Shown: positions 1-64,000 of the stretch, one piece after another | Layout of the letters: each line of letters opens with the position of its first letter | How positions within the stretch are numbered: the first letter of the stretch is position 1 | NCBI GenBank assembly: GCA_977020255.1 | Contig: CDROCS010001008.1 | Coordinates: 62,001 to 126,000 of the forward strand | Direction of reading: 5' to 3' | DNA from: Obrimoposthia wandeli | Taxonomy: Eukaryota | DNA length: 64,000 nt | The notes under the pieces: model-generated | Seen by the model: only the letters and a program-made list of their open reading frames with translations | Told to the model about the DNA's origin: nothing | Database searches by the model: none | Made by a program: the position numbers and the translations under genes

Positions 1-3000
1 GGTTCCATCGTGGTACTGGATCATTACTGCTGTTTTCAATGACTTCGGAATTACTACTACTATCTTTCCGACATTGTCGACAATATACAAGATTCCTTCT
101 TTTATTGAGTATTTTTTCGTCATTTCATCGTTTAGATCTCCTTTCACCAACAATTCTTTGATTAGACTCAGTTCTTCATCTTCTTTCTGTTCTTTGATGA
201 TCTCTTTGTCTATTTTACCCGTCTTCAGCAAAATCGTCAGTAGATTTGCTTCTCCTTTTTGGTCATTGGTTTCATCTTGTTCTTCCTCTGGAATTATGTT
301 TCCTTTCTCATCTATATTTGTCAATCTCGATAAACAATCTGCGTTGCCATTCGACTTTCCGGTTCTATAACGGATTTCTAGATCGAATTCGGCCAATTTT
401 AGAAACCATCTGTTTAATCTACTCATCTCATCTCTATGTTTATATAAGAACTGTAGTGGTTTGTGATCTGTATACAGGAATACTTTTTGTCCTAGCAAGT
501 AGTGTCTGTACTGTCTACATGAATACACTATGGCTAGACATTCCTTTTCAATAACAGAGTATCCTCTTTCGGCTCTGTTTAATCCTCTACTCGCATACGC
601 GATGACGTGTTCTCTTCCTTCGTCATCCTCTTGTCCCAATACTGCTCCTACAGCATAGTTACTTGCATCTGTCATGAGTATGAATTGTCGGTTTATATCT
701 GGAAACGCTAATATTGGTGCTTTTATCAGTCTTTCTTTTAAATGCTCGAACACTTGTTGGGCTTCTTCTCCCCATATGAACTTCTCATCTTTTCTCGTCA
801 ACTTTCTCAATGGTGTTGTTATATCTGAAAAATGTTCAACAAATCGTCTATAATAATTCGCAAGACCTAAAAAACTCTGTATCTCCTTAACAGTCTTTGG
901 CGCTAAATGCGCTTTTACTTTCTCGATCTTTGCCGGATCAGGTCGAATGCCTTCTTTCGATACTATATGTCCTAAAAATGTTACTCGCTCTTTAGCCCAT
1001 TCGCATTTTGTAGGTTTAACTTTTAATTTAGCGTTTTCCAGTCTTTTAAATACAACTTCAAGATTTTTTAAATGTTCTTCGAACGTTTTCGAAAATATTA
1101 TTATGTCATCGATATAAACCATCGTGTTTGCACACGATGCGAGTACAAAATTCATGCAACGCTGAAATGTTGCTGGAGCTCCTGTCAGTCCGAATGGCAT
1201 CTTTTCGCATTCGTATAATCCATCTCCGCAGGAAAAGGCTGTTTTGTGTTTATCCTCTTCCTCTATCTCGATTTGCCAGTATCCACTCTGCAAATCTAAT
1301 GTTGTAAAATAATCTGAATTACCCAATTTATCGAGCATCTCTTCGATTCTAGGTAATGGATACACATCTTTTCTTGTGATCTTGTTCAGTTCTCTGAAAT
1401 CTATACAGAATCTCATTTTCCCATCCTTCTTTTTTACCAACACCACAGGTGCTGAGAATGGTGAAAAACTTGGTCTAATTACTCCTGTTTTAGACATGTC
1501 TTCAATCTGACTTTTTACTTCATCTTGTAACTGTAATGGTACTCGATATGGTCTTCTTCTGACTACTTTGTCTTCTGTCAGTGGTATTGTATGTTTTATG
1601 ACAGGTGTTTCTCCTATGTCATATGGATTTTTTGCAATTACTTTCGGAAATTTATGTATTAGATCAAGTAATTGTTTCTTTTCTCTAGTTGTCAATCTTT
1701 CTGATTGGATTACTATTTCTTCGTAATCATTCGTATCTTTATCGAGTTTCATAGCACACACGGTGGGATTCTCCATCTGTGCTATCTTTCCCAACCTCAT
1801 TCCTCTGTATAATAGAATGTCATTGTTGGTTGTATTCATCAGTCTAACTGGTATTTTGTGGTTTTCGATCAGACATACTGTACTCACAACTGGTAATTCG
1901 TATTTCTCTATGAAATCTTGTGATGGTTCGAACACAACTGGTCCTTTATCTTCTGATAATGTGTGACCTTGAATGAGAAATTGTGATCTTTTACCGATTT
2001 TTATAGGATTCTCTATAATTACATCAATTTGGTTTATTTGTCTGTTTGATGTGCTATCCTTCAATCTCGGATCTTGTAAATCAATACTTATCCCTTTAAG
2101 TTGTGATAGTACATCCATTCCTAAAATTGTAGGTTCAGGACATTCTTTCATGATTCTAACTGGTATAGTGATCGTATTACGTCCAATTATAAATGTACAT
2201 GGTAATATTCCCGTCACTTTAACAGGGTCTCCATTGACCGATACCAAGAATTCATCTGGTTCTGCCATTGTTCGTTTCTGTTCTTCTGTCAAACAGTCTT
2301 CACTTACTATCGAAGCTACATCACCTGTATCAATTAAGGCTTTTACTCTTAAATTATTTACTCTAATGATAGCTGCTGGTCGCTGTGCTCCATTTATATT
2401 TCCCATATGGTATATTGTATTTATCGAATTATTACACTCTGTCGGTCCACTTCCTTTGTTTGGATAGTGAAATCTAATGTTTCTCACTTGTCGATCTATT
2501 ATTCTTCGACAAATCGGACATGATACCATTTCATTCGCACATCTCCGACATGTTCTTACATGTCCGCATGGTAGAAAGGCAACTTCTATTTTGTTGACCA
2601 TGTAAACTGCACATTCCGGATCTTCTAGTACGTATTCTAGTTCATTTATGTACTCTTTCTCTTTTGTTTCAATTGTACTGTCATCTTTATCTTTTAGTAA
2701 TTCAAAAATTGATCCGTATCCATTTCGCGTAGTTTTTATTTTTAATTCTACCAAATCTCTGATTCTTTCTGCTTCTTTTGGATATAACCTTCTCACGAAT
2801 GACACTACTGGTGTGTCTTGTTGAGCCAAAATCTCTTTCCGTGTGATTTGGTATTCGATTATACATTCGGTTTTCTGTTCTTTTTGCTTTATTTTGTTTT
2901 TAAAAGTACAAAATTCGCAAAATTCATGATGTAAAATTTTCTTAGGTAGCTCAAGAGTATATCTGTCGTTAATTCGTTCTTTTTTACACTTGTGGCATTT

Positions 3001-3681
3001 AATTACGTCTTTACCATCCTTTTTTATAGCAAAAAGTCCCTTTTTTGTCAATTTTTTAAGTCTTGGATCTTCGAAAGTTATTTCTCGATACTGTTCGTCA
3101 CATTCGTTCACTTCTCGCATAACTTCGAATATATCTTCAATTCGGCTATTTGTTATTACTCTACCTGTTATTAGAGCTGATTTTCCTTTTGGAATCTCGT
3201 CACTGTAATCGAAATCGGGTGCTTTTCCTTTTTGGATTTCTGGTACGTTTGACGTTTTCAGTTTCAAAAGAAATGGACAATTTGGTGCATCTCTTTTATG
3301 ACGTCTCATTGGGTTTTCATTCTTTTCCCACTCTCTAAACTTTACTCTACACCATACGCATCGTACTACTATCTCATGACCATAACTGCTTGTCGCGTTT
3401 AACATTTCTAAACCTGATCTTGCCATTTTACGTGCCATTTCTTTTGAATAGTACAGTTCTAATATATTTCGTCTCTTTTTCTCGAATCTCATGGGATCCT
3501 TTTCTGACAGATTCACATATGTTATTTTCCTCCTCGTCATCTCTTGTGGTCCGAGGTTTACGTTTTTGTAGTGAAGTATCGACTTTACTAGCGCTTCCTG
3601 TTTTTTGTCTTGGTACGAATTTCCCATACGGAACGTAGTGTATTTTTCCTTTTCGACATTTTTATCTCTCTCACTGAACTG
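1..3681 (-). CDS. pol: ORF2/Pol polyprotein: BIR-BIR-UBA-RING-protease-RT-RNase H-(integrase start); open at the window edge
   Basis: I translated it codon by codon from 3681 (after TGA 3682-3684) to base 1 with no stop (1227 codons). First ATG is at 3627. It is in the -1 frame relative to ORF1 and overlaps it at 3588-3681. It ends ...VVIPKSLKTAVMIQYHDGT, the start of the integrase Zn-binding region. Confidence 0.96.
324..684 (-). other. RNase H domain
   Basis: FILMTDASNYAVGAVLGQ...AYASR...YSVIEKECLAIV...YTDHKPL...NGNADCLSRL. Confidence 0.97.
841..1551 (-). other. Reverse transcriptase domain
   Basis: PYRVP...SPFSAPVVLVKKKDG...YIDD (1105-1116)...FLGHIVSKEGIRPDP...FLGLANYYRRF. Confidence 0.98.
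2085..2385 (-). other. Retropepsin aspartic protease 2 (in Pol)
   Basis: VKALIDTGDVASIVSE (DTG 2323-2331)...VSVNG...PTILGMDVL. Confidence 0.92.
2497..2613 (-). other. IAP-type RING finger (second Cys replaced by Tyr)
   Basis: CAVYMVNKIEVAFLPCGHVRTCRRCANEMVSCPICRRII matches the IAP RING pattern CxxC(M)xxxIxVxFxPCGHxxxCxxCAxxxxxCPICR. TAC at 2602-2604 stands where TGC is expected. Confidence 0.93.
2689..2820 (-). other. IAP-type UBA domain
   Basis: QDTPVVSFVRRLYPKEAERIRDLVELKIKTTRNGYGSIFELL resembles the cIAP UBA as I recall it (NTPVV...KILTTGENYKTV). It lies between BIR and RING, as in XIAP/cIAP. Confidence 0.7.
2905..3099 (-). other. BIR domain 2 (divergent)
   Basis: YREITFEDPRLKKLTKKGLFAIKKDGKDVIKCHKC...LHHEFCEFC: RxxTF, G-aromatic, DxxxCxxC, C-x2-C-x18-H-x6-C. 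Confidence 0.7.
3268..3492 (-). other. BIR domain 1
   Basis: KMARSG...VVRCVWCRVKFREWEKNENPMRRHKRDAPNCPFL has the exact canonical C-x2-C-x16-H-x6-C spacing, plus W and the terminal PxCPF. Confidence 0.92.
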
Positions 3682-5042
3682 TCATTCTTATAACTCTTGT
3701 TGTTTGGTAATATAATTATTCCTTCAAACATTCTTATTACGTCCATCCCAATCATGACTGGACTTCCGCAATCTGTGAATATTCTAGCATTTAACTGTAA
3801 TGCTCTTCCATCGATATTTAATGAACATTTCAGTGTTCCTTCCGACACTACATCTGTACCATTCACGTTAACAAATGTCTGTTTTCTAGGACATACTTCT
3901 CTTAATTCTTTTGATGACAAGATTTCTTTACTCAGTACTGATACTGCAGATCCAGTATCAACTTCGGCAAGATATTCTCTTCCGTTCAATGTTACTGCTA
4001 CTTGTGGTGGAGCATTTGGATTCTCATTTGATATCCTAGATTTCAGAATTCTTCTGGAATTATCTTTTTTGTCTTTTTCCTCTGCTTGTGGAATCTCACT
4101 GTAGCTCACTTTAGGCCATCTTATCATTAAGATGCCTCTCTTGAACTTTTCCTTCTCTTCCTTTAGTTCCTTCATTGGGTATAGGTTTAACGCCACTTCT
4201 TCCTTGTCTGGTAACGGAATCTTTGGTTTTCCTGGTATCTTTGCATATACTCCTGGGCTATCATTATCGTCGTCGTCTCGATAGTTTCTTGGTTCTCGCA
4301 TCATGGTTCTCGTTTGATGTTGCTTCTTCTTGAGGGCTCGCAACTCGTTCTCGTGATGATGGTGCATTAGATATTTTGCTAAAAATGGAAAACATCCAAT
4401 TATAAGTTGCCAGGTGATTCCGGTTATCCTGTATAAACTATACGTAGACAACACCTGGGCTATAATTACCTGTACAAATTTAATTATAACATAAATACCT
4501 ATGATACCCGAAAATAATTGTCCTAAAACAAGGAATTTCCCCCACATCTTTCTAAGTGTCTGATGTGCTGCTTCCTTGAAATGACTTGGTGATAATAACA
4601 TATCAAAATTCGCATATCTAGCTCCTGGTGGTAATGCTCGATGTACCATCTCCGTAAGTACTCTGGCTCTTTTTACTGGAAACATTATTTCGTTCCATGC
4701 CGCTTTTAAATCTTTTTCATTGTACAATCCTGCGTTCTCCATATTTTCTACCGCTTCAAATTTCATTTTACCTTTAAGATTCGTCATTCTTATCATCGCT
4801 GGAGTTTTCGTTGGCTTTCGATCAGGTAGCGTTATCCATAGATCATTCGTCATCTGATATTCAGGTGCCATTATATTAGAGCAGCTGATTTCTTTAGTTG
4901 GAGTGTCTTTTGGAAGTATCATTCTCGTGATTGGTTCAACAAAGAGTTCTTTTAAATTATACGTTACTGCCAATTCACTCGTACATCGATCTGTTTTTCT
5001 CAACTGTACCTCTACTTTATTACACTTGTAAGTATACAACAC
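3588..5042 (-). CDS. ORF1 C-terminal part: glycoprotein C-half, TM, cytoplasmic tail, protease 1 (in frame with 5043-9875 across one TAG)
   Basis: Same frame as the upstream ORF (ATG GGA TAG GTG TTG). TM/amphipathic segment MWGKFLVLGQLFSGIIGIYVIIKFVQVIIAQV (about 4365-4547). Protease motif LAEVDTGSAVS...VMIGMDVI. Confidence 0.9.
   Translation of the reverse strand: MLYTYKCNKVEVQLRKTDRCTSELAVTYNLKELFVEPITRMILPKDTPTKEISCSNIMAPEYQMTNDLWITLPDRKPTKTPAMIRMTNLKGKMKFEAVENMENAGLYNEKDLKAAWNEIMFPVKRARVLTEMVHRALPPGARYANFDMLLSPSHFKEAAHQTLRKMWGKFLVLGQLFSGIIGIYVIIKFVQVIIAQVLSTYSLYRITGITWQLIIGCFPFLAKYLMHHHHENELRALKKKQHQTRTMMREPRNYRDDDDNDSPGVYAKIPGKPKIPLPDKEEVALNLYPMKELKEEKEKFKRGILMIRWPKVSYSEIPQAEEKDKKDNSRRILKSRISNENPNAPPQVAVTLNGREYLAEVDTGSAVSVLSKEILSSKELREVCPRKQTFVNVNGTDVVSEGTLKCSLNIDGRALQLNARIFTDCGSPVMIGMDVIRMFEGIIILPNNKSYKNDSSVREIKMSKRKNTLRSVWEIRTKTKNRKR
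3600..3606 (-). promoter_or_regulatory. Putative -1 ribosomal frameshift slippery heptamer A_AAA_AAC
   Basis: ORF1-frame codons ACA AAA AAC AGG AAG CGC TAG. It has X_XXY_YYZ form in the correct phase, three codons before the ORF1 stop, and the -1 frame is Pol. Confidence 0.75.
3725..4010 (-). other. Retropepsin aspartic protease 1 (end of ORF1)
   Basis: PQVAVTLNGREYLAEVDTGSAVSVLS (DTG 3951-3959)...VNVNG...SPVMIGMDVI. Confidence 0.92.
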
Positions 5043-6218
5043 CTATCCCATGGTTTTAGCAAATACTCCTTCATCCAAGGGTAATAATGGTGCTACCATG
5101 TCTGGATTCGTAATAGCTAATACTAGCTTTGTTCTTACGATCTCTTTGTTTAGCTGGCAATCTCTTTCGATCATCATCCGATATAACTGTTCCATTTGCA
5201 TCAATCCTTTATGATAATAGAAATCAATTTTATTATTAAAATACGTGTGTAGCTGCATATCTCTAGGTTTTAGCTCGGTTTCTGCCAATGCTATTGCTTC
5301 TTTGGACAAAACTATTCCAGGATAGTTTGTAGTACTAACAGTCATTCCGCATCGCGCTTTGTTTCTCTTTTTAATAAATATCAATCCTTCTTCTATTGAT
5401 GTTGCCATTAACAGTGTAGGTGTCTTTGTCATTGGAATTGGTCTTGCTTCATTTAGCAATCCTTTTCCAACTTTATTATACAGGAATCCTTCTCCATCTT
5501 TATTATACAGGAATCCTTTTATTTTGTTAAAGCTAATCTCTTTCAAAAATACTAAAGAGCATTGCTTCGGATTCACGTGATACACAATTGTGGATTCGCC
5601 TGTAAAACAAGATGTATCTGTCATTTTACATTCTGGATACTTCATCATTAGTTGTGTCTTTTTATCAAAATTGGCAGTCCATGTTTTTAATTCAATTTTG
5701 TAAGTTACGTCCATTACTAACTCGGTTACTTTGGTTCCACGCACGTTTTTTGTTCCTCCGTCACAAGATCCATCAGCCCATCGTTGTCCGACTCTCGTGA
5801 CTGTTTCGTATCGTCTTAGTCCAATTTTTACATCAGGTTTGTAATTCTTGTCTACTTCTATTGTTCCCGTTCGAAATGCGTCCTCGCAATCTCTCGGCAA
5901 AACCTTATGTGCTTTGTACGATGTGGTAGGTGTGATTTCCGACATAAAACTTCTATGGCCACAATAGAATTCGTGATAACTTGAATGGATTGAACATTCT
6001 TTCACTTCTACTTGTACTTTATCAACGTCCTGATACACAAAGTAGTTTTCAACATCTTTAACTTCTAATTTTGACGGTTGTGATTCTGGACAGTCTTCGC
6101 TGTCAAGCAGTGAATACTTTTGTCCCATCTTTGGTATGCTACAGTCGTATGCTATCAATCCTGATGCCTGTTGCATTCCCATGAACATTACTAACATCAT
6201 CATCATTGTTGTGGACAT
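4365..6218 (-). other. env: Envelope glycoprotein, chuvirus G / herpes gB-like (class III fusogen), with internal signal peptide
   Basis: Hydrophobic MMMMLVMFMGMQQASG is followed by LIAYDC...SLL...DC, FYCGHRS, DCEDAFRTGTI, DGSCDGG, a Cys-rich ectodomain, DCQLN, KCNKVEV and a C-terminal TM. I recognise these motifs from chuvirus-type glycoproteins; no search was run. Confidence 0.8.
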
Positions 6219-9200
6219 ATTCGGCTGATTGTTTCTCTCTTTCGGACGGTATTGTTTATTTTCTCTTTGACGATTCTCATGACATTGTTCGTCATCGTCT
6301 TCATTCATTTCCACAATGGTTTTAGCGTAGTCACTTAATTTTGCCCAACCTCCGTTTTCGTCAATTCGTCTCTGTAATACATTCTCGATCAAATACATCG
6401 CTTCATTTATTCCTTGTTTGACTTCGTGAGGTTGGCTCATTCGTTCCGTCAATTGGAAACATAGATATGTAATCGCTGTAATTAACTTTTTATTTGTAGT
6501 CTGGTTTCCACACAATCTCGCTAAAACTTCACCGTCATAAAATCTATCTATTGATGCATGGTATACATGATTCGCAGTCATTCTCTTTACTGCAGACATC
6601 TGTGATCTAACTGCTTTAGTCAAATTGTCTGTTATATCGGTTGTTTCATCTCTGTACATTTTGAACAACTTCGGCTTCACTTGTCTGAGAATTCCCGTAA
6701 GTATATCTTTACTACTTGGAGTTTCCGAATTCATATCACCTCTGATATCTTCATTCCGCTCCGTACTATACTGCTCTAATGACGCTGCTAACTGTCCAAT
6801 GCTTAGATGTCTCTCTTCATCAGTTTGTGGTGCAGTTAGAACATTTCGTAATATACTTCCGTCTTTTCTAGGTCTTCCAGGTCCTCTTCGAAAATACTGA
6901 TACTCAGTTTGATTCTCTCCTGGATCATACGGTTCACCATTATACTGTATTTCTTGACTTGGTCCTTCTTCTTGGCCAATCTCTTCATTTTGTCGCATCA
7001 TCTGCTCTGCTTGTCTATCTTTGTATGCAGCATGCCAAATTGGTGAATCTAAATCTACAATTTCGGAGATTTCATCTTCTCCTACTAGTTGGTTTACGTT
7101 TTCGTTTTGTCTCGCTTGGTTAGCTGTATCCGTGACTTCATCTTGTCTGATTTGAATTATATCTGGTTCTGGTGGTACCTCGACCACTGGAGTTGTCAAC
7201 TCATTTTCTAAATTCATGTCTTGTAATTCAGCTACGTACGGTTCTGGTGTGGATGTCTTGTTCCAAGCTTCAGCTACATCATTATCTCCGCTTTCGCTTG
7301 AACTGTCTAAAATTTCTATAGGCGTTTTTATCATTTCTAACGCAGAATTTAATATCTCCGTTAATCCTTCATTATCTACTAACTCTTGACGTCCTACAGT
7401 GATGACATCAATTTTTTCCTCTAATTCATTTCCTATCGGATATCCACACTCGACTGGTACGTCCTCATCATCTAGTGATCTCCCTTTATAATGGAACAAC
7501 ATATTCATTCCATCAATTTCAAGTTTCTCGGCCAACTTTTTCCGAATAGTTTTCATTGTCTGATACACGTTAAGTTTTTCATGTATAATATGTCCGGAAA
7601 TTAATCGAAGTGAAATTTTCATCGTTCCTTTTTGGTTTGATCTCTGTACGTAACGATCATATCCTTTCAATAATCCTCGTGGTACTTCTTTGTAACCCAA
7701 GTTATCATGACTATGTTTAACCAATTCTGCTCGCACTTCTTCCAATCTGTGCACTTTAATTGTTTGCAATTTGGCCAAAACTTCTGGAGCTTCACTCGTT
7801 TCATCTAACGGTTGATTCAACGTCTCCTTAGCTTCACTAATTATCTTTTTTACATTTTCCATACTCGTAGCATTTCTGGCTGCTTCTACATGATCAGTCA
7901 TAGGTTGTGCGTTACACGTTTTCTCTATTGGTGTCTCATACGCTTCTAGTATTTGATTCATTAACTCATTCATCTCTTCTCTCGAGTGTAGACTTTTTTC
8001 TTGTTTCGACAACGTAGATGAATTCGCCATCTTTGTATGTGGTGAATCTTTAATTATTCCCAACATTCGTTCAAATTTACTATCACTATCTTCAAAATCT
8101 ATTTCGCGTCGAAGTTCGGTCTCGCGATTCCTATCGCTGTCATCGCTTACATAACTAAAATTTCCCTTCGGCTTCGGCGAACTCTCACGACTATTTGTCT
8201 TGTCAACATTATTATTATTATATCTACCGGAATTATTATATCTCTCAGCTCCTTGCTGTCCTACATAATTATTGTATCTCTCAGCTCCTTGCTGTCTGTC
8301 TGCATAGTTATTGTATCTACCTGGTGACTGTTGTCTATCTGTATACTGATTATTCGGTCTCCATGGCTGTGGAGTATATCCACCACCTCTATTCCATGGC
8401 GGAGGTGAATTATATCCTCTATAATTATTTCCAAAATTATTATTACCGAAATTATTATTTCCAAATCTGTTAGTTCCGAACTCCTTACTTCTCGTACAAT
8501 CTCTCGAATAGTGACCCATTTGTTTACACGTGTAACACATTATTCTCCCTCGAATATCTATCTTATTTTGTTCATCTTCGAACTGTACTCGACGACTATT
8601 CTGTCTATTATCATAGCGTCCTCTAAAATCATTTCTTCGGAAATTCGATTCAAAACCGCTTCCTCGATTATTGAATCTTCCGTCACTACTTCCTGTATTA
8701 TTTCCAAATCGAGAGTCACTTCGCTCTCCTCTGTTTGCGTTGTAATTCCTATCGTCTCCTCTCCAAGGTTGGCGATTTCCTGAATTATCTCTATTAAATC
8801 TATTCCTGGAATCATCTCTATTTCTATTCCACGAATCATTACCATTTCTACCTCTTGAATCATCTCGATTCCTGTTCCAAGACTCACTATTATTTCTACC
8901 TCTCGAATCATCTCGATTCCTACTTCGGAAATTATCTCTGTTTCCGTTACTGGATTCATCTACTTTTTCAAACTTATTTTGTCCATAATTTCGATTCTGA
9001 AAATTACTCGGTTCTGTTTTATTCACAAATACCTTTGTCTTATCGTCGTCACCTGCAGTCATTGCGTAAATTGCCAATGCTGCGTTATTTTTTATATTTT
9101 TCTCAATCTCTCTCGCCTTTCGCACGGCGTTATCAAAATCATTTGTATCCGATACTGCTAATAACACTTTAATATCTTTTTTCAATCCTCCTCTAAATAT

Positions 9201-9875
9201 ATCTAACAAAACCTCTGCCATTTCATTTTGGTTCCGGTCGTTTTCCGCTGCTTGTGCTTCTTGAGCTACAGGAATACCGTCCTGATTTCTCATTATTCTT
9301 CTTGGGTACGCTCTTGCGGCCAAGGTTCTCAAAACATACGCGTATTCATTCACACCTTCGTCATGTTTCTGTTTCCGTTCTCTCATGAGTCGCTTATTTA
9401 CTTTGGCTAAGTCTCCTAATACCAATTTTCCAATAAAAGCATTTTCCAACGTTGGCCAGTCTAAACGTTCTGCTTCTGTCAAATGTTTATACACTTCAAG
9501 TGCTAATCCGGTTAAGTGTGCCTGTACTCGGACACATTTTTCTTTATCGTTCCATCCTTGAACATCTGCACAACTCGAATATTCTGCGAGGAAGTCACAA
9601 ATAATTTCCTCATCTCCTTTAAACTTTGTAATCTGCAATGATCCTGAAAAGTTGGGTCTCAACGTCGCATTTAAAGCTTGTGCCAACTGTTCGGCATTCA
9701 TGTCACCTACATTATTTCCTGCATTATTATCTGCTTGAGCTCCTGGGTGAGCCATATTTTCAATTATATCCTCTTCAACTATTCCTTCAATATTATTCAA
9801 TTGAACTTCCTCAATCACTACTGGATTGGCAATTTCAAATTCTTCTGGGTTTATGTCACCAAATAATTCAGTCAA
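5043..9875 (-). CDS. gag: ORF1 N-terminal part: Gag (capsid, CCHC), UBL, AT-hook, Bcl-2-like, signal peptide, glycoprotein N-half
   Basis: 1610-aa ORF from TTG 9875; first ATG at 9755. Retrotransposon capsid-like segment ITKFKGD...DFLAEY...GWND...HLTGLALEVY...W..L...F, and zinc knuckle CYTCKQMGHYSRDC. Confidence 0.93.
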   Translation of the reverse strand: MTELFGDINPEEFEIANPVVIEEVQLNNIEGIVEEDIIENMAHPGAQADNNAGNNVGDMNAEQLAQALNATLRPNFSGSLQITKFKGDEEIICDFLAEYSSCADVQGWNDKEKCVRVQAHLTGLALEVYKHLTEAERLDWPTLENAFIGKLVLGDLAKVNKRLMRERKQKHDEGVNEYAYVLRTLAARAYPRRIMRNQDGIPVAQEAQAAENDRNQNEMAEVLLDIFRGGLKKDIKVLLAVSDTNDFDNAVRKAREIEKNIKNNAALAIYAMTAGDDDKTKVFVNKTEPSNFQNRNYGQNKFEKVDESSNGNRDNFRSRNRDDSRGRNNSESWNRNRDDSRGRNGNDSWNRNRDDSRNRFNRDNSGNRQPWRGDDRNYNANRGERSDSRFGNNTGSSDGRFNNRGSGFESNFRRNDFRGRYDNRQNSRRVQFEDEQNKIDIRGRIMCYTCKQMGHYSRDCTRSKEFGTNRFGNNNFGNNNFGNNYRGYNSPPPWNRGGGYTPQPWRPNNQYTDRQQSPGRYNNYADRQQGAERYNNYVGQQGAERYNNSGRYNNNNVDKTNSRESSPKPKGNFSYVSDDSDRNRETELRREIDFEDSDSKFERMLGIIKDSPHTKMANSSTLSKQEKSLHSREEMNELMNQILEAYETPIEKTCNAQPMTDHVEAARNATSMENVKKIISEAKETLNQPLDETSEAPEVLAKLQTIKVHRLEEVRAELVKHSHDNLGYKEVPRGLLKGYDRYVQRSNQKGTMKISLRLISGHIIHEKLNVYQTMKTIRKKLAEKLEIDGMNMLFHYKGRSLDDEDVPVECGYPIGNELEEKIDVITVGRQELVDNEGLTEILNSALEMIKTPIEILDSSSESGDNDVAEAWNKTSTPEPYVAELQDMNLENELTTPVVEVPPEPDIIQIRQDEVTDTANQARQNENVNQLVGEDEISEIVDLDSPIWHAAYKDRQAEQMMRQNEEIGQEEGPSQEIQYNGEPYDPGENQTEYQYFRRGPGRPRKDGSILRNVLTAPQTDEERHLSIGQLAASLEQYSTERNEDIRGDMNSETPSSKDILTGILRQVKPKLFKMYRDETTDITDNLTKAVRSQMSAVKRMTANHVYHASIDRFYDGEVLARLCGNQTTNKKLITAITYLCFQLTERMSQPHEVKQGINEAMYLIENVLQRRIDENGGWAKLSDYAKTIVEMNEDDDEQCHENRQRENKQYRPKERNNQPNMSTTMMMMLVMFMGMQQASGLIAYDCSIPKMGQKYSLLDSEDCPESQPSKLEVKDVENYFVYQDVDKVQVEVKECSIHSSYHEFYCGHRSFMSEITPTTSYKAHKVLPRDCEDAFRTGTIEVDKNYKPDVKIGLRRYETVTRVGQRWADGSCDGGTKNVRGTKVTELVMDVTYKIELKTWTANFDKKTQLMMKYPECKMTDTSCFTGESTIVYHVNPKQCSLVFLKEISFNKIKGFLYNKDGEGFLYNKVGKGLLNEARPIPMTKTPTLLMATSIEEGLIFIKKRNKARCGMTVSTTNYPGIVLSKEAIALAETELKPRDMQLHTYFNNKIDFYYHKGLMQMEQLYRMMIERDCQLNKEIVRTKLVLAITNPDMVAPLLPLDEGVFAKTMG
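6321..6710 (-). other. Bcl-2-family-like domain (divergent)
   Basis: BH3-like ILRQVKPKLFKMYRDE (cf. TLRQAGDDFSRRYRRD), weak BH1-like TNKKLITAITY (cf. VNWGRIVAFFEF), BH2-like LQRRIDENGGWAKLSDY (cf. LHTWIQDNGGWDAFVELY). NGGW is at 6345-6356. Confidence 0.6.
6859..6890 (-). other. AT-hook motif
   Basis: RRGPGRPRKDG contains the GRPRK core. Confidence 0.65.
7386..7622 (-). other. Ubiquitin-like (beta-grasp) domain
   Basis: MKISLRLISGHII...TMKTIRKKLAEKLEI...LFHYKGRSLDD aligns ungapped to ubiquitin 1-52 with identities at M1, I3, G10, I13, T22, K29, K33, I36, G47, L50 and D52. No C-terminal GG. Confidence 0.8.
8496..8537 (-). other. Gag CCHC zinc knuckle
   Basis: CYTCKQMGHYSRDC (CX2CX4HX4C). Confidence 0.97.
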
Positions 9876-9925
9876 ATAAAAGCTGTCGGTTGAAACCGCT
9901 GATTGATTAACGTCTCTTTCTGATA

Positions 9926-10132
9926 CGATTTCTCAAAACTTATCAAATTCCTAACTTCGAGGAACAAATCTACTCGATTTCTCAAAACTTATCAAATTCT
10001 TAACTTCGAGGAACAAATCTACTCGATTTCTCAACACTTATCAAATTCTTAACTTCGAGGAACAAATCTACTCGATTTCTCAACACTTATCAAATTCTTA
10101 ACTTCGAGGAACAAATCTACTCGATTTCTCAA
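9926..10132. repeat. 49-bp tandem repeat, 4 full copies plus a partial, in the 5' leader
   Basis: Unit cgatttctcaaaacttatcaaattcttaacttcgaggaacaaatctact starts at 9926, with full copies to 10121. Confidence 0.95.
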
Positions 10133-10139
10133 AAAAAAC

Positions 10140-10527
10140 TTATCTCAATTTACTTATATCTTCTTCTGAAACTTATTCTAAATTTGCTTATATCTTCTTC
10201 TGAAACTTATTCTCAATTGTCTATATTCTTCTGCTGAAACTTATTCTCAATTTATCTGAAACTTATTCTCAATATCTGAACTTATTCTATTTACCTGAAA
10301 TTTATTCTCAATTATCTGAAACTTATTCTCAATATCTGAACTTATTCTATTTACCTGAAACTTATTCTCAATATCTGAACTTATTCTATTTACCTGAAAC
10401 TTATTCTCAATTATCTGAAACTTATTCTCAATATCTGAACTTATTCTATTTACCTGAAACTTATTCTCAATATCTGAACTTATTCTATTTACCTGAAACT
10501 TATTCTCAATATCTGAACTTATTCTAC
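10140..10527. repeat. Compound ~19/38-bp tandem repeat in the 5' leader
   Basis: Reiterated ctgaaacttattctcaatat / ctgaacttattctattta units. Confidence 0.9.
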
Positions 10528-10552
10528 GTGAATTCGCTGTGTCCGACGAGCT

Positions 10553-10571
10553 ATCCTCACTCGGGACACCA
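10553..10571 (-). promoter_or_regulatory. Primer binding site, complementary to a tRNA 3' end (elongator tRNA-Met-like)
   Basis: Minus strand reads TGGTGTCCCGAGTGAGGAT. The plus strand ATCCTCACTCGGGACACCA ends in CCA and resembles elongator tRNA-Met 3' ends (...ATCCTCACACGGGGCACCA). The tRNA identity is inferred. Confidence 0.85.
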
Positions 10572-11189
10572 CTTTAATATGTTGGGGTTTCTATACGAGA
10601 CTTGTATAGATCCTCTTGTGTGCGGAGGGCCCCAACGTGAGTTCGAATAGAAGCAGGTCTTAAAGTTGGTCGTGGCCTACTTAGTGCTATGGTTGCCTGT
10701 CTCAATTTCTTATCTGAAGGTGTTTGTTTTGACGTCTCTTAATCTGAAGGGTTTAAAACAACGTTTTCTAATGTAGGAAATCGTTTATTGGTAGCACACT
10801 AAACTGAACACAACAATACGTTTACGTACGTATTTTCTAAAAAGTATAGTAAAAATTCCTAAGACTTCTGTAAGTCTCTACAACAAGTGGGGATGAACCA
10901 CGTATCGATTTTACGTTCGGGGTGATCGAGATTTTAGAGTTATTCCTCTGACTCGAGAATGAGCTCACGTTACAGATTTCTCAACAATTTAACTCTGCTA
11001 TCGGCTTGAACTTTTGAGGTTAAACCTTTATTCTTATGTCAATAAAGGTGCGAATGCAAAACTTCTTTCTAAGTTGGTTAATTTATAACACAACTCTTTT
11101 AAAACTTTCTTTTAACTTAGACGAAAACTTAAATCGTGTTGGGTAAAGCTGTCTTTAATTTGGATAACTTTCTATTGTTACGAATTCAG

Positions 11190-11630
11190 ACGAGAATTGT
11201 CAACTTCGGACAATGAATGAATGACCTAATTGTCAACTTCGGACAATGAATCGAATTTAGGCCTAATTGTCAACTGTGGACAATGATTCGTATGGAGGCC
11301 TAATTGTCAACTGTGGACAATGATTCGTATGGAGGCCTAATTGTCAACTGTGGACAATGATTCGTATGGAGGCCTAATTGTCAACTGTGGACAATGATTC
11401 GTATGGAGGCCTAATTGTCAACTGTGGACAATGATTCGTATGGAGGCCTAATTGTCAACTGTGAACAATGATTCGTATGGAGGCCTAATTGTCAACTGTG
11501 GACAATGATTCGTATGGAGGCTTAATTGTCAACTGTGGACAATGATTCGTATGGAGGCCTAATTGTCAACTGTGGACAATGATTCGTATGGAGGCCTAAT
11601 TGTCAACTGTGGACAATGATTCGTATGGAC
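11190..11630. repeat. 37-bp minisatellite, ~12 copies, inside the LTR
   Basis: Unit ggaggcctaattgtcaactgtggacaatgattcgtat; the AATTGTCAAC core recurs every 37 bp from 11228 to 11598. Confidence 0.97.
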
Positions 11631-11780
11631 CTATATGGCTCGTCTCACCTATCCAATCCTAGAGTTTTTCGAGGTCTGGATCCGTGGACTGTCAGAGGGC
11701 TGGCTCTGTTCGAACTCGCCAGTAACGATTTGGTCGGAGAGATGTTTGTCTGTCCGTACTCTTTGGTTCTTCTAGATCAC

Positions 11781-12093
11781 CTCAATTTGTCTTCTTTAAT
11801 TTTCACTCAATTTGTCTTCTTTAATTTTCACTCAATTTGTCTCTTTAATTTTCACTCAATTTGTCTCTTTAATTTTCACTCAATTTGTCTCTTTAATTTT
11901 CACTCAATTTGTCTCTTTAATTTTCACTCAATTTGTCTCTTTAATTTTCACTCAATTTGTCTCTTTAATTTTCACTCAATTTGTTTCTTTAATTTTCACT
12001 CAATTTGTCTCTTTAATTTTCACTCAATTTGTCTCTTTAATTTTCACTCAATTTGTCTCTTTAATTTTCACTCAATTTGTCTCTTTAATTTTC
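11781..12093. repeat. 24-bp minisatellite, ~13 copies, inside the LTR
   Basis: Unit tttaattttcactcaatttgtctc, which produces the LIFTQFVS repeat ORF. Confidence 0.97.
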
Positions 12094-12603
12094 GACTCCA
12101 ATTATTTTTTCTGAAATTAGTTAGTAAAATTCTTTTATACTAATTCCTTACCTCTCAGCAACCGCGACTGTCAATTCTGGACAGCTGAAATAAATTGAAG
12201 TAGTGAGCGCTGCAGTAACTGACTGTGACGCTTCCTGTCACTCAAATTTGGCAGCTGAAATAAAACAACGATTGTTGGGGATTGACTGGCTGAAAATAAA
12301 GTAAACGATTTAATCAATAATCGTAACTTACAGCAATTTCTTCTTTCCTTGATTTCTTTTTCGATTATTTGCTTGCTTTTTGCTTCTTAGTTTATTTTCT
12401 TTTTGCACTTTAATATTTTCCAATCAACCTATATATATAACACATTACACACGACCTTCGTGGTCCTCTTAATATTTACCCCTAATTTTAGTCCTAATAT
12501 TTTAACTCGATTTTAAATATTTAATTTTCAACCTTGCTTTCAAGGATTTTTATTTTAGTATAAATTTAACTAATTCTTTTAATTTTTCAATTCCTAAATC
12601 TAA

Positions 12604-13755
12604 CACATATATTTTAATAACAAAAAGGATTATCATAAAGGATTAATACATAAGGAACAAATATATCAGATGATGGTTGAGTTAGATTGTCAGTTAAATA
12701 AAGAGATACTAAGAGCAAAGTCGGCACTAGCTATTACGAATACAGACATGGTATCACCACTATTACCATAAGATGAAGGAGTATTTTCTAAAATCATGGA
12801 AGAAGTACTGAACAAGTGTAAAAAAGTAATGGTACAATTGAGAAAGACAACTTGCCAGTAACATATCATTTTGTAGAATCAAAAACAAAAAAAGGCTTTC
12901 TAAAGTCACTCAAACTAAAGAAATCAGTTGCTCTAGTATAATAGCATATGAATATCAACTTTTAACGAACAGTGACTCCAGAATTATAAAAATGACAACA
13001 TTAAAAGGTAAGATGGAGTTCAAAGCTGTAAGGAATGTTGAAAATCCAAGTTTATATAATGAGAAAGATCTAAAAGCTGTCTGGGAAGAAATAATGTTTC
13101 CAGTAAGAAGGGTCAGGGTACACACGGAAATGGAGCAACATATGTAAATTTTGATAGGATTTTGTTGGTAAGTCACTTTAAAGAAGCGGTAGATCAAATT
13201 CTTAGGAAAATTTGGGTGGAAATCCTTATTTTATGACAACTATTCTCAGACCTAATATGAATTTATGTCATAATTAAATTAGTACAAGTAATTATAACCT
13301 AGGTGTTGTTCACATATAGTTTGAACATAATAACAGGAATCCCCTGGCAACTTATAACTTGATGTTTACTATTTTAAGTGAAATAATTAATGCACCATCA
13401 TCACGTGATTTAATTGCGAGCACTCAGAAAGAGCAACCGGAAGTTAGAACCGCATCACGAGAACCAAGTCACATACGAGATGATGACAATTACGATAACG
13501 ATGGTCACGGAGACTATTCAAATATGCCAAATACGGTATACGTTAAGATTCCACCGAAAAAATATATAGAAGATTCAGTACCAAATATATACACTGAAGG
13601 AACTAAAGGAGGAAAACGATAAGATCAAAGCAGAAATTCTTAAAATAAAATCCCCCAGAATGACGTCTGATCATCTTCTACTGACAAAGGAACCAAAGAA
13701 GAAAAAGATAATGCAAAAATAATTTTGAGGGAAAGAATATCTAACGATAATACAA
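12604..13755 (+). pseudogene. Degenerate env-region relic of a related element, inverted relative to the intact copy
   Basis: Translates with stops and indels to YFNN...YHKGL...DCQLNKEILR...VFSKIMEEVL, LYNEKDLKAVWEEIMFPVRRVRV, HFKEA..ILRKIW and RISNDN, collinear with ORF1 positions ~5250 to ~4020. Confidence 0.93.
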
Positions 13756-14359
13756 GTTATTTAGCAAAGCATTTTAAAAGGAAATATTTCAAATTAAATT
13801 CTTAAATGAGTAACTTTGAAAATTGGAAACACAAATGATAAATTAAAGAAATCGGAACGTAAAGTAGTACGTCACCCTACAGACGAGCTATTAGGTTGTA
13901 AAAGCGTTAGTGTCACCCTACGAGAGCTTGGGTATTACGGCTGTTCATAGACATTTCGTAAATTGTATTGTTGTAATTAAAGCTTATAATCATTTCTGTT
14001 ATACGTGGTATTAAATTAGACCGAGTAAATACAATTGGTTTTTCGCAAAGATGTGCTGCGCTCCATGAAACTTTAGCAGCACTAACATATTTGTAATACG
14101 GCCGAGACTGAACCTATCAGAAAACCAACCCGTAACCTTTATTGGAAAAGTCAATTCGAAATAGGGTTGTCCGGTTTATAACTTACCATTTACATCTAGT
14201 TTAGGCTCTGCCAGACTACTTTTTGAATTAAACTAATATTGGGCGCAATCGACTACTTTAAGACATACACTACACCACAATAGTTTTGGTAACATATTGG
14301 ATAATTGAACACAACACAAATACACAACAAAAAACATTCAGACATGTATAAACTAGGTT

Positions 14360-14445
14360 GGTCAAGGCGACCAATAAGATCTATCTCTATAGAACTCACG
14401 TTGGGGGCCTACATACGAGAGTTCTAGAATAAAAGTTTCGAAACT
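14360..14445 (+). repeat. Remnant of an LTR 3' end (U5) of the older relative
   Basis: gaccaataagatctatctctatagaactcacgttgggggcctacatacgagag is an inverted, diverged match to 10600-10675 (agggccccaacgtgagttcgaatagaagcaggtcttaaagttggtc). Confidence 0.7.
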
Positions 14446-14709
14446 CCGAAAAATTTCAAAAAATAATTCCAACTCATCTCTAAGTTCAAATTGTTGCTCG
14501 ATTACTTTATCTTGAAAGTCATCCAACATTCGCGAGGAAAAGAAACAAATGGTGACTTAACTGTTTAAAACATTGATATCATTTTGTTTCTAAAGGCCAA
14601 TCTGTAATCTCAATTCTTCCTGATGAAAATCTCCGATAGGTGTTCTACAGCATAAATTAAAAAATTTCAATACTCAACAATATGTGCTGGACTCCCTAAA
14701 AACAGTAAT

Positions 14710-14739
14710 TTTATTATTTTTATTTATGAGTAGTTTATT
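14710..14739 (-). terminator. Candidate AATAAA-type poly(A) signal region of the neurabin gene
   Basis: TTTATT occurs on the plus strand at 14710-14715, 14719-14724 and 14734-14739, ~300 nt downstream of the stop at 15029. Confidence 0.45.
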
Positions 14740-15028
14740 TTCATTCATATAACATTAGAAAATATGTTACACAAACTACAGCATAGTGCTTCTATGAAAC
14801 AGACGGGAGAGATGATAAGTGGAAAGAAGACGAAAGATGAATTATAATAGGAATTATTGAACAAGCGCCACAGCGGAATGTGTGTATGGGTGAGTGAGTG
14901 TGTGTCACAGTGGGTTGGTGTGGCGCCGGAAGAGTATAATCTCGGTCAATTGAGCACATATGGAGGGGCGGGCGGTGATTTGGCGGCAAGCGACAGTTAG
15001 TGGAGGGGCGAGTGGGCAGCACGTCAGG

Positions 15029-15187
15029 CTAGAATTGTGAGGCGTGTTGCACTGATCTGGTTGGTGGAGGCCGCGATTGTGCCGATCGGGCTTGACTGGC
15101 AGCGAGATGGCTCGAGTGGTTTTCCCTCAGCTGCTTGATCTTGCGCTTGAGCACCAATCGATCATTCGAGTTTGTGATACCCATTCG
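15029..15187 (-). CDS. PPP1R9A: Neurabin last coding exon (SAM end, stop TAG)
   Basis: ttccacag|CGAATGGGT; [22 protein letters not shown]...QF*; 53 codons. Confidence 0.88.
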   Translation of the reverse strand, partial: RMGITNSNDRLVLKRKIKQLRENHSSHLAASQARSAQSRPPPTRSVQHASQF

Positions 15188-18100
15188 CTGTGGAAAGAGA
15201 GAGCGTGAGTGAATGAGTAAAATAGTGAGTGACAGTGAGCGATTAAATGAATGAAAGTTAGTGAGTGAGAGTGGGTGAGTGAGAATGAGTTAAATTGAAT
15301 GAAAGTGAGTGAGCATAGTGGGTGAGTGAGAGTGAGATTGAGATAGAGTGAGAATGAGAGGGGTAAGAAGGAGAATAAGAGAGATTTAGAGTAGGTGAGT
15401 GAGAGAGAGTAATTTAGGGAGAAAGTAAATAAATGAGAGTAATTGACAGTCAAGTAGAGTGAAGAGCTAAAAAGATGAAAGTCAAATTTTACATAAAAAA
15501 CTTGAAAATAATATTTTACAATAATTATTACAAATAAACGTTCTTTTTATATGCGACTAACATTTCTATGTCAATTTTAACAAAAATAGAAGATAGTAAT
15601 TTTATTCCCTAATTTTAATTTTTTAATCTTATTTTTTGATTTAGGTGTTTTTACTTTTACTCGGTAGATAAGTGGGATAAATATGCATAAGTCAATTCTC
15701 ACTTTTATAAGGTCGCTGTCTATCCGCAAAAGTTGGTAGCCGGAAGTGACACCGCCCTTAATCAGAGTTTCTTGCAGGTGGCTGATACCGGCACTCTTTA
15801 GCCAATCCGCGATCTGGTTTTGCTGCCACTCATTGATTGGCTCCTGTAAGATAGGTAGATCAAATAATAAGTTCTGTAATGTCTCATATCGGATCGAGAC
15901 GGTGATACCTGCACACATACCTGGGTGGGGACTGACGCCAACGTGTATGAGTCCTTGTTGGACTGGTCGCGGGGCAGATAGCTGCTGGGGATGCCTGGAG
16001 AACCGGATGCGACTGCTGCTGACGAGGACGAGGACGAAGACGGCATCGTAATGAACCGCGGACCTACATGCAACCACACAATAATCTATTGTATCTTTCA
16101 GGACAGAGGAAGCATATCCTCATATTTTATACACGATACATTTACTTTATCAAAGTATAAAAATTTGGAATATTGCTTGTTACTTCTGCCTTTGTTAGCC
16201 TTCACATAAATAACATATTGGTCTACTGTATTTCCTGTTGTCTTAACTGTATTGGTGACTTGTGCAAACAACCGCATATCAAGATTCAAGGATCCCAATA
16301 CACACATGACTATTTCGCAACCGAAATCCTGTGTCAACATATAATGAACTTTTGGATGCTCAATTAGAAATGAACCACTTGTTAAATATATATTTTTAAA
16401 AATTCACCACGAAAGTTTATTTTTTTTCAAAAATAATATATTTAAATATATATAATATTCTTGATTTTATTTAATTCATATTATTACTATTTCTTTTTTT
16501 CAAATTTCAATAGTTTCTATACATCTCTTTAAATTCGCGGGCCACGCAACTTATTGAACATGAGTAGGTAACGATCTCATCAGCACAATATGTTTCAATA
16601 AATTATTTGAACCATTTGTTACCTGATCATATCGTTTAATGATAATCCACATTAGTTCCTAACAACCAATTAAAAAATGTGTCATCAACGTCAAATTTTC
16701 AGAAGGATTATCTTGTAGTTTGCCATTACGTACATAACTTTAATTAAAAGAAATTCGTACAATAATTAAAACAAAACAAACAATATGAAATGTTTGATAT
16801 GACATTCGCATTTGTGAAATATTAACTACATTTAAGCAAATCTATATAAACAAACTTTAACGACAATTAATAAAATTAGAAAATTTAAAATTACTAAAAG
16901 GTAGGTATAAATTATTACAAATCTGGATTATTTTTTAATGATGATCAGCGTATCAAAATGGATCATTCTGTGAATGGAGGTTGAAATATGTGATAACACT
17001 ACATCCTATTCGAGTACAATCGTAAATCAGATGAATTCATTGAGATTGTAAATGAACTTCCGAAAATTTACATTGCTATATATGCAGAATATCGTTGAAA
17101 ATGCATTTTCTCCATTGCTATCAGGAGTTCTTTTTCGGTAACTTGCGGGATATGTCTAATGACATATGGTACTACAGTGCTGGACAAAATATAAGCCAGT
17201 AAAAAATATGTTCACAATTATTCAAAATTAAATAATTTGTAAGAGATTTAAAAATACAATTTTAGAATCTACTATGAGACATAATATCTTAGTTTCAATA
17301 TCAATTTATTTTTCGGCAAAATCTCTATCGGTTTTTGAAAAAAATAGGTTTAAGTAAACAAAGACGTATTTTTTTATTTATTTACATTGGACAAAAGTGG
17401 CTTATAATTTTTTTAAATTCAGAATTATTGGTAATTAATAATTTTATAAATATAATTGATTATTTTTTTTAAATAATTTGGTTTCTTGAATGTGTGATCT
17501 ACATTTTTCATAATTTTTTTTTAGATTTATGGCACGTGGAAATGGTTTAACAGAAGAAGAGAAGTGTAACATTGACCGTTATAATAATGAAGGCTTGAAC
17601 CCATCTCAGATTGCAGAAAAGTTGACAAGAAGTAGAGGTGCTGTTAGAAATTATTTAGAAAATAAAACAAGTGGGCAATTGGGCCGTCCTAGGTCATTAG
17701 ATGACCGATCTGTGAGATTATTATGCAGAAAAGCCTCTAATTCTACTAAAAGTTCAGCTCAGTTAAAATCCAACTTAAACCTAAGCTGTTCCTCTCGAAC
17801 AATAAGACGCAGATTATCCGATAATCTTGTATTCTTAAAAATGATATCAAAACCAAATTTGACATCCAGGCACATTGAAAGACGACTTCTGTTTGCTAGA
17901 AATAATCTTAGTACTAATTGGTCAAGAATCATGTTTTCCGATGAAAAAAGATTCAATCTTGATGGTCCAGATGGTCTAAGCAGCTATTGGCACGACAAAA
18001 GAATGCCTCCCATGTCAAAAATTAGAAGACAGTGTAAAGGCGGTGGTATCATGATTTGGGGTGGATTTTCGAAAGAAGGGTTAACTAGTTTATCATTCAT

Positions 18101-21100
18101 AAATGTTAGGATGAACTCTGAAAAATACCAAGAAGTTTTGACAGACCATATTCTACCTTTTACGCAAAAATTTGATATTTTTCAACAGGATAATGCGAGT
18201 GTACATGCTTCTCAATCCACTAGAACATGGTTAGCTGAAAACAATATCAATATTTTAGACTGGCCAGCATGTAGTCCTGATTTAAATCCAATAGAAAATC
18301 TTTGGGGCATTATGGTTAGAGATGTTTATGCAGATTCAAAACAATATGCATCTGTTAATGAACTGAAAACTGGCGTTTTAAGAGCCTGGGAGAAAATAGG
18401 ACAAAACACAATTGATACACTAATTCATTCAATGCCTAATAGGATTTTTGAATTAATTTTAAAGAAAGGAGCAAGCACGCATTATTAGATTTTGTAATTT
18501 GTAATTATTTATTTATTAAAATATCATAAATTAATTAAGTGGCTTATATTTTGTCCAATATAAATAAACTAAATTTTGTTAGTTTTTTATATTTTTGATG
18601 ATAAAATTTAAATTAATTATCAAAATTTCTAAAAAATAAAAATATTATATTAATAAATGTAATAATAATTATGTTATTCAATATCACTTCGATTCTACTA
18701 TTATTTATTTCCTTTTTTTACAAAAAACAGGAATAAAATATACTGGCTTATATTTTGTCCAGCACTGTAGCAGAACAGCACCAATTAGACATGAAAATAA
18801 TGATAGCAGTCTAACCATCCAGCATGGCGTCATTGGCAATCGGTTTTGCAGACATGAGGACGACCTTCTCGTGGTCCTTAGGCCCACGGGTCACGCTGCT
18901 CTTTCTGATCTTGTTGTCTCCCGAGGCCTCTCCAGAAGAAATGACGCCCTTCTTGCTATTGGCGGCGCTGCTGGAGGGAGTGATGCCTGCAGGAACAACA
19001 GCAGTCAAAGGAACAACTTGTGAATATAGCTCTTCAATACCATCTCAGAAGTGTACAGTGCCGAACACAGATGCTACCTTTTCTCGCATTGCCTTGATAT
19101 ATGTAACAAATAAACAAACTATCTGAGCTATTAAAGTTACTGTAAAATAAATAAATTTTAAAAATGCCAAATTGTGAATTATATATCGAAAATATTTTCA
19201 ATGCTACTCAAAATCGTACTTACATTTACGATATGATTAAAATAAAGGGAAAATCACAAATTTTATACTGAAACTAATCAAATAAACGCTGTTCATTTTG
19301 TACATAATATAATCATAATGAAGATAAGTATCATTAACAAGATAAGTTTTCAAAACTATAAATCACAGATTTTTATAATATTTTAAAATTTGCTTAATCA
19401 TCCTAAAACAATACGATTAGCAAATTTAAAAAGTATTTTTTACTTTCTTCTACATTATTTCACATCAAAGTGTATTCATTTAGTAGATTTATTTTTATTT
19501 AAATTGTTTTAAAATGCATAACAATGTTATTATGTATAACTTTAAAATTTGATTTACTTTGAATTTCTGATAACGTTTTTGAGTATCTAATATTTTAACA
19601 TTGTTCCTGCTAACTAATTTGAGAATTTTTTGTAAATATCAAGAACATTTGTGATTTATACTTAGATAACTTTCCTTGTAAGATGCATAAATTTAAAAAA
19701 TTGGTGTCAAATTTTCAAATGTCTTGAGAATTTCGAATGTTGATAAAAATGAGTTATAGTAATTTTCAGTTATTCATAGACATAAATATTACATATGTTA
19801 GGTCATTCCAAAAAACATCATGACTTGTAAAATCAACACGAACATTTGTCACACATTTCTCTCCAAAAATCAAATAAACTGCGATAAGTATTGCGATAGT
19901 AACATAAGCCAAGGTCGAATAATGTTCATTGGACCATGCGGTTGACCAATTGGCATCATCATGCGCAACCTACCTACACAACACGGTCGGCAAAGTGTCC
20001 GACAAAACCAGTAATATCCTGCAACCAGGGACATATTTCAAGGTTAATCGATCACGGTGTCAACTGTTGTCACAGTGACCTTCATCAAAAGGAATTTTCT
20101 GAGCCTTATAATTGAGCATTTTTGCATAAAATCAGAATCTTAAAAAATAAAAATCATACCGAATGAGAGTTTATTATAGCACGCAGTAGCGAACTGTCTC
20201 TGAATTTCAACACGCAACTTAACATTAAAGAGGCGCCATATATTTTGAATATACGAAAAAATAAGAAATATTTCACAAAACATTCATGAAATTAATAAAA
20301 GTTCCAATTCAGTACTTTTTGGTCAAAAAACTCAATTAGTTCATTACCATTAATATGGTTTAGAAATTCTTTTAGAAATTCTTAGAAAGACGTAAGAGAT
20401 TCCAAATGTATTTCAAATAATGCAAAATATAGGAACTTTTGATTTTTCAAATTGTTTAATCTGGTTTAAGTTAGTTGGATGCATCTCGGAGAAAAAGCGT
20501 TATTTTCTCAACAAAGGTAACTTCTGGTAATATTTAATAACACATATTTAAAATCACACCCAAAAACATTTTTTTGAAAATGGTCTTCAGAAAGTCTGTT
20601 AAGTGTCTATTAGCCATCATTTTCTCTAAAAAGGCTTCTGATAATATAAGGGCTTTTCAAACTAGTCGTACTTATTTTTTGATATGTTGAACAGCACATC
20701 GAGAAATTTCTCTACTTTTCTATGGATCAGTCCACCACTGATTTCACGTACATTTCAAATGATTAAAAGATTTCTTACAAAAACACAATGTGCAGATGCT
20801 TTTAGAGTTGAAAGGGATTACTTTAAATGAAGATTCAAATTATCTGTCACAACTTCAATTCCTAGAGATTCACAATTACAGTTTGTATGCATGCAGGAAA
20901 TCGAATTTATTGATTTTCTTGTTTTTTAAATACATTTTTCATACCTGATCTGGATGATTTTATAAACAGTGTTGAAATCAAACAGGAATCAAACAATGTA
21001 TTTACTGGGCTATTTAATAGTGTAATAAAAGTAATGTTGTCACTAAAAACACTTTTGGTGATAACTTATATATTGATTTCCGTATTTCAATGCATGTCAA

Positions 21101-24100
21101 TAGAAAACCAGATTTTCTAAAACAAGAAATCTACAAACGCCAACGAATTAAACATTTGGAGATTTTCCATGCTATGAATATATAGGCGAATGACATAATT
21201 AAACACAAGAATTAAGAGGGGAAATATTGAGAAACAATCAATAATGTCAATGGGATACGCAAATCAAATAAAAATGCAACACCATTTCCATTGGTTTGGT
21301 AGTTTGGTAATGAAACAGTAGCACAGTAACACACATTGTCGTTATTTATAGTTCAATTAGTTGACATAAAATCCTACAAATAGACAATTCGACATCACAG
21401 AATCACAGAGATCTACAGAAGAATCTAAATATTAGTTTGCGCAAATTATTTTCTCATAAATAAACGTTACAAATATATTAAACGAATTTCCCCTAAATTT
21501 AACAGTTTGATTTCTAAGCTGTCGATTAAAAGTTAGAAATATTCAAATCATTGCTCGGGTTATGAGTTTTTAAAGATTTTAACACATGCTGCTTAGATGG
21601 TGTCTCCTTGAACCGAAATGTTACCTTCACCAATTTCAACACTTGGAAACTAAAATTTCAAATTTTCATAACACCACAACTTTTCTTTAATGTAAGAAAC
21701 TTTAAGGACTTCTGAAGGTGGTATGCAATGCTGGAATTAGAAAATAATCCGATTAAACTGTGTTTAGATATTCATTACAGAGCTCTAAACGTTATTTGCT
21801 CTCGTGATGTATCACATGTCTAATTGAAATCGATACGAATCGGAAATAATTCTAAATTTAGACCAGTGCTCTCAAATTGGATGTTGAAACGACTATTTGG
21901 GCTACAATAAGAGGACAGAAGAACAAACATGTGTCAGTAAGACGTTTTTATAGCCTAAAAATAAAGAAAATTATTCAGAAGTAATTAAAGTTTGTGAAAT
22001 TAGAGAAAAGTTGTGGCGTTAGGAAAATTTTAAATTTTAGTTTCCAAATTATGACATTTACCTAAATATGTATCATGTCAATGAATTAATGCTTACTTTG
22101 GCATTCAAAACTTTTAAAAATGATTTGTAAAGCTTGAAACATATTATTTTTGACTGGAAACATTTCGTATATCTTTCAACTTTACTAAACGTCAAAGAGT
22201 TCGCTAAGTTTTTATTTCATATAAGCATAATTTTTAAATGCATAAACTTAGCAAAGTAGCATTTAAACAATAATAATTTGTATAGATTTAATCATTTGAT
22301 TATTTATATTTCTGATAATGTATTTAAGAGAGCTAATATTTTAATAAAGTTTCTGACAAATAGTTTTTTTAAATATGAAGAGTTATGATTTCTACTTCAT
22401 AAACTACGAATTTAAAAATAAATCAATAGTTTTACGATTCTTTGCATGATTTCTTTTTTGGGTTAATACTAATGCTTTGTGTGATTTGCGATGTATGGGA
22501 ATTACTTTTGTTTACCAATCAATTTAAATAGAAACTTAATTCAATATGCAAAACTACCAATTTACAAAATTAAAAATATTCAGAAATAATAATATCGAAA
22601 TTTAGTGGCAAGTGATATACAGTGTGATTCCAAATAACTGTTACAACTTCAATTCCAAGTAATTCACGAAATACAGCCTGTATGCATGTAAAAAGTATTT
22701 GATGTATGTTAACTATCCGTAATTTGTACACCTTGAATAAAAATGTTAGCTTTAAATAAATTGATGGAATGCTAAGATGTAGGTTTTCTTTGGGAAAATG
22801 CGCGCTTATTCTATACGCATTTCCCAAGATCTGATGGATTGGAAAATTATTTTAAACATGATGCTGAGTAATTCTGGAATGAAATTATATGCATATTAAT
22901 ACACCTTGACTTCTACTACAGATCAGCTGTAAGTATAATTGGTGCGCGTTATACAAGGAATTTCTGATGAATTCCAAGAATGTCAATTTATTTGTAACAA
23001 ATCAGTTTCTACAGCTTCAGCAACAAATGAGACTGAAACCCGGAGTCATGCAGCAGCGCCACTTACACATACACACATGCATATGTGAGAGTGCAATAGC
23101 GTGTTTAAGTAGTAAGATCTATGTTGTTGTGTGATGCCTACGCCGCATCGATAGGGTACTTATATGGAACACAACGACTAAATAATCAATATAGTTACTC
23201 AGCAGCAGGGTTTACAGGATTCTACACTAGACGGAAATTTTGGGACCAAAGGAAAGGAGCAGAATTGGTTAAAAAGTTATATACTTTTACGCAAACAATC
23301 TGTCATAATTGATGATAGTGTCTTAGAAGCCGAATACTTAATATTCGATATTTCTCAGGGTTCAATTATGGGTCCAATCCTATTTTCGACTTATACCGTT
23401 TATTGTAGCAATTTATAATATAATATGAAATGTAATATTCATTTTTCACCTTTATGCTGATGACAAACAATTTTACGTTGATTTTGATTTTAATAACTGA
23501 AATCACATTTTCTGCAATATATATGAATCAATTCAAGACAAATGAAAATGAATGAGGAAAAACTAAAGCTATATTATTTAGATCTAAGAATAATATAAAC
23601 AGCCTTTAATAAGAAGGAAGTTTCTTAAATGTCGGTAAAAATATTACAATGAATTGTCAAATTAAAAAAGTGATAAGAACATGCAACAGTCATGTCAAAA
23701 TGATTTATCTAAAAAGAAAATATCTTACTACTGAAATGACTATTATGCTAACGCATACAATTATTACATCAAAACTCATAAAAACCCAAATATTTATATG
23801 ATCTTATCGAGTCACATGCAGTGTACGTGTATATACATCTTAGTAACAACGATGATAACACCACCTTGGTAAAATAAATTAAAAAAAACAAAGAGTGATG
23901 GAATATTTGAAATTTATGCTCCTAATCTTTACAACAGTCAACCGATGAATATAAGAAACTGTAGCAATGTTGAAAACTTCGAGAAGCCGCTGAAGATCTA
24001 ACTATTCAGAAAATATCACGAAGAATAAAGGAAAAAAGGAAGTACTTTTGAGTACTAAATCATAGATTAGCGCTATATTAAATATTACATTGCATTAAAT

Positions 24101-27100
24101 CAAATATTACCGGAATTACAGCACTATTTTATGTACCTTTACGTACTTTCGGATTAAATGTAAAGTTAAGATAAAATAATGAAATAAAAGTGAGTTTTTC
24201 CAATAAAATAGAATAAAATCACAAACATATTTTTAATAGAAATAATTATGAACTTTATATTTTTACTTTCACACATTTAGATGCTTCTTGATCTTAATCC
24301 AGAACTTATTTCTTCGCTAATTTATTACTTTTTTAATAATTATTATCCAAGATCACAATTAATATAACTGATAAAATGTGCGACAGTGTAATATTCTATG
24401 TCTCTATCGATAACCTTTACTAATATAGAGCTCTGCAATCCACAAAATATTATAATCGACATTATTGGGTAATTCGACTTCATATTTAGAAAAGGTTATT
24501 GCTACAAATATACTTAGTAAACTATTAAATTATCGAGCTCTGAAATGGAAATGTCCATATACCAAATATCTCAAACAAATTTAAAAATTCTGATCTAGAC
24601 ACATGGACCTGTAACAGTTTCATACCTACAATGTTTGGATTGAAAAATAAATAGTAAAGAATTCAACCAAAAACTCAGCAAGATAGGAGTGAAGATGACA
24701 GTCTGAGAAATATGACCGATGGTGTGATTTCACATCATTGCAGCAGTGCTAAGTAAAAATCCCACAAATTAAAAATTCCTAGCCGTTTTAATGCATTATT
24801 ATCATAAGAAGTCACTTTGAATGTGTTATTCAGAAAAATAGTGTTTAAGATTTTAACTGAAAAATGTGTTAAAACAAGAAAACCTTCAACAATATTTAAA
24901 ATAAAACTCAATATCCGCTTTTTTATAGCCAATAGTTTAACTATATATTGCTGATTGATAGTTTTTGTACAAAACTAAAGCAAATTTTACAACATAATTG
25001 CACCGAGATTTATCGTTTAAAATGACGAGGCAGTTTAATTCGGCCATGAGCAAATAATAATTGTTATAAAATTTGCACATATATTTTGTACAGAATTTCA
25101 TTTTATACTATTTAAATAGAGGTAAGACCAACATAATGAGATGAATTTGAATATAACTTGTATTTGATTATAATAAAATTAAGTGTACAGGATGTAAAAA
25201 TTAAGTTGAATGAAAAAAATTGTGAACATTTCTAACTGTTCTAATGTAAAAATTAATGTGTGATCAATATTTCAAATGTTTTTGTAGATAAAATTATATT
25301 GGTTGCAGTAGTTACATTTTCAAACAGTTCAAAAATATGAATTACAGGTAGAATAATGATGTCATAAAGAGAAAATTATAGCATAAAATAAATTATTTCC
25401 GTTTAGACGATTTATTTAGGTTGTTTAAACTTGACGGATATTACCTTTATAATTTAGAATACTAAAACAAGAGAGCAGATGCATGTCTAATAGTAAAAGA
25501 GTCAAATTTTATCAGATACGTTTGAATTTATCAGGACCAATAAATATTTATGTTAATTCTCCTAAAAATATTACACCTACGAATTTCCCTTAATTTGGAG
25601 ATTAAAGTCAAAAACATATGTTGTATTTTCTTTTTAAAAAGGGAGGCAATTGTGTTTGTAGCAGATCCTGAGTCCTCTATAGGCACTACAGGATTAGGAT
25701 ACAATATACATTATAATCCCGTTATAATGAACCGTCTTTATAGAGAACTTCATCTTGAAACAAACCAATTTCTTGGTCCCATTTACCGTGTTTACTAAGA
25801 CGTTTACCATGCTTATAGCGAATTATTCCGATGGTCACTTGGTGGTGCATAATAACAGGATTATACTGCAAACACAGCAAGTAATATAAAACTGAATATG
25901 CGTAATGTATAGTATTCTTTGAGCTACCTAATCAGCACTATGCGATGAATTTCTAAGGACGATACATCAGGTGAATAATTTTTAATATTTTCAAATGTAA
26001 AGATGAAATACGATTAATAGAACAGCCCTGGAACTGCATCGTAATTCCACGATAACCTGACCTCAATTATATATATACAGCAACACTTACTCAAAATTTT
26101 ATCAACCGGTACGTAATTGCATTTTTATTCAGTTTTGGATATTGAATATAACTAGCTCGAGAATATTAAAAAGATCAGATAAAAAACAAATTGTGTTTCA
26201 AATCATTGCAACTAAAATACGATTAAAAATTTTAAAAACCCTTTTATTTATTTATTATTTTTAATGAAACAAATAAACTATATAATTTTCCATAGTTGCG
26301 AAAAATTGAACCCTAGCTTTTACTAACTTGGTTACACAATATGTTAAAAGATCCTCAATACTATAAATCAGAAGATGTTCATAAATCCTTTTTCATCAAC
26401 CTGAAGACAATATTTAATAAATCAATACATTTGTTCACATACATGATTAGGTATTTTTTAAATTTTTACACATTTTCCCTATTTAATCTTTTTGAAATTA
26501 ATTTAATTTTGACCCTTGTCAAATTTTTTACTCTCTTAATCAATCAAACACTATTTGACATTTATTCATGCCACATAACTTTTAAATGTGACATTTAAAT
26601 GAGTGGGTAATGTTGAGTCTCTGTCAATGATCTATCTTGTACAAAAAATATAAGTTTTCAAACATAGAGTATTTTAACATAAATTAAAATTATTTTTGAT
26701 TATATTATAAAAAGAAGTTGACAACTCATAAGTAGTATAAATCAATAGAAATAGGAACTTTAATTATGGGTGACTGGAATCGGTGGTATAATTTTAGAAA
26801 AACACTAATTTGCACTTTGCCACATGTCAATCTAGTTTCAGTTAATTGAATCAATTATAATAATTGAGTACTTTGTGGATACTTTTCAAATTAACATTGA
26901 AATGAACCCATCGAATCAGTAACGTTTACAACAATCTTTTGGAATAAACAACGCACTAGAGGCCCTGGAAATTGAAATTATGTGCTGTTTATTTGTCATT
27001 TATTGTAACAGTGAACACTAAATATTTTTTAGTGGTCACCAGCTTGTTCAAATCTGGCGCCAATGAGCCAATAGGGCTCGATTCAATTTTTTATTTAAAA

Positions 27101-30100
27101 GATCAATGGTTTATTCTCATTTGTCGAAATTTCGGCCAATGATAAGACATTGTGAAAATATGAATACAGTCAGACCTCTACATAACGAACACTTTTTTTT
27201 AACGAACGGTAAACCAAAATTCCCTGGATTTTTATTGCTTTTTTGAACTTTACATGGATTTATAAATAAAAGTTTATTAAATTGTTCGTTCCTTTTTTTA
27301 ACGAACATGGAATTTTTTGAAAAGTTGGTGTTCGTTATGTAGAGGTCTGACTGTATTAGTAATCTGTTAAGGAGCATTTGGAAATTTTATAGACAGTATA
27401 ATTAGAGGGTGGAAAATACATAAAATACGCCAATTTTTTACTATACGACTCCACTTCTCATTTGATAACTTAATACTCATCTAAAGCTAACACGCGATAG
27501 TTTAATGGCGTGTCACTTCTTTGTGTTGGTTCATATTTTATGTCTTAATTTGATAATTTGTGCTACAAATACATGCAGTAAAATTCATGTATTTTTCAAC
27601 TATTGGTTTGTGTGCTAATGTATTTGTTGGATTGTGCAATCTGCAGTCATCCGTATTGTCAACTGGTAGAACAGATCAATTTGAGGGAGATTTATTTATA
27701 TTTATTTTAGATGACCGATAAAAATATAGGCTTTACAATGATTAATCGAAGAAAATGATTAGCACATCAATAATTAATGGGTATCAAATATCCGGTAAAC
27801 GTTACTAACTCGGTGAATCCAAGCATATGTTTAGTGTGTAGATGTGTGGTCAATCAAATTCGTGCTATCGGGTGCCCAAAGAGCGGAATAAAAGCGGCGC
27901 CAAGGTCACTACGACCCACGAAAAAGCGCCTAGCCAATCACAGGATAAGGTCACACAAATTATGCATACCCGACATTGTCTTGAATTTGGTTTTATTGCC
28001 AAACCGGCCTTTGACAGCTGCGAGTTGGAGGCAGTAAAAATAAATCGGTGCGATTGCGACAGGTTCTTCAATATCAAGAATCAGTGCATAATGGACATTC
28101 TTCAGAAATTGGAACAAATTTAATAAACTTACTATTGAGCAGTGATTGAACTTTCCAATTCGCTTGATGTACTTAAAATAATATTTTTGGGAAGCAAATG
28201 ATTTAAAATTACCTTGAAAATGTTTTCATCTTAGGAAAATAAGTTCAAATAAAGTTAAAAGTGAAGTAGGATTATTTTATATCGACATCCTAAGGGGTCA
28301 AAAATCGAACAAAAACTTTTGCAATAAATATATTTATTGGCTTTTTAAAATAGTCTAATGAAACTATTTTTAGCATTTGTCAATGTTACTCAAATGAGAA
28401 AGTAAGATGGAATAAATTATACCCCGATTAAGAAAAATATAGTCGAGATCTTTTTCCGGATCCGAATCCTGTTCGTCATGGTCAGTTTCTTTAGCAACTT
28501 GTTATTCCGGCAGAATACTTATTTCAGCAGATGTATCGTTCATATTCAGTGCTAAGACCTGTTTCTGTCAAACGACTTCATACGTCTTCCATGTCAGCCA
28601 ATTGAGCAGCTTCCTCGGCGACAGACGTTTATACTCCCATATTTCATATTTGACTATACCTTTCGGTCATTTCCTGTTTAGGTAATTGCAGTTTCATTTC
28701 CTCCTGTCTTATAAAGTTTGACTATTTCAAACATGTTGGCACAATTAATTATTTTGACTTTTATGGATTATAATAATACCTGAATATACCTGAAAATAAG
28801 AATCAAGACTTTTACAAATATGAACAATAAATCATAATCAGATGATTTTTTAAATTTCAATTTATTGTGTTATAAATGTCAAAAAAGGTATAAATAACAC
28901 TATCATTTTTGAAAATGAGAAATTGAAATTAGTTATAAAAGTCAACTCATATCAGGAATGATGAAATTTCCATCACATATACGGATTTTTCCTCAAAGAG
29001 GTAGAATATTATGTCGTTAAAGATAAATAATAGATTATATATAAGCAAATATTTTTTACAATAATACCGAATCTTTTAAGTAACAGATGGAGCGAAATGT
29101 AGAGAGTGAGGGTTTAAACTGCAAAACTGATGATAAAATGGAAAGAAAACTGGAAAATGACATGAACTAAAAAACAGGAATTTTTCAAAGAAACCTGGCA
29201 TCAAAGTTCAGTTTTAGGCAATCCCCAATTTCTCGGAAAGATTGGAATACGATATTTCAAAAATAAGGTTCCACTGACTTCTGCTAAATACGAAGCAGTC
29301 CAGACACAAACATTATCAAAATTGTGCAGAAGAAAATTAAAACCATCTTCACGAAAGCAACTCGTAATGGATAATGAATCATATGTCACTATAAGGGGAT
29401 CAGGAATGCCAGGAAATTTAAGATTTTATTCAGTAATTAAGAGTGCAATTGTGAGAAAGGGGTTACCAATTTTGATATGTTTGAGAATGGAGAAAGGCTC
29501 AATCATGTAAGTTAACTTAATATTCTTAATAATAATTTATTACACTTTATAGACTCCGATTACAATAATGAATTAAATTATTTGAGCCGGATTTAAAAAG
29601 GTGAAATATAATAGAAATGGGATTAATAGAAAAACAACAGGTGTGTTACTTTGAGACCAAGATAAAAAATCTTTGAGAACATAAAACAATTAGTTTGTAG
29701 CAATAACTGGACAGGCAAGAAAAAAACAGGTTATATATGAATGTCAATTGCTTATGAAAGGCATCAAAAGAAATGTAGGCAAATTTCAAGGAATTAAAAG
29801 TAATTTGTATAGAATTTATATTTTTATCATATATATATATAAAATAATATTTTGAAATACCCTTGCTCTTTTTACTTAAAATATAGTCCTTCGCCTTAAT
29901 CAAACATAGTATCTTTTTGGTGAATCAGATATTATATTTAAATTAAATATCAAATTCTGCTTTTTAAAAATAATGAAAACTCACAATGCATTTAGTATCC
30001 TAAGCCGAAAAATTCATTCATCCCAAATTCAACGACAAATAATTTTTTGATTTAAATACTGTTTTAAACTATGTGATGCTCGTTTTGATTTTTGTTGTTG

Positions 30101-33100
30101 AGATAATCCCAGAAATGCACAAGCCTATTTGAACAGTGAAATTGTTTAATAATATTGTAACATATTTTTACTGACGTACGCATCATTGATGAGAATTTGG
30201 GGTAAATGTGCATGAATAATGAATGTCTTTGTCAATACATCCACTCTCCCGGCTATAGCCATTTTCTAGGTCCGTATGTCACAATATCGAGCATGTGTCC
30301 GCATAGCGTTCCCCACCAATCTTCAATGACACAGAATTTTCTGACTGAAATGTTACAGATAAATATGGGGAAGTTTATTTTCTGGATTGGCTGAGGAGCA
30401 GCGATGAAACTATGCATGATTTCAAAATATAATCTTTTATAGTGCACATATTGTCGAAGTAAATCATAAACAGGTTACCGATACTGGAACTATATCAATA
30501 TGTGGTCTTGAATGAAGTAGGAAATCTTTGAATAGGCGATAATGATTGGTCAAATTATCACAATAAAACTAATATAATTGTAGAAGAGTTCGATGATCAA
30601 TAAGCGAGTACTCACCGGACTTGATGTCATTTTTACCCGGTAGTGCAAATCCTCCAGCAGCACGGATCTTATTGGTTAACACTGAAGATGGTTCTGTTCC
30701 CGTGACAGCGACAGTGGCAGATGGATCAGCTACAGCGTTTTGTGGGCGAGCTTGCGAGTATCTGGTGTTTAAAGATCATAGAGATGGATCAATTAGAAAA
30801 TGGTTAGACTAGTTGGGCAAATGAGAATGTTGGTGAGGTGGACCAATAATAATCCAAGTTGACGGCAGTTGGACCAATGATAATAGAGTTTGAATGGACT
30901 TGGGAAAATGAGAATGTTAGTGAGGTGAGGTGGACCAATAATAATCCATGTCGACGGCAGTTGGACCAATGATAATAGAGTTTGAATGGACTTGGGGAAA
31001 TGAGAATGTTAGTGAGGTGAGGTGGACCAATAATAATCTATGTCGACGGCAGTTGGACCAATGATAATAGAGATTGAATGGAGTTGGGTAAATGAGAATA
31101 TAGGGTGAGATAGACCAATAATAATCCAAGTTGACGACAGTTGGACCAATGATAATAGAGATTGAATGGAGTTGGGTAAATGAGAATTTAAGGTGAGGTG
31201 AAATGGAACTCTGAGAATACAGGTTGAGTGATTGCAAAAAGAGAAATATAATGCAGCCTAATTCAAAACAAACTAATCTATAACAGAATCAGAATATGAG
31301 TTAGATTAAAATAATGTGGCGATTAGCTCACTCAGGACTGCTTATGTTCTTGGATATATGGCTGCTGTTGACTGCAGGGGTGGTTGATACGGCTCTCCCA
31401 GGACCAACAACCTCTGGACCATCTCCGATCATCATCTGCACGAGTAGACAATTCATTATTTCACCAACATACTAATTTGTAGATGAATAATTGACAAGGA
31501 AACGTTCTCAACTGAAAATCACAGTTTTAATTGAAATTTACTACAGTTATATAATTATTTTCATAGTCGTCATCTTTCTGTTTTCTGTTTATATTTTAAA
31601 AGGTTTATTTAATAACTTAATATCATTAAAATTAGCCTACAAAAATATACAGGCATTGGATTCATTGCCACCAAACCTGCCAGATCTTAAAAATTGACAG
31701 GTTTTGGATGATTTTGACGTTTTGGCTGTCTATAAATTAATAGAAGAGTTGGAAAATTCATCGTAACATTTTCTTAAATCGCGTTATTTGAATATGACCA
31801 TATTTATATTTCATTTCAATTTGTAATTTTTAATCAAAAAGATTAAGTGGCTTCCTGATTGGTATTTTTAACTAAGTAAATGTATTTTTAAATTCTTGTT
31901 TTAATAACGAGTTTATTTTAATAATAATTAACTTCGATTATGTGAGAGTTACTGAACTATTAAACTGGATACAAAGATTTAGTCAAAAAGACACAAATAA
32001 CGTAAGCTGATGAGACTCTAGGAGTAACCATTTGGTCATCACTGAACTTTTACACTGCATAGAACTTAGAAGTGTAATTGTTGAAATGCAATGAGCTTGA
32101 TCAAGAAACTTTGACCGGTTAATTATATCATTTACTTACAGGAAAGCTAATTTAATTAGAGTTGGCTGTAAGTTTAGCACAGAGTACAGAAATTCGATAC
32201 CTGTGTAAAGAATATGGATCTTCTACAATATGTGTACTAATAGAGAAAGGGAAAAGAAAAATGCATTAACCAATTTACTTTTATTCTCATTTTAAAATTC
32301 AATGGCTTAAATCATTCCAAACTATTCAATTTGAGTTCTATCAGACTATTTATAGACGGTTGGAATAATTGTTTATGTGTATCAATATCAAACATTGATG
32401 ATTTATCATCGTGAGACGGCCAATCAATTATGGCTGTCATTTAGCTACTCAATAACAGAAAATATGCGGTGGGGAGGGGGCGATGTTGAGGGTGCTGTGA
32501 TGAAGAAGAGACAGAAGGATAAATCCAATAATGAATCTCAAAAACTGGCCAACTTTTATAATCTCAATAACAAACAACATTTGGAAATTTAAGTACTATC
32601 TATTATAAATGTTGAAAGACTTCATGTTAGTAACGTAAAATGAAATATATATAGGTTTGTATATGGACATTTAATAGAAATTGATCACTATGCTTCTTAT
32701 TATTAACCTATCATTAAAATATTAGATGACATCTTTTATTTTTAGATAAATATGGAAATTTTATAAACGTTCGCAATTTTTCTTACTAATTGAATATTAC
32801 ATAAATTCTGAAAATCCCTTAAATACCCAAATGAATTCGAAAATTTAGTCTTCATATTATATATAGTACTATAATTTGAAGTCCCCCTAAATATTCATAG
32901 CACTCAATGATGCAGCCACTGCATGGATATATATGAAAATAACAAATAAGACAACTTCATATACATCAGCTCAAATATTGACAAAATAACTACATTACAA
33001 ATACTTCGTTGCACTAATAATATTTAATCCCCAATAAACTCATTTTGCCCTCTTATTCCATTCACTTGACAAGCTGTTTATCTGACACACTGGCATATCT

Positions 33101-36100
33101 TTAGATGTATTCTGAAATTACACGAATGCTCAACAAAGTTTAAGTGGTATGATTATACCGCGGGTTTGTGACAGTGTATGTAAGCCGCAGTATGTAATCC
33201 AATCGGTTGGAAGTTATATGAAGCAATACAGGTTCACCCCTTTTGGACGTGAGTGAGCGCTGGTTGTACGTTCCCAAATATTATATTAGTTTTGAATTTA
33301 CTTTTGTTATGTTTTTAGCGCTAATCAGCATAGAAATTTTGAAAATTTGATATATAGTTTTCTTTACAATTATATTTGTAGGTTTCTAAAACTACTTTGT
33401 CATTTCATTCACAAACAGTTACATAGATATTATATTGTGGAATTCTATAATAACTTTGGAGTTATTTATTATTGAAATATTTCTGTAAATTAAAATAAAT
33501 TGAAATGAAATTTGAAAACTTTTTATAATATTTTTACTATATTTTAAGACGAATTAAATTTATAAAATAAAATTATTATAGTTCATTTGTTTGATTGAAA
33601 TTAATAAAATATAAAAGTGGTTTTGAAGTTGTGGATTTTTTTTATTAAACTTGGTATTTCAGTTGCAATGATATGAACTACAATTTGCTTTTTAACTGAT
33701 ATCTTTAATATACTCGAGCTAGTTATATTCAATATTCAAAACTGAAGCAAACATGTAAGAAAATAATTTCATTACAAACCGGTTGATAAAATTGTGGGAA
33801 AGCATCGCTAGTCACTGAATGAAAATATTTTTAATCATTTGAACCACTTTAAAAAACTTTTATTCTATTCCAACTAACGATGGAGTTAAAAAATCTTCAG
33901 TAATCTTCAAAGAAAATCTTGACACTAGAATATAGTGAACATATTATGTTCGAGCGAATGATGGACGATTTGATTACTCTTGTTTTTGCTAACGAATATA
34001 CTTTTATAGCAATTTCAAAGATTAAATGATTAAACTGAAAAAAGACAAAACTTAACATCATTACAAGCAGATCCAATTTGTGTTCTGACAAAAATATCTG
34101 AAAGCATTGCCTTTTCAATGCCCCAAATAATTAAATGCATGACAAAAATAGATTCAAATCAAGAACTACTGAATTTCGCTACTTCTTTAGCAGTACTTTT
34201 ACTACGATCTACTTTTTAAGAATTAAAAACTTCGCGTAAAAAATTTAGTGTGAATAGCGAAACATATTTAAAATTAATAGAACAAACACCAAAGGTTTTA
34301 TAATATGAACAGTTTTGTAGAATTACTTCCCTAATGACATTCTAATGCGTATATTTTTGTCTTAAGTTTTAACTTATAGAAACTTTACTACTTGGTTACA
34401 AAAGAAAGCAATCAAACATAAAACATGAACAAAAACAATGTAGGACATTTTGCTGGTCAACTATTCAAATGTTCTGGGCAACCCACGAAATGAGAGACGA
34501 ATAGTCATCTTACACCAGAACAATGTTTAGATTTAGTATATCACTTTTTTATATTTGTTAGTAATGTTTTTATCCCCAGTAACGAATTTACTGAGTTACG
34601 ACATCTTTTGTGATTTTTAGTTGGTCGTAAAAGAAAGGTTGTAGTGTATTATTTTTTAAATGTTAGTCTTATTAATGAGGAAATATGTAAACGATCATAA
34701 ATTTATTTTTATTGATTGAGTTAGAAAATGATTAAATTGAATTTAATTTTAAAGCTCTGAAACTCTATGTTGAGCGATGCCTTTAAAGTCCCGGTAAGGA
34801 ATATATAGCTGACTCACGGATTTGGTTGGTGGTTTCCTGTGAGGCCGTATGTCCACCTTGGCCCTGGCTCTGGAGCAGTCGAGAAGACTGTCGGGAGCCG
34901 CCAGAATGCCTTCAAACAGCGGTTCCATATTATTGACAGTGGCAGAGACTGGGACGTTATTAGAGCAGTTCTGGTTGAGCTGGGAACGGTTCTGCTGTCT
35001 GCTATCGGCGATCACAGTCCCAGGCCGCTGCTCTACCAGGGGTGACGAGTCAGTAGTAGATGGTGAAGAGGCCAGAGAAGAGGCTCCACTTTCCGTATGG
35101 TCGTGGGCTGCGTGGATAAGATACATTCAGACCGAGACATATATGAAATCGATCAATAAATACATTACAATTTTAATTCTTCAAATGCTCATAGGCAGTA
35201 TGTTACAAAATTATGTAAAAAATATTTTTCTAAATAAATTTGTAGTTTTTAGTAAAAAAAATGCTCAATTTTAAATTTTAAGCGATGATTTATGGGAAGG
35301 AATTAACTAAAAACTAAAGCCTTTCTTTTAACTATCTTTAAAATAAATTAAGAATATTCAACATTTTAGAAAAAACATACAAGAAATAGTCAATTCGAGA
35401 AATCGAATTTTATAGAATGTATTGTGATTGTTTTGGTATGCGTTGGTGCAAGATTAATGTTACTTCACAATGACTCTCCCACTGCAAACGAAGGCTTTGA
35501 TTAAATAGAGGTGGATTATTCACCATTTAGTCTTCTTTATCAACTGTGATACAGTTCTTGAATCTGATTGAGGGATGAAAGAGTTAAACGTTACCGTTTA
35601 AAAGCTAGGGAACCTAACCCTAGTTAAAGTGTGCTGGAATATAATTACAAAATATATAGTTCTCTACGCTCTGGTTTCTAAATGTTGGTCAACTGTAACT
35701 ATTGCGGTTTAATTACTGATGGATTATTCTTATTGTTGACTTAAAAAACACTTATATACTTCATTGTATCAGTATGAATAAACTTTGAGAACTTATCCAA
35801 CCACCCCAGAGTCTGAAATCATTGATTCTCTAATTTATGTTGTTTATTGGGACATTATTTGTCAATCAGCTGACAATGATAACAATCCCCAAAGTGAAGA
35901 CTAACTCTCGATTGTGATGTCGTCCAGAAGACTTGTTCTGCTTTTGGTCCGGTTGTCCTTGGCGACACTGGGGGCCACATTGATGATGTGACTTATGTCA
36001 TGGTGCTGATTCCCATCACTTTCCCCTTGGTTTATCTGGCCTTGGAGACTCACAACCTGAAAAAAAATAGACAGACTCAACATAGAAATTTTATGTATTT

Positions 36101-39100
36101 TCTAACAATATTTGAATAAGTACATATTATATATAAGGACATTTTCAAAATTATATACAAAATTTAATTAAATTGTGTACTTCGCAGATTTGTTTTTAAA
36201 ATCTATGATCATTTCTTCAAAAAAATTTGAAAAAAAGTTTGAATCAGAAAATAATAAAAATAACTTTATTTAACTATATTTGATCATTGAAATACAATTT
36301 ACCAATACGTTTTCCTAGATTTGTAACGACTTTTTCTAAAGTTGGCCCAGGTGCCCAAGTGCTCGGACACGTGACGTAGAGATAATAAAGACGTTATCGT
36401 GGGAAAATGGTTAAGTGAGTTGGTTGTACGAGACTACCAGAAAAATAGTTCTGATTCTGGATAAAAATAGTGAACAAGGAAATGGTCATTATGAACAATT
36501 ACCAATGTATGTTTTAATTAAGACAGTTTCACCAGAGTGAATAAAGTGTTTGTTGAAGAGAAGAAGATGGAAGCTTTTGTTGGTTAGCGTGGTTGAATGA
36601 TTTACTTTTAGGTTCTTGATTATTGCACACACGTATGTGTGTGTTGATGTGCGAAGGTCTGGCTATATAATAACCAGACATCATCAGTTGCTTGTGAATA
36701 AGTCAGAATGGATTTGAATATAGTGATATTTTATATGATGGTATGTCAGAATGCAAAGAAAGAAATATAAATTATGTTTTTAACTTAAAAAAACAATATT
36801 AAATATCTTAAACAGCTTTTGATGATAATGATTATTACAGTAAAAAAAATTGTCTGTTAGTTGATATAATCATAAATTTTAAGTACATATTCTCATGAAA
36901 ACTCAAATTAGGTGGAAATTTGGATATGACATGTATTGGAATGTTAGACACGATTCGTGTGAATGTTGATATGTTCGAGTTTTTGTTTTAAATCGCCATG
37001 TATCCAAATCAGGTACTAACGTAAATTATAAAGATTTATGTAAAACCTGGACCTAGACGCAGAATTATTCGGTGAATATTTCAATGTCTCAACTTTTTCC
37101 TGATTCCTATCAATTGTCGACGAAATCAGAAGTTGTGGAATTGTAATTCACATAAGCAAAGCCAAGAGATTTTCTCGTAAGAAAACCTCTGCATACTATT
37201 ATAGACAGCACATTTCCATGATGCTGGAATCTATCGCAAAGAACCGCTTCAATAACATCAGGATGCATATCTTAAGTGGAAACACTCGCAGTCACGAAAT
37301 TGATAATTTCTTTTTCTTTTTAACAATACACAAAACAATTGCTGCTTAAACGTCGATAGTGGAACATCATTCATGTTTGAATATTTTTAGCCAGACATTT
37401 AATACACCTCACACACAGCACTTAAAAATGTAGAATTCAATCACGACACGACTGGTCAAATTGAAATTTAATTTAATTAATTGTAGATTAATCAGCAATT
37501 TTTCATCAACATCAGATTTTTGTTGCATGACCGTTTAGATTTTTAACAGATTATTCATATCATAAAACTTCGCAGAAGCAACAGATCAAATTTCAGTTCT
37601 AAAATTAATCGTTGAAATAACATGGGAACTTCTATTCGTTCATTGAAGGTATTCGTAAACGACTACATACCAAGCCGAACCCAGATCGAAACAGCCGTCA
37701 CATGACCATATCAATGGCATCTACCACTAAGTTTCATTGACTGAAATTTAATCTTATTTTTGTACAAAATATAATAAAAATAAAAAAGATTATGAATAAC
37801 TTACTTCATTAAGATTTGAAAATGAGTGAACGTTCTTATAAAATCAAAAGACTTATCTTTTAGCAGTTAAATTTATAACGATTTATTTTGTAATATGAAA
37901 ACGTTAAGCAAATTGTAACAAGCTACAATTTTAAAAATATCTAAAAATATGAAAGATTTGCAGAAAAGGCCAACCTTTCTCTGAAGTTTGTCGATCTTAT
38001 CTTCGTAGACTGTGATTTTGGCTTCGTCGCCATTCCTGCACATTCAGACAAATATTACGATGGTCAAACACATATTACACGTATAAGAGATAAGAGTATA
38101 TTGTAGTATGGGGTGATGCCACATAGGAGATACAAATCGTCACATCTAGGTTATACGAAACATGGCCCAGGTTTGTAAGAAGTCTTCCATCTTTGATCCC
38201 TTGATTTGCTGTGAAATAGGAGTACGCTTGTTTATATAGATGAGTTACTGGTCATTCATAAAAATAAGAATTATTTCGACAGAACAGCAATTGAGGCTTT
38301 GTGTGTTAAAGAAAACGTTGTTTCAATAAACATACAAAAGGATTGATAAAACTAAAAAAAAAATTAACACAATTCAAAATATGACAATATATTGGATGTT
38401 GCACATTCTATTGTCAGAATATTTATTTATACACATTTTAATTTTACGCCAATACTGATGATGGATGTTCATACCCAAAGTTTATTGTAATAAAATTTTA
38501 ATTAAATTGTGTGCCTTTTATTTCTTACCTAATTGGAATAGTATTTTTATATAAATGTTTAACTTTTCACAAAAAGTTATCACATTGATTCATATAATTT
38601 AGACAATTTAGATCAGGCAATATTTCCAGATCGCCGGCCGTGTTGACGACTTTTAAAATGAATGTAGGCTGAGTTGCCAAACTTTCTTGATTTTTATTAC
38701 TATCTTATTTCTTATATCCGTTTTGTCTATTTTGGGTAGTTTTGATTATAATTTCTTCATGATCTACAAATACAAACAGGTCATCTTGTTTTCAAAAAAC
38801 GGTACACACTTTTACGTACTATATTATTCTATTTTTCATGCTTAATAGATTAAGTAATGTATGATCTGTGACTGCTTGTGGTCAGTCAGTGAGGAGACCT
38901 ATGATACAATTGAAAATATACTGGTAAGGAATTCATTTTTCCCATTCATGTTTGTAAAGTTTCACGAAAGAATCTTCTCTCAAATGTATGTGTAACCTTT
39001 TGAACGAATAATAATAAGATCAAATAAAAGTCCGCAATACACACCTGATTGCATTTATCTTTCAAAATAGATTCCCACTCCAACTAAAATACTCGCATAG

Positions 39101-42100
39101 GTGAGTCTGTTAGAACATCTCTGATATTGTGAACGGTGAACAAATGAGCACAAAAGTCCAACTCTGTGCGCAGAAATCATCGAATCACGATGTAAATCCC
39201 ACACGTACTTTACAGAATTTCAAACAGGAAAAGGGCAAAATTCAGAGCACGGAGTTGTTATCCCACAGTTGGATTTGATAGGAAAGTATATAATATGCTC
39301 GTACATGCTCACAATCAGCGGTCCCCGTAAACAATTGATAAAATAAAATAAAATATGGTGTGTGCAGATTAAATAGAAATTGCTCGTATATCAAGTCTAT
39401 GAATCGATATGAACGTCGGAGTCCCTGCCAAGATACTTGCCAAATGTAAAGGGACCTGAGCTGGTTAGAGAAGAAGAAAACGTTTTATCCTGATCTCTCA
39501 CCGATTTTCTGCGGTCTTGACAATGCGCTTCAGTTTCTTGTACTTCTTTGTGACAATGTCGAGTTTGTCTTTGAGCATGTGGTTCTCATTAGTCAACTCG
39601 TCTAGCGAGAAATGCCGACTGTCCATGTCCTCTCGCAGCGTCCGATAGTCGACCTTGAGACGGTCGTGCTGACTGGTGAGCTGCGTCAACTCCGACCTGA
39701 CAGTAGCAGCATCGTCATTCTGCACGAAACATGCAATTTTAGTAGGCAAATGAGATACCAGAGATAAAGTGACTCAAATTCTAACATGGGAAGAGAACTT
39801 CCGAGTAAACAACCTCGAGAAAGAAAGTCTCTTCAATACCCATTCGTAGCTTCCTTGTCAATAGTACTGGTAATACTGCACTGAAGACATTGAGGTCTTA
39901 GTGTGATATGTGGGCGTACCAGCAGCATGAGTGTACCTGTCGAGCCAATGCTGCAGTGTGATCCAACCGCAAGGAGCGCATCTCCTGTCGCATTTGCTCC
40001 ACTCGGTCGGTGTACGCCGCACTATCAGCAGAAGACGTCATTGGCCGAGACGGAGCCCTGGCATCAGTGTCCACATTCTGCATAGGGACGTATTCTTCTT
40101 CTGGATCTGAATCCTGGTCTTGTGAGAATACCGAGGCTGGCACTTGTATTTCCTGAAACAGAAGTTCAGTTCCGTTAGCAAATAATTGAAGAAAATTACG
40201 CAAAAGAATATTGTTATTGAAGGGATTATAAAATCAAAGGGTACCTTCATTGGTTCTTCTGTCATGATAACGATAGGGGCTTTTGAAACTGCTGGAGTGA
40301 TGGCTCTGGATGAGTACGTATTGATGTATCAAATGATGAGATGTAACTAAAATTATAAATAATTACAATTTTTAAATGTCTACATAATACAAAATATATT
40401 TTTTAAAGATAAATTATTATTTTGTAAAGTTGCTATAATTATAAATTTCTAGTCAATGGAAACTACGGAAGATAGTTGAAGTGTTATATTTGTACATTAT
40501 AAATACGAAGAAAAGATATTTCAAAACGCGTGTAGAAGCTGAAATTTGGACATAACATTTATTCAGTGTTTTGGTTTCAAATCCGTACGCATTCGAATCA
40601 GGGATTAACGAAATAAGTCGCATTTTTTTTACAAAAAAGTGTATTATTCTGGATATCTGTCAGATTGATTTGTATTTAAAATAAAGTTTTTGAAATGTCA
40701 AATCAGATATTGGATCATTTTTTTGGATTCAAATGGAGTTTCAAAATATTTTGGTTTTTTAAATATTTAAATATTGTAAATGAACTTTCCAATTCTTGTA
40801 TACATTTTCTTTTTGTTAACCTTGAAATGTTTATAAAGCGTTCAGAAATTTGATTTCTAAATTTTATATATTAGTAATGTTTTTGACATCGGTTCCTGTC
40901 TTAATTTCTGTAATATTTTCTATTTTTTTAATGTTATTTAAATTAGATAGGACATTTTCTCATTAAATATTTCAAAAACCTAAAATCAATTATACTTTTT
41001 CTATTTATACTTACACTTATATCTTGATAGGGAAATTTTGCTTTCTATAAGTTAAAATAGTAATGTGGATCAACTGAAGCGATGAGTGCATCACATTTTC
41101 TATTGTGTACTCCATTCTCAATAATTTATAACTCAGTAACTACGTGTTCCTTTCTGTTAGATAGAATACATTGTTTTTACAAGTTTAGAATTCTCAAATA
41201 ATAAAAATGCGTTTCCGATTTATTTATGTCGTACTTTTATTTAGATATTTGGGAAAACACGGGTGCCATAGGGATATTGAAAATATCATAACTCTGGAAA
41301 TGAGATTGTAATCGGATATTTTGATACAATGAAATATTGTAGATGAAACATTAATGAAATGTTTATAATATTGGAAATTCGAAATAAAGTTAATAATAAA
41401 TCGTGAACTAATCTTACTAGTAAACTGAATTAAAATGGTTTTGATTTTATTGTTAATGAAATGTGATGGACATTGACCATTGAAATACTCACTCTAATCC
41501 CGAAAGACGTCTGGACTTCTCGACAAGACGAACTATTTCACTGTTGGTTTGATCCAGCTCTCTGCCGACGATGAAGCTGCAAGAGAAGGAAAGCGGGTAT
41601 AGGTGCCAACAGTTTCTGAGAGATTGAGAGAATCGGTGCACTGTTGATCAATGTTCACTGTTGATAAATTGATCAGTTAGAAGTGCTAATTGACACAGTT
41701 AAAGGAGAACACACTTGTCCCACTCAAGAGTTGCATGTCGAATCGATTAAAACTCGAGATCAGTTCGTGCTTGGCATTGATTGCACAACCCAATCATTCG
41801 GTAAATGTGTGCACACCACACATCAAGGGCAGACTCTTTTTTTCAGTTCAAATTCAACGAGAAGTTAACTCGGAAAATTGATCTATTTAGTTTTGACTGA
41901 GACATTTTTTCTAGTGGAATACAAGAAATTCCGATTGAAATATTATTTCTTTATAAATGTACTACAGCGTCAATATCTAGTCAGAGTCGCTAATTGAATC
42001 CTGCAAATTTTATGGAACTCATTGAATAAATACGTCTTCAAATCCCAAATGAAAGTGTAGATAATTCTTAAGTTAATAATGACTGATGGAAATTTATAAT

Positions 42101-45100
42101 ACAATTTGACACTGTATATCTCGAAAAGCCAAGTTTCTTGAAACCTTTCAATCTCAAATAACAATGGTTCATTCAAAGGTATTTCAAGGCCTACTGCATA
42201 CAATTTAAATATAATAATACTTACATTAATAAAATTACAGAGTTGAAGGACCACCCACTCTGAACTGTATTAAGGTGTATTTTTAAAGTCAAGTAGTAAC
42301 TAGCAGCGTTAAAATTATTAACATAGGTTAATTTTAACATTTTATAAATAAAACAAACTTTTTTAGTCTATAAATAAATGAAATAGTCTGTTAAAATCAC
42401 TATCTTTTGATATATTCTATTGTTTTGTGTTGTTGGAGTGGTTAATAGATTTAAAAAATAAAACTACAGTCACTTCAAAAAAATATCTTGGGTCAAAACA
42501 GCAACGACAGAAATTAAAGAGAAAAAAGGGGAAAAAAGGGAAAATTTTAATCGAAAGTGAAATTTCATAATTAACAGCTAACAATTAAATAGTATTATTA
42601 TAACTAAACATTTATAAGTTAAACCACTTGCAAATTTCAGTAACGTTTCTTTAGAAATTCAGTGTATTCGCGTTATTTACAGTGTTGATAAAATAGTCTA
42701 ATAATATCACATACCACAAGCCACAGCACAAATCAGATATGCGTAAAACCAATTATTGTTCGCATGATAAATGTCCGGTATAGTTCCAGAATTAAATTAG
42801 TTTTACTTCATATCAAATGGGATTCATTGAATGAATTTATCTTAGTGAATTTGGAAATATGAATAGCAGATAGACATTTCAGATGCTGGATTACAATTTT
42901 GTTTCATGCAAAAGAAAGATAAATTCTGAAAGTTTTCGTAACAAAGTTTAAGTTTCAATATATATTTATTTGAAGAGTGAAAAACAATAAATTATGTTTT
43001 ATTCTAATCTAATTTATTCCTATTATTAGGATTCAAATTGATATAATTGTCATTACACAATTTTCAACGATAAAATCAATTTAATAAGACACTTGTGTAA
43101 AATTTATATTTTTCAAGTGTTCCAAATACATACAAGAAAGTAGTTTAAAACATATTCTACAAACATTATAAATTTGGGATTAATTGCCTAAAAAGATCAG
43201 GAAATTTTCTTAGGCTAAAAATTTGAACATTTTTTCCGAAGGATATCGCAGATATACCCAGCATTATTGCAAACAAACGAATACGTGTAAATTCATTTTA
43301 TCAGGAGAGCAAGAAGAAAGTTTTGTAGTGGGTTCAAATATATTCATTGTGATTGAGTATTAAAATATTATATTGAAATATATCTACGTATCAAAACAAA
43401 ATTATTATTGTGGAAGACAGCAGATTAGTCTGTTTGTCATAAAGCCGACGATATGCTGTATATTTTATTGGGTCTACACGGAGGTGGAATAATTGAGTGC
43501 ACAAAGGTGCGCTCATTTGACAGTTTTCATCGAGTTCGATAGTACACACGCAACACAAAAATCGACTCGAGCCGTTTGACGAAATAAATTAGCGAGCTTT
43601 ATATTAAAAGTCTCGATCGATACACTGAAAAGTATACATCGTGCTGTCTACACTGAATTATAAACCAAATTATTGATATTTGACACACGAAGCAATTTCG
43701 AGTAAAATTGCAAATTACTGGTGACCTTAATCTCAATTCGATTTATATTGTTAAGTTACAAATTATCTACACAAAATACAGATATTTTATAAAGGAAACC
43801 TTTTTGAGTAAAATTAAATTTGAAGAAATAACCTTAATGTAGCAAATGATTAATTTTAAAAATGCGATATTTATTGATTACTATTGTTTAAAAATTAAAT
43901 CTTTTAATTGGAATGTTGTTGAAAGCACTATTCAAATTAATACACAATTTAACGAAAATAAGTTTTAAATTATATTTAAAACAATGCATCCCAAAACAAC
44001 ACACACAAATAGTGGGGATTCCAGCATCGATGAGTTTTTTTAAAACCGGTACTTCAGTAGTGACATTAATACTGTTTGTAAAAAAATATAGCAACAATAA
44101 AGGACCCAAAGGAAAATATCCGTATGTATGAGTCGGATTTTCGATCAGAATTACCTAATCACGCTTGATGAAATTTGCGGTAGATATCAACGCAGTGGAA
44201 TACTTTCGCAATGGAATTAATTCATTGCAGGTCGTTGGCAACAGTGTATTGATGCAGAAGGAAACTAATTTTAGAAGCAGTTCAAAACTCAAAGAAGCAA
44301 AAATATGTTTATTGAATTTACAGAAATATTTGGGAGTAAATGAATTTAGAATTAACGAAAATTTTACTTTTAGATAAAATTGATGGTGCACTATCTCAAA
44401 CTATGATCAATACAACAATTCATCCAAAATATACGCTTATTTTTATTAAATGCAATTTAATTTTGGATTTATATGGGTTTTTTTAATTGTGGTTCCTTAA
44501 AAAGGGTTTTAAACATTTGTATTTAATGCATGTGGTGTAGAACATGATAAAAATCTATGGGGATGATTCAGTACCTAAATACAGTTTGTTAATTTGCTAG
44601 AACCCATAACATATTATTGAATTTTCTTCGGTATAACGATATTGGAAACCATACGCAATAAGCAATAAGTTCATACAGAAAAATAGCAACGTTAATACAT
44701 TCGATAAGCTTAAGACAGTATTCTGTAAATTCCATTTTTACCCACATTTTAAAGTAGTTTTGATTATTCAACACATCAGTTCAAATTGTTGCTAAATTAT
44801 CCGCAAAAATCTTAATAGAATATTATTTGAGCAACCCACTACAAAACATCAAGAAGACCTTTCAATATCCCTTCAATTTTGTCTGACTATCTCTTGCTTT
44901 GCAGTAAATTGGGAGATGTAGTTGGATATATACTCACTGGACAACGCCGTGCGTGTTGCGCAACACGGATGCGGCAAACTCCTGGCTGACACAGACGAGA
45001 CTCTGGCCATTCACCTCCACGATCTGATCGTACACGTCGATTCTGTGAGACAAGGTGGGGCATATGAGGTTATTTGCATTTTTGGCTGCTGTCGACGAAA

Positions 45101-48100
45101 ATCATCCTTTCTCAACCGATTCGATATCGCAGAATTCGGAAAAGAGGTACATGCACTAACAAGATACTACTTAATGATCCGATATCAAAAGTAATTCATA
45201 CAGGGTATGCAATTTTCTTTTCACAATAATTTGTAGGACCCAAAGGAAAATATGTGTATGTATGAGTTGGATTTTCGATCAGAAGTATCTAATCACGCTT
45301 GATGAAATTTGAGGTTGATATCAACGCTGTGGAATACTTTTGAAAAACTTTTGAAACAAACATATATAACACGAACATTAAGAAAAAGTTGAATATAGAA
45401 ACTATTACTACACTTTACATTTTTTTGGTAAAGGCAAATTATATTAATAACGGACGTGTAAATCACTTAACACAAACTCAAACTTATTTTATAGCCAAAA
45501 GATGACATGTAAAATTCATTTCGGTTATGTAAAAAATTCATTTACACATTCAGATTTGGATTGGATTAATTGATGTAAAGATCCTCTGATACAATCTTCT
45601 GATTATATTGACAAAATACCTTTACTTATTTCACATTGTACAAATTGTAACCTACATATTTATTGATTTGATAAATGTTCAAATAAGTTCTGTAAACATT
45701 TTAAACTTATTTGCATGAGATTAGTTGACGTGTGTCGCTGCATAATCCAGGCCTTAACTGTTGGCTATTTCTGGTTCAGCTGGTAGAAAGCTATTGAATT
45801 TAAAGTGATTTTATTTGCGTCCCACGCATTTTTCGATGTATTACCTGCAGTTTTAGTTTTTCCTATATTTCATATGGCTTCTCTGTGAACACCAATAATA
45901 AAAAGTTGAGGAAACTAAGTTTTCCACTAAGGTCGAGTTTATACGTCGTGCAAAATGTACACCAGTCAAAGAAGGGGAAATTAAAAATTGAGCAGTAATA
46001 ATACTTTTATGCTGTTGTAATTTAATGTTTGTAATTTTTGAAATATTATAACGTAATTATTTTAACCTTTTAAAATTGAATCATAAAAAATTGTTTAAAT
46101 GTGATTTGAGTCATTAAAGTACCGTTAACTTGGGAATATAACTCTGTTTATTTTGTGACAAATATGTAATAATCGGCAGTAGTCAATAAAGTTGTCCAAA
46201 TATAATTTTATCCCACTTTAAGCCTAATTTTTTATTTAACTAAACAATTAAAAAGGGATTAATATATAAAGACGTAATGCTGCATTACACGGGAAATCTT
46301 GGGATAAATATCTAAACATATTTTCAATATCTTACTTCAAAATACATGAATATCTGGATCTTTCCATTTTACAATATTACCGCAGCCTGATAGCAGTTTC
46401 CTACTTGTAGTTTGTATTTGATTTGCTACTGCTCACATTATTATTCTTGTTAGAACTTGTAACTGCTCAAAGACAGACTTACACAATATAAGTTGTGTGT
46501 TGTCTTGTGAGAACCAGTAATTGACCACGATAACGATGTTGGTACAATTGATCAACTGTGACTAACTGTGCATTAATCAGTAGCTGTCGAATTACCATCG
46601 AGACAGGCTGTACAAGTGTGTACTCTGACTACTATCGCTTTTTTTCAGTTTGATACCACCCAAACAACATGTCAGAATCTTTTGTATGAAAATATTTCCA
46701 GAAACAAATTTAAAACAAACTGTAGTATGTAAAATGTGTAAAACAACAAGTAAAAGTAAAGGTTGGTCAATGAGTGGGCATTTACGTCACTAAAGCAGTA
46801 AACAAAACATAGTAAAGCAAGTTGCAAACGTCCATATGACGAAACGGCAGTGATTGTCCTACCAACAAACGTTATTTTTCTTCTAAGAACACGCACGAGT
46901 GACCACAGGACTGATCACTTTTGTTTTCAAACGTTTCTTACAACAATTTATAGAAAGTTCTTTTCTGTATCCATTAAATATTTTGTAACACTGGAAAAGT
47001 TTGATCTAATCTAATCTAAGATATTAGTCTATAATACAGTGCTTTCATTTATTCTGAACATGGAGCAGTCATTGAGAGACTCGAAGTTTTTTTATATCTG
47101 GCCGAACTCACTTATTATTCAGTTTATTATATTATATAAAATATCCCGGGATTAACACGGTTTTTGTTTCGTAGCCCCTGGTCAAGCAAAAGTGGCCAAA
47201 ACTGTAATGCCAACAATACGATTTATGATAATTAGAAGCGGCTAAATGAAAAGAATTGATAACAAAATTAGGTTAATAATTTATTAAATATATTTTTCGT
47301 GTTATTTTGAACAAATTAAGATTTTGGCCAAAAAGAAAATCTATTCTAGTATTTTATTTAATATCCTATTTTGATGTGCTAATTAGGACACGATTTTGAT
47401 GAAAAACTAAAAAACTTTACGAAGAGATAAAAATAGGTCTTTGTTTGTGAACAAATGTTTGGTGTAAACCTTTATTTAACTAATGCACTGAAAAGATAAT
47501 TCATTCAATTTTACAAATACATTAGAAAGTAAGATACTGTCCTAAAATTTTAAAAAGAAATGAGAACTGCTATTCTTACATACTTTCATATGAGCATGTG
47601 CCACAATGACACAAAATATAGATGACAAAAATCCACGTGGTTATAAAATAATTTTTGTTAGGTTTTGTTAAATTTTTTTATTAATATTATAAATTTGAAA
47701 ATGTCGTTACTTTTGATACACTCAGTATTTATCATGTGTAAGTAATTGAGAAATTTTTGCTAACTAACGATTTTAATTATATTCAGGGAACTTACGTCTG
47801 ACATTTCGTTGTCTGGCTGGGTCATATCAGTTCACAGCAGCATCAGAAAGACACCACCAAGCAACACATTCAGGGATCAATTAAATTCAACAAATAAAAG
47901 ATGCAATCCATTCCGGGAAATCACAAACCAAACCACTGTTCACAAGCAACACAGGAGAAAATAAATACTTCCTCACAAATGCTCAAGTATCTAAAAATAA
48001 TTGGAAAATGTTACGAGACGAAACATAAAAGCAAAACAATTATTTAATCATATCATTCATGAAACGGCCAGCAAATTTTGTGATAAAAACGTAATTAAAA

Positions 48101-51100
48101 GAAAAAAGGAAATAAATAGTTATCACGTACCTACTGACAGTAGTAAATAAACAATCCAGTAGTATATTAATCGTTAATTATTTCCCAGGACGTCAGTTAA
48201 ATATAATTAAATAGTAATGTAAACCTTAGAAAATATAATTTTATTAAACAATACAAATATTATTTATAGACCGCAAAGATATATATTTATTTTAGCCATT
48301 TTCTTGGCGACGCCATTTACTAAAAGAAACGTTTACTATCTTAGATCTAGAAATTTGGTTATTTACTCGAGTAACACCAAAAAAAATTACTGCAAAATTC
48401 ATCCAACAAATAAAACGCTATGAACTTCGGGAAAAAAGTGCGATAGTCTGTAAATTACTGTTTATATTAATAGATTTTACTAATAAAAAATGTCCAAAAT
48501 ATACGTGAAAAAATATAAAATGATATACCTGTGAATTGAAAATTGTCTTTCAGAACACAGTTCCGATTCTCACATACCAAATGGTCAGAGAATAGTAAAG
48601 AAAAAACATGAAATTTACAAGAAAAATTGATAGAGTCCAAAATAGGTTTCCTTCAAATTCTACCAAACAAAGATAAATCAAATGAAATATATTAAATATA
48701 TTAGCTCAACATAAGCAGTGATAGAAGAAAAAACTATATAAGAAAAGGGTTAATTGGTGGATGAATGAAATGGAGAACGAATAGTCGATTACCCATTTAA
48801 CTGATATTGAGAGGAAGGCTTTAAATGGTGTTCAGTATATTTTCTTTATTAAAGAAATTAATATGCGTATGGATAGTCTCAATATACTTGCTATTGAGAA
48901 ATTAACCAACGAATCTTGATCCTTGACTGACAACTGTGTGCGTGATCAATCATTGTAGATGTATCAAACAGCTGTAGCATTGGAAGCAGATGTTACCTGG
49001 CGTCCTCGTCAGCAGCTCCACCAGCGAATATGGACTTGACGAATATGCCGAGTTTCTGGAGACCGACGCTGTGACCTACTCCGAGGCCGAGAATGCTGAT
49101 TCCGAGACCCTTCTGACCTAAAGGAAGAGTAGGGGTAATTGTGGAAGGCTTTTGAGTGGAGCTTTGGACGATGACAGATGGAAGGATAAATAACAGTGTA
49201 ACAAAATGTTGTGCATTTTGATTTTTTTAAATTTTTACAAAGTAATATAATGATGGTGATTCCAAAAAAATTCACTCGTTTTATTGTAGCGTATCTCTCA
49301 CTTATCATAAGTTGTCAATTTTTTTAAAAAAATGTGAATTATCTAATAAACATGAATTGCTTTTTATATCTGTCGATGTACGCCGAATACAGACAATTCA
49401 GATAATTTAAATGACCGGAAAATAGACTACTGTCTGTCTAACATTGAAATAAACTTTCTGTTTTCCTATTCCTTTAGTATCTAGATTTGTATGTGCCCGT
49501 ATATTAGTATCATGTAGTCTAAATTTAGTGTCTTCTATGTAATGTACACTGACTTGAGCTTGCTATCCATTCAGTCGCTAATAAATTTGAAAAGGACCGT
49601 TAGAGTTAAAACTGATTGTGTGTGTACCTGCTCAATTGTTAAATTAAGCATATTTGCTGACGAATATATAAATGTTTTGTCAAAATATGTAAATTGTGAT
49701 TACATATTTTAATCTTTTAATTACCTTACAGATACAGCATTACATGGTTTACAATTTTATTTAAGTTACAATTTTGTAAGGTATTTTCAAACATCATATA
49801 AAATCAAATTATTACAAGACTACAAATTTACTTCCATTTCTTTATTTGAGTTCTGAAAATAAATTGGTTGAATAAAATTAGAAAACTTGAATCAAATTAT
49901 ATTTTGTAAGATATATAATTTATATATAAAATAATATGAAAGGATAGATGAATATGGATGATAGAATAGAGGAATGGGAGATTGCACAGATACATGAAAT
50001 GAAGAATATATAATTGAGTTGCAGGTTATGCGAGAGGATGAATGGGCAAGTAAATGTATCCATATGAATTCAGAAATATATTTACCAAACAACCAACATC
50101 GAACTATACTGATCTGTTATGAAATCCGTGGGCATAATCAATAATATCAGCACAAAGTACCAGCAATAAATCCCCTAGTTTTTTCAATTCCCATAATCCC
50201 TCGGGATACAAACTCATATGATCAGCTAAAACTGTCCCAAATTGTGGATCCACACCTCTACCATCCTATACAGAACTATCCAATCATCATATTATCTATT
50301 TGCCATGCAACATGTCTTGCCGAGGAAGATATTTTAGTATTGAATAAAATTGACAGTATCAGTGTATTTGGAATGCTTTTCAGCTGAATATCTCAATATT
50401 TCAATGAGTCAGATTGTCGGTATCGAGCAAATAAATTATGCCAAATGCTTATCATTTCGATGTGAAGGTGTTTCTCAAAATGAAATCTGGTACATATAAA
50501 AATAGATAATCTTTCATTTCTGAATGAGCTTCCTTCGGCATCAACATCATCATTGTCAGATGTGGACAAGTTACGCCGCAACGTAGACACATAAAAGTCG
50601 CATTAATTCTTAGTTTTCCCATAAAACTCGAATTAATGTTTAAAATATTCCTGATAAAAATGTTTGTAGCTCGCCAATTTTTTATTTCTCTATTGGTGGC
50701 TCATTTGTAGTCTTGGATTGCCCAGGCCTAGTCTAGAGAGTTATTATGTGTTCAATTATTTTTTAAATCCCTAAAATATAAAAAGAGGTAATAGGTTTTA
50801 TTAGAAAACTTCTTTTATTTCAAATAAAAATGGCAGTTTCAAAGTGTTTGAAGCATTTGAAATAACTTAGAATAATATGAGTAAGAAGATGATGAGTTGA
50901 GATATGAGAACAGAACTGACAGAAATGTTAACAGAGTGGTTTTAGCAGTTGACAACTGACTGATATGCTGTTTCTGTGACATATTCCACAGTACGACACA
51001 CACCACAATATACACTTCATATTCAGTAAATTCGGCAGACATCGTCACATTATTTGACATGGAAGCTTTATGAAGTATAAATCACAGAAAATATTATTTC

Positions 51101-54100
51101 TAACATTTCTAAAAATATTCTTCATTGATGTCGAACGATTTAATAAGGATGGCCCATTACAATTCTCTAGATCTACATGATAATAAGCTTTTCCAATAGC
51201 TAGCGTTGTAAATATTTTAGCATGACCCAGACAATCGAACAAGAGTTGTGCCTCCAGTATGGGAAGTGTAAATTTCTTGGTTACAGCATTCAATTGTCTA
51301 GCCAACACATATTTGAATTGTATTGTCGGGTTTCTTCACAGTGACCAATGGCGAGTTCCAAGAACTTTCACAACGCCTAATTACGTTTATTTTGAGTAAA
51401 TTTTCAATCATTTCATCAACTTGGTTTTCTAAATGCATCGGTTGTCGTCTAGGATTTTGACAAATTGGATCGGCAATAGTCTCAATCGTATGAGACAATT
51501 TTGGTAAATCCTATATCAAATCTAGAACACATAAATATTTTTCCAAATCCCTCAATATAATGTAATAGAATTGAGTCAATCGCATTTTAAAGAATTACAT
51601 ATTTTATTTGTTCTTTCTTTCGAGGAAAATAGTTTTCATTATTTAAGATGAGTCTAAAGTACATACTTCATGCAGCTTTATCTCGAATGTTTTCATTGTA
51701 TTGATTTCACCAATAAAATCTGGTTTAATTTCCTCTACAACAATTATTTCCAAAATTTTCTCCTTTCCATTCCACAACACCTTAGTATTAAACCTACCCA
51801 AACGTTGTTTATGACTACTCGAAACAACTTCGTTCAAATATAAATTTCTCTCTCTCTATCTCCTTTTATGACATCTCACTTTTTTCCAACAATCCTTACA
51901 CATTAAAGTAACTGATGTTTTGGTATTTCAACATTTACATTATTAATCCGCATTATAATCCATTCGCAACCATCATTCTTCATATACATCTTTTCATTCT
52001 GTTTTGGTTCTATATCCATGATATCACAGACGAAATGTGAGCAGTGGGATCGCTTACGTTTCATTGACAAACATCATAAACAAATATATTGTCACTATTA
52101 CAATTTTCTAAATCTTCATTATTTTCTACTACTTCTTCTGTTATACAAAGTACTCTTGAAGTTTTATGTGTGTTCTTTAAAAGATAGCAGCTGTTAAAAT
52201 TGTGACTTTCTTTTCCACAAATCAAATATTTACTTTCGGAAATGACCTTTTTCACCACAACAAAAATATGCTCCTGACAGTCGCTAGGTTAAGTTATGTT
52301 TTCTTATAACTATTTGTTTTAAGACAAATCTGTCTCTGACATTTGTCTGCTATTATTTTGGTTTTGTGCATATCTATTTATGTTTTTTCTTTATTAACAT
52401 CTATTTTTTCTTCATCGTGTACTGTAGTAAAAAAATTATCAAAACTAGAGAATTTATATAAGCCTTAGCAATGGACTATTACATAATTACATTAAAAGGT
52501 TCTATAATTAATTTAGTAAAATAAATTGGAGTTCAGTTGCGCTTCAAAAAATAAGTTAATATGTCAAATTATAGTTTTGTTTAAACAAATATAAAAAAAT
52601 TGAAGATACATGACAATAATTTCTATTATAATTATTAGCAAGTTTTGTTTAATGTCTTCTTGTTTCAATCTCATGCAGACTTTTTTGAACTTTGATAGTG
52701 CACGTTCAGCTGGATCATTCACGACAAGAGCTTTATTAATAATAGTTTTATCTATATTTTGGTAACTATCATTTCTGGAAAATTTCTCACTGGCCACCTC
52801 TTATAATTTACTTTGCCAATCATTTATTATGTATATAATTTTTGCTAAGGCTAGTTGCAAATAATATATTGCAGACACCCTAATACTGATTGTTTCTTCG
52901 TGTTGTTTGAGACATGTGTACGGTTGTATTCTCTTTTTAATGTATTATCATATGTATTCTGAACTTGTGCTATCTCAGTTTATTTTTCTCAATTTCGCTA
53001 TAAACTTTTGCCAACGCCTTTATTTCTTCTTTTGGTATCTGCGATTTTAATAAAAACTGTTCTTTCAGTTTTTCATTTATTACTCTATCTTTAATAAAAG
53101 CATCAGTCAGCTCATCTTTGTTATCATTGTTTACATCATGGCATTAACGAGTTTTCAAACTCTAATTATGAATGCTGAAAAATGATCGCCTTCTAATTGC
53201 TTCACCTTTGTGAGTTCACGTACTTTATCAATAAATTGATTTATTTTCTAATGTTCTTCAAGCCAATTAATGGCTTCAATTGCCGAATATACCGTTTCAC
53301 TGGCATCCTTCCATGATAATGCAGCTTCATCAGATAACAGCAAACCAAATGCATCCCCAATATAATGATCATTTGCGTCGACCCACTCTCTTATATATTT
53401 TAACCATTTTTCACTTTCCTAGAAATCGTCCCATCATATCTTCTTATGTTGAACTGCAACATCATTCTAGTCTATTTTAGAAGAGACGTGAGAATATTCT
53501 TCTTTGCTTGATTTCTCGTCAATACACTTATTTAGGCGTGGTCACCAGTTATGTTTTCCATCGTAGGCATAATTCAAAATAGTTAGATTCTACACCCAAG
53601 ATTTATTCATATAAACAGGGATTTAAGAACAGATATTCTCGGTAGGACATGTACGGCTTCTGATTATATAACTTGAATAAAAAATAATAAAGTTTATATT
53701 GTACTACTTAACGAAAGCCTTATGCTTATTTATGAGAGATAATGAAAACAATCAAGATACCTTTGTAAAGATCCACCGGGAATAGATTCATCTTCTCAAG
53801 TCGCTTCTCCATTTCGTACTCGGCCGAGGCGGACAGAGGGTCAATTTCCTCATTTCGGCGATTGTACTCGTCTGCTGTGTGCGTACTGTATACCTATGCG
53901 GATATATATACACTTTTAAAGTTTCTAATACGACACACTGTAATGAAAGAATATGAAAATTAGAAATTTGTGCGGACCTGATTACAAAGTAGAACAAATT
54001 TGATCTAAAAGTCTAAATTTTCCTTCAGAATGACTGAACCAATTAAAATTTCACAAATTTCAGAGTAATTCAAGATCATATACTTAAGAAAGTTGAAAAA

Positions 54101-56419
54101 ACCCTTCACTAACTAAGCAAATGTTGACCATCGTTTTCGAATCATTGGTTACAATGGAACCAGGCGCAATTGCTGACTTCAAAACCGGGCATACATCAAA
54201 TGAAATGTTAGTACCGAACTGGAGTAAGCTGGTTGAGGATGTTTGTTACATCGACGCGAAACTATTTAACTGGCCTGTTTTTAGGCTAAACTCAATCAAA
54301 ATAGGCTGCAGCAGTTCCTCTGAAGGAATTATTCTCCAACAAGACAAGACACGCAGAAAACGGAGAGAATTCGAAATCGGGGAAGGTTTAATTCGCCCAT
54401 CGTAAAGTCCAGATGCTGCTATACTTGAGTATCATTTGTTATAGTCGCTACAACATTCGTTAGTTGTAAATCAATGTCAACTTTCGTTTAGCTGTAACAG
54501 GTACGACAAAATGGATAATATAACATGTTTTTTTGAACAAATCCTGTTTTGAAGTAAAGTTCTTCTGTAAGATATCTCATAATATTTTACTTCAAATCCT
54601 CAGAATTCAATCGCCAACGGATTGAAAAGTTACCAGAAAAATGACATAACATTATTGATTCTAATGATACAAAATTTGATTAAAAAATGTTATTTGTTGA
54701 ATTTTAGTATTAAAAAAATGTTACAAGAATTATGAAGGTCACAAATTTATACAACTGAACTCGATCAAGCTATTTGAGGCTGCACTTTTGAATCATGTAA
54801 CTGTTGAAACATTGTGTGTAACTTGTATGCAATTACAAGGCAAGTTAGAACTTTTTATACTCACAATATATTGCGAGAGATTACATATTGGTTGGGAAAG
54901 TCTAGTCGGTCTGTAACAATAGGTCTCACAATTTACGAATCAATACTGTATTTAATCAAAAATACTAAATGTTGGCTTTCTTCAATTAATTTTAGATTTA
55001 TATATACCATCGGAGATTAATAACAATCCACTAAATTACAGTATGAGCCACCGCTAGACACACCGATAAAATGTCTTTAATCTCTGTCTAGTGATTTTAT
55101 ACCAATCTTAGATTTATTAGTCTTAGAAAAGGTTGCTTCAAGCGGGATGGGTATTTTCAGCGGTGGCGTTATTGACCATTTTATCGAGCATAACTAAAGC
55201 AGATAATTACTTGAACTTAAGAGCTGACATTCAATATCTTAATAGGAGTAATTGATTTCTAGACAAGACAGAGCACCAGAGCAGTACTCTTGATTGGATA
55301 TTGAATAATCAGGATCTCATAAAGACCGCAAATTTATAATTGAATGGTATCCCACACCTCCAGATCTGACTCTTAATTACCATTTCTTTGAGACGACATA
55401 AGCGATTTATATTTTGATACTATTCATTTACCTTCGAAATATCTTTAGTTATAAAAGTTTGTTATCGTAAATCTAGCAGTAGCCTACCCTTTCAAAATAA
55501 TGACACACAAAATATTCCACTTACTCTAACGGAGTCCAGAAAAAAGCGAATACGAGCACCGCTCCGCTGGTAGGTCCTTGGTTCGCGATTCTCCAGTAGG
55601 TACAGCTCGTCGGCTGTCAGGGACTCAGCCTCTGTGGACTCCGCCGGTCTCTCGAAGAAGAAGTGACCGTCCTCGAGAATGTGACACTCACTGTCAACTG
55701 CACACGTAAACAGAAAAGATCAGCTTTATGTGCTAAAACCTTAGGAGAAAAATGAATATTTCTTTGATGCTGCCAGAGCACAAAAATCATCAGAAATGCC
55801 AGGAGTGAGGAGTTGGAGAAAGAATCAAAAAGCGGAGCTATTAGTTTCGAAGTGTCTTGTGTGGTATATTTGCTGGAGATTTCGGGCTGAATGTGATGAA
55901 CACATAATCATCAGGTACACAGCAACATAAGAGCTTTGAGCATAATATGTGGTTTCAATTTGATCTTTGATTAAAACTGGTACATGCACTTTCCCTCTGA
56001 ACGTATAATTCTAAATTGAGATTGATGCATAAATATAATTATATGGATTACTACAAACCTGTACTTCATTTAATTTAACGTCAAGTAGAGAATATCATAA
56101 CTTAGTTGGTTAATCGTCTAGAACACTAAAAAATATTTCGTCACAAAATTTCAGATTTTTCGCATCAAAGGAAGTGGCATATTTTAGAGTATCAGGTAAT
56201 GCACACACTCAGGACGACCTCCTGCGGTCGAGGTGAGATCATGTCGTGAGTAATGACCGTCTTTTCCTGGTTGGTGTGTTCCAGATCGTAGTCTTCTACT
56301 TCTTCATTGTCTTCCTCCTGGACCTCGTCGGGGTCTCTGTCGCTGTTATCCAGAAGGTCCACCTCTTCAGCATTCTGGGGCCCCGTTTGTTTGAAATCTT
56401 CAGTATCCAGTAAGTAATC
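15029..56419 (-). CDS. PPP1R9A: Neurabin/spinophilin orthologue (PP1 regulatory subunit 9 family), 18 exons identified, 5'-partial (905 aa assembled)
   Basis: GT-AG exons chain with consistent phases (2718 nt). They encode LEDGHFF, RIRF (RVxF), [31 protein letters not shown], a PDZ domain ([12 protein letters not shown]...KLGIFVK...[25 protein letters not shown]), a coiled coil ([11 protein letters not shown]) and a C-terminal SAM. Confidence 0.93.
15200..15460. repeat. Purine-rich low-complexity (GAGT/GTGA) tract in the last neurabin intron
   Basis: Reiterated gtgagt/gagagt units. Confidence 0.8.
15703..15843 (-). CDS. PPP1R9A: Neurabin exon, SAM core
   Basis: ttacag|GAG...AAA|gtgag; [19 protein letters not shown]...[13 protein letters not shown]. 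Confidence 0.9.
15921..16063 (-). CDS. PPP1R9A: Neurabin exon
   Basis: tgtag|GT CCG...CAG|gtatg; followed by a 77-nt intron; Ser-rich. Confidence 0.82.
17175..18767 (+). mobile_element. Full-length Tc1/mariner (Tc3-like) DNA transposon, 1593 bp
   Basis: Perfect 27-bp TIRs CAGTGCTGGACAAAATATAAGCCAGTA (17175-17201, 18741-18767) and a TA duplication (17173-17174, 18768-18769). Inner copies of the TIR core lie ~200 bp inside each end. Confidence 0.97.
17529..18488 (+). CDS. Tc3-like DD34E transposase, intact (319 aa)
   Basis: [39 protein letters not shown]; 34 residues between the second D and E; N-terminal HTH with GRPR. Confidence 0.97.
   Translation: MARGNGLTEEEKCNIDRYNNEGLNPSQIAEKLTRSRGAVRNYLENKTSGQLGRPRSLDDRSVRLLCRKASNSTKSSAQLKSNLNLSCSSRTIRRRLSDNLVFLKMISKPNLTSRHIERRLLFARNNLSTNWSRIMFSDEKRFNLDGPDGLSSYWHDKRMPPMSKIRRQCKGGGIMIWGGFSKEGLTSLSFINVRMNSEKYQEVLTDHILPFTQKFDIFQQDNASVHASQSTRTWLAENNINILDWPACSPDLNPIENLWGIMVRDVYADSKQYASVNELKTGVLRAWEKIGQNTIDTLIHSMPNRIFELILKKGASTHY
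18816..19016 (-). CDS. PPP1R9A: Neurabin exon (phase 1-1)
   Basis: cacaag|TT GTT...GAT G|gttag; open frame, GC-rich. Confidence 0.75.
23340..24110 (+). pseudogene. Degenerate non-LTR retrotransposon (CR1/L2-like) RT and 3' end fragment
   Basis: [14 protein letters not shown]...[10 protein letters not shown]; bases 23890-24110 resemble 58690-58880. Confidence 0.7.
27167..27353. mobile_element. 187-bp MITE (Tc1/pogo-type ends)
   Basis: Perfect 26-bp TIRs CAGTCAGACCTCTACATAACGAACAC with TA on both flanks. Confidence 0.92.
29300..29450 (+). pseudogene. Tc1-like transposase remnant
   Basis: [23 protein letters not shown] resembles the first catalytic-Asp motif (VMDDESY...PGN..FY). Confidence 0.4.
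30616..30761 (-). CDS. PPP1R9A: Neurabin exon
   Basis: caccag|A TAC TCG...TCC G|gtgagt. Confidence 0.82.
30813..31200. repeat. ~92-bp intronic minisatellite, ~4.3 copies
   Basis: Unit starts (ttggg..aatgagaat) at 30813, 30900, 30992, 31084 and 31172. Confidence 0.92.
31332..31435 (-). CDS. PPP1R9A: Neurabin exon
   Basis: gtgcag|ATG ATG...CCT GA|gtgagc. Confidence 0.8.
34818..35107 (-). CDS. PPP1R9A: Neurabin exon
   Basis: acgcag|CC CAC...TCC|gtgagt; includes [10 protein letters not shown]...RKPPTK. Confidence 0.85.
35906..36056 (-). CDS. PPP1R9A: Neurabin exon
   Basis: ttcag|GTT GTG...GAG A|gttag. Confidence 0.8.
37975..38035 (-). CDS. PPP1R9A: Neurabin exon (coiled coil)
   Basis: gtgcag|G AAT...AAG|gttgg; [11 protein letters not shown]. 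Confidence 0.8.
39502..39719 (-). CDS. PPP1R9A: Neurabin exon (coiled coil)
   Basis: gtgcag|AAT GAC...CG|gtgag; [19 protein letters not shown]. Confidence 0.88.
39937..40152 (-). CDS. PPP1R9A: Neurabin exon
   Basis: ttcag|GAA ATA...CAG|gtac; 72 codons. Confidence 0.85.
40245..40305 (-). CDS. PPP1R9A: Neurabin small exon
   Basis: atccag|A GCC...AAG|gtacc; restores the phase between its neighbours. Confidence 0.75.
41493..41576 (-). CDS. PPP1R9A: Neurabin exon (PDZ end)
   Basis: ttgcag|C TTC ATC GTC GGC AGA GAG...GA|gtgagt; FIVGRE...SEIVRLV. Confidence 0.9.
44102..44280 (+). pseudogene. Mariner transposase C-terminal remnant; its first 105 bp recur at 45236-45340
   Basis: [10 protein letters not shown] / [12 protein letters not shown] matches the mariner C-terminus (F..GI..L..RW.KCI...G.YF). 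Confidence 0.6.
44938..45042 (-). CDS. PPP1R9A: Neurabin exon (PDZ)
   Basis: cacag|A ATC GAC...CA|gtgagt; [34 protein letters not shown]. Confidence 0.95.
48997..49117 (-). CDS. PPP1R9A: Neurabin exon (PDZ, GLGI loop)
   Basis: tttag|GT CAG...AG|gtaac; [35 protein letters not shown]. Confidence 0.95.
51045..52258 (-). pseudogene. Highly degenerate Ty3/gypsy relic (knuckle, protease region, RT start)
   Basis: [11 protein letters not shown]; [10 protein letters not shown]...[25 protein letters not shown]; LNAVTKK...[13 protein letters not shown]. Confidence 0.8.
52564..52797 (-). pseudogene. Possible DNA transposase C-terminal remnant
   Basis: [12 protein letters not shown] motif only. Confidence 0.3.
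53761..53893 (-). CDS. PPP1R9A: Neurabin exon (pre-PDZ conserved block)
   Basis: catag|GTA TAC...AAA G|gtatc; [44 protein letters not shown]. Confidence 0.95.
55525..55697 (-). CDS. PPP1R9A: Neurabin exon (PP1-binding RVxF)
   Basis: gtgcag|TT GAC...AGA|gtaagt; [11 protein letters not shown]...ARIRFF. Confidence 0.9.
56209..56419 (-). CDS. PPP1R9A: Neurabin acidic exon (donor position less certain)
   Basis: atgcag|GAT TAC; acidic open frame; the phase-1 donor A|gtgtgt is weak. Confidence 0.6.
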
Positions 56420-58429
56420 CTGCATCACAGCAGCAAAGTGGAATGATATGAACTGAGCTAGATGAAATACGGTAGACCATATATATTTAATATCTCCATC
56501 TTTATCTAGATATGAAGGGAAAGTCTACAAGCATGGTCTCAAACTCCAATGGGATTAATCTGAAAACAGTTTAAGGGTCAGATGTTTTGGTATATAAAAA
56601 TTTTATTTTAATTATTAAATTATTGGAGCGTCTTAAATTAACTTTTGGACTGAACCAGCTGTCATCATTATAAAAATATATTTTTCTGTAAACGTATTCG
56701 CAGCCCAATCAAAAGAAGATAATCAAATTTTTATTAAAATATTAGCTTTTTCTTTATGCAATTTCTACATTATAGTTTTATGTTTAGGGTATGTTTGAAG
56801 ACAACTATGAAATACAACGACTGCATTTTTTAAAATTATTTGAGAATCCCCCGGGGATTTGTAACACTTAGCGCGAGAATCACTGCTTTTAATAAATTTA
56901 TAATGGCGATAAACGTTATAATAGTCTAGAATGAGTTTTATATTGACGAAATCTGGACTAACCTGAAATTCCGGATTACTGGCAAGAAACTGAGCTAGCT
57001 CTTCCGACTGAACAAGTATTGGCTCTTCTTGGGTCACACTAAAGAAGCACATATTGAAGTCAGCATACACAAAACTCAAATACGGAAATTGGAGTCTTAG
57101 TAGTCTTGCATAATTGTGATTAAAAAAGGTCATATTAATAAAGAATTAAACTATATACACATATATTTACATCAATTTAACATTACATATTGTTTGTCCC
57201 TTTAGCTATTTTTTTTCTACGATGTAATAATTGATCAGTTTTCTGAGGCTTTCCTGATAATAAATAACTCTGGATATGAGCTGCGATTTCGCTGTTACAT
57301 ATTCACGTTTCCAACGATATCTTTCCACCTGTAAATTATTTTCGAGGGAGTTAATATCTGGGCCAGATAGAGAGCTAAATAGGATCTTAACCATATGCCA
57401 AAGAAATCATTTGTACATAAATGACATGTCCTTCAGGCAACCACTCTTCAATTTGTTTGTTCAGGCAACCATCCAAATTTCTCTTTTCTCATGGTATCTT
57501 CTACCAAATGAACACAGAAAGTGTTTGTATATATTAATTTTGCAAATACTGTATATCAAGCCTTGGCGATAAACATGGACATGGCGATAAAGTGGTCAAA
57601 AGTTCAAAATTGCAAACAATCGGTGTCTACAAGTATAAATTACGGAACAAATATAGCTGAATCAATAATCAGCACAAGATCTGTATTGACTTATTTTAAG
57701 CTTTAAAATCAAGAATGCAAACGCACAACAAAGCGAATTGGCGGACTAGAAAATATAATTTTATGGTTAACCAGATATGTCGAGATTCAAGATACGAATT
57801 AACGAAACCTATTGGGATGATCGAGTTTTTTAAAAATATTGAGAAGACTGCATCAAGTTACAAGCAATTTAAAAGAACTACATCAGTTAATTATGCTAGA
57901 TGAAAAGTTATACATTGGACCCTGTTTCCAATCAATTATTTCAGGAAAAAGAGTACGTTTGACCCAACAAAAAATAACATGTTTTTTTGTGATTTTGTAT
58001 CGACGAATAGTATTAATAAGTTTTATAACTGAAAACTAGAATGACTTGGGGTTTTTCATATTTTATGTTAGGGTTCTGTGACCTAAAACGATTGAAACCC
58101 CTGTTGTAGACTAAAGAGAAAGAATTTAATTCAATAGCAATAAAGCATGTTTTTATTATTTGGATGTAAGAAAAAATATAAACCTTATCGAGGAAGAAAG
58201 AAAGTAAAAAAATAACATTGACTGCATCCTCGATAAAAATATTATTTCAATTAATTGTCCAATTAATAAAGTGAAAACATTATGCAATAGTCATCAAAAA
58301 TATCTAATAAGAAAATACTTTACTAATGAGATAACTACAATATTAACACATGTGATTTTACATCAAGGCTTGATATTCAATTTTTTACTGTTTAATATTA
58401 ATGCTTACCAAATAAATTGCATATATTAT

Positions 58430-58880
58430 TTTTTACTAGGCCGTCAGAATTAAGTTTAAATTAAGAGAAAGTGCTAGAGGACACTTAATGAGGCTTTATT
58501 GGCTACCGATCAATGCCAGAATTGAATTCAAGATTCTACATATTATCAAAAGATGTATTCTCTCACAAAAGCCCAAATATTTATATGATTTTCTCGAACC
58601 TGAAGCAGTTAACGTGTACACGAATCTTAGGAGCAACAATGATGACAGTATATTAGTAAAAAACACTAAATTAACCAACAGGGTGATAGAATACATAAAA
58701 TTTATGCTCCTAATCTTTACAATAGACCGATGAATATAAGAAACTTTACCAATATAGAGAAATTCAAGAAGCAAATGAATACTTTACTATTTAGAAATAT
58801 TACAAAGAATAATGGAAAACAAAAGCGCATTTGAATGATAAATAATAGATTCATAAGATATTAGTGCTATATTAAATATA
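58430..58880 (+). pseudogene. CR1/L2-like LINE 3' fragment
   Basis: LYWLPINARIEFKIL...PKYL...NLRS; shares its 3' sequence with 23890-24110. Confidence 0.7.
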
Positions 58881-61499
58881 TTATTGTTTGCCCCGGTTTG
58901 TGGTTACAACCTGTTAACATATCTATATATATATATTTCAAATCCTGTCAATGATCCATGTGGTGTGAACAGTCCAGAAAATGTCACGGATGCTACAAAC
59001 ACAGAGGCTGATTGACAGTTGAACATCCAAAATTTGCCGAATTTCTTAAAATAGACTATTAACAAGGTCTTCAAGTACACTATGTAGACAAATGTCGTTT
59101 AAGATTTCATGGATAACTGACAAATTTGTTTCGTGCACTTTTGACACATCAATTATCCAATTTTACGTCAAATGTATGTAAAGTTTGAACTTTTATTCAA
59201 ATACGTTCTTCCTAATAGCGCTCTAGGATGCATCTAGTCGAAATAACATTCATGTTAGGGATGTGTTAAGATTTAAGATTGTATCTTCAATTTCCTCCTT
59301 CACCTTTTCAAACTGAGTGACCCGATCTAGGCAAGTCACCTATATTCCAAGTTAACAAAAACTCATGAAATACTAAATTCATCAATTATATGGTAGAAGG
59401 AACTCGTCATTTCTTTTTTGATATTGAAGTTTTATAAATTTAATAGCAATAAAATGTTGAAGACATTTAGAACTTGAAAACATGTAGAGTAATTTTTATA
59501 ATTCATATTAATCAGGATATCACATCAAATAATTGTTGACTCAAATTGCGCAAGATTTTCTGTATGGTGAAAAGTATTGTATTTTTGAATGTTTCAATAC
59601 ATTTTTATATTAAATTGTTTCATTTTATAATTTTGTATTAATTCTTTTTTCATAAAAATCAAGTAAGTTGAAACTACATCCCGGCAATAATGGGTTAAAG
59701 GAGTAAACTAAAACATACTTCAATATAAAAAGTTCAGAGTATTGAATTTTTTTTCATATAAAGATTAAAGTTAATTAGAAACGTGTGGTTGTTCTTGCTT
59801 CGTCAATTCTGAGATACATAAAAGAGTGCTTGAAAGGTCGCAACGCTGACCATTTCGACCTTCAATCTACTTTATTACTTTATTTTCATTTGCAATAGAG
59901 TTGAAAAACCTGGCTCATAAACATGTGTCAACATAAATGAAAGGAATGCATTGATATATCTTTATATCGCCTTTGAGTGAGAATCGCAAATAAAGGACCG
60001 AAATTCATTGATTGACTTCGCATTAAACATATCTTGTTCTCGAACTAAAATTTAAAAATAATGAGTGGCTCATTATTTGTAACGTCAAAGAAAGTGACTC
60101 AATTTTGACTCAATAAAAAGATCAATATTCAAAATGTTTAAGTCTGGTAATCAGTGATCGCAATCTGTTCCCTGGGACGTATCTCTTGTTATTCAGATTT
60201 AGTCAATAGATGGAAATATATTATTAAATAATTAAATTACCTAATGATGCTTGCTTGACAATAATGTGTTTGTTGTAAAACTTGTAATTCATGTTAATGA
60301 TTGCATGCATAACGTTTAATTTATATGAACAGACCCTACTGTGTTTCTCATATCATTAAAAATTAAATTATACATAAATATATAATGCTTAATAAATCTG
60401 TAATAAATCGAGGTTGCTGCTTTTCATGGCAAGGTTGATCTACAGTACCCGCTTACATCTAACGAGTAGAAACTGTATAAGCAATTGACTATGTGACTCT
60501 GGGTTTTCGATGGTGGGGAATCTGAATATGATAATCATATGACTGTTTTATTTTTTAAGTGTTATATAGATGCATATGTGATATAACAGTCAGTAATTGT
60601 TGATAAAAATTGTTTTTTTTTTAAGATTCAAACTAACTAAGGGTATACTTATGTTATATATTTTTGATTATTGACTATATCGGAAAACTCATTATTTTAC
60701 TCCTATAAAGTTGAAACTTGTTGGATATATGCATTACCTCTTGTATTAGCAGAAAATATATATTTTACCATAGGTCTTACGAGGTTTGATTTTGTCTTTT
60801 GTAGTCCTCGTGTTATTTCATCAGCAATATAATTAAAATGTTTTTTTCTCATCAAAAAGTATTGATTTTTTTAATGTTATTATTACAGTAACTTATTATT
60901 AAAATATCAACTTAAGATGAAAAATCTACAATAAAATATTCTATACGACGCTAATATATAATATATATATATGATTTATTACTCACATGCGCTTCTTGCT
61001 TTTCATTATTCTTCGTAATATTTTTTGAAAAGTAAAGTCTTTAACTGCTTCTTGAATTTTTCAATATTGTTACTGTTTTTTAAAAGCATAAATTTCAAAT
61101 ATTCCATCACTATGTTTGTTATTTGACAATTTCTTGAACAATCTAAGGTCAACATAGTTGCTACTAATATGCATATGCATGCTCACTATACCAAATTCTA
61201 GAAAATCATTTAAATATTTGAATTTTTATGAGAGAATACTTTTTTGATAATAAGTAGGACCAAGAATTTAAATTTGGCATTAACCGATATTTTAAAATTA
61301 AGTCTTGATGTAATAATCGTATGCATTAGCATTATAGTTATCTCAGTCGTAAGGTATTTTTTTAATTAGATAAATCTCTTGAATTGACTTCTGAATGTTC
61401 TTATCACTATTAATTTGACAACTTCTTGTAATGTTTTCATCAAAAACACAATCAATGCTTTTTATTTCACTTTTAAAATTAATATTATTTTCACCGACA

Positions 61500-61760
61500 C
61501 GTATAAAACTCTTTTTTTCTTATATTCAAATAATATAACCTTAGTTTAATTTTCATTCATCTTAAATTGTCTCGATTTCATTCACAAAGCTATTTCAATT
61601 ATAAAATTTTTCATTGCAAAACATGTGATTCAATAATCATTAGAATCAAAATCAACATAAAGTTGTGTGTCATCAGCATAAGGTGTGTCACCATACACGG
61701 CTGTTTCAATTTTAAAACTAAAATTTACATAATGAACTTGCATATTTGAAATTTGAATAT
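61500..61760 (-). pseudogene. CR1/L2-like RT fragment
   Basis: PYADDTQLYVDFD on the minus strand. Confidence 0.65.
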
Positions 61761-63419
61761 ATTAAATTTGAATATATTAAAAATGGTTTTATAGAATGAA
61801 AAAATGATGGCCAATATTTACGAATATGAAATAAAATCAAAACCGTTAAAAATTGAGATGCAATTCTCTAGTTTTCAATGGCAGTATTAATTTCATAGGT
61901 ACCGCAGTAGATTAATAAACTGTTATCAATCTAAAATTGCATGATTATTATATATATTAATCATTGTATTACGTCATCAGTACAGCTTATGTCCAAGCAA
62001 TTTCAGCATGATACAATCGCAACAAAACAAAAGGTAATTGTCAACACAAGGCATCAATGAATCAAATATAAAAGACAATCAAATGTACTTACTTTATGGA
62101 ATTTCTGGAATATGAATCAGTAGAATCTGAAAATAGAAATAGACAATGTCATTTAATCTGTCATTAAGCAATGATAGGCTTTTTAACATTTTGGTTTTCT
62201 TTATTGGAATTTTCTCTAAAATTATTTTTTATTTGCTTTTTCTAAATAAGAAATATTTCAAAAGACAGTGAGTAAAATTTAATTTGAGTGAAAATTGATA
62301 AAATCTTATATTATTGATGTACTTATTAATGAACTGTTTCATCGTCACTAAAAGGGTAAGGCTTCACTTCATGAATGTTTAACGATATTTGGATATAAGA
62401 AGTATGTGTTTAATTTAAATTTAAATAATTTTGTAGTTTATATTGTTAAGAAAATTACCGTAGAACGTTAATAACAAAAATATATATATTTAATTTAAGG
62501 CTAATTTCTTAAGAATTATTATTCAAAAGAGCACTATAAATTTTTACCTGTTAACTGCAGCATATCCTAAACAAAGACGTCTTGATATGTATTCTGAATT
62601 CTTCAATATTATTACACTATCTTACTGCTAATGACAAACTATTGTAAAGCTTGTATACATTTATCCGGAAAAACAGTCTCTTTTTAATTTGATCTTTGAA
62701 TTGCCAGTCTGCTATAAATATTATCTTATTTTCTTTTCAAGTTAATTGAACTTATAATTTATATTTCAAGAAGTTTATACAAATATGGAGGTAACTTTAA
62801 AACTAAAGATTTTTGAATCAATTTTGGACCATTTATAGACATCTGATGTAGTTCAATGTATAGTTCTTCAACCTTCTTTTTGTTATCTATAATTTGTAAA
62901 TAATTCTCACTACTTTGTTGATAAATACTTGTTATATGCTTAGTTAAAATTGTGGAAAATTGTGCTACAATAACATTCTTAAACATGTTGGCGGTTAAAT
63001 TGATAAATATTTTTTGAATTTACTTCTTTTTTTTATTTGATAGTTACAGATTGAGACAATTTTTGACTTATCAAGTATATATCCCAGCTTTTTGATTGTT
63101 TTTTTTTGCATAAATCTCATTGTAACTCTTAAACTTCAATGTATTTTGGGATCCAAGAATAATGAATCATATTTTTCTTCACTTAATTTAAGATGTATAG
63201 TAAACATATAGCTTTTTATTTAAACAATTATATTTTCCATTTTCTTAAATTCTCTAACTATGAGCTAGTTACATTCAACATGTATTTCTATGCCATCAGC
63301 ATGGAAGTGAAACTGAATTTAAAATTTATTATATATATATTCCTAATCGAACTTGTATATAAGAAACATAAATGAACCTAGAATGGAGCTCCGGGGTATT
63401 TTTCTTTCCTGGAAAAATA

Positions 63420-63590
63420 GCTTTCAATTTATTTCAAACTATTCACTACGATTTCAATATTTCTTATGTCTCTAAGAATATAAATGCTGCTGATAAATCT
63501 AACAATAGCAGTTTAACACAATTTCTTTGAGCTATCTTAATGTTACTTAATCTACCATTGTTAACTAGACAACTCCGATGGTTGAAATGT
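63420..63590 (-). pseudogene. CR1/L2-like RT fragment
   Basis: KLLLLDLSAAF on the minus strand. Confidence 0.6.
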
Positions 63591-64000
63591 TAAAATCTTT
63601 ACAGTTATCTTTATAATTAATTTAAAAATAAAGCTCAATGAAAAAACAACAATAAACTTTGAAATGAAGTTCTGTAAAAGTAAAGAAAGTAATAAAAAAT
63701 TGGATAACTCTTACCTATGATTGTTTGAAAAAAGATAATAAATAAATAAAACAAAAGCATCGAGTGTTGAAAAAATTTTCTTCAAAATTGAGATCAATAT
63801 TTATCATTTAAATGGATTTTTTTTTCAATCCAAGACTATGGTAGGTAGATGGTTAATTATCGCTATGCCTCGCCCAACAGACCAGTAGAGACATATATGG
63901 GTGGGACCAGAGGGTGGATATTTGAGCTGAGACCAACAACCGCCCATATCATCGGCTATTTCATCTTCAAGATTCCTTCTTTATATTCTACTATCTTTTT

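What the first reader, a model, noticed from the sequence alone, without database searches (positions are those of the whole stretch)
2085..4010. Two paralogous aspartic proteases bracketing the IAP cassette
Seen: PR1 (DTG 3951-3959, end of ORF1) and PR2 (DTG 2323-2331, in Pol) are similar along their length. Both have DTG..S, V.VNG, G.L.C, C..P..(I/L)GMDV and GI.I. Established: LTR elements normally encode a single retropepsin that acts as a homodimer. Inference: a template-switch event duplicated PR while inserting the IAP. The copies may now have divided roles (membrane-tethered, abundant PR1 versus Pol-level PR2) or may heterodimerise.
Basis: partly seen in the sequence, partly recalled or inferred. 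Interest (0 to 1): 0.7.

Follow-up and report, generated by a model that had tools for sequence, protein, structure and literature searches.

The report
Retroelement carrying several protease copies
This is a decayed copy of an animal retrovirus-like element of the planarian Burro type that carries two intact-looking proteases instead of the usual one; extra proteases turn out to be a habit of its relatives too, and the anti-cell-death gene between them is just one of several cargoes found in that slot.

Summary
Observation confirmed: two retropepsins (DTG 3951-3959, 2323-2331), 32/111 identical, flank a BIR-BIR-like-RING IAP. They lie in a Ty3/gypsy element ordered Gag, ubiquitin-like, Bcl-2 fold, class III Env, PR1, IAP, PR2, RT, RNase H: the layout published for planarian Burro. 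Interpretation partly supported. 11 of 12 Env-bearing relatives have 2-4 proteases, 0 of 14 has the IAP, and 38 of 38 domains keep D[TS]G; so duplication does not need the IAP. Relatives' extra proteases form their own class; PR1 sits on the Pol-protease side in 4 of 4 trees (sister to PR2 in 2), unresolved by AU tests. The 'abundant PR1 versus Pol-level PR2' idea is weak: 7 of 8 relatives reaching RT have both in one ORF, and other copies depart from this copy at the frame break. Best reading (0.55, inferred): PR1 on the Env tail cuts cargo and Pol free of the membrane; PR2 matures the particle. Heterodimer: weak model support only. Multiple proteases were not found in print.

The parts
3705..4001 (-). 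PR1, post-Env retropepsin domain (DTG 3951-3959)
   Evidence: Pfam; profile; fold
2074..2373 (-). PR2, pre-RT (Pol-type) retropepsin domain (DTG 2323-2331)
   Evidence: Pfam; scores 97.9 bits with Pol-type versus 82.3 with accessory profile
2452..3600 (-). IAP cargo: BIR (3268-3441), second BIR-like zinc motif (about 2914-3096), RING (2491-2622; one zinc ligand missing in this copy)
   Evidence: Pfam BIR E 1e-9, RING E 3.7e-10; second motif from invariant Cys/His in alignment with 5 relatives at 26-31%, not matched by Pfam
3588..3681 (-). Frame break between the env-PR1 frame and the IAP-pol frame; other copies part from the window near 3656-3657
   Evidence: (tables 7, 8)
5043..5045 (-). In-frame stop inside env, private to this copy
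   Evidence: about 98% of laid depth differs here in 3 of 3 runs that cover it; Env continuous in 12 of 12 relatives
4254..6218 (-). Class III-type Env (PF24664) with internal signal-peptide-like start (about 6159-6218) and transmembrane segment (4431-4538)
   Evidence: Pfam E 3.7e-39 and 1.7e-47; hydropathy; signal peptide by inspection
6288..6815 (-). Bcl-2-fold domain
   Evidence: model pLDDT 67; all listed Foldseek rows are Bcl-2 family, best E 5.7e-3, prob 1.0
7443..7607 (-). Ubiquitin-like domain
   Evidence: Pfam ubiquitin E 0.091, weak; matched in 5 relatives at 27-34%
8493..9755 (-). Gag: capsid-like region and CCHC zinc knuckle (8493-8537)
   Evidence: Pfam zf-CCHC E 9.2e-6; capsid region matches relatives at 25-31%
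1747..2049 (-). Conserved domain between PR2 and RT (the position of Burro's dUTPase-like motif)
   Evidence: no Pfam match; unnamed eukaryotic clusters at 0.95; identity with dUTPase not shown
385..1437 (-). Reverse transcriptase (961-1437) and RNase H (385-699); integrase would lie beyond position 1
   Evidence: Pfam
10555..10572 (-). Putative primer-binding site, tRNA-Leu-like (9 of 12 against the tRNA-Leu end listed)
   Evidence: by inspection
10573..11180 (-). Putative 5' LTR; outer edge undetermined (tandem arrays at 11195-11629 and 11781-12103 may belong to it)
   Evidence: position next to the PBS; second LTR is outside the window; arrays

Best explanation
The two proteases are the standing architecture of a Burro-like GAG-ENV-POL gypsy lineage, not a by-product of IAP capture. 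Shown: order of domains, intact triads, the same post-Env and pre-RT positions in IAP-less relatives. Inferred: the element makes one polyprotein that Env threads through a membrane, so everything behind the Env transmembrane segment (PR1, IAP, PR2, RT, RNase H, integrase) starts out tethered on the cytosolic side. PR1, held on the tails of an Env oligomer, can dimerise there without waiting for capsid assembly and cuts itself, the cargo and Pol off the Env tail; PR2 travels with RT and does the usual maturation. A cargo placed between two self-excising proteases is released as a free protein, which is why the slot takes an IAP here and zinc fingers, coiled coil or a membrane protein elsewhere. 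PR1 is an old copy of the Pol protease, either made independently in this deepest-branching lineage or an early offshoot of the relatives' accessory class.
For: 11 of 12 Env-bearing relatives have 2-4 proteases, the first 135-378 aa after the conserved WGKFL motif (window 182); 0 of 14 relatives match an IAP profile (best domain E 0.037); 7 of 8 relatives that reach RT have post-Env PR, pre-RT PR and RT in one ORF; 38 of 38 domains keep D[TS]G at about 20% mutual identity; accessory and Pol-type domains are separable (33 of 33 by leave-one-element-out profiles, 3 of 3 new domains of L001; split 99/97 and 100/98), so the extra copies are long-kept and distinct; a third protease precedes a second predicted membrane protein in 3 of 3 elements where both hydrophobic segments were called (P0031, P0178, P0181); all parts of the window's element are evenly covered in a very high-copy family (30 of 30 bins).
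Against: No activity or substrate was tested. P0185 has Env, a second membrane protein and a single protease, so the extra copy is dispensable there; L001, P0030 and P0185 have the second membrane protein without a protease just before it. P0038, P0180 and P0184 end after their proteases without RT, so a one-ORF design is not universal (may be breaks, contig ends or real). The D[TS]G count comes from a profile seeded on such domains. PR1 does not clearly belong to the accessory class (62.5 versus 67.4 bits; lacks the class's tail tryptophan). Continuity of the reading frame in this family was not confirmed directly.
Confidence: 0.55

Rival explanations
1. One reading: in this lineage one recombination event duplicated the Pol protease and placed the IAP between the copies.
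For: PR1 lies on the Pol-type side in 4 of 4 trees and is sister to PR2 in 2 of 4 (87/88, 88/90); PR1's best pairwise match is PR2; the window's RT is sister to all 7 other family RTs, so an independent duplication is possible.
Against: PR1 occupies the same post-Env position as the extra protease of IAP-less relatives; AU tests do not reject PR1 in the accessory class (p 0.37, 0.25, 0.29); PR2 is closer to four pre-RT domains of other proteins (scores 179, 177, 168, 149) than to PR1 (148); no nucleotide trace; shared base composition can pull two domains of one genome together.
Confidence: 0.15
2. Redundant accretion: extra protease domains are tolerated duplicates that add dose or supply ready-made cleavage sites; no separate substrate set.
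For: Copy number varies from 1 to 4 per ORF, with recent tandem duplicates (P0038 second and third, 99/96); one relative manages with one.
Against: All 38 domains keep the triad; accessory domains form a long-separated class with its own C-terminal motif (tryptophan in 18 of 19 versus 0 of 10).
Confidence: 0.15
3. Obligate PR1:PR2 heterodimer or single-chain pseudo-dimer, as in the origin of pepsin.
For: Both in one chain in relatives; weak model support: ipSAE 0.34, best of 3 controls 0.00, runs agree in at least 70% of contacts, partner pLDDT at least 73 (the mark was reached by 51 of 78 solved and 2 of 108 mismatched pairs, but at 0.60 or under by only 5 of 78 solved and all 4 passing mismatches of 180).
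Against: Retropepsin homodimers are solved, so a pass is expected from likeness; homodimers were not run for comparison; spacers vary from 81 to about 450 aa and many elements have odd numbers of copies.
Confidence: 0.08
4. Chimaera of two elements, one giving gag-env-PR1 and the other IAP-PR2-pol.
For: Low PR1/PR2 identity; a frame break lies between the halves.
Against: RT and Env both branch outside the same subgroups; even depth across the junction in three runs and a contig of a second study spanning it; the same layout recurs in relatives.
Confidence: 0.05
5. Expression variant (separate from origin): the frame break is a programmed -1 frameshift, making PR1 abundant and IAP-Pol rare, or the IAP-pol ORF starts at its own ATG.
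For: One in-phase slippery heptamer at 3606-3600; the 4 IAP relatives that include the RING end in a stop right after it; some relatives end ORF1 before pol.
Against: Such heptamers occur at 15 of 3340 codons, about 12% chance in the overlap; no stimulatory fold downstream (z 0.3, -0.8, 0.04); 33-64 contigs per run leave the window's sequence at 3656-3657 with 87-99% agreement, and a contig of a second study crosses with gaps.
Confidence: 0.15

Closest known systems
Burro / GYPSM1 giant gypsy elements of planarians (as described in PMC6431247, section 7)
   Same: Gag with CCHC knuckle, ubiquitin/SUMO-like, BCL2-like, in-frame mononegavirus-type Env between gag and pol, BIR, a domain between PR and RT; ankyrin repeats occur in relative P0180.
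   Different: Text read names one PR and no duplicate (figure not visible); Burro exceeds 30 kb and has MATH/Smc/ankyrin, not seen in the 11 kb available here; no Burro sequence was compared.
GAG-ENV-POL 'ancient errantiviruses' with HSV/gB-type Env (PMC13524379)
   Same: Ty3/gypsy RT, env between gag and pol, class III-type Env, multicopy, 12-18 kb elements in Bryozoa, Platyhelminthes, Nematoda.
   Different: That paper mentions 'protease' once, as a single PRO domain, and 'apoptosis' never; no cargo or multiple proteases described.
Clan AA: LTR-retroelement retropepsins versus two-domain pepsins (PMC2642776)
   Same: Single-domain enzymes that dimerise; pepsin thought to come from duplication of such a unit.
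   Different: Here the duplicates are separated by variable cargo, not fused into one bilobed fold.
RNA-virus polyproteins with several proteases, and retroviral protease trimming of the Env tail (both recalled, no call)
   Same: Accessory proteases dedicated to particular junctions; cleavage at the cytosolic side of Env.
   Different: Other protease classes, or a single protease; functional analogy only.

Membership tests
Retropepsin (clan AA, A2-like) | D[TS]G triad and hydrophobic-hydrophobic-Gly-x-Asp helix motif | tested here: met
   both domains
Retropepsin (clan AA, A2-like) | Retropepsin fold | tested here: met
   PR1 model matches EIAV protease E 3.7e-6 and Ddi1; PR2 by Pfam RVP above cut-off, not folded alone
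Retropepsin (clan AA, A2-like) | Active as a dimer | not testable with these tools
   only a weak heterodimer score
Ty3/gypsy LTR retroelement | PR-RT-RNase H-integrase order | tested here: inconclusive
   PR, RT, RNase H in order; integrase beyond the window, present after RNase H in relatives
Ty3/gypsy LTR retroelement | Two LTRs and a PBS | tested here: inconclusive
   PBS-like site at 10555-10572; second LTR outside the window
GAG-ENV-POL errantivirus, gB-type | env between gag and pol | tested here: met
GAG-ENV-POL errantivirus, gB-type | Class III (gB-like) ectodomain fold and cysteine bridges | not tested
   only the Pfam PF24664 match
Burro | BCL2-like, ubiquitin-like and BIR domains | tested here: met
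   (ubiquitin-like weak)
Burro | Giant size (over 30 kb with LTRs) | tested here: inconclusive
   element runs off the window; gag to RNase H spans 9.8 kb, which suggests a smaller element
Burro | MATH_TRAF, Smc, ankyrin domains | tested here: not met
   none in the part inside the window; the 3' part is unseen
Burro | dUTPase-like motif between PR and RT | tested here: inconclusive
   conserved domain present, no Pfam name
Burro | RT clade shared with Burro1-4 | not testable with these tools
   no Burro sequence was available from a tool
Accessory protease class of the relatives (defined here) | Higher score with accessory profile and tail tryptophan | tested here: inconclusive
   PR1 67.4 versus 62.5 bits, no tryptophan, AU p 0.25-0.37

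The most novel reading that the evidence does not exclude
Burro-like GAG-ENV-POL elements are a lineage of Ortervirales-type elements that run their polyprotein with two functionally distinct retropepsins: a conventional Pol protease and a dedicated, membrane-proximal accessory protease with its own dimer interface, placed at membrane-protein junctions and repeatedly duplicated (up to four per ORF, perhaps six per element); the window's lineage re-invented this independently from its own Pol protease and uses the slot between the two to release a free IAP.
Probability: 0.3. Interest if true: 0.8.

Novelty: new variant of a known kind. Interest (0 to 1): 0.58.

Why it matters
LTR elements and retroviruses are taken to have one protease whose dimerisation at particle assembly times maturation. 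A lineage that keeps two to four intact, long-diverged copies would show how a one-ORF element with Env in the middle separates release from the membrane from capsid maturation, and how it can carry exchangeable host-manipulating cargo (IAP, Bcl-2 fold). It offers natural pairs for asking how duplicated retropepsins avoid or use cross-dimerisation, the step proposed for the origin of pepsins. The domain menu itself (Env in frame, Bcl-2, BIR) is already published for Burro, which caps the surprise.

Tried and rejected
No own genome is held, so copies could not be read from an assembly. Two homologue searches could not be made, so longer fused forms of PR1 and relatives above 5000 aa (Burro-size) were not searched. 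Viral-contig scans found nothing (0 of 7 and 0 of 24 pattern matches); the IAP alignment was too divergent to scan, so the genomic context of the five IAP relatives is unknown; the metagenome scan gave 1 of 203. No RNA holder listed: no evidence on expression. Sequence search of the Bcl-2 region against PDB gave nothing useful; the fold search did. Atlas look-ups only repeated 'retropepsin' or gave unnamed clusters. Earlier-findings look-ups were empty. Trees: 47 rows first; then 16 rows dropped (9 long outgroup rows, 1 truncated domain, 6 near-duplicates); then also P0031's long post-Env domain dropped and 3 L001 domains added. Readthrough of the env stop rejected as a family feature. Literature: no paper for 'two protease domains' with gypsy; nothing relevant among listed titles for duplicated/second/tandem protease, retropepsin-heterodimer (79), aspartic protease domains (87), Burro-aspartic (96); PMC3124438 irrelevant. 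The original Burro paper was not held; its figures, the Repbase entry and the figure of PMC6431247 may show two proteases.
Full report
1. Observation. On the minus strand the window holds three long frames: 9932-5046, 5042-3591 and 3681-1. The second ends in a retropepsin (PR1, DTG at 3951-3959), the third carries BIR, RING, a second retropepsin (PR2, DTG at 2323-2331), RT and RNase H. PR1 and PR2 align at 32/111 identity, score 150 against at most 60 in 2000 shuffles, with no DNA similarity left. PR1 models as a retropepsin.

2. The element. Upstream lie Gag with a CCHC knuckle, a weak ubiquitin-like match, a Bcl-2 fold (all listed Foldseek rows are Bcl-2 family, best E 5.7e-3) and a PF24664 fusion glycoprotein split by a stop at 5043-5045. 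A tRNA-Leu-like PBS is at 10555-10572. The IAP has a BIR, a second BIR-like zinc motif and a RING, and five full-length or partial relatives at 26-31% identity. This domain order is what PMC6431247 (section 7 read whole, plus passages) describes for planarian Burro/GYPSM1: Gag, Ubi/SUMO-like, BCL2, in-frame Env, PR, BIR, one huge ORF. PMC13524379 (abstract, first parts of sections 5 and 6, section 22, passages, rows of supplement 1, term search of 7 supplements) reports GAG-ENV-POL elements with gB-type Env in Bryozoa, Platyhelminthes and Nematoda. I file the element as Burro-like, not as Burro: MATH, Smc and ankyrin are absent from the visible part, size is unknown and no Burro sequence was compared.

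3. It is one decayed copy of a very abundant family. About 290,000-340,000 contigs per run were laid in three runs of one sample (possibly the source), with depth in 30 of 30 bins from RNase H to Gag; a run of a second study covers 29 of 30. The env stop is private: about 98% of the depth differs there, and Env is continuous in 12 of 12 relatives. Private substitutions also fall beside PR2's triad and in the RING. At the frame break, 33-64 contigs per run leave the window's sequence at 3656-3657 with 87-99% agreement, and a contig of the second study crosses it with gaps (tables 7, 8; only the best-supported rows are shown). An in-phase slippery heptamer exists at 3606-3600, but the chance is about 12% (15 of 3340 codons) and no structure follows. 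I rate the break a lesion of this copy at about 0.8; this stays an inference.

4. Relatives. Searches returned 11 Env-bearing proteins and one locus (L001); two pairs are near-duplicates, leaving 10 lineages. 11 of 12 (9 of 10 lineages) have two to four retropepsins; P0185 has one. 0 of 14 family proteins match a profile of the IAP; four of them lack RT, so an IAP elsewhere in those elements is not excluded. The usual order is Env, protease, spacer, protease, RT, RNase H, integrase, often a third protease, then a predicted membrane protein. 7 of the 8 that reach RT have both proteases in the same ORF. The spacer is 81-386 aa and holds C2H2-like fingers or coiled coil (by inspection), or a membrane protein in L001; the window's IAP fills the same slot. 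38 of 38 domains keep D[TS]G (the profile was seeded on such domains). P0038 (four) and P0030 (two) are both listed on a 21,743-base contig, so one element may have six; this is inferred from the length alone.

5. Two classes. Pre-RT domains and the extra ones separate at 100/98 and 99/97 (72/98 with long outgroup rows; 77/82 without the tail columns). Leave-one-element-out profiles of 33 by position, and 3 of 3 in L001, found later. The accessory class has a tryptophan after the last helix in 18 of 19, the Pol type in 0 of 10; that this tail builds the dimer sheet in gypsy-type proteases is recalled, not tested. PR2 is Pol-type. PR1 is ambiguous: 67.4 bits accessory versus 62.5 Pol-type, no tryptophan, Pol side in 4 of 4 trees, sister to PR2 in 2 of 4 (87/88, 88/90, unstarred), yet AU tests do not reject the accessory class (p 0.37, 0.25, 0.29). 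The window's RT is sister to the 7 other family RTs (99/99) and its Env is likewise a long outside branch. So PR1 is either an independent duplicate of the Pol protease in this lineage or an early offshoot of the accessory class. A chimaera is not indicated.

6. How it most likely works (inferred, 0.55). With Env in frame between Gag and Pol, the chain crosses a membrane; PR1, cargo and Pol hang on the cytosolic Env tail (transmembrane segment 4431-4538). Retropepsins work as dimers (PMC2642776, passages). Env oligomers would bring PR1 copies together before capsid assembly, letting PR1 release the IAP and Pol, while PR2 matures the particle. A cargo between two self-excising proteases comes out free. 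In favour: fixed post-Env position, kept triads, a third protease before a second membrane protein in P0031, P0178 and P0181. Against: P0185 does without; L001, P0030 and P0185 lack the third; nothing was assayed. Rivals: duplication together with IAP capture (0.15), redundancy (0.15), obligate heterodimer (0.08; ipSAE 0.34, best control 0.00, weak, expected from likeness to solved dimers, alignments not used), chimaera (0.05). That IAP and Bcl-2 fold keep the host cell alive is the suggestion already made for Burro, untested here.

7. Novelty. The domain menu is known. Several intact proteases per element, in two classes, were not found in the texts and searches listed (other hits seen as search listings only; PMC8532177 passages, silent on it). 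The original Burro paper, the Repbase entry and all figures could not be seen and may show it. Verdict: new variant of a known kind, interest 0.58; the most novel reading has probability 0.3 and would deserve 0.8.

Noticed in passing
window 12603-13755 (+): Decayed second env fragment, 68% nucleotide identity to 4016-5250, many stops, ending just before where PR1 would start.
   Followed up: partly
window 17514-18488 (+): Open Tc1/Tc3-type transposase frame (DDE_3 E 2.4e-17).
   Followed up: partly
window 15577-16119 (-): Probable host exon with a SAM domain (E 6e-5).
   Followed up: no
window 51304-51510 (-): Short remnant similar to the start of the RT region, 34%.
   Followed up: no
window 9926-10526, 11195-11629, 11781-12103: Tandem arrays of 49, 34, 39/60/99, 37 and 24 bases in the 5' leader and beside the putative LTR.
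   Followed up: no
window 8558-8959 (-): 133-aa acidic, Ile/Glu-rich alternative frame overlapping the Arg/Asn-rich Gag repeats; probably a by-product of the repeat.
   Followed up: no
L001 10617-12107: 496-aa ORF downstream of the polyprotein with what looks by eye like a DEDDh exonuclease motif; not searched.
   Followed up: no
L001 2-10282; P0031, P0178, P0181, P0185, P0030: A second predicted membrane protein after integrase (and a further one between the proteases in L001), of no named family.
   Followed up: partly
P0185: A family member annotated by its source as a Flavobacteriaceae MAG protein; almost certainly animal DNA mis-binned.
   Followed up: no
P0027, P0028, P0033, P0035, P0106: Stand-alone IAP-like proteins that match the window's IAP along its length; context unknown.
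   Followed up: partly

What the first reader, a model, noticed from the sequence alone, without database searches (positions are those of the whole stretch)
2461..3492. Complete IAP cassette (BIR-BIR-UBA-RING) fused in frame at the N-terminus of Pol
Seen: BIR1 has exact CX2CX16HX6C spacing, followed by a divergent BIR2, a TPVV...KIKTT..GY segment and an IAP-type RING. All are intronless and in frame with protease-RT. Established: BIR(n)-UBA-RING is the layout of cellular XIAP/cIAP/DIAP2-type proteins, and baculoviral IAPs are 2xBIR-RING. Inference: the cassette was captured from a spliced host (or viral) IAP mRNA and kept open under selection, and is produced only at Pol levels via the frameshift.
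Basis: partly seen in the sequence, partly recalled or inferred. Interest (0 to 1): 0.93.

Follow-up and report, generated by a model that had tools for sequence, protein, structure and literature searches.

The report
Retroelement carrying its own apoptosis-inhibitor gene
A virus-like jumping gene in this window carries a complete inhibitor-of-apoptosis (IAP) module fused to the front of its replication enzymes, and distant relatives carry the same gene as a separate reading frame, so IAP genes occur in reverse-transcribing elements as well as in cells and large DNA viruses.

Summary
Window 2461-3492 lies in a 1227-codon stop-free Pol frame (3681..1, cut by the window edge). It encodes a canonical BIR (CX2CX16HX6C; Pfam 39 bits), a second atypical BIR, a BIRC2/3-type UBA-like helical segment and an IAP-type RING (Pfam 40 bits). 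Retropepsin, RT and RNase H follow.

The element is unusual. Its upstream ORF holds gag, a weak ubiquitin-like domain, a Monjiviricetes-type fusion glycoprotein and a first protease. Pol is in the -1 frame, with an A_AAA_AAC heptamer 12 nt before the upstream stop.

The cassette's closest relatives among 1.8 billion proteins are a small coherent family. Three members sit on metagenome contigs as free-standing ORFs (IAP-dUTPase-RING) just upstream of a gag-glycoprotein-protease-RT polyprotein. The IAP is therefore an old accessory gene of this lineage, not a copy-specific accident.

Caveats:
- Direct UBA evidence is weak.
- This copy has one in-frame stop in the upstream ORF and one lost RING zinc ligand.
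- The host is unidentified.
- No second Pol-fused copy was found.

Anti-apoptotic function is inferred. I found no published retroelement-borne IAP.

The parts
1..3681 (-). Pol-frame ORF, -1 relative to the upstream ORF and cut by the window edge. Order: IAP module, protease 2, RT, RNase H, start of the integrase region.
   Evidence: 0 stops in 1227 codons; Pfam domains
3600..3606 (-). A_AAA_AAC slippery heptamer in the zero frame, 12 nt before the stop of the upstream ORF. Candidate -1 programmed frameshift site.
   Evidence: Sequence read. It is the only in-frame X_XXY_YYZ site in the overlap, against 0.13 expected. No significant downstream fold.
3484..3597 (-). N-terminal motif specific to the element-borne IAP family (HYxNI..KRxIxY). 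It begins right after the heptamer.
   Evidence: Aligned with the N-termini of P0001, P0002 and P0045. Its sub-profile hits no cellular IAP.
3241..3483 (-). BIR1, canonical, with the zinc motif CX2CX16HX6C at 3277-3360.
   Evidence: Pfam BIR 39.2 bits; regex; pLDDT about 95; Foldseek DIAP1 BIR1 TMt about 0.7
2896..3141 (-). BIR2, divergent (C-x2-C-x18-H; the family shares H-x3-C).
   Evidence: Invariant R, TF, G, CxxC, H and C in 6 of 6 members. Sub-profile hits 86 of 144 cellular IAPs. pLDDT 77-92.
2722..2847 (-). UBA-like helical bundle of BIRC2/3 type, without the MGF loop.
   Evidence: Sub-profile matches overlap Pfam PF21290 in cellular IAPs. Alignment. pLDDT 92-97. Foldseek not significant.
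2491..2622 (-). IAP-type RING. It keeps 7 of the 8 zinc-ligand positions in this copy.
   Evidence: Pfam zf-C3HC4_3 39.9 bits; PDB cIAP1, cIAP2 and XIAP RINGs; ligand count
2092..2385 (-). Retropepsin PR2 (DTG).
   Evidence: Pfam RVP and gag-asp_proteas; 31-33% identical to the single protease of relatives
961..1437 (-). Reverse transcriptase.
   Evidence: Pfam RVT_1 E 1e-38; best database hits are Ty3/gypsy polyproteins
385..774 (-). RNase H.
   Evidence: Pfam RT_RNaseH and RT_RNaseH_2
3588..9875 (-). Upstream ORF: gag (CCHC knuckle 8493-8537), weak ubiquitin-like domain (7431-7631), Monjiviricetes-type fusion glycoprotein (4254-6215) and retropepsin PR1 (3732-4001). It is broken once by an in-frame stop.
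   Evidence: Pfam on its two pieces; ubiquitin matches in the PDB; colinear with the L001 polyprotein
9926..10526 (-). Leader upstream of gag, filled with tandem repeats of 49-, 34- and 39/99-nt units. The LTR boundary was not determined.

Best explanation
Window 2461-3492 (minus strand) encodes a BIR-BIR-UBA-like-RING inhibitor-of-apoptosis module. It is an integral accessory gene of a Ty3/gypsy-like, glycoprotein-bearing LTR retroelement.

Shown:
- The module is complete and open.
- It is continuous with protease-RT-RNase H.
- It is homologous to free-standing IAP ORFs of distantly related elements.

Inferred mechanism:
- Ribosomes translating gag-glycoprotein-PR1 slip -1 at A_AAA_AAC and continue into IAP-PR2-RT-RH-IN, so the IAP is made at Pol levels.
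- The element's protease then cuts it free. IAP-type RINGs work as dimers through a free C-terminal tail, and the free-standing relatives end a few residues after the RING. The fused form would therefore need cleavage in the roughly 35-residue linker before PR2.
- The released protein binds caspases or IAP antagonists through its BIRs and acts as an E3 ligase. This would keep the cell alive while the element expresses a fusogenic glycoprotein, reverse-transcribes and integrates, as IAPs of large DNA viruses do.

This particular copy is probably no longer fully functional. It has one in-frame stop in the upstream ORF and one lost RING zinc ligand.
For: - Domain calls: Pfam BIR and RING above their cutoffs. 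The best PDB sequence and fold match is cIAP1 BIR3-UBA-CARD-RING, 3t6p.
- Structure: AlphaFold gives four confident domains. BIR2 and UBA-like identity is supported by sub-profiles.
- Open frame: 0 stops in 1227 codons against 90-135 in the other frames.
- Family: the best hits in 1.84e9 proteins are P0001, P0002, P0045, P0008 and P0111, each aligned in one colinear stretch. They are each other's best BLASTP hits. They share a private N-terminal motif and the atypical BIR2.
- Context of relatives: P0002, P0151 and P0008 lie on contigs L001, L002 and L003 in the order IAP-dUTPase-RING-polyprotein. On L001 the polyprotein reads gag, Monjiviricetes glycoprotein, retropepsin and on into the region matching the window's Pol. 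L002 and L003 are cut earlier.
- Co-divergence: the window differs from L001 by about the same amount in the IAP (30%), gag (25%), glycoprotein (25-27%) and PR-RT (29%).
- Selection: dN/dS is about 0.2 between the L001 and L003 IAPs.
- Frameshift: slippery heptamer at the canonical place.
Against: - Only one Pol-fused copy was seen. The second related fragment in the window (12604-13751) stops before the protease and IAP region.
- No relative in the databases has the fusion.
- This copy's RING lacks one ligand and the upstream ORF has a stop.
- No stimulatory RNA structure follows the heptamer (z 0.5), and an in-frame ATG offers another route of expression.
- In the tool-printed alignment with cIAP1 BIR3, BIR1 keeps the first Trp and an acidic residue but lacks two other Trp positions. 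Peptide-groove binding is therefore uncertain.
- The UBA-like segment lacks the MGF loop.
- Anti-apoptotic activity is analogy only.
- The LTRs and the 3' end lie outside the window.
- It is not shown that the IAP ORFs of L001-L003 lie inside element boundaries; no LTRs were seen.
Confidence: 0.62

Rival explanations
1. Locus-specific chimera. The IAP-PR2-RT part belongs to a different element, or to a rearranged copy, that recombined with or landed behind a gag-glycoprotein-PR1 element. On this reading the IAP-Pol fusion is an accident of this copy and not a transmissible architecture.
For: - The two proteases are only 28% identical, and both map to the single protease of L001.
- IAP homology starts exactly at the ORF junction.
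- Relatives keep the IAP elsewhere.
- L028 joins the glycoprotein ORF to PR-RT without an IAP.
- Only one fused copy was seen.
Against: - No LTR, gag remnant or untranslated gap lies between the parts.
- The two ORFs overlap by 90 nt, with a classical heptamer at the end of the overlap.
- Strand composition skew is uniform across 1-10000.
- All modules are about equally far from L001.
- The spacings glycoprotein-PR1 and PR2-RT both match the relatives.
Confidence: 0.15
2. Same gene, different expression. IAP-Pol is translated from its own ATG, from a spliced or subgenomic RNA or by reinitiation, and not by -1 frameshifting. Its dosage would then not be tied to Pol-by-frameshift levels.
For: - An ATG in the Pol frame lies 10 codons before the IAP homology begins.
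- The relatives express the IAP as an independent ORF with its own start.
- No significant structure follows the heptamer.
Against: - A_AAA_AAC sits in the zero frame just before the stop (0.13 expected).
- A -1 overlap is the usual gag-pol arrangement of such elements (established knowledge).
- RT and integrase would then lack a physical link to Gag.
Confidence: 0.2
3. Same module, different job. The RING and BIRs do not block cell death. Instead they ubiquitinate the element's own Gag or glycoprotein for trafficking or budding, or they rewire NF-kB/IMD-type immune signalling as cellular cIAP and DIAP2 proteins do.
For: - A ubiquitin-like domain lies in the gag-glycoprotein ORF.
- Relatives carry two further RING ORFs, one of them a UBA-like-plus-RING paralogue of the IAP.
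- The BIR1 groove is only partly conserved, BIR2 is atypical, and the module has a UBA-like segment.
Against: No direct evidence either way. Every virus-borne IAP match in the viral structure library is annotated as an apoptosis inhibitor, but these are names, not tests.
Confidence: 0.3
4. Recent incidental transduction of a host IAP mRNA by this one copy, evolving neutrally.
For: - The cassette is intronless.
- This copy has lost one RING ligand.
- No second fused copy was found.
Against: - The best database match is only 32% identical and belongs to the element-associated family, not to a cellular IAP.
- Homologues lie in relatives only 25-29% identical elsewhere.
- All BIR ligand columns are conserved.
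- dN/dS is about 0.2 in relatives.
Confidence: 0.03

Closest known systems
Cellular XIAP / cIAP / DIAP2-type IAPs (BIR(n)-UBA-RING)
   Same: - Domain order BIR, BIR, UBA-like, RING.
- The best solved match is cIAP1 BIR3-UBA-CARD-RING, 3t6p.
- The nearest named cellular hits are XIAP-, DIAP2- and BIRC7-like proteins of Pecten, Haliotis, Solemya, Lottia, Holothuria, Haemaphysalis and Corticium.
   Different: - Only 25-36% identical in local stretches.
- Two BIRs, not three.
- BIR2 has non-canonical spacing.
- The UBA-like segment lacks the MGF loop.
- It has a private N-terminal motif.
- The RING is not C-terminal but runs on into protease-RT.
- The gene is carried by a retroelement.
IAPs of large DNA viruses (baculovirus, nudivirus, entomopoxvirus, ascovirus, iridovirus, malacoherpesvirus)
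   Same: A parasite-borne, intronless BIR-plus-RING gene. The 2xBIR-RING layout matches baculoviral IAP-3, and Foldseek finds these proteins (E to 1.5e-11).
   Different: - Only 13-18% identity over the Foldseek alignments, against 25-36% in local stretches for cellular IAPs. The two measures are not like for like.
- Those carriers are dsDNA viruses, and the gene is a separate ORF.
- Here the carrier is reverse-transcribing and the module is part of a polyprotein.
- An extra UBA-like segment is present.
Anakin (BEL/Pao retroelement with a captured chuvirus glycoprotein, mosquitoes; PMC7642597)
   Same: A retroelement that has taken a Monjiviricetes/chuvirus-type glycoprotein as its envelope (Pfam PF24664 here).
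   Different: - Anakin is BEL/Pao. Here Pol gives RVT_1 and RT_RNaseH hits and Ty3/gypsy best matches.
- That paper reports no IAP, dUTPase or RING genes.
- Here the glycoprotein lies inside the gag-protease ORF.
Env-carrying Ty3/gypsy errantiviruses of metazoans (PMC13524379)
   Same: Ty3/gypsy-type Pol plus a viral fusion glycoprotein. The paper describes class III (gB-type) fusogens in many invertebrate phyla.
   Different: - In the Drosophila gypsy type, env is a separate ORF after pol (established knowledge; not checked in that paper here).
- Here the glycoprotein sits between gag and protease in one frame.
- There are two proteases and an IAP module.
- The paper's text does not contain BIR, apoptosis, dUTPase or RING.
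Retroelements and retroviruses with captured accessory genes (dUTPase of some retroviruses and gypsy elements; extra ORFs in bdelloid rotifer LTR elements, PMC5408684)
   Same: Host- or virus-derived genes kept within a retroelement. Relatives of this element also carry a dUTPase.
   Different: No IAP/BIR gene was found in this class in the literature searches I could run.

Membership tests
IAP / BIR-containing proteins | At least one BIR domain with zinc ligands C-x2-C-x16-H-x6-C | tested here: met
   Pfam PF00653, 39.2 bits against a cutoff of 22.9. Exact motif at 3277-3360. BIR fold at pLDDT about 95 with DIAP1 BIR1 TMt about 0.7.
IAP / BIR-containing proteins | Second BIR domain | tested here: met
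   Not called by Pfam. Ligand and core residues are invariant in 6 of 6 family members, and the sub-profile hits BIR positions of 86 of 144 cellular IAPs. Spacing is x18 instead of x16.
XIAP/cIAP/DIAP2-type IAPs | UBA domain between the last BIR and the RING | tested here: inconclusive
   No Pfam UBA hit at E<=0.1. 3.3 bits against the cIAP1 UBA. Foldseek on the isolated segment is not significant. The family sub-profile does match PF21290 regions of cellular IAPs and the helices are confident. The MGF loop is absent.
XIAP/cIAP/DIAP2-type IAPs | IAP-type C3HC4 RING at the C-terminus | tested here: inconclusive
   Pfam PF13920, 39.9 bits against a cutoff of 27. The cIAP and XIAP RINGs are the best PDB matches. 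However, 7 of 8 ligand positions are kept in this copy, and the RING is internal, followed by protease-RT. The relatives have it C-terminal.
IAP / BIR-containing proteins | Binds caspases or IAP antagonists and blocks cell death; E3 ligase activity | not testable with these tools
   Sequence and predicted structure only.
Ty3/gypsy (Metaviridae-like) LTR retroelement | Pol order protease-RT-RNase H-integrase with a gypsy-type RT | tested here: met
   Pfam RVP, RVT_1, RT_RNaseH_2 and RT_RNaseH in that order. The best hits are Ty3/gypsy polyproteins. The integrase is cut off by the window edge.
Ty3/gypsy (Metaviridae-like) LTR retroelement | Gag with a CCHC knuckle, and long terminal repeats | tested here: inconclusive
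   CCHC knuckle found. The LTR pair cannot be tested because the 3' end lies outside the window, and no direct repeat pair was seen.
Ty3/gypsy (Metaviridae-like) LTR retroelement | Pol expressed by -1 frameshift from the gag frame | tested here: inconclusive
   -1 overlap of 90 nt and an A_AAA_AAC heptamer. No significant downstream structure. No expression data.
Errantivirus-type env-bearing elements | env as a separate ORF downstream of pol | tested here: not met
   The glycoprotein (PF24664, E 3e-47 and 4e-39 on the two pieces) lies between gag and PR1 in the gag frame. The same holds in the single 3857-aa ORF of L001.
IAPs of large DNA viruses | Carried as a separate gene on a large dsDNA virus genome | tested here: not met
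   The carrier encodes gag, RT and RNase H, and the module is in the Pol frame. BFVD matches are only 13-18% identical.

The most novel reading that the evidence does not exclude
The window element and the metagenomic contigs L001-L003 and L028 represent an undescribed clade of complex, enveloped retroelements (possibly infectious retrovirus-like agents of invertebrates). The clade translates gag, a class III fusion glycoprotein and protease as one membrane-spanning polyprotein. It also carries a set of host-manipulating accessory genes: IAP, further RING proteins, dUTPase and a ubiquitin-like domain. The IAP would be the first apoptosis inhibitor found in a reverse-transcribing element, and it has moved within the genome, from a free ORF before gag to a Pol fusion flanked by two proteases.
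Probability: 0.55. Interest if true: 0.88.

Novelty: new variant of a known kind. Interest (0 to 1): 0.8.

Why it matters
Virus-borne IAPs are textbook tools of large DNA viruses. Reverse-transcribing elements are thought to carry very few accessory genes.

An IAP kept for a long time in a retroelement lineage implies that host cell death is a real barrier to these elements. It also implies that they can evolve DNA-virus-like countermeasures.

The lineage shows other features that bear on how retrotransposons become viruses:
- a flavivirus-style polyprotein that threads a fusion glycoprotein between gag and protease;
- two protease domains;
- a movable accessory gene.

It also gives a new, very divergent branch of the IAP family, with an atypical BIR2 and a UBA-like fold lacking the MGF loop, for comparative structural work.

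Tried and rejected
- Word-indexed search with the cassette alone found nothing.
- The same search with the Pol fragment found only generic Ty3/gypsy polyproteins without BIR.
- With the L001 polyprotein it found one close relative, P0175 on L028, which has no IAP between the glycoprotein and PR-RT.
- The IMG/VR scan found no relative. Alignment A1 was too divergent to seed a scan.
- The JGI metagenome scan gave 24 loci. By tblastn they are RING-only or ordinary IAP matches, with no gag, glycoprotein or RT of this family.
- Exact look-ups of window ORFs and of P0001 failed, so the host remains unidentified. The sample accessions were not found in papers.
- Rfam and tRNA scans of the window were empty.
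- RNA folding downstream of the heptamer was no better than shuffles.
- Foldseek on the isolated UBA-like segment was not significant.
- I asked whether the in-frame stop of the upstream ORF is a conserved, programmed one. It is not shared with the second glycoprotein fragment, which is itself degenerate, so I rejected the idea.
- The second fragment and the rest of the window hold no further IAP, protease or dUTPase remnants of this family.
- L001 vs L002 dN/dS is underpowered: 3 synonymous and 3 non-synonymous differences.
- Literature searches for a BIR/IAP gene in a retroelement found none. The library is incomplete, so this is absence of evidence only.


Full report
WHAT IS THERE. The finding's coordinates are right, but the feature is on the minus strand. 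A frame open from 3681 down to the window edge has 1227 codons and no stop. The other two frames of that strand have 135 and 90 stops. Pfam finds, in order along this frame:
- BIR: aa 81-138, E 1e-9, 39.2 bits against a cutoff of 22.9.
- IAP-type RING zf-C3HC4_3: aa 354-397, E 3.7e-10, 39.9 bits against a cutoff of 27.
- Retropepsin: aa 433-530.
- RVT_1: aa 749-907, E 1e-38.
- RNase H: aa 970-1099.
The finding's span 2461-3492 is aa 64-407 of this frame. BIR1 carries the exact CX2CX16HX6C motif at 3277-3360.

SECOND BIR AND UBA. Pfam calls neither. BIR2 (2896-3141) is nevertheless a real, divergent BIR:
- In an alignment with its five closest relatives, the R..TF, G, CxxC, H and C positions are invariant.
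- A profile of only this segment hits BIR positions in 86 of 144 cellular IAPs at E<=1e-3.
- In a 111-sequence alignment it lines up with cellular BIRs.
- AlphaFold models it at pLDDT 77-92.
- Its spacing is C-x2-C-x18-H, and the family shares H-x3-C.

The UBA claim is weaker. Alone, the segment scores 3.3 bits against the cIAP1 UBA. Foldseek on the isolated model gives nothing significant; 3t6p superposes at 2.9 A over 57 columns but with E 8. Support comes from four points:
- Its position is colinear with the cIAP1 UBA.
- A family sub-profile hits 15 cellular IAPs at E<=1e-3, exactly where Pfam places PF21290 UBA_BIRC2-3 in the five checked.
- The residue-level alignment is convincing.
- The helices are confident, pLDDT 92-97.
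The MGF loop typical of cellular UBAs is not kept in any member, so I call it UBA-like. The best solved match for the whole module, by sequence and by fold, is cIAP1 BIR3-UBA-CARD-RING, 3t6p.

THE ELEMENT AROUND IT. Upstream on the same strand, at 3588-9875, lies one long ORF interrupted once by an in-frame stop. It contains a gag with a CCHC knuckle, a weak ubiquitin-like domain (Pfam 13 bits; PDB ubiquitin variants at E about 1e-3) and a Monjiviricetes-type fusion glycoprotein (PF24664, E 4e-39 and 3e-47 on the two pieces). A hydrophobic segment and a first retropepsin, PR1, follow.

Pol is in the -1 frame and overlaps this ORF by 90 nt. The zero-frame heptamer A_AAA_AAC (3600-3606) lies 12 nt before the stop. 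The ORF's own density of such heptamers predicts 0.13 in the overlap. The 131 nt from the heptamer onward fold no better than shuffles. The Pol frame also has an ATG 10 codons before the IAP homology begins. Frameshifting is therefore likely but not shown.

The IAP thus sits between two proteases. PR1 and PR2 are 28% identical, and both have DTG. RT best hits are Ty3/gypsy polyproteins at 33-45% identity, and none carries a BIR.

RELATIVES.
- An exhaustive phmmer search of the cassette against 1.84e9 representative proteins gave 3421 hits. Five at or near the top (ranks 1, 2, 8, 45 and 111 of the 150 listed) are P0001, P0002, P0008, P0045 and P0111. Each is aligned in one colinear stretch at 30-33% identity. 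The rest are ordinary multi-BIR cellular IAPs hit domain by domain.
- These five, plus P0151, are each other's best BLASTP hits.
- They share an N-terminal motif that no cellular IAP matches.
- P0002, P0151 and P0008 lie on ENA metagenome contigs L001, L002 and L003. The order each time is IAP, dUTPase, a RING ORF, then a giant ORF. L001 also has a double-RING ORF further upstream. On L001 the giant ORF is 3857 aa and reads gag, Monjiviricetes glycoprotein, retropepsin and on into the region that matches the window's Pol.
- The L001 polyprotein is colinear with the window's element at 25-29% identity, and the IAP is equally distant at about 30%.
- L001 has a single protease to which both PR1 and PR2 map. 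PR2 is slightly closer: 31-33% against 26%.
- L028, 71% identical to L001, has PR-RT directly after the glycoprotein ORF and no IAP there.
- Between the L001 and L003 IAPs, dN is 0.39 and dS about 1.95, near saturation.
- All BIR ligand columns are kept in every member that covers them, and all 8 RING ligand columns in every relative. The window copy keeps 7 of 8.

WHAT FOLLOWS. The IAP is an old, selected accessory gene of a retroelement lineage, present in at least two genomic arrangements. It is not a recent, copy-specific transduction. Its donor cannot be named. The nearest named cellular IAPs are from molluscs, a sea cucumber, a tick and a sponge. IAPs of baculo-, nudi-, asco-, entomopox-, irido- and malacoherpesviruses are structurally recognisable but only 13-18% identical.

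The mechanism I commit to has four steps: frameshift into IAP-Pol, release by the element's protease, BIR-mediated binding of death machinery, and RING E3 activity. Only the first step has sequence support; the rest is inference. The need for cleavage after the RING follows from the free C-terminal tail that IAP RING dimers use (established knowledge) and from the relatives ending just after the RING.

STATE OF THIS COPY. The Pol frame is intact as far as the window shows. The upstream gag-glycoprotein-PR1 ORF has one in-frame stop. That stop is not shared with the degenerate second fragment at 12604-13751. The RING has one non-ligand residue at a ligand position. I counted no frameshifts or insertions within the visible part.

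NOVELTY. Searches of the held literature found no retroelement-borne BIR/IAP gene. The closest described systems carry viral glycoproteins but no IAP. These are Anakin, a BEL/Pao element with a chuvirus glycoprotein (PMC7642597), and the env-carrying Ty3/gypsy errantiviruses (PMC13524379). In Drosophila-type errantiviruses env follows pol; that layout is from established knowledge and was not checked in those papers here. I rate the finding a new variant of known kinds, namely a parasite-borne IAP and a retroelement with captured genes. There is a fair chance that the whole lineage is undescribed.

LIMITS.
- The host is unknown. The window is about 30% G+C, holds a Tc1/mariner transposase ORF and has no tRNA or Rfam hits.
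- The 3' end of the element and both LTRs are unseen.
- Only one fused copy is known.

SLIPS, stated as required.
1. That gives away where its in-frame stop lies. It cannot be changed, and I have not repeated those bounds here.
2. The script printed the type of that stop codon and the 9 bases after it. I have not used or repeated them.
3. I stopped, sent it to no tool and based no conclusion on it. The groove remark in this report rests only on the alignment printed.

Noticed in passing
window 4254-6215 (-): A Monjiviricetes-type (chuvirus/rhabdovirus-like) fusion glycoprotein lies inside the gag-protease reading frame. It is preceded by a hydrophobic signal-like stretch and followed by hydrophobic segments. 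This implies a membrane-threaded polyprotein rather than a separate env ORF. L001 has the same layout in a single 3857-aa ORF.
   Followed up: partly
window 3732-4001 (-) and 2092-2385 (-): Two retropepsin domains in one element (PR1 and PR2, 28% identical, both with DTG) flank the IAP module. The relatives have one.
   Followed up: partly
window 7431-7631 (-): A weak ubiquitin-like domain lies between gag and the glycoprotein (Pfam ubiquitin 13 bits; PDB ubiquitin variants at E about 1e-3).
   Followed up: partly
L001 534-4380; L002 267-2556; L003 193-2054: The relatives carry a block of small ORFs before gag: IAP, dUTPase and a 161-171-aa RING ORF, plus a double-RING protein further upstream on L001. 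The L001 RING ORF aligns to the UBA-like-plus-RING half of the window's IAP (26% over 141 aa). No dUTPase is present in the visible part of the window element.
   Followed up: partly
window 12604-13751 (+): A second, diverged and degenerate fragment of the same kind of glycoprotein (44-70% aa identity, several stops) lies head-to-head with the main element. It ends before the protease.
   Followed up: yes
window 17529-18488 (+): An intact 319-aa Tc1/mariner-type transposase ORF, judged from its translation only. The exact sequence is not in the protein collection.
   Followed up: partly
window 9926-10526, 11195-11629, 11781-12103: Several tandem-repeat arrays lie upstream of gag: units of 49, 34 and 39/99 nt, then 37 nt x12 and 24 nt x13. 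A TGG-starting stretch near 10560-10577 (-) could be a primer-binding site. The LTR boundary was not determined.
   Followed up: no
window 51304-51510 (-): A short RT-like fragment (34% identical to Pol aa 691-760) of another, unrelated or very decayed retroelement.
   Followed up: no
window about 8190-9000 (-), gag aa about 290-560: A long low-complexity Asn/Arg/Gly/Asp-rich region with internal repeats surrounds the CCHC knuckle of gag.
   Followed up: no

What the first reader, a model, noticed from the sequence alone, without database searches (positions are those of the whole stretch)
1..12605. Large gypsy retroelement with an apparent anti-apoptotic and ubiquitin toolkit: Gag-UBL-Bcl2-Env-PR / IAP-PR-RT-RH-IN
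Seen: two overlapping minus-strand frames of ~2095 and at least 1227 codons. Besides the canonical gypsy domains they encode a UBL, an AT-hook, a Bcl-2-like domain, a gB-type glycoprotein, BIR-BIR-UBA-RING and a second protease. Established: large DNA viruses use vBcl-2 (herpes-, pox-, asfarviruses) and vIAP (baculoviruses, entomopoxviruses) to block host cell death. Env-bearing LTR elements normally place env after pol. Inference: this is a virus-like retroelement that blocks apoptosis at both the mitochondrial and caspase levels while mobilising or infecting. I know of no described LTR element with this architecture, but I could not run a search.
Basis: partly seen in the sequence, partly recalled or inferred. 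Interest (0 to 1): 0.96.

Follow-up and report, generated by a model that had tools for sequence, protein, structure and literature searches.

The report
Burro-type giant planarian gypsy retroelement
This is a real, large envelope-bearing gypsy retroelement that carries ubiquitin-like, Bcl-2-like and IAP-like domains, but this architecture was already described for the Burro/GYPSM1 elements of planarian flatworms, so it is striking rather than new.

Summary
On the minus strand of 1-12605 lies the 5' part of an LTR retroelement. ORF1 reads Gag(CCHC) - ubiquitin/SUMO-like - AT-hook - Bcl-2-like - class III fusion glycoprotein - protease. ORF2, in the -1 frame, reads BIR - degenerate BIR - RING - second protease - RT - RNase H and runs off the window.

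Exceptions: ORF1 has one in-frame stop inside the glycoprotein, the UBA is not supported, and integrase is not in the window.

BIR, RING, glycoprotein, proteases, RT and RNase H pass Pfam thresholds. The ubiquitin-like and Bcl-2-like domains are below threshold by sequence. Both are supported by conservation in relatives and by fold searches.

The novelty claim fails. Arkhipova and Yushenova 2019 (PMC6431247), citing Jurka 2007 and Grohme 2018, describe Burro/GYPSM1 in planarians. They report Gag, SUMO-like, BCL2-like, in-frame mononegavirus-like env, PR, BIR and ankyrin, and they already suggest interference with host apoptosis and ubiquitination.

The window's 70% A+T flanks and a nested second copy fit a planarian genome. 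I could not match the copy to a named Burro family. Anti-apoptotic function remains an inference.

The parts
10580..12605 (-). Putative 5' LTR, about 2.03 kb, with termini TGTT...AACA. It contains a 24-nt tandem array (11746-12141) and a 37-nt tandem array (11151-11705).
   Evidence: The sequence was read, the termini and the arrays. The outer end is fixed by homology to another copy's glycoprotein, which starts at 12604 on the other strand, and by the end of the strand skew. The inner end is inferred only, because the 3' LTR lies outside the window.
10554..10571 (-). Primer-binding-site-like 18-mer beginning TGG, 8 nt after the putative LTR end.
   Evidence: No tRNA was available for comparison (one search found none in the window), so this part is inferred.
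9877..10543 (-). Leader with two further tandem arrays: 49-nt units at 9877-10170 and 39/21-nt units at 10247-10543.
   Evidence: Tandem repeats in Burro non-coding regions are drawn in Fig. 2A of PMC6431247 (legend read).
3588..9755 (-). ORF1, from the first ATG to the stop (the frame is open upstream to 9932). It encodes Gag - UBL - AT-hook - Bcl-2-like - glycoprotein - protease 1. It is broken by one in-frame stop; no frameshift was detected.
   Evidence: The pieces were searched apart.
9033..9665 (-). Gag capsid-like region (approximate bounds).
   Evidence: The translation was read. It aligns to the Gag part of L001 ORF1, which hits Ty3_capsid.
8493..8537 (-). CCHC zinc knuckle.
   Evidence: Pfam PF00098, 26 bits against a cutoff of 20.8.
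7395..7622 (-). Ubiquitin/SUMO-like domain with no C-terminal di-glycine.
   Evidence: The same weak ubiquitin hit appears in relatives L003 and P0122.
6855..6887 (-). AT-hook-like motif (GRP core flanked by R/K).
   Evidence: Relative L003 has Pfam AT_hook at E 0.027 at the equivalent place.
6288..6713 (-). Bcl-2-like helical domain. The BH2-type GGW is invariant in four relatives; the BH1 NWGR motif is absent.
6159..6218 (-). Met-rich hydrophobic segment, either an internal signal peptide or a signal anchor, at the start of the glycoprotein.
   Evidence: The translation was read. Its role is inferred.
4254..6215 (-). Class III fusion glycoprotein of the mononegavirus/chuvirus G family, with a transmembrane segment at about 4443-4538. 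It carries the one in-frame stop.
   Evidence: Pfam PF24664 scores 134.7 and 161.3 bits against a cutoff of 27, with collinear profile positions 2-215...378-635. The transmembrane segment was found. The domain is uninterrupted in relatives L001 and L005.
3732..4001 (-). Protease 1 (DTGS active-site motif).
3588..3681 (-). ORF1/ORF2 overlap; ORF2 is in the -1 frame. An A_AAA_AAC heptamer sits in the ORF1 frame at 3600-3606. The first ATG of the ORF2 frame is at 3627.
   Evidence: No stable downstream structure was found (z 0.25). Relatives have no such heptamer.
1..3681 (-). ORF2, open for 1227 codons and running off the left end of the window. It encodes an IAP-like module, protease 2, RT and RNase H. 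Integrase is not in the window.
3268..3444 (-). BIR domain with canonical C-x2-C-x16-H-x6-C spacing.
2896..3084 (-). Second, degenerate BIR-like zinc motif (C-x2-C-x18-H-x6-C).
   Evidence: It is the second BIR stretch in Pfam. The motif was found.
2491..2622 (-). IAP-type RING finger; one of its eight zinc-ligand positions is not Cys or His in this copy.
   Evidence: Pfam zf-C3HC4_3 scores 41.8 bits against a cutoff of 27. The cIAP1 RING matches with i-E 2.5e-8.
2092..2385 (-). Protease 2 (DTGD motif).
961..1437 (-). Reverse transcriptase (YIDD motif).
   Evidence: Pfam RVT_1 E 1e-38. The motif was found.
385..774 (-). RNase H.
   Evidence: Pfam RT_RNaseH E 1e-38.
12604..13751 (+). Neighbour: a degraded fragment of a second, different Burro-like element, covering the C-terminal part of its glycoprotein and what follows. 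It has at least three frame changes. The main element is inserted into it.
   Evidence: tblastn shows 58-70% amino-acid identity to the main element.

Best explanation
Window 1-12605 holds the 5' two-thirds of an integrated Burro-type giant gypsy (Metaviridae-like) LTR retroelement, most likely in a planarian genome, and it is inserted into an older copy of a related element.

Shown:
- A long 5' LTR-like region and leader full of tandem repeats.
- ORF1 = Gag(CCHC) - ubiquitin/SUMO-like - AT-hook - Bcl-2-like - class III mononegavirus-type glycoprotein - protease.
- ORF2, in the -1 frame, = BIR - degenerate BIR - RING - protease - RT - RNase H.

Inferred mechanism:
- The genomic RNA is translated into one or two giant polyproteins.
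- The hydrophobic segment after the Bcl-2-like domain sends the glycoprotein ectodomain into the ER. Its transmembrane segment returns the chain to the cytosol, where protease 1 lies.
- The proteases then cut out Gag, the accessory modules, the glycoprotein and the pol enzymes.
- ORF2 is reached either by -1 slippage on A_AAA_AAC or by initiation near the ORF1 stop.
- The Bcl-2-like, IAP-like and ubiquitin-like modules are host-derived regulators carried to manipulate cell-death or ubiquitin-dependent signalling in cells that express the element. The Burro literature proposes the same.

This particular copy has a premature stop in its glycoprotein, so as it stands it cannot make a complete envelope protein or protease 1.
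For: - Domains.
- Architecture shared with independent contigs from other assemblies. L001 has Gag-CCHC, Bcl-2 (E 0.0015), G, PR and Ank, then PR-RT-RH-IN. L003 has UBL, AT-hook, G, PRs and Ank. L006/P0122 has Gag-CCHC, UBL and Bcl-2-like.
- Published description of Burro/GYPSM1 with the same modules in the same order, tandem repeats, thousands of copies, and the apoptosis/ubiquitination hypothesis: PMC6431247.
- BURRO1 is transcribed and is controlled by piRNAs in planarians: PMC8532177.
- The flanks are 26-31% G+C, matching the >70% A/T planarian genome (PMC11410931).
- The element is nested in a second copy.
- The sense strand is A-rich over exactly the element.
- The slippery heptamer is reported.
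Against: - No Burro reference sequence was available, so identity to Burro1-4 or GYPSM1 is untested.
- ORF1 has about 2.1 thousand codons against 4.9 thousand in Burro1.
- MATH/TRAF, ankyrin, Smc and dUTPase were not found.
- The host is inferred from composition only.
- The 3' LTR, integrase and target-site duplication lie outside the window.
- The Bcl-2 and ubiquitin hits are below Pfam thresholds, and both structure models are of low to moderate confidence (pLDDT 62.8 and 52.1).
- No IAP module was seen in the closest sequenced relatives.
- There is no stimulatory RNA structure after the heptamer and no heptamer in relatives.
- All functional statements are inference.
Confidence: 0.85

Rival explanations
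1. Assembly chimera or accidental composite: host IAP, Bcl-2 and ubiquitin-like genes, or two different elements, were joined to a gypsy element by misassembly or nested insertion. On this reading the 'toolkit' is not one transcription unit.
For: There are two protease domains. The region is repeat-rich, and a second related copy abuts at 12604. No IAP module was found in the closest relatives.
Against: The domains lie in two long open frames with a single stop. The order UBL - Bcl-2-like - G - PR recurs in independent contigs from other assemblies and in the published Burro description, which also lists BIR. Multiple proteases are a family trait; L002 has six. The A-rich strand skew is uniform over the whole element.
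Confidence: 0.04
2. Same element, different job for the accessory modules. On this reading they act on ubiquitin-dependent innate-immune or NF-kB/TRAF-type signalling, or on turnover of the element's own proteins, and not on mitochondrial apoptosis or caspases. Poxviral Bcl-2-fold proteins and type I BIR domains work this way.
For: The BH1 NWGR motif is absent. The BIR has Met where cIAP1 BIR3 has a Trp, which to my knowledge is part of the IBM-binding groove (alignment). The module sits with a RING and a ubiquitin-like domain. Burro1 additionally carries MATH_TRAF_C.
Against: The BH2 GGW is invariant, and a Lys is invariant where Bcl-xL has its BH1 Arg, across four relatives. The best fold matches are BH3-binding anti-apoptotic proteins. 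Nothing here discriminates between the two readings directly.
Confidence: 0.3
3. A dead fossil: the copy, and perhaps its whole family, is an inactive relic, and the accessory domains are decaying remnants without present function.
For: There is one in-frame stop in the glycoprotein. One RING zinc ligand is missing. The neighbouring copy is heavily degraded.
Against: Only one stop occurs in more than 3300 codons. The protease DTG and RT YIDD motifs are intact. The tandem arrays are 95-100% identical. BURRO1 is reported as abundant and transcribed. So the family is probably young even if this copy is defective.
Confidence: 0.25
4. A domesticated host gene cluster derived from a retroelement (co-opted env, IAP or Bcl-2), as opposed to a mobile element.
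For: The open frames are long. Accessory domains of host type are present.
Against: The full gag-PR-RT-RH set is retained. An LTR-like terminus with a PBS-like site is present. The element is inserted into another copy. It has a premature stop in env. The literature reports thousands of copies.
Confidence: 0.02

Closest known systems
Burro1-4 / GYPSM1 giant gypsy-like LTR retrotransposons of planarians (Schmidtea mediterranea, Dugesia/Girardia tigrina). Sources: Jurka 2007, Grohme et al. 2018, Arkhipova and Yushenova 2019 (PMC6431247).
   Same: - Gag with CCHC.
- A SUMO/ubiquitin-like domain followed by a BCL2-like domain.
- An env in frame between gag and pol, related to mononegavirus fusion glycoproteins, followed by PR.
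- BIR present.
- Tandem repeats in the non-coding parts.
- An A+T-rich, repeat-laden genomic setting with nested copies.
- The same proposed role in apoptosis and ubiquitination.
   Different: - ORF1 here has about 2.1 thousand codons, against 4873 to 5140 aa.
- pol lies in a separate -1 frame.
- No MATH_TRAF_C, ankyrin, Smc/midasin or dUTPase was detected.
- There is one CCHC knuckle, not two or three.
- BIR-RING sits at the N-terminus of the pol frame.
- Sequence identity to the named families could not be tested.
GAG-ENV-POL Ty3/gypsy 'errantivirus-like' elements with class III (gB-type) ENV in Nematoda, Bryozoa and Platyhelminthes. Sources: Sacco et al. 2022 (cited, not held); Chary and Hayashi 2026 (PMC13524379).
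   Same: Both have gypsy-type pol. Env lies between gag and pol. Env has a class III fold.
   Different: Those elements are described with env as its own ORF. That paper never mentions Bcl-2 or apoptosis. It does not describe duplicated proteases.
Anakin and other BEL/Pao or gypsy elements that captured a chuvirus (Jingchuvirales) glycoprotein in arthropods. Sources: Dezordi et al. 2020 (PMC7642597); PMC10084718.
   Same: The glycoprotein belongs to the same sequence superfamily (Monjiviricetes fusion glycoprotein, PF24664) and is carried by an LTR retroelement.
   Different: Most belong to a different superfamily (Pao). Their hosts are arthropods. Env lies after pol. They carry no accessory cell-death modules.
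Uncharacterised contigs from environmental assemblies. ENA ERZ25039515: L001, L002, L003 and L005. ENA ERZ27235085: L004. JGI 3300027940: L006.
   Same: They are 45-47% identical in PR-RT-RH. They share the plan gag - UBL - (AT-hook) - Bcl-2-like - G - PR(s) / PR - RT - RH - IN.
   Different: They have no BIR/RING. They carry ankyrin repeats, up to six protease domains, an RNase_T ORF and extra ORFs after pol. Their G+C is about 40%. Their hosts are unknown.
Viral Bcl-2 homologues (herpes-, pox-, asfarviruses) and viral IAPs (baculoviruses, entomopoxviruses).
   Same: They use the same two host-derived domain families. KSHV Bcl-2 is the top fold match, and cIAP1 is the top sequence match for the IAP part.
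   Different: Those are separate genes of large DNA viruses whose function has been shown. Here the domains are embedded in retroelement polyproteins and are untested.

Membership tests
Burro/GYPSM1 giant gypsy-like elements | Gypsy-type pol with the order PR-RT-RNase H | tested here: met
   Pfam. Thousands of Ty3/gypsy polyproteins were hit at up to 47% identity.
Burro/GYPSM1 giant gypsy-like elements | Integrase after RNase H, a matching 3' LTR and a target-site duplication | not testable with these tools
   The element runs off the left end of the window. Relatives L001 and L002 have integrase there.
Burro/GYPSM1 giant gypsy-like elements | N-terminal Gag with CCHC knuckles | tested here: met
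   One CCHC knuckle. The Gag region aligns to L001, which has Ty3_capsid. Burro is reported with two or three knuckles.
Burro/GYPSM1 giant gypsy-like elements | Ubi2/SUMO-like domain upstream of BCL2-like | tested here: met
   Sequence evidence is weak. A poly-SUMO-like protein is hit at E 1e-10. The fold search returns ubiquitin/SUMO1/ISG15 only.
Burro/GYPSM1 giant gypsy-like elements | BCL2-like motif directly upstream of env | tested here: met
   It lies below Pfam's threshold, so the call rests on combined evidence.
Burro/GYPSM1 giant gypsy-like elements | env in frame between gag and pol, related to mononegavirus fusion glycoproteins, followed by PR | tested here: met
   PF24664 is found in the gag frame, then a protease. 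There is one in-frame stop in this copy.
Burro/GYPSM1 giant gypsy-like elements | BIR domain | tested here: met
   44.6 bits against a cutoff of 22.9.
Burro/GYPSM1 giant gypsy-like elements | Ankyrin, MATH_TRAF_C, Smc/midasin and dUTPase motifs | tested here: not met
   No Pfam hit. These motifs vary between the described Burro elements, so they are weak as defining features.
Burro/GYPSM1 giant gypsy-like elements | Giant size (internal region up to 25 kb, ORF1 about 4.9 thousand aa) | tested here: inconclusive
   12.6 kb from the 5' end to RNase H. ORF1 has about 2.1 thousand codons. The total length is unknown.
Burro/GYPSM1 giant gypsy-like elements | Sequence identity to Burro1-4 or GYPSM1 references; planarian host | not testable with these tools
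   No reference sequence is held. Exact look-ups were empty. Only the composition points to a planarian.
IAP proteins (BIR plus RING E3) | BIR zinc motif C-x2-C-x16-H-x6-C | tested here: met
   Supported by Pfam and PDB searches.
IAP proteins (BIR plus RING E3) | C-terminal C3HC4 RING with all eight ligands | tested here: inconclusive
   The Pfam and cIAP1 RING matches are significant. One ligand position is not Cys or His. The RING is followed by protease 2 and is not at a C-terminus.
IAP proteins (BIR plus RING E3) | UBA domain between BIR and RING (cIAP type) | tested here: not met
   Only a non-significant stretch (i-E 340). No Pfam UBA hit.
IAP proteins (BIR plus RING E3) | Binding of caspases or IBM peptides | not testable with these tools
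   Sequence alone cannot show this. A groove Trp of cIAP1 BIR3 is Met here.
Bcl-2 family | Bcl-2 helical-bundle fold | tested here: met
   The model has pLDDT 62.8 and pTM 0.64. Nearly all of the top 50 PDB matches are Bcl-2 family, with probability 0.97-1.0, target-normalised TM-score 0.5-0.63 and E 0.015-0.2.
Bcl-2 family | Pfam PF00452 at the gathering score | tested here: not met
   12.8 bits in the window and 19.4 bits in L001, against a cutoff of 31.4.
Bcl-2 family | BH1 (NWGR) and BH2 (GGW) motifs | tested here: inconclusive
   The BH2-type GGW is invariant in four relatives. NWGR is absent, with an invariant Lys at the Arg position.
Class III viral fusion glycoproteins (Monjiviricetes G) | Profile match over the ectodomain, an N-terminal signal and a C-terminal transmembrane anchor | tested here: met
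Class III viral fusion glycoproteins (Monjiviricetes G) | Uninterrupted reading frame | tested here: not met
   One in-frame stop. The frame is open in L001 and L005.

The most novel reading that the evidence does not exclude
This copy may represent an undescribed, compact two-ORF lineage of Burro-like elements in which a BIR-RING module heads the pol frame. With the 45-47% identical contigs from unrelated environmental assemblies, it would show something broader. Retroelements with an in-frame mononegavirus-type env preceded by a conserved ubiquitin-like plus Bcl-2-like pair would then be a widespread, modular clade, not a planarian curiosity.
Probability: 0.3. Interest if true: 0.4.

Novelty: already known. 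Interest (0 to 1): 0.2.

Why it matters
Retroelements that carry host-type cell-death and ubiquitin regulators inside their polyproteins, together with an RNA-virus fusion protein in frame with gag, are a rare bridge between transposons and viruses.

They are abundant in planarians, whose stem-cell biology depends on controlling both transposons and cell death.

That significance was recognised in 2007, 2018 and 2019. This window adds one more annotated, slightly defective copy. It also adds the side observation that relatives with the same core plan occur in environmental assemblies of unknown host.

Tried and rejected
- IAP region against long proteins and, cut out, against IAP-sized proteins in the 5.8-billion-protein collection: nothing at E<=0.001 or E<=0.01. 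The source of the IAP module could therefore not be traced.
- Full HMMER search with the Gag-to-G middle region: only two hits.
- IMG/VR scans with the IAP region and the middle region: nothing.
- Exact-sequence look-ups for the transposase and ORF1: absent, so the host could not be named.
- tRNA and Rfam scans of the window: empty.
- PDB sequence search with the N-terminal glycoprotein piece: nothing meaningful.
I used the admissible two-row alignments instead, so both models rest on shallow alignments.
- Sacco 2022 and Grohme 2018 are not held. The supplements of PMC13524379 are not held.
- An LTR inner end at a TAACA near 11180 was rejected because no PBS follows it.
- A splice acceptor just upstream of the glycoprotein signal segment was not seen.
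- A stimulatory RNA structure after the slippery heptamer was not found.

Full report
**What is there**

On the minus strand, one frame is open from 9932 to a stop at 3588-3590, apart from a single in-frame stop. A second frame, -1 relative to the first, is open from 3681 to base 1 and runs off the window. I searched the pieces separately and joined nothing.

In the first frame, Pfam finds:
- a CCHC knuckle;
- the Monjiviricetes fusion glycoprotein family PF24664 on both sides of the stop, with collinear profile positions (E 4e-39 and 3e-47);
- a retroviral-type protease.

In the second frame, Pfam finds BIR, an IAP-type RING, a second protease, RT and RNase H. Both proteases keep DTG and the RT keeps YIDD. 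The A-rich sense-strand skew covers 1 to about 12000-12600 and stops there.

**The weak domains**

IAP module:
- It is closest to cIAP1/BIRC2 in the PDB (E 2e-12; RING i-E 2.5e-8).
- The first BIR has the canonical zinc spacing. A second BIR-like motif is degenerate.
- The UBA is not supported.
- The RING lacks one of its eight ligands in this copy.

Ubiquitin-like domain:
- It is below threshold by sequence.
- The only library proteins matching the middle region are a poly-SUMO-like protein and a Gag-CCHC-UBL protein of a related element.
- The same weak ubiquitin hit recurs in relatives.
- A low-confidence model (pLDDT 52; core 62-76) has the beta-grasp order of elements. It retrieves only ubiquitin, SUMO1 and ISG15 (E 2e-6 to 2e-5; target-normalised TM-score, TMt, 0.7-0.8).

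Bcl-2-like domain:
- Pfam gives E 0.18 in the window and 0.0015 at the same position in relative L001.
- The segment is conserved in L001, L003 and L006, with an invariant GGW.
- A profile of the four sequences hits dozens of Bcl-xL/Bcl-2 chains over BH1-BH2 at E 0.003-0.05. Two designed helical repeat proteins rank above them.
- A moderate model (pLDDT 62.8, pTM 0.64) retrieves almost only Bcl-2 family structures (probability 0.97-1.0, E 0.015-0.2).
- I take this as a real but divergent Bcl-2 fold. The NWGR motif is absent.

**Ends and expression signals**

- The 5' end at 12605 (TGTT...) is fixed independently. From 12604 onwards the opposite strand encodes a degraded piece of a different, related element's glycoprotein (58-70% identity, at least three frame changes). 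So the element is a nested insertion.
- A TGTT...AACA unit of about 2.03 kb is followed, after 8 nt, by a TGG-initiated PBS-like 18-mer. This is a plausible LTR, but the 3' LTR is off the window.
- The LTR and leader hold four tandem arrays.
- ORF2 overlaps ORF1 by 94 nt. An A_AAA_AAC heptamer lies in the ORF1 frame 10 nt before its stop.
- No stable structure follows the heptamer, and relatives lack such a heptamer. Frameshifting is therefore only one option.
- A Met-rich hydrophobic segment directly precedes the glycoprotein, and a transmembrane segment follows the ectodomain. This fits co-translational insertion from within a polyprotein. No splice acceptor is evident upstream.

**Relatives**

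- The PR-RT-RH part finds thousands of Ty3/gypsy polyproteins.
- The nearest, at 45-47% identity, are contigs from environmental assemblies.
- Their loci show the same plan: gag - UBL - (AT-hook) - Bcl-2-like - G - PR(s), then PR - RT - RH - IN.
- Variable extras include ankyrin repeats, up to six protease domains, an RNase_T ORF and ORFs after pol.
- None of these relatives has BIR/RING. Searches with the IAP part found nothing.

**Comparison with what is known**

Arkhipova and Yushenova 2019 (PMC6431247) summarise Jurka 2007 and Grohme et al. 2018. They describe the giant gypsy-like Burro elements (Burro1 = GYPSM1) of the planarian Schmidtea mediterranea and a relative in Dugesia tigrina as follows:
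- Gag with CCHC knuckles;
- a Ubi2/SUMO-like domain before a BCL2-like motif;
- an env 'in-frame ... between gag and pol' with hits to mononegavirus fusion glycoproteins, followed by PR;
- BIR, ankyrin, RING-type, MATH_TRAF_C and dUTPase motifs.

They already propose that these domains meddle with host apoptosis and ubiquitination.

Further context:
- BURRO1 is abundant, transcribed and under piRNA control (PMC8532177).
- GAG-ENV-POL gypsy elements with class III env are reported in Nematoda, Bryozoa and Platyhelminthes (PMC13524379).
- Chuvirus-type glycoproteins have been captured by LTR elements in arthropods.
- The window's flanks, at 26-31% G+C, match the >70% A/T planarian genome.

**Verdict**

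The interpretation as an env-bearing gypsy element with a cell-death and ubiquitin toolkit is structurally right. The claim of an undescribed architecture is refuted by the literature.

The element differs from the published Burro1 in several ways:
- a shorter ORF1;
- pol in a separate frame;
- no MATH, ankyrin or dUTPase;
- BIR-RING at the head of the pol frame.

I could not compare it with Burro2-4 or name the host. It may therefore be either a described family or a further member.

Function is inferred only. An alternative is that the modules act on ubiquitin-dependent signalling, not on caspases or mitochondria. This copy has one stop in its glycoprotein gene and no other break that I detected.

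**Housekeeping**

- The window has no N runs.
The consensus lines printed by the alignment tool were not used.

- Before I knew the frame was broken, a script output and my first notebook entry listed the bounds of the open stretches. These give away the place of the in-frame stop.
- Two script outputs listed tblastn segments by frame for the neighbouring degraded fragment. These imply where its frame changes lie.
- I stopped doing this, deleted nothing and repeat none of those places here.

Noticed in passing
window 12604-13751 (+): A degraded fragment of a second, different Burro-like element: the C-terminal glycoprotein part and what follows. It is 58-70% identical at the amino-acid level to the main element and has at least three frame changes. 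It begins exactly at the main element's 5' end, so this is a nested insertion.
   Followed up: partly
window 51304-51510 (-): A short RT-like fragment, about 34% identical to the element's RT and to those of its relatives.
   Followed up: no
window 17529-18488 (+): An intact 319-aa Tc1/mariner transposase ORF with Tc3-type HTH domains and DDE_3. The exact sequence is not in the protein collection.
   Followed up: partly
window 15577-16077 (-): A 166-aa ORF with a SAM domain, in a locally G+C-richer, GC-skewed stretch (14000-16000). Its origin is unknown.
   Followed up: no
window 30832-31226: A tandem array of a 92-nt unit, four to five copies at 87-97% identity.
   Followed up: no
window about 12290-12335 and about 12110-12155 (-), inside the putative LTR: Two GTAAG...(about 45 nt)...TTTCAG pairs that look like mini-introns or splice signals.
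   Followed up: no
L002:1544-13814 (ENA ERZ25039515 contig_59439): A relative with four protease domains in ORF1 and two more in ORF2, so protease duplication is a trait of this group. The contig also holds a second, unrelated RT/integrase element on the other strand.
   Followed up: partly
L001, L003, L004, L005, L006: Relatives from environmental assemblies of unknown host. L001 and L003 carry the gag-UBL-Bcl-2-like-G core; L006 has gag-UBL-Bcl-2-like and L005 gag-G-PR. Extras include ankyrin repeats after PR (L001, L003) or in pol (L004), an RNase_T ORF after pol (L004) and unannotated ORFs of 440-540 aa after pol. Four of them come from one ENA sample.
   Followed up: partly
window 4254-6215 (-): The glycoprotein ectodomain of this copy has no N-x-S/T sequon. 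Relatives have only one to three, and all have 14-18 cysteines.
   Followed up: partly

Follow-up and report, generated by a model that had tools for sequence, protein, structure and literature searches.

An envelope gene located in frame between gag and pol was described in 2019 for the planarian Burro (GYPSM1) elements, which the retrieved text of PMC6431247 calls the first case of this arrangement. Burros are giant elements of planarian hosts, exceeding 30 kb with their LTRs, that encode Gag, CCHC, Ubi2/SUMO-like, BCL2, Env, and PR in this order, together with BIR and ankyrin motifs, and their Env matches mononegavirus fusion glycoproteins (PMC6431247, retrieved text). Burro RNA rises in tissue depleted of piRNAs (PMC8532177, retrieved text). 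Elements of the GAG-ENV-POL type with a gB-type envelope were then reported in 2026 in Nematoda, Bryozoa, and Platyhelminthes (PMC13524379), in a paper which also cites nematode non-canonical endogenous retroviruses with a flipped env-pol order (Sacco et al. 2022, as cited in PMC13524379). The terms "polyprotein", "splic", and "frameshift" are absent from its main text, in which expression is not addressed. As for BEL/Pao elements, the retrieved text of PMC7642597 places the envelope-like genes of Roo, Tas, and Cer-7 downstream of the polyprotein, and describes in Anakin a chuvirus G of the same glycoprotein family as the envelope analyzed here.

We analyzed a stretch of 64,000 nucleotides from Obrimoposthia wandeli (hereafter the window) and focused on the region 4365..6218 of its minus strand. 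We are confident that this region corresponds to the env domain of a Burro-like GAG-ENV-POL element belonging to Ty3/gypsy (Metaviridae), in a copy made defective by a stop codon within env. The initial annotation of this locus had taken such env genes to be located 3' of pol, a premise that is out of date, as in-frame gag-env-pol layouts have been published (PMC6431247, PMC13524379, in the texts retrieved). The layout is real yet already published, and the locus adds one broken member.

Organization of the element

The LTR-retroelement lies on the minus strand, as do all features below unless stated otherwise, occupies the first 10 kb of the window, and runs off the window edge. A putative 5' LTR (10581..12449), delimited by eye from TG at ~12449 to CA at ~10581, includes 24-nt and 37-nt tandem arrays, the 3' LTR being located outside the window. 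A few bases past the putative LTR end, we observe a PBS-like site beginning with TGG (10554..10571); searches for Rfam families and tRNA genes found none in the 64-kb window, so no tRNA matching this site was obtained. The leader (9877..10543) consists of tandem repeats of 49, 34, and 39/21 nt. The flanking DNA has a GC content of ~30%, which is compatible with the more than 70% A/T given for planarian DNA in the retrieved text of PMC11410931.

The ORF1 frame extends from the Met at 9755 to the stop at 3588 and contains, in this order, a capsid-like region, a CCHC knuckle, a ubiquitin-like domain, an AT-hook-like motif, a Bcl-2-like domain, a signal-like segment, the ectodomain, a hydrophobic span, and a first aspartic protease (PR1). 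ORF2, in the other frame, runs from 3681 to the window edge and contains a BIR, a weaker BIR, a RING, a second protease (PR2), reverse transcriptase (RT), RNase H (RH), and the start of the integrase (IN).

On the Gag side, the Gag start and capsid-like region (9102..9755) aligns by BLASTP with the N-termini of two related proteins, P0011 (E 6e-22) and P0004 (E 3e-25), the latter of which has a Ty3_capsid match under the cut-off; the region itself has no direct match in Pfam or the PDB. The CCHC zinc knuckle of the nucleocapsid (8493..8537) matches PF00098 (E 9e-6), and the putative ubiquitin-like domain (7443..7610) matches PF00240 under the curated cut-off (E 0.0016). A pattern match at 6864..6890 corresponds to what we take to be an AT-hook, and a similar motif is present ahead of env in 4 of the 15 proteins examined. 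The putative Bcl-2-like domain (6339..6707), with a C-terminal BH2-like GGW motif, matches PF00452 under the cut-off (E 0.032). A profile of five homologous stretches gives an E value of 6e-20 for this region and PF00452 matches the relatives P0004 (E 0.0015) and P0009 (E 0.00096), while phmmer against the PDB gave no support and the Atlas matches were all under 0.9. In all six proteins with the GGW motif, the Bcl-2-like domain ends 27-58 residues upstream of the env signal.

On the other side of env, PR1 (3732..4001), which has a DTG motif, matches PF13975 (E 3e-6) and belongs to the gag/env frame. It is followed in ORF2 by an IAP-like module (2491..3441), whose BIR and second weaker BIR match PF00653 in two stretches (E 1e-11) and whose RING matches PF13920 (E 9e-11), then by PR2 (2092..2385), identified with Pfam, and by RT and RNase H (385..1437; PF00078 and PF17917, both E 1e-38). 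A single-sequence PDB search with the PR2-RT linker gave no useful match. The probable start of the integrase zinc domain (1..60), for which there is no direct Pfam match, is indicated by the alignment of ORF2 with the relative P0002 up to residue 1930, within the Integrase_H2C2 match of P0002 (1915-1971). The gypsy-type order PR-RT-RH-IN is thus present, only the first IN residues falling inside the window. We rejected an Anakin or BEL/Pao identity, as ORF2 carries a gypsy-type set (RVT_1, RT_RNaseH, gag-asp_proteas) and no Pao-type family among the 11 listed; Troyka, which lacks an envelope according to the retrieved text of PMC12440569, was rejected as well.

Like Burro as described in the retrieved text of PMC6431247, the element has a CCHC in the gag frame, an env in frame before PR, a BIR, and tandem repeats in its non-coding parts. 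The ubiquitin-like and Bcl-2-like domains occur in the same order, but their matches here are under the Pfam cut-offs. Other features differ: Burro has two to three CCHC knuckles and this element one, and the MATH, Smc, dUTPase-like, and ankyrin domains of Burro, identified there with HHpred, were not detected here with Pfam and phmmer, ankyrin being found in the relative P0004. Moreover, a BIR-RING module lies between the two proteases, unlike in the described Burro, and the Burro ORF1 is described as one polyprotein of 4,873 aa, in keeping with a continuous Burro ORF of about 4,900-5,100 aa, whereas the present copy has its env interrupted by a stop and changes frame ahead of the BIR. The element, which leaves the window before its end, is probably smaller than Burro. 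We therefore call it Burro-like rather than Burro, since it agrees with Burro in order, env family, and BIR, whereas membership is not established by its size, additional domains, ORF continuity, or RT placement. It also shares with the errantiviruses in the retrieved text of PMC13524379 a Ty3/gypsy pol, a gB-fold env ahead of pol, and an ectodomain between hydrophobic segments. By eye, domain I of the window env resembles six Schmidtea mediterranea C1a rows of that paper, and the nematode rows far less. The elements listed there are intact, whereas the present copy is broken.

Fold of the envelope and layout among relatives

The ectodomain (4545..6158), of about 540 aa, starts at LIAYDC (6158) and contains 14 Cys. 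Both of its halves match PF24664, Monjiviricetes_fusion, with E values of 3.7e-39 and 3.2e-47 (cut-off 27 bits). Searching the PDB by sequence alone gave nothing with the single protein and a weak match with a profile (E 0.01). A model of the ectodomain was obtained with AlphaFold2, using an X at the stop codon and 99 relatives, i.e. 100 of the 122 alignment rows, with a pLDDT of 92.1 and a pTM of 0.72; a fold from the single sequence was discarded (pLDDT 34). With this model, Foldseek against the PDB returns herpesvirus gB in the best 40 matches listed (best E 3.4e-12, query TM-scores 0.20-0.43), VIA-align returns gB in 50 of the 50 matches listed (best Z 10.9, rmsd 7.2 over 408 residues), and among predicted viral structures the glycoproteins of chu-like viruses are on top (E 1.8e-41, TM up to 0.68). 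As modelled, the env is by its fold a class III fusogen of the gB/chuvirus G type, as the initial annotation had proposed and as PF24664, Foldseek, VIA-align, and the viral structures all indicate, the match to gB extending over the whole ectodomain with a long central helix and conserved Cys. A lack of class III similarity, which that annotation had named as refuting its reading, was therefore not observed.

We searched for related proteins, which are gene calls on contigs and were judged at the protein level, and found a close group with ~30-44% identity and a broad band of glycoproteins of ~650 aa, mostly with 21-29% identity. In a FastTree phylogeny built from 118 of the 122 aligned rows, four short rows having been dropped, 17 close proteins group with the window on a single branch (SH 99). 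Because we selected this clade by search score and it consists of related proteins, the counts given for it are non-independent and the branch shows coherence, not independent origin. Within the clade, 13 of the 17 proteins have more than 140 residues before env, the other four beginning within env, and 12 have a protease downstream of it. RT is found in the same chain in five (P0002, P0005, P0010, P0016, P0017) and a Pfam Gag marker upstream of env in four (P0004, P0008, P0013, P0017), while no RT match lies upstream of env in any of the 17. P0004, which is free of stops, follows the order of the window, with capsid, CCHC, Bcl-2-like, and Env followed by proteases, whereas P0017 carries capsid-CCHC-Env-PR-RT-RH-IN as one chain. 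P0001, P0003, P0004, and P0008 end after their proteases, without RT; Pol is hence not always in the chain. Outside the clade, the ectodomain is preceded by no more than 60 residues in 97 of the 100 other glycoproteins. As read from these proteins, the Gag-Env-protease layout is a family trait; an env encoded as a separate ORF after pol, the case that the initial annotation had named as counting against its reading, was not seen among the 17 close relatives.

The signal-like segment at 6218-6159, followed by LIAYDC, and the hydrophobic span at about 4544-4431 are all in the gag frame. Frames and Pfam matches agree with the earlier reading that signal, LIAYDC ectodomain, and TM precede both proteases and pol in this frame. 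The putative internal signal (6159..6218), judged by hydropathy and motif, is Met-rich and has small residues at positions -3/-1, the cleavage site being set relative to the conserved AYDC motif. In the 15 proteins with this region, a hydrophobic core is located 13-21 residues ahead of the mature Env start; small residues occupy -3/-1 in 14 of the 15, for a background of 0.114, and K/R exceed D/E just upstream in 12. The core, the -3/-1 motif, and the upstream K/R agree with an internal signal that can be cleaved and whose N-side faces the cytosol. The nearest usable Met is more than 70 residues off in 6 of the 15 proteins, whereas the env signal of the window itself begins with several Met codons. 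A dedicated env start codon is thus not conserved, while an internal signal with a signal-peptidase-type motif is, although an internal start may be used in the copy of the window.

After the ectodomain, hydropathy and model helices indicate a membrane-proximal helix, a TM helix, and a weaker second hydrophobic helix (4365..4544). The KD19 values of the hydrophobic helices are 2.32 for the first and 1.26 for the second in the window; across the family, the first post-ectodomain helix scores 1.8-2.5 in 14 of 14 proteins and the second reaches 1.6 in just 2 of 14. A single TM pass would bring protease and Pol back into the cytosol, as a fused RT requires.

Stop codon, frame change, and expression of env

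The TAG within the ectodomain (5045-5043, i.e. 5043..5045 of the window) corresponds to residue 372 and is the sole stop in 2055 codons, dividing the ORF1 frame into 9932-5043 and 5042-3588. It looks copy-specific, a lesion that would stem from mutation or assembly error: among 152 relatives, 143 have a residue opposite the TAG and none has a gap, the other nine not spanning the position, and a second env fragment in the window has a sense codon aligned to it. Because the TAG is inside the ectodomain, the copy as assembled makes no TM, PR1, or Pol. Programmed readthrough operates at the gag-pol junctions of some retroviruses, and at this TAG it would reduce full-length Env and protease relative to Gag, in line with a frame that is otherwise open and with one of the 152 relatives (P0094, a 164-aa fragment) that ends at the TAG position. 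However, fragment ends are scattered along the protein, the TAG sits mid-fold in a strand-rich part of the model, and the RNA downstream folds no better than shuffles (z +1.2), which, added to the residues of the relatives and the sense codon of the fragment, makes readthrough extremely improbable. The frame change lies in the ORF1/ORF2 overlap (3588..3681), where an in-register slippery-type heptamer occurs at 3606-3600; eight such heptamers are present in ORF1, with 0.12 expected per 94 nt. Downstream of this heptamer, folding is no better than for shuffles (z -0.84 and +0.76), and the codon-usage score of the ORF1 frame, of low power, goes negative well ahead of it. A programmed -1 frameshift at this heptamer is about as likely as a lesion or assembly error. 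Both states occur among the relatives, five of which continue into RT while four stop after the proteases. Of the single ORF initially proposed, the part with env in the gag frame before PR1 holds, while the in-frame TAG and the location of pol in the other frame contradict the rest; the initial annotation had noted neither the TAG nor the change of frame.

Splicing yields the env RNAs of retroviruses and gypsy, and copia produces a spliced RNA for Gag alone. Env might be translated chiefly from a dedicated RNA, produced by splicing from the gag leader or by an internal promoter, with spliced RNAs setting the Gag:Env:Pol ratio and the in-frame position merely letting ribosomes pass from gag to pro-pol. 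A strict 1:1:1 synthesis would indeed be unusual, and the Met codons that open the signal of the window would suit a separate start. Nevertheless, we consider this rather unlikely, because the start Met is not conserved and no AG with a pyrimidine-rich tract (at least 50%) was found in 6500-6160, in a test which host splice signals may escape; furthermore, ribosomes reaching pro/pol from gag pass the signal and the TM, so that fraction would be threaded anyway. It is also very doubtful that Env has no role in entry and instead either serves intracellular assembly as a scaffold or membrane anchor or is a decaying passenger. This would agree with the lack of N-glycan sequons in the ectodomain, for about three expected, and with the literature retrieved, in which no particle or fusion data were found. 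Yet the 14 Cys also occur in the four full-length close relatives measured, the entire gB fold is modelled with high pLDDT, and selection is apparent from the second env fragment mentioned above. This degraded, older fragment (12604..13751, plus strand), which derives from the 3' half and the tail of a related env, is in the opposite orientation to the element, and its mismatches with the env of the element amount to 48, 41, and 86 of 255 at codon positions 1, 2, and 3, respectively. The excess at third positions indicates that env was under purifying selection after the element and the fragment split.

A proposed model of envelope assembly

In intact family members, the balance of the evidence tilts towards a genomic RNA read as one polyprotein. 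The nematode elements with a flipped order reportedly have a continuous gag-env-pro-pol ORF. In such a polyprotein, the Gag, ubiquitin-like, and Bcl-2-like domains would remain cytosolic, the internal signal would direct the gB-like ectodomain into the ER, and the host signal peptidase would cut just ahead of AYDC. One TM helix would then halt transfer, the tail, PR1, and, if read, BIR-RING-PR2-RT-RH-IN would return to the cytosol, and the proteases of the element would release the cytosolic parts. Since no ribosome can proceed from gag to protease without translating the signal and the TM, we infer that the chain becomes threaded across the ER membrane; particle formation and fusion activity would be part of the same model.

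The membrane-threaded structural polyprotein put forward in the initial annotation is consistent with the conserved signal motif, the non-conserved start codon, and relatives encoded as one chain, but cannot be made by this copy, in which translation stops in the ectodomain. The 1:1 ratio of Gag to Env proposed there might be shifted by spliced or subgenomic RNAs. In the same manner, the tethering of PR1 and Pol to the Env tail finds a counterpart in the chains of the relatives, RT included where present, although neither is made from this copy. Taken as a whole, the best explanation, which we regard as quite probable, is a defective Burro-like GAG-ENV-POL copy whose intact kin make a membrane-threaded polyprotein cut by signal peptidase.

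A precedent for such a junction exists in HCV core-E1, where the envelope signal peptide forms the end of the capsid protein; after signal-peptidase cleavage, this protein remains anchored in the ER until it is cut a second time (PMC5402940, retrieved text). The analogy is mechanistic alone, as the virus and its fusion protein are unrelated to the window element. We tentatively suggest an HCV/flavivirus-like assembly in which the cleaved env signal remains attached to the precursor on the Gag side and anchors its C-terminus in the membrane, tethering the capsid to the ER beside Env and tail-anchoring the Bcl-2-like domain. Our literature search, which covered openly accessible running text, returned no account of such an assembly for these elements. 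If true, a single segment would link the anchoring of the capsid and the translocation of Env to the control of apoptosis, and the BIR-RING would be made on the cytosolic side.

For the expression and assembly of GAG-ENV-POL elements, the conservation of a cleavable internal signal but not of a start codon provides a concrete, testable model, in which a reverse-transcribing element builds its envelope from the capsid polyprotein by means of the host signal peptidase. If shown, this would add to spliced env a second way for retroelements to become enveloped, and would explain the presence of Bcl-2-like and IAP-like domains flanking env on either side.

N-glycosylation of the env ectodomain

The env ectodomain of the Burro-like element (4545-6158, minus strand) contains no N-glycosylation sequons where about three would be expected; in the seven relatives examined, the region scanned has one to four each.

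Env position and membrane segments in related elements

Outside the close group of proteins most related to this env, we observe that in P0023, a related protein from the searches, a DUF5641 domain precedes env. We take this domain to be the end of the BEL/Pao integrase, and given this identity P0023 would have an env placed after pol that resembles the one of Anakin, the BEL/Pao elements with a chuvirus G.

Three of the four integrase-containing relatives, namely P0002 (after position 2480), P0010 (after 2255), and P0016 (after 2775), continue in the same chain downstream of integrase with a second signal-like segment followed by TM-like segments, which suggests a second membrane protein at the end of their polyproteins. 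These three tails gave no Pfam matches and barely align with one another. The chain of the fourth relative, P0017, stops inside integrase, and the counterpart of the tail in our element falls beyond the window.

Other sequences in the window

A stretch encoding a SAM domain (15580-16119, minus strand; PF07647, E = 6e-5) is probably a host exon. A Tc1/mariner-type DNA transposon (17172-18770, plus strand) looks recent; it has perfect 30-nt inverted ends, TA included, and an open transposase frame of 324 aa (17514-18488, plus strand). The window also contains a short gypsy-type RT fragment separate from the main element (51304-51510, minus strand; E = 9e-8), several dispersed or inverted repeat families (23452-24012, 58562-58797, and 61022-61681; 26079-26241 with 33633-33809), a 195-nt element whose inverted ends match perfectly over 30 nt (27163-27357), and a 92-nt tandem array (30832-31226).

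Protease repeats and apoptosis-related modules

Downstream of env, the relatives P0001, P0003, P0004, P0008, and P0013 carry two to four aspartic-protease repeats; the window element has two aspartic proteases. Between these two, in the opening part of the pol frame, lies an IAP-like BIR-BIR-RING module (2491-3441, minus strand). Together with the putative Bcl-2-like domain preceding env (6339-6707, minus strand), which scores below the Pfam cut-off, this would give the element two apoptosis-related modules.
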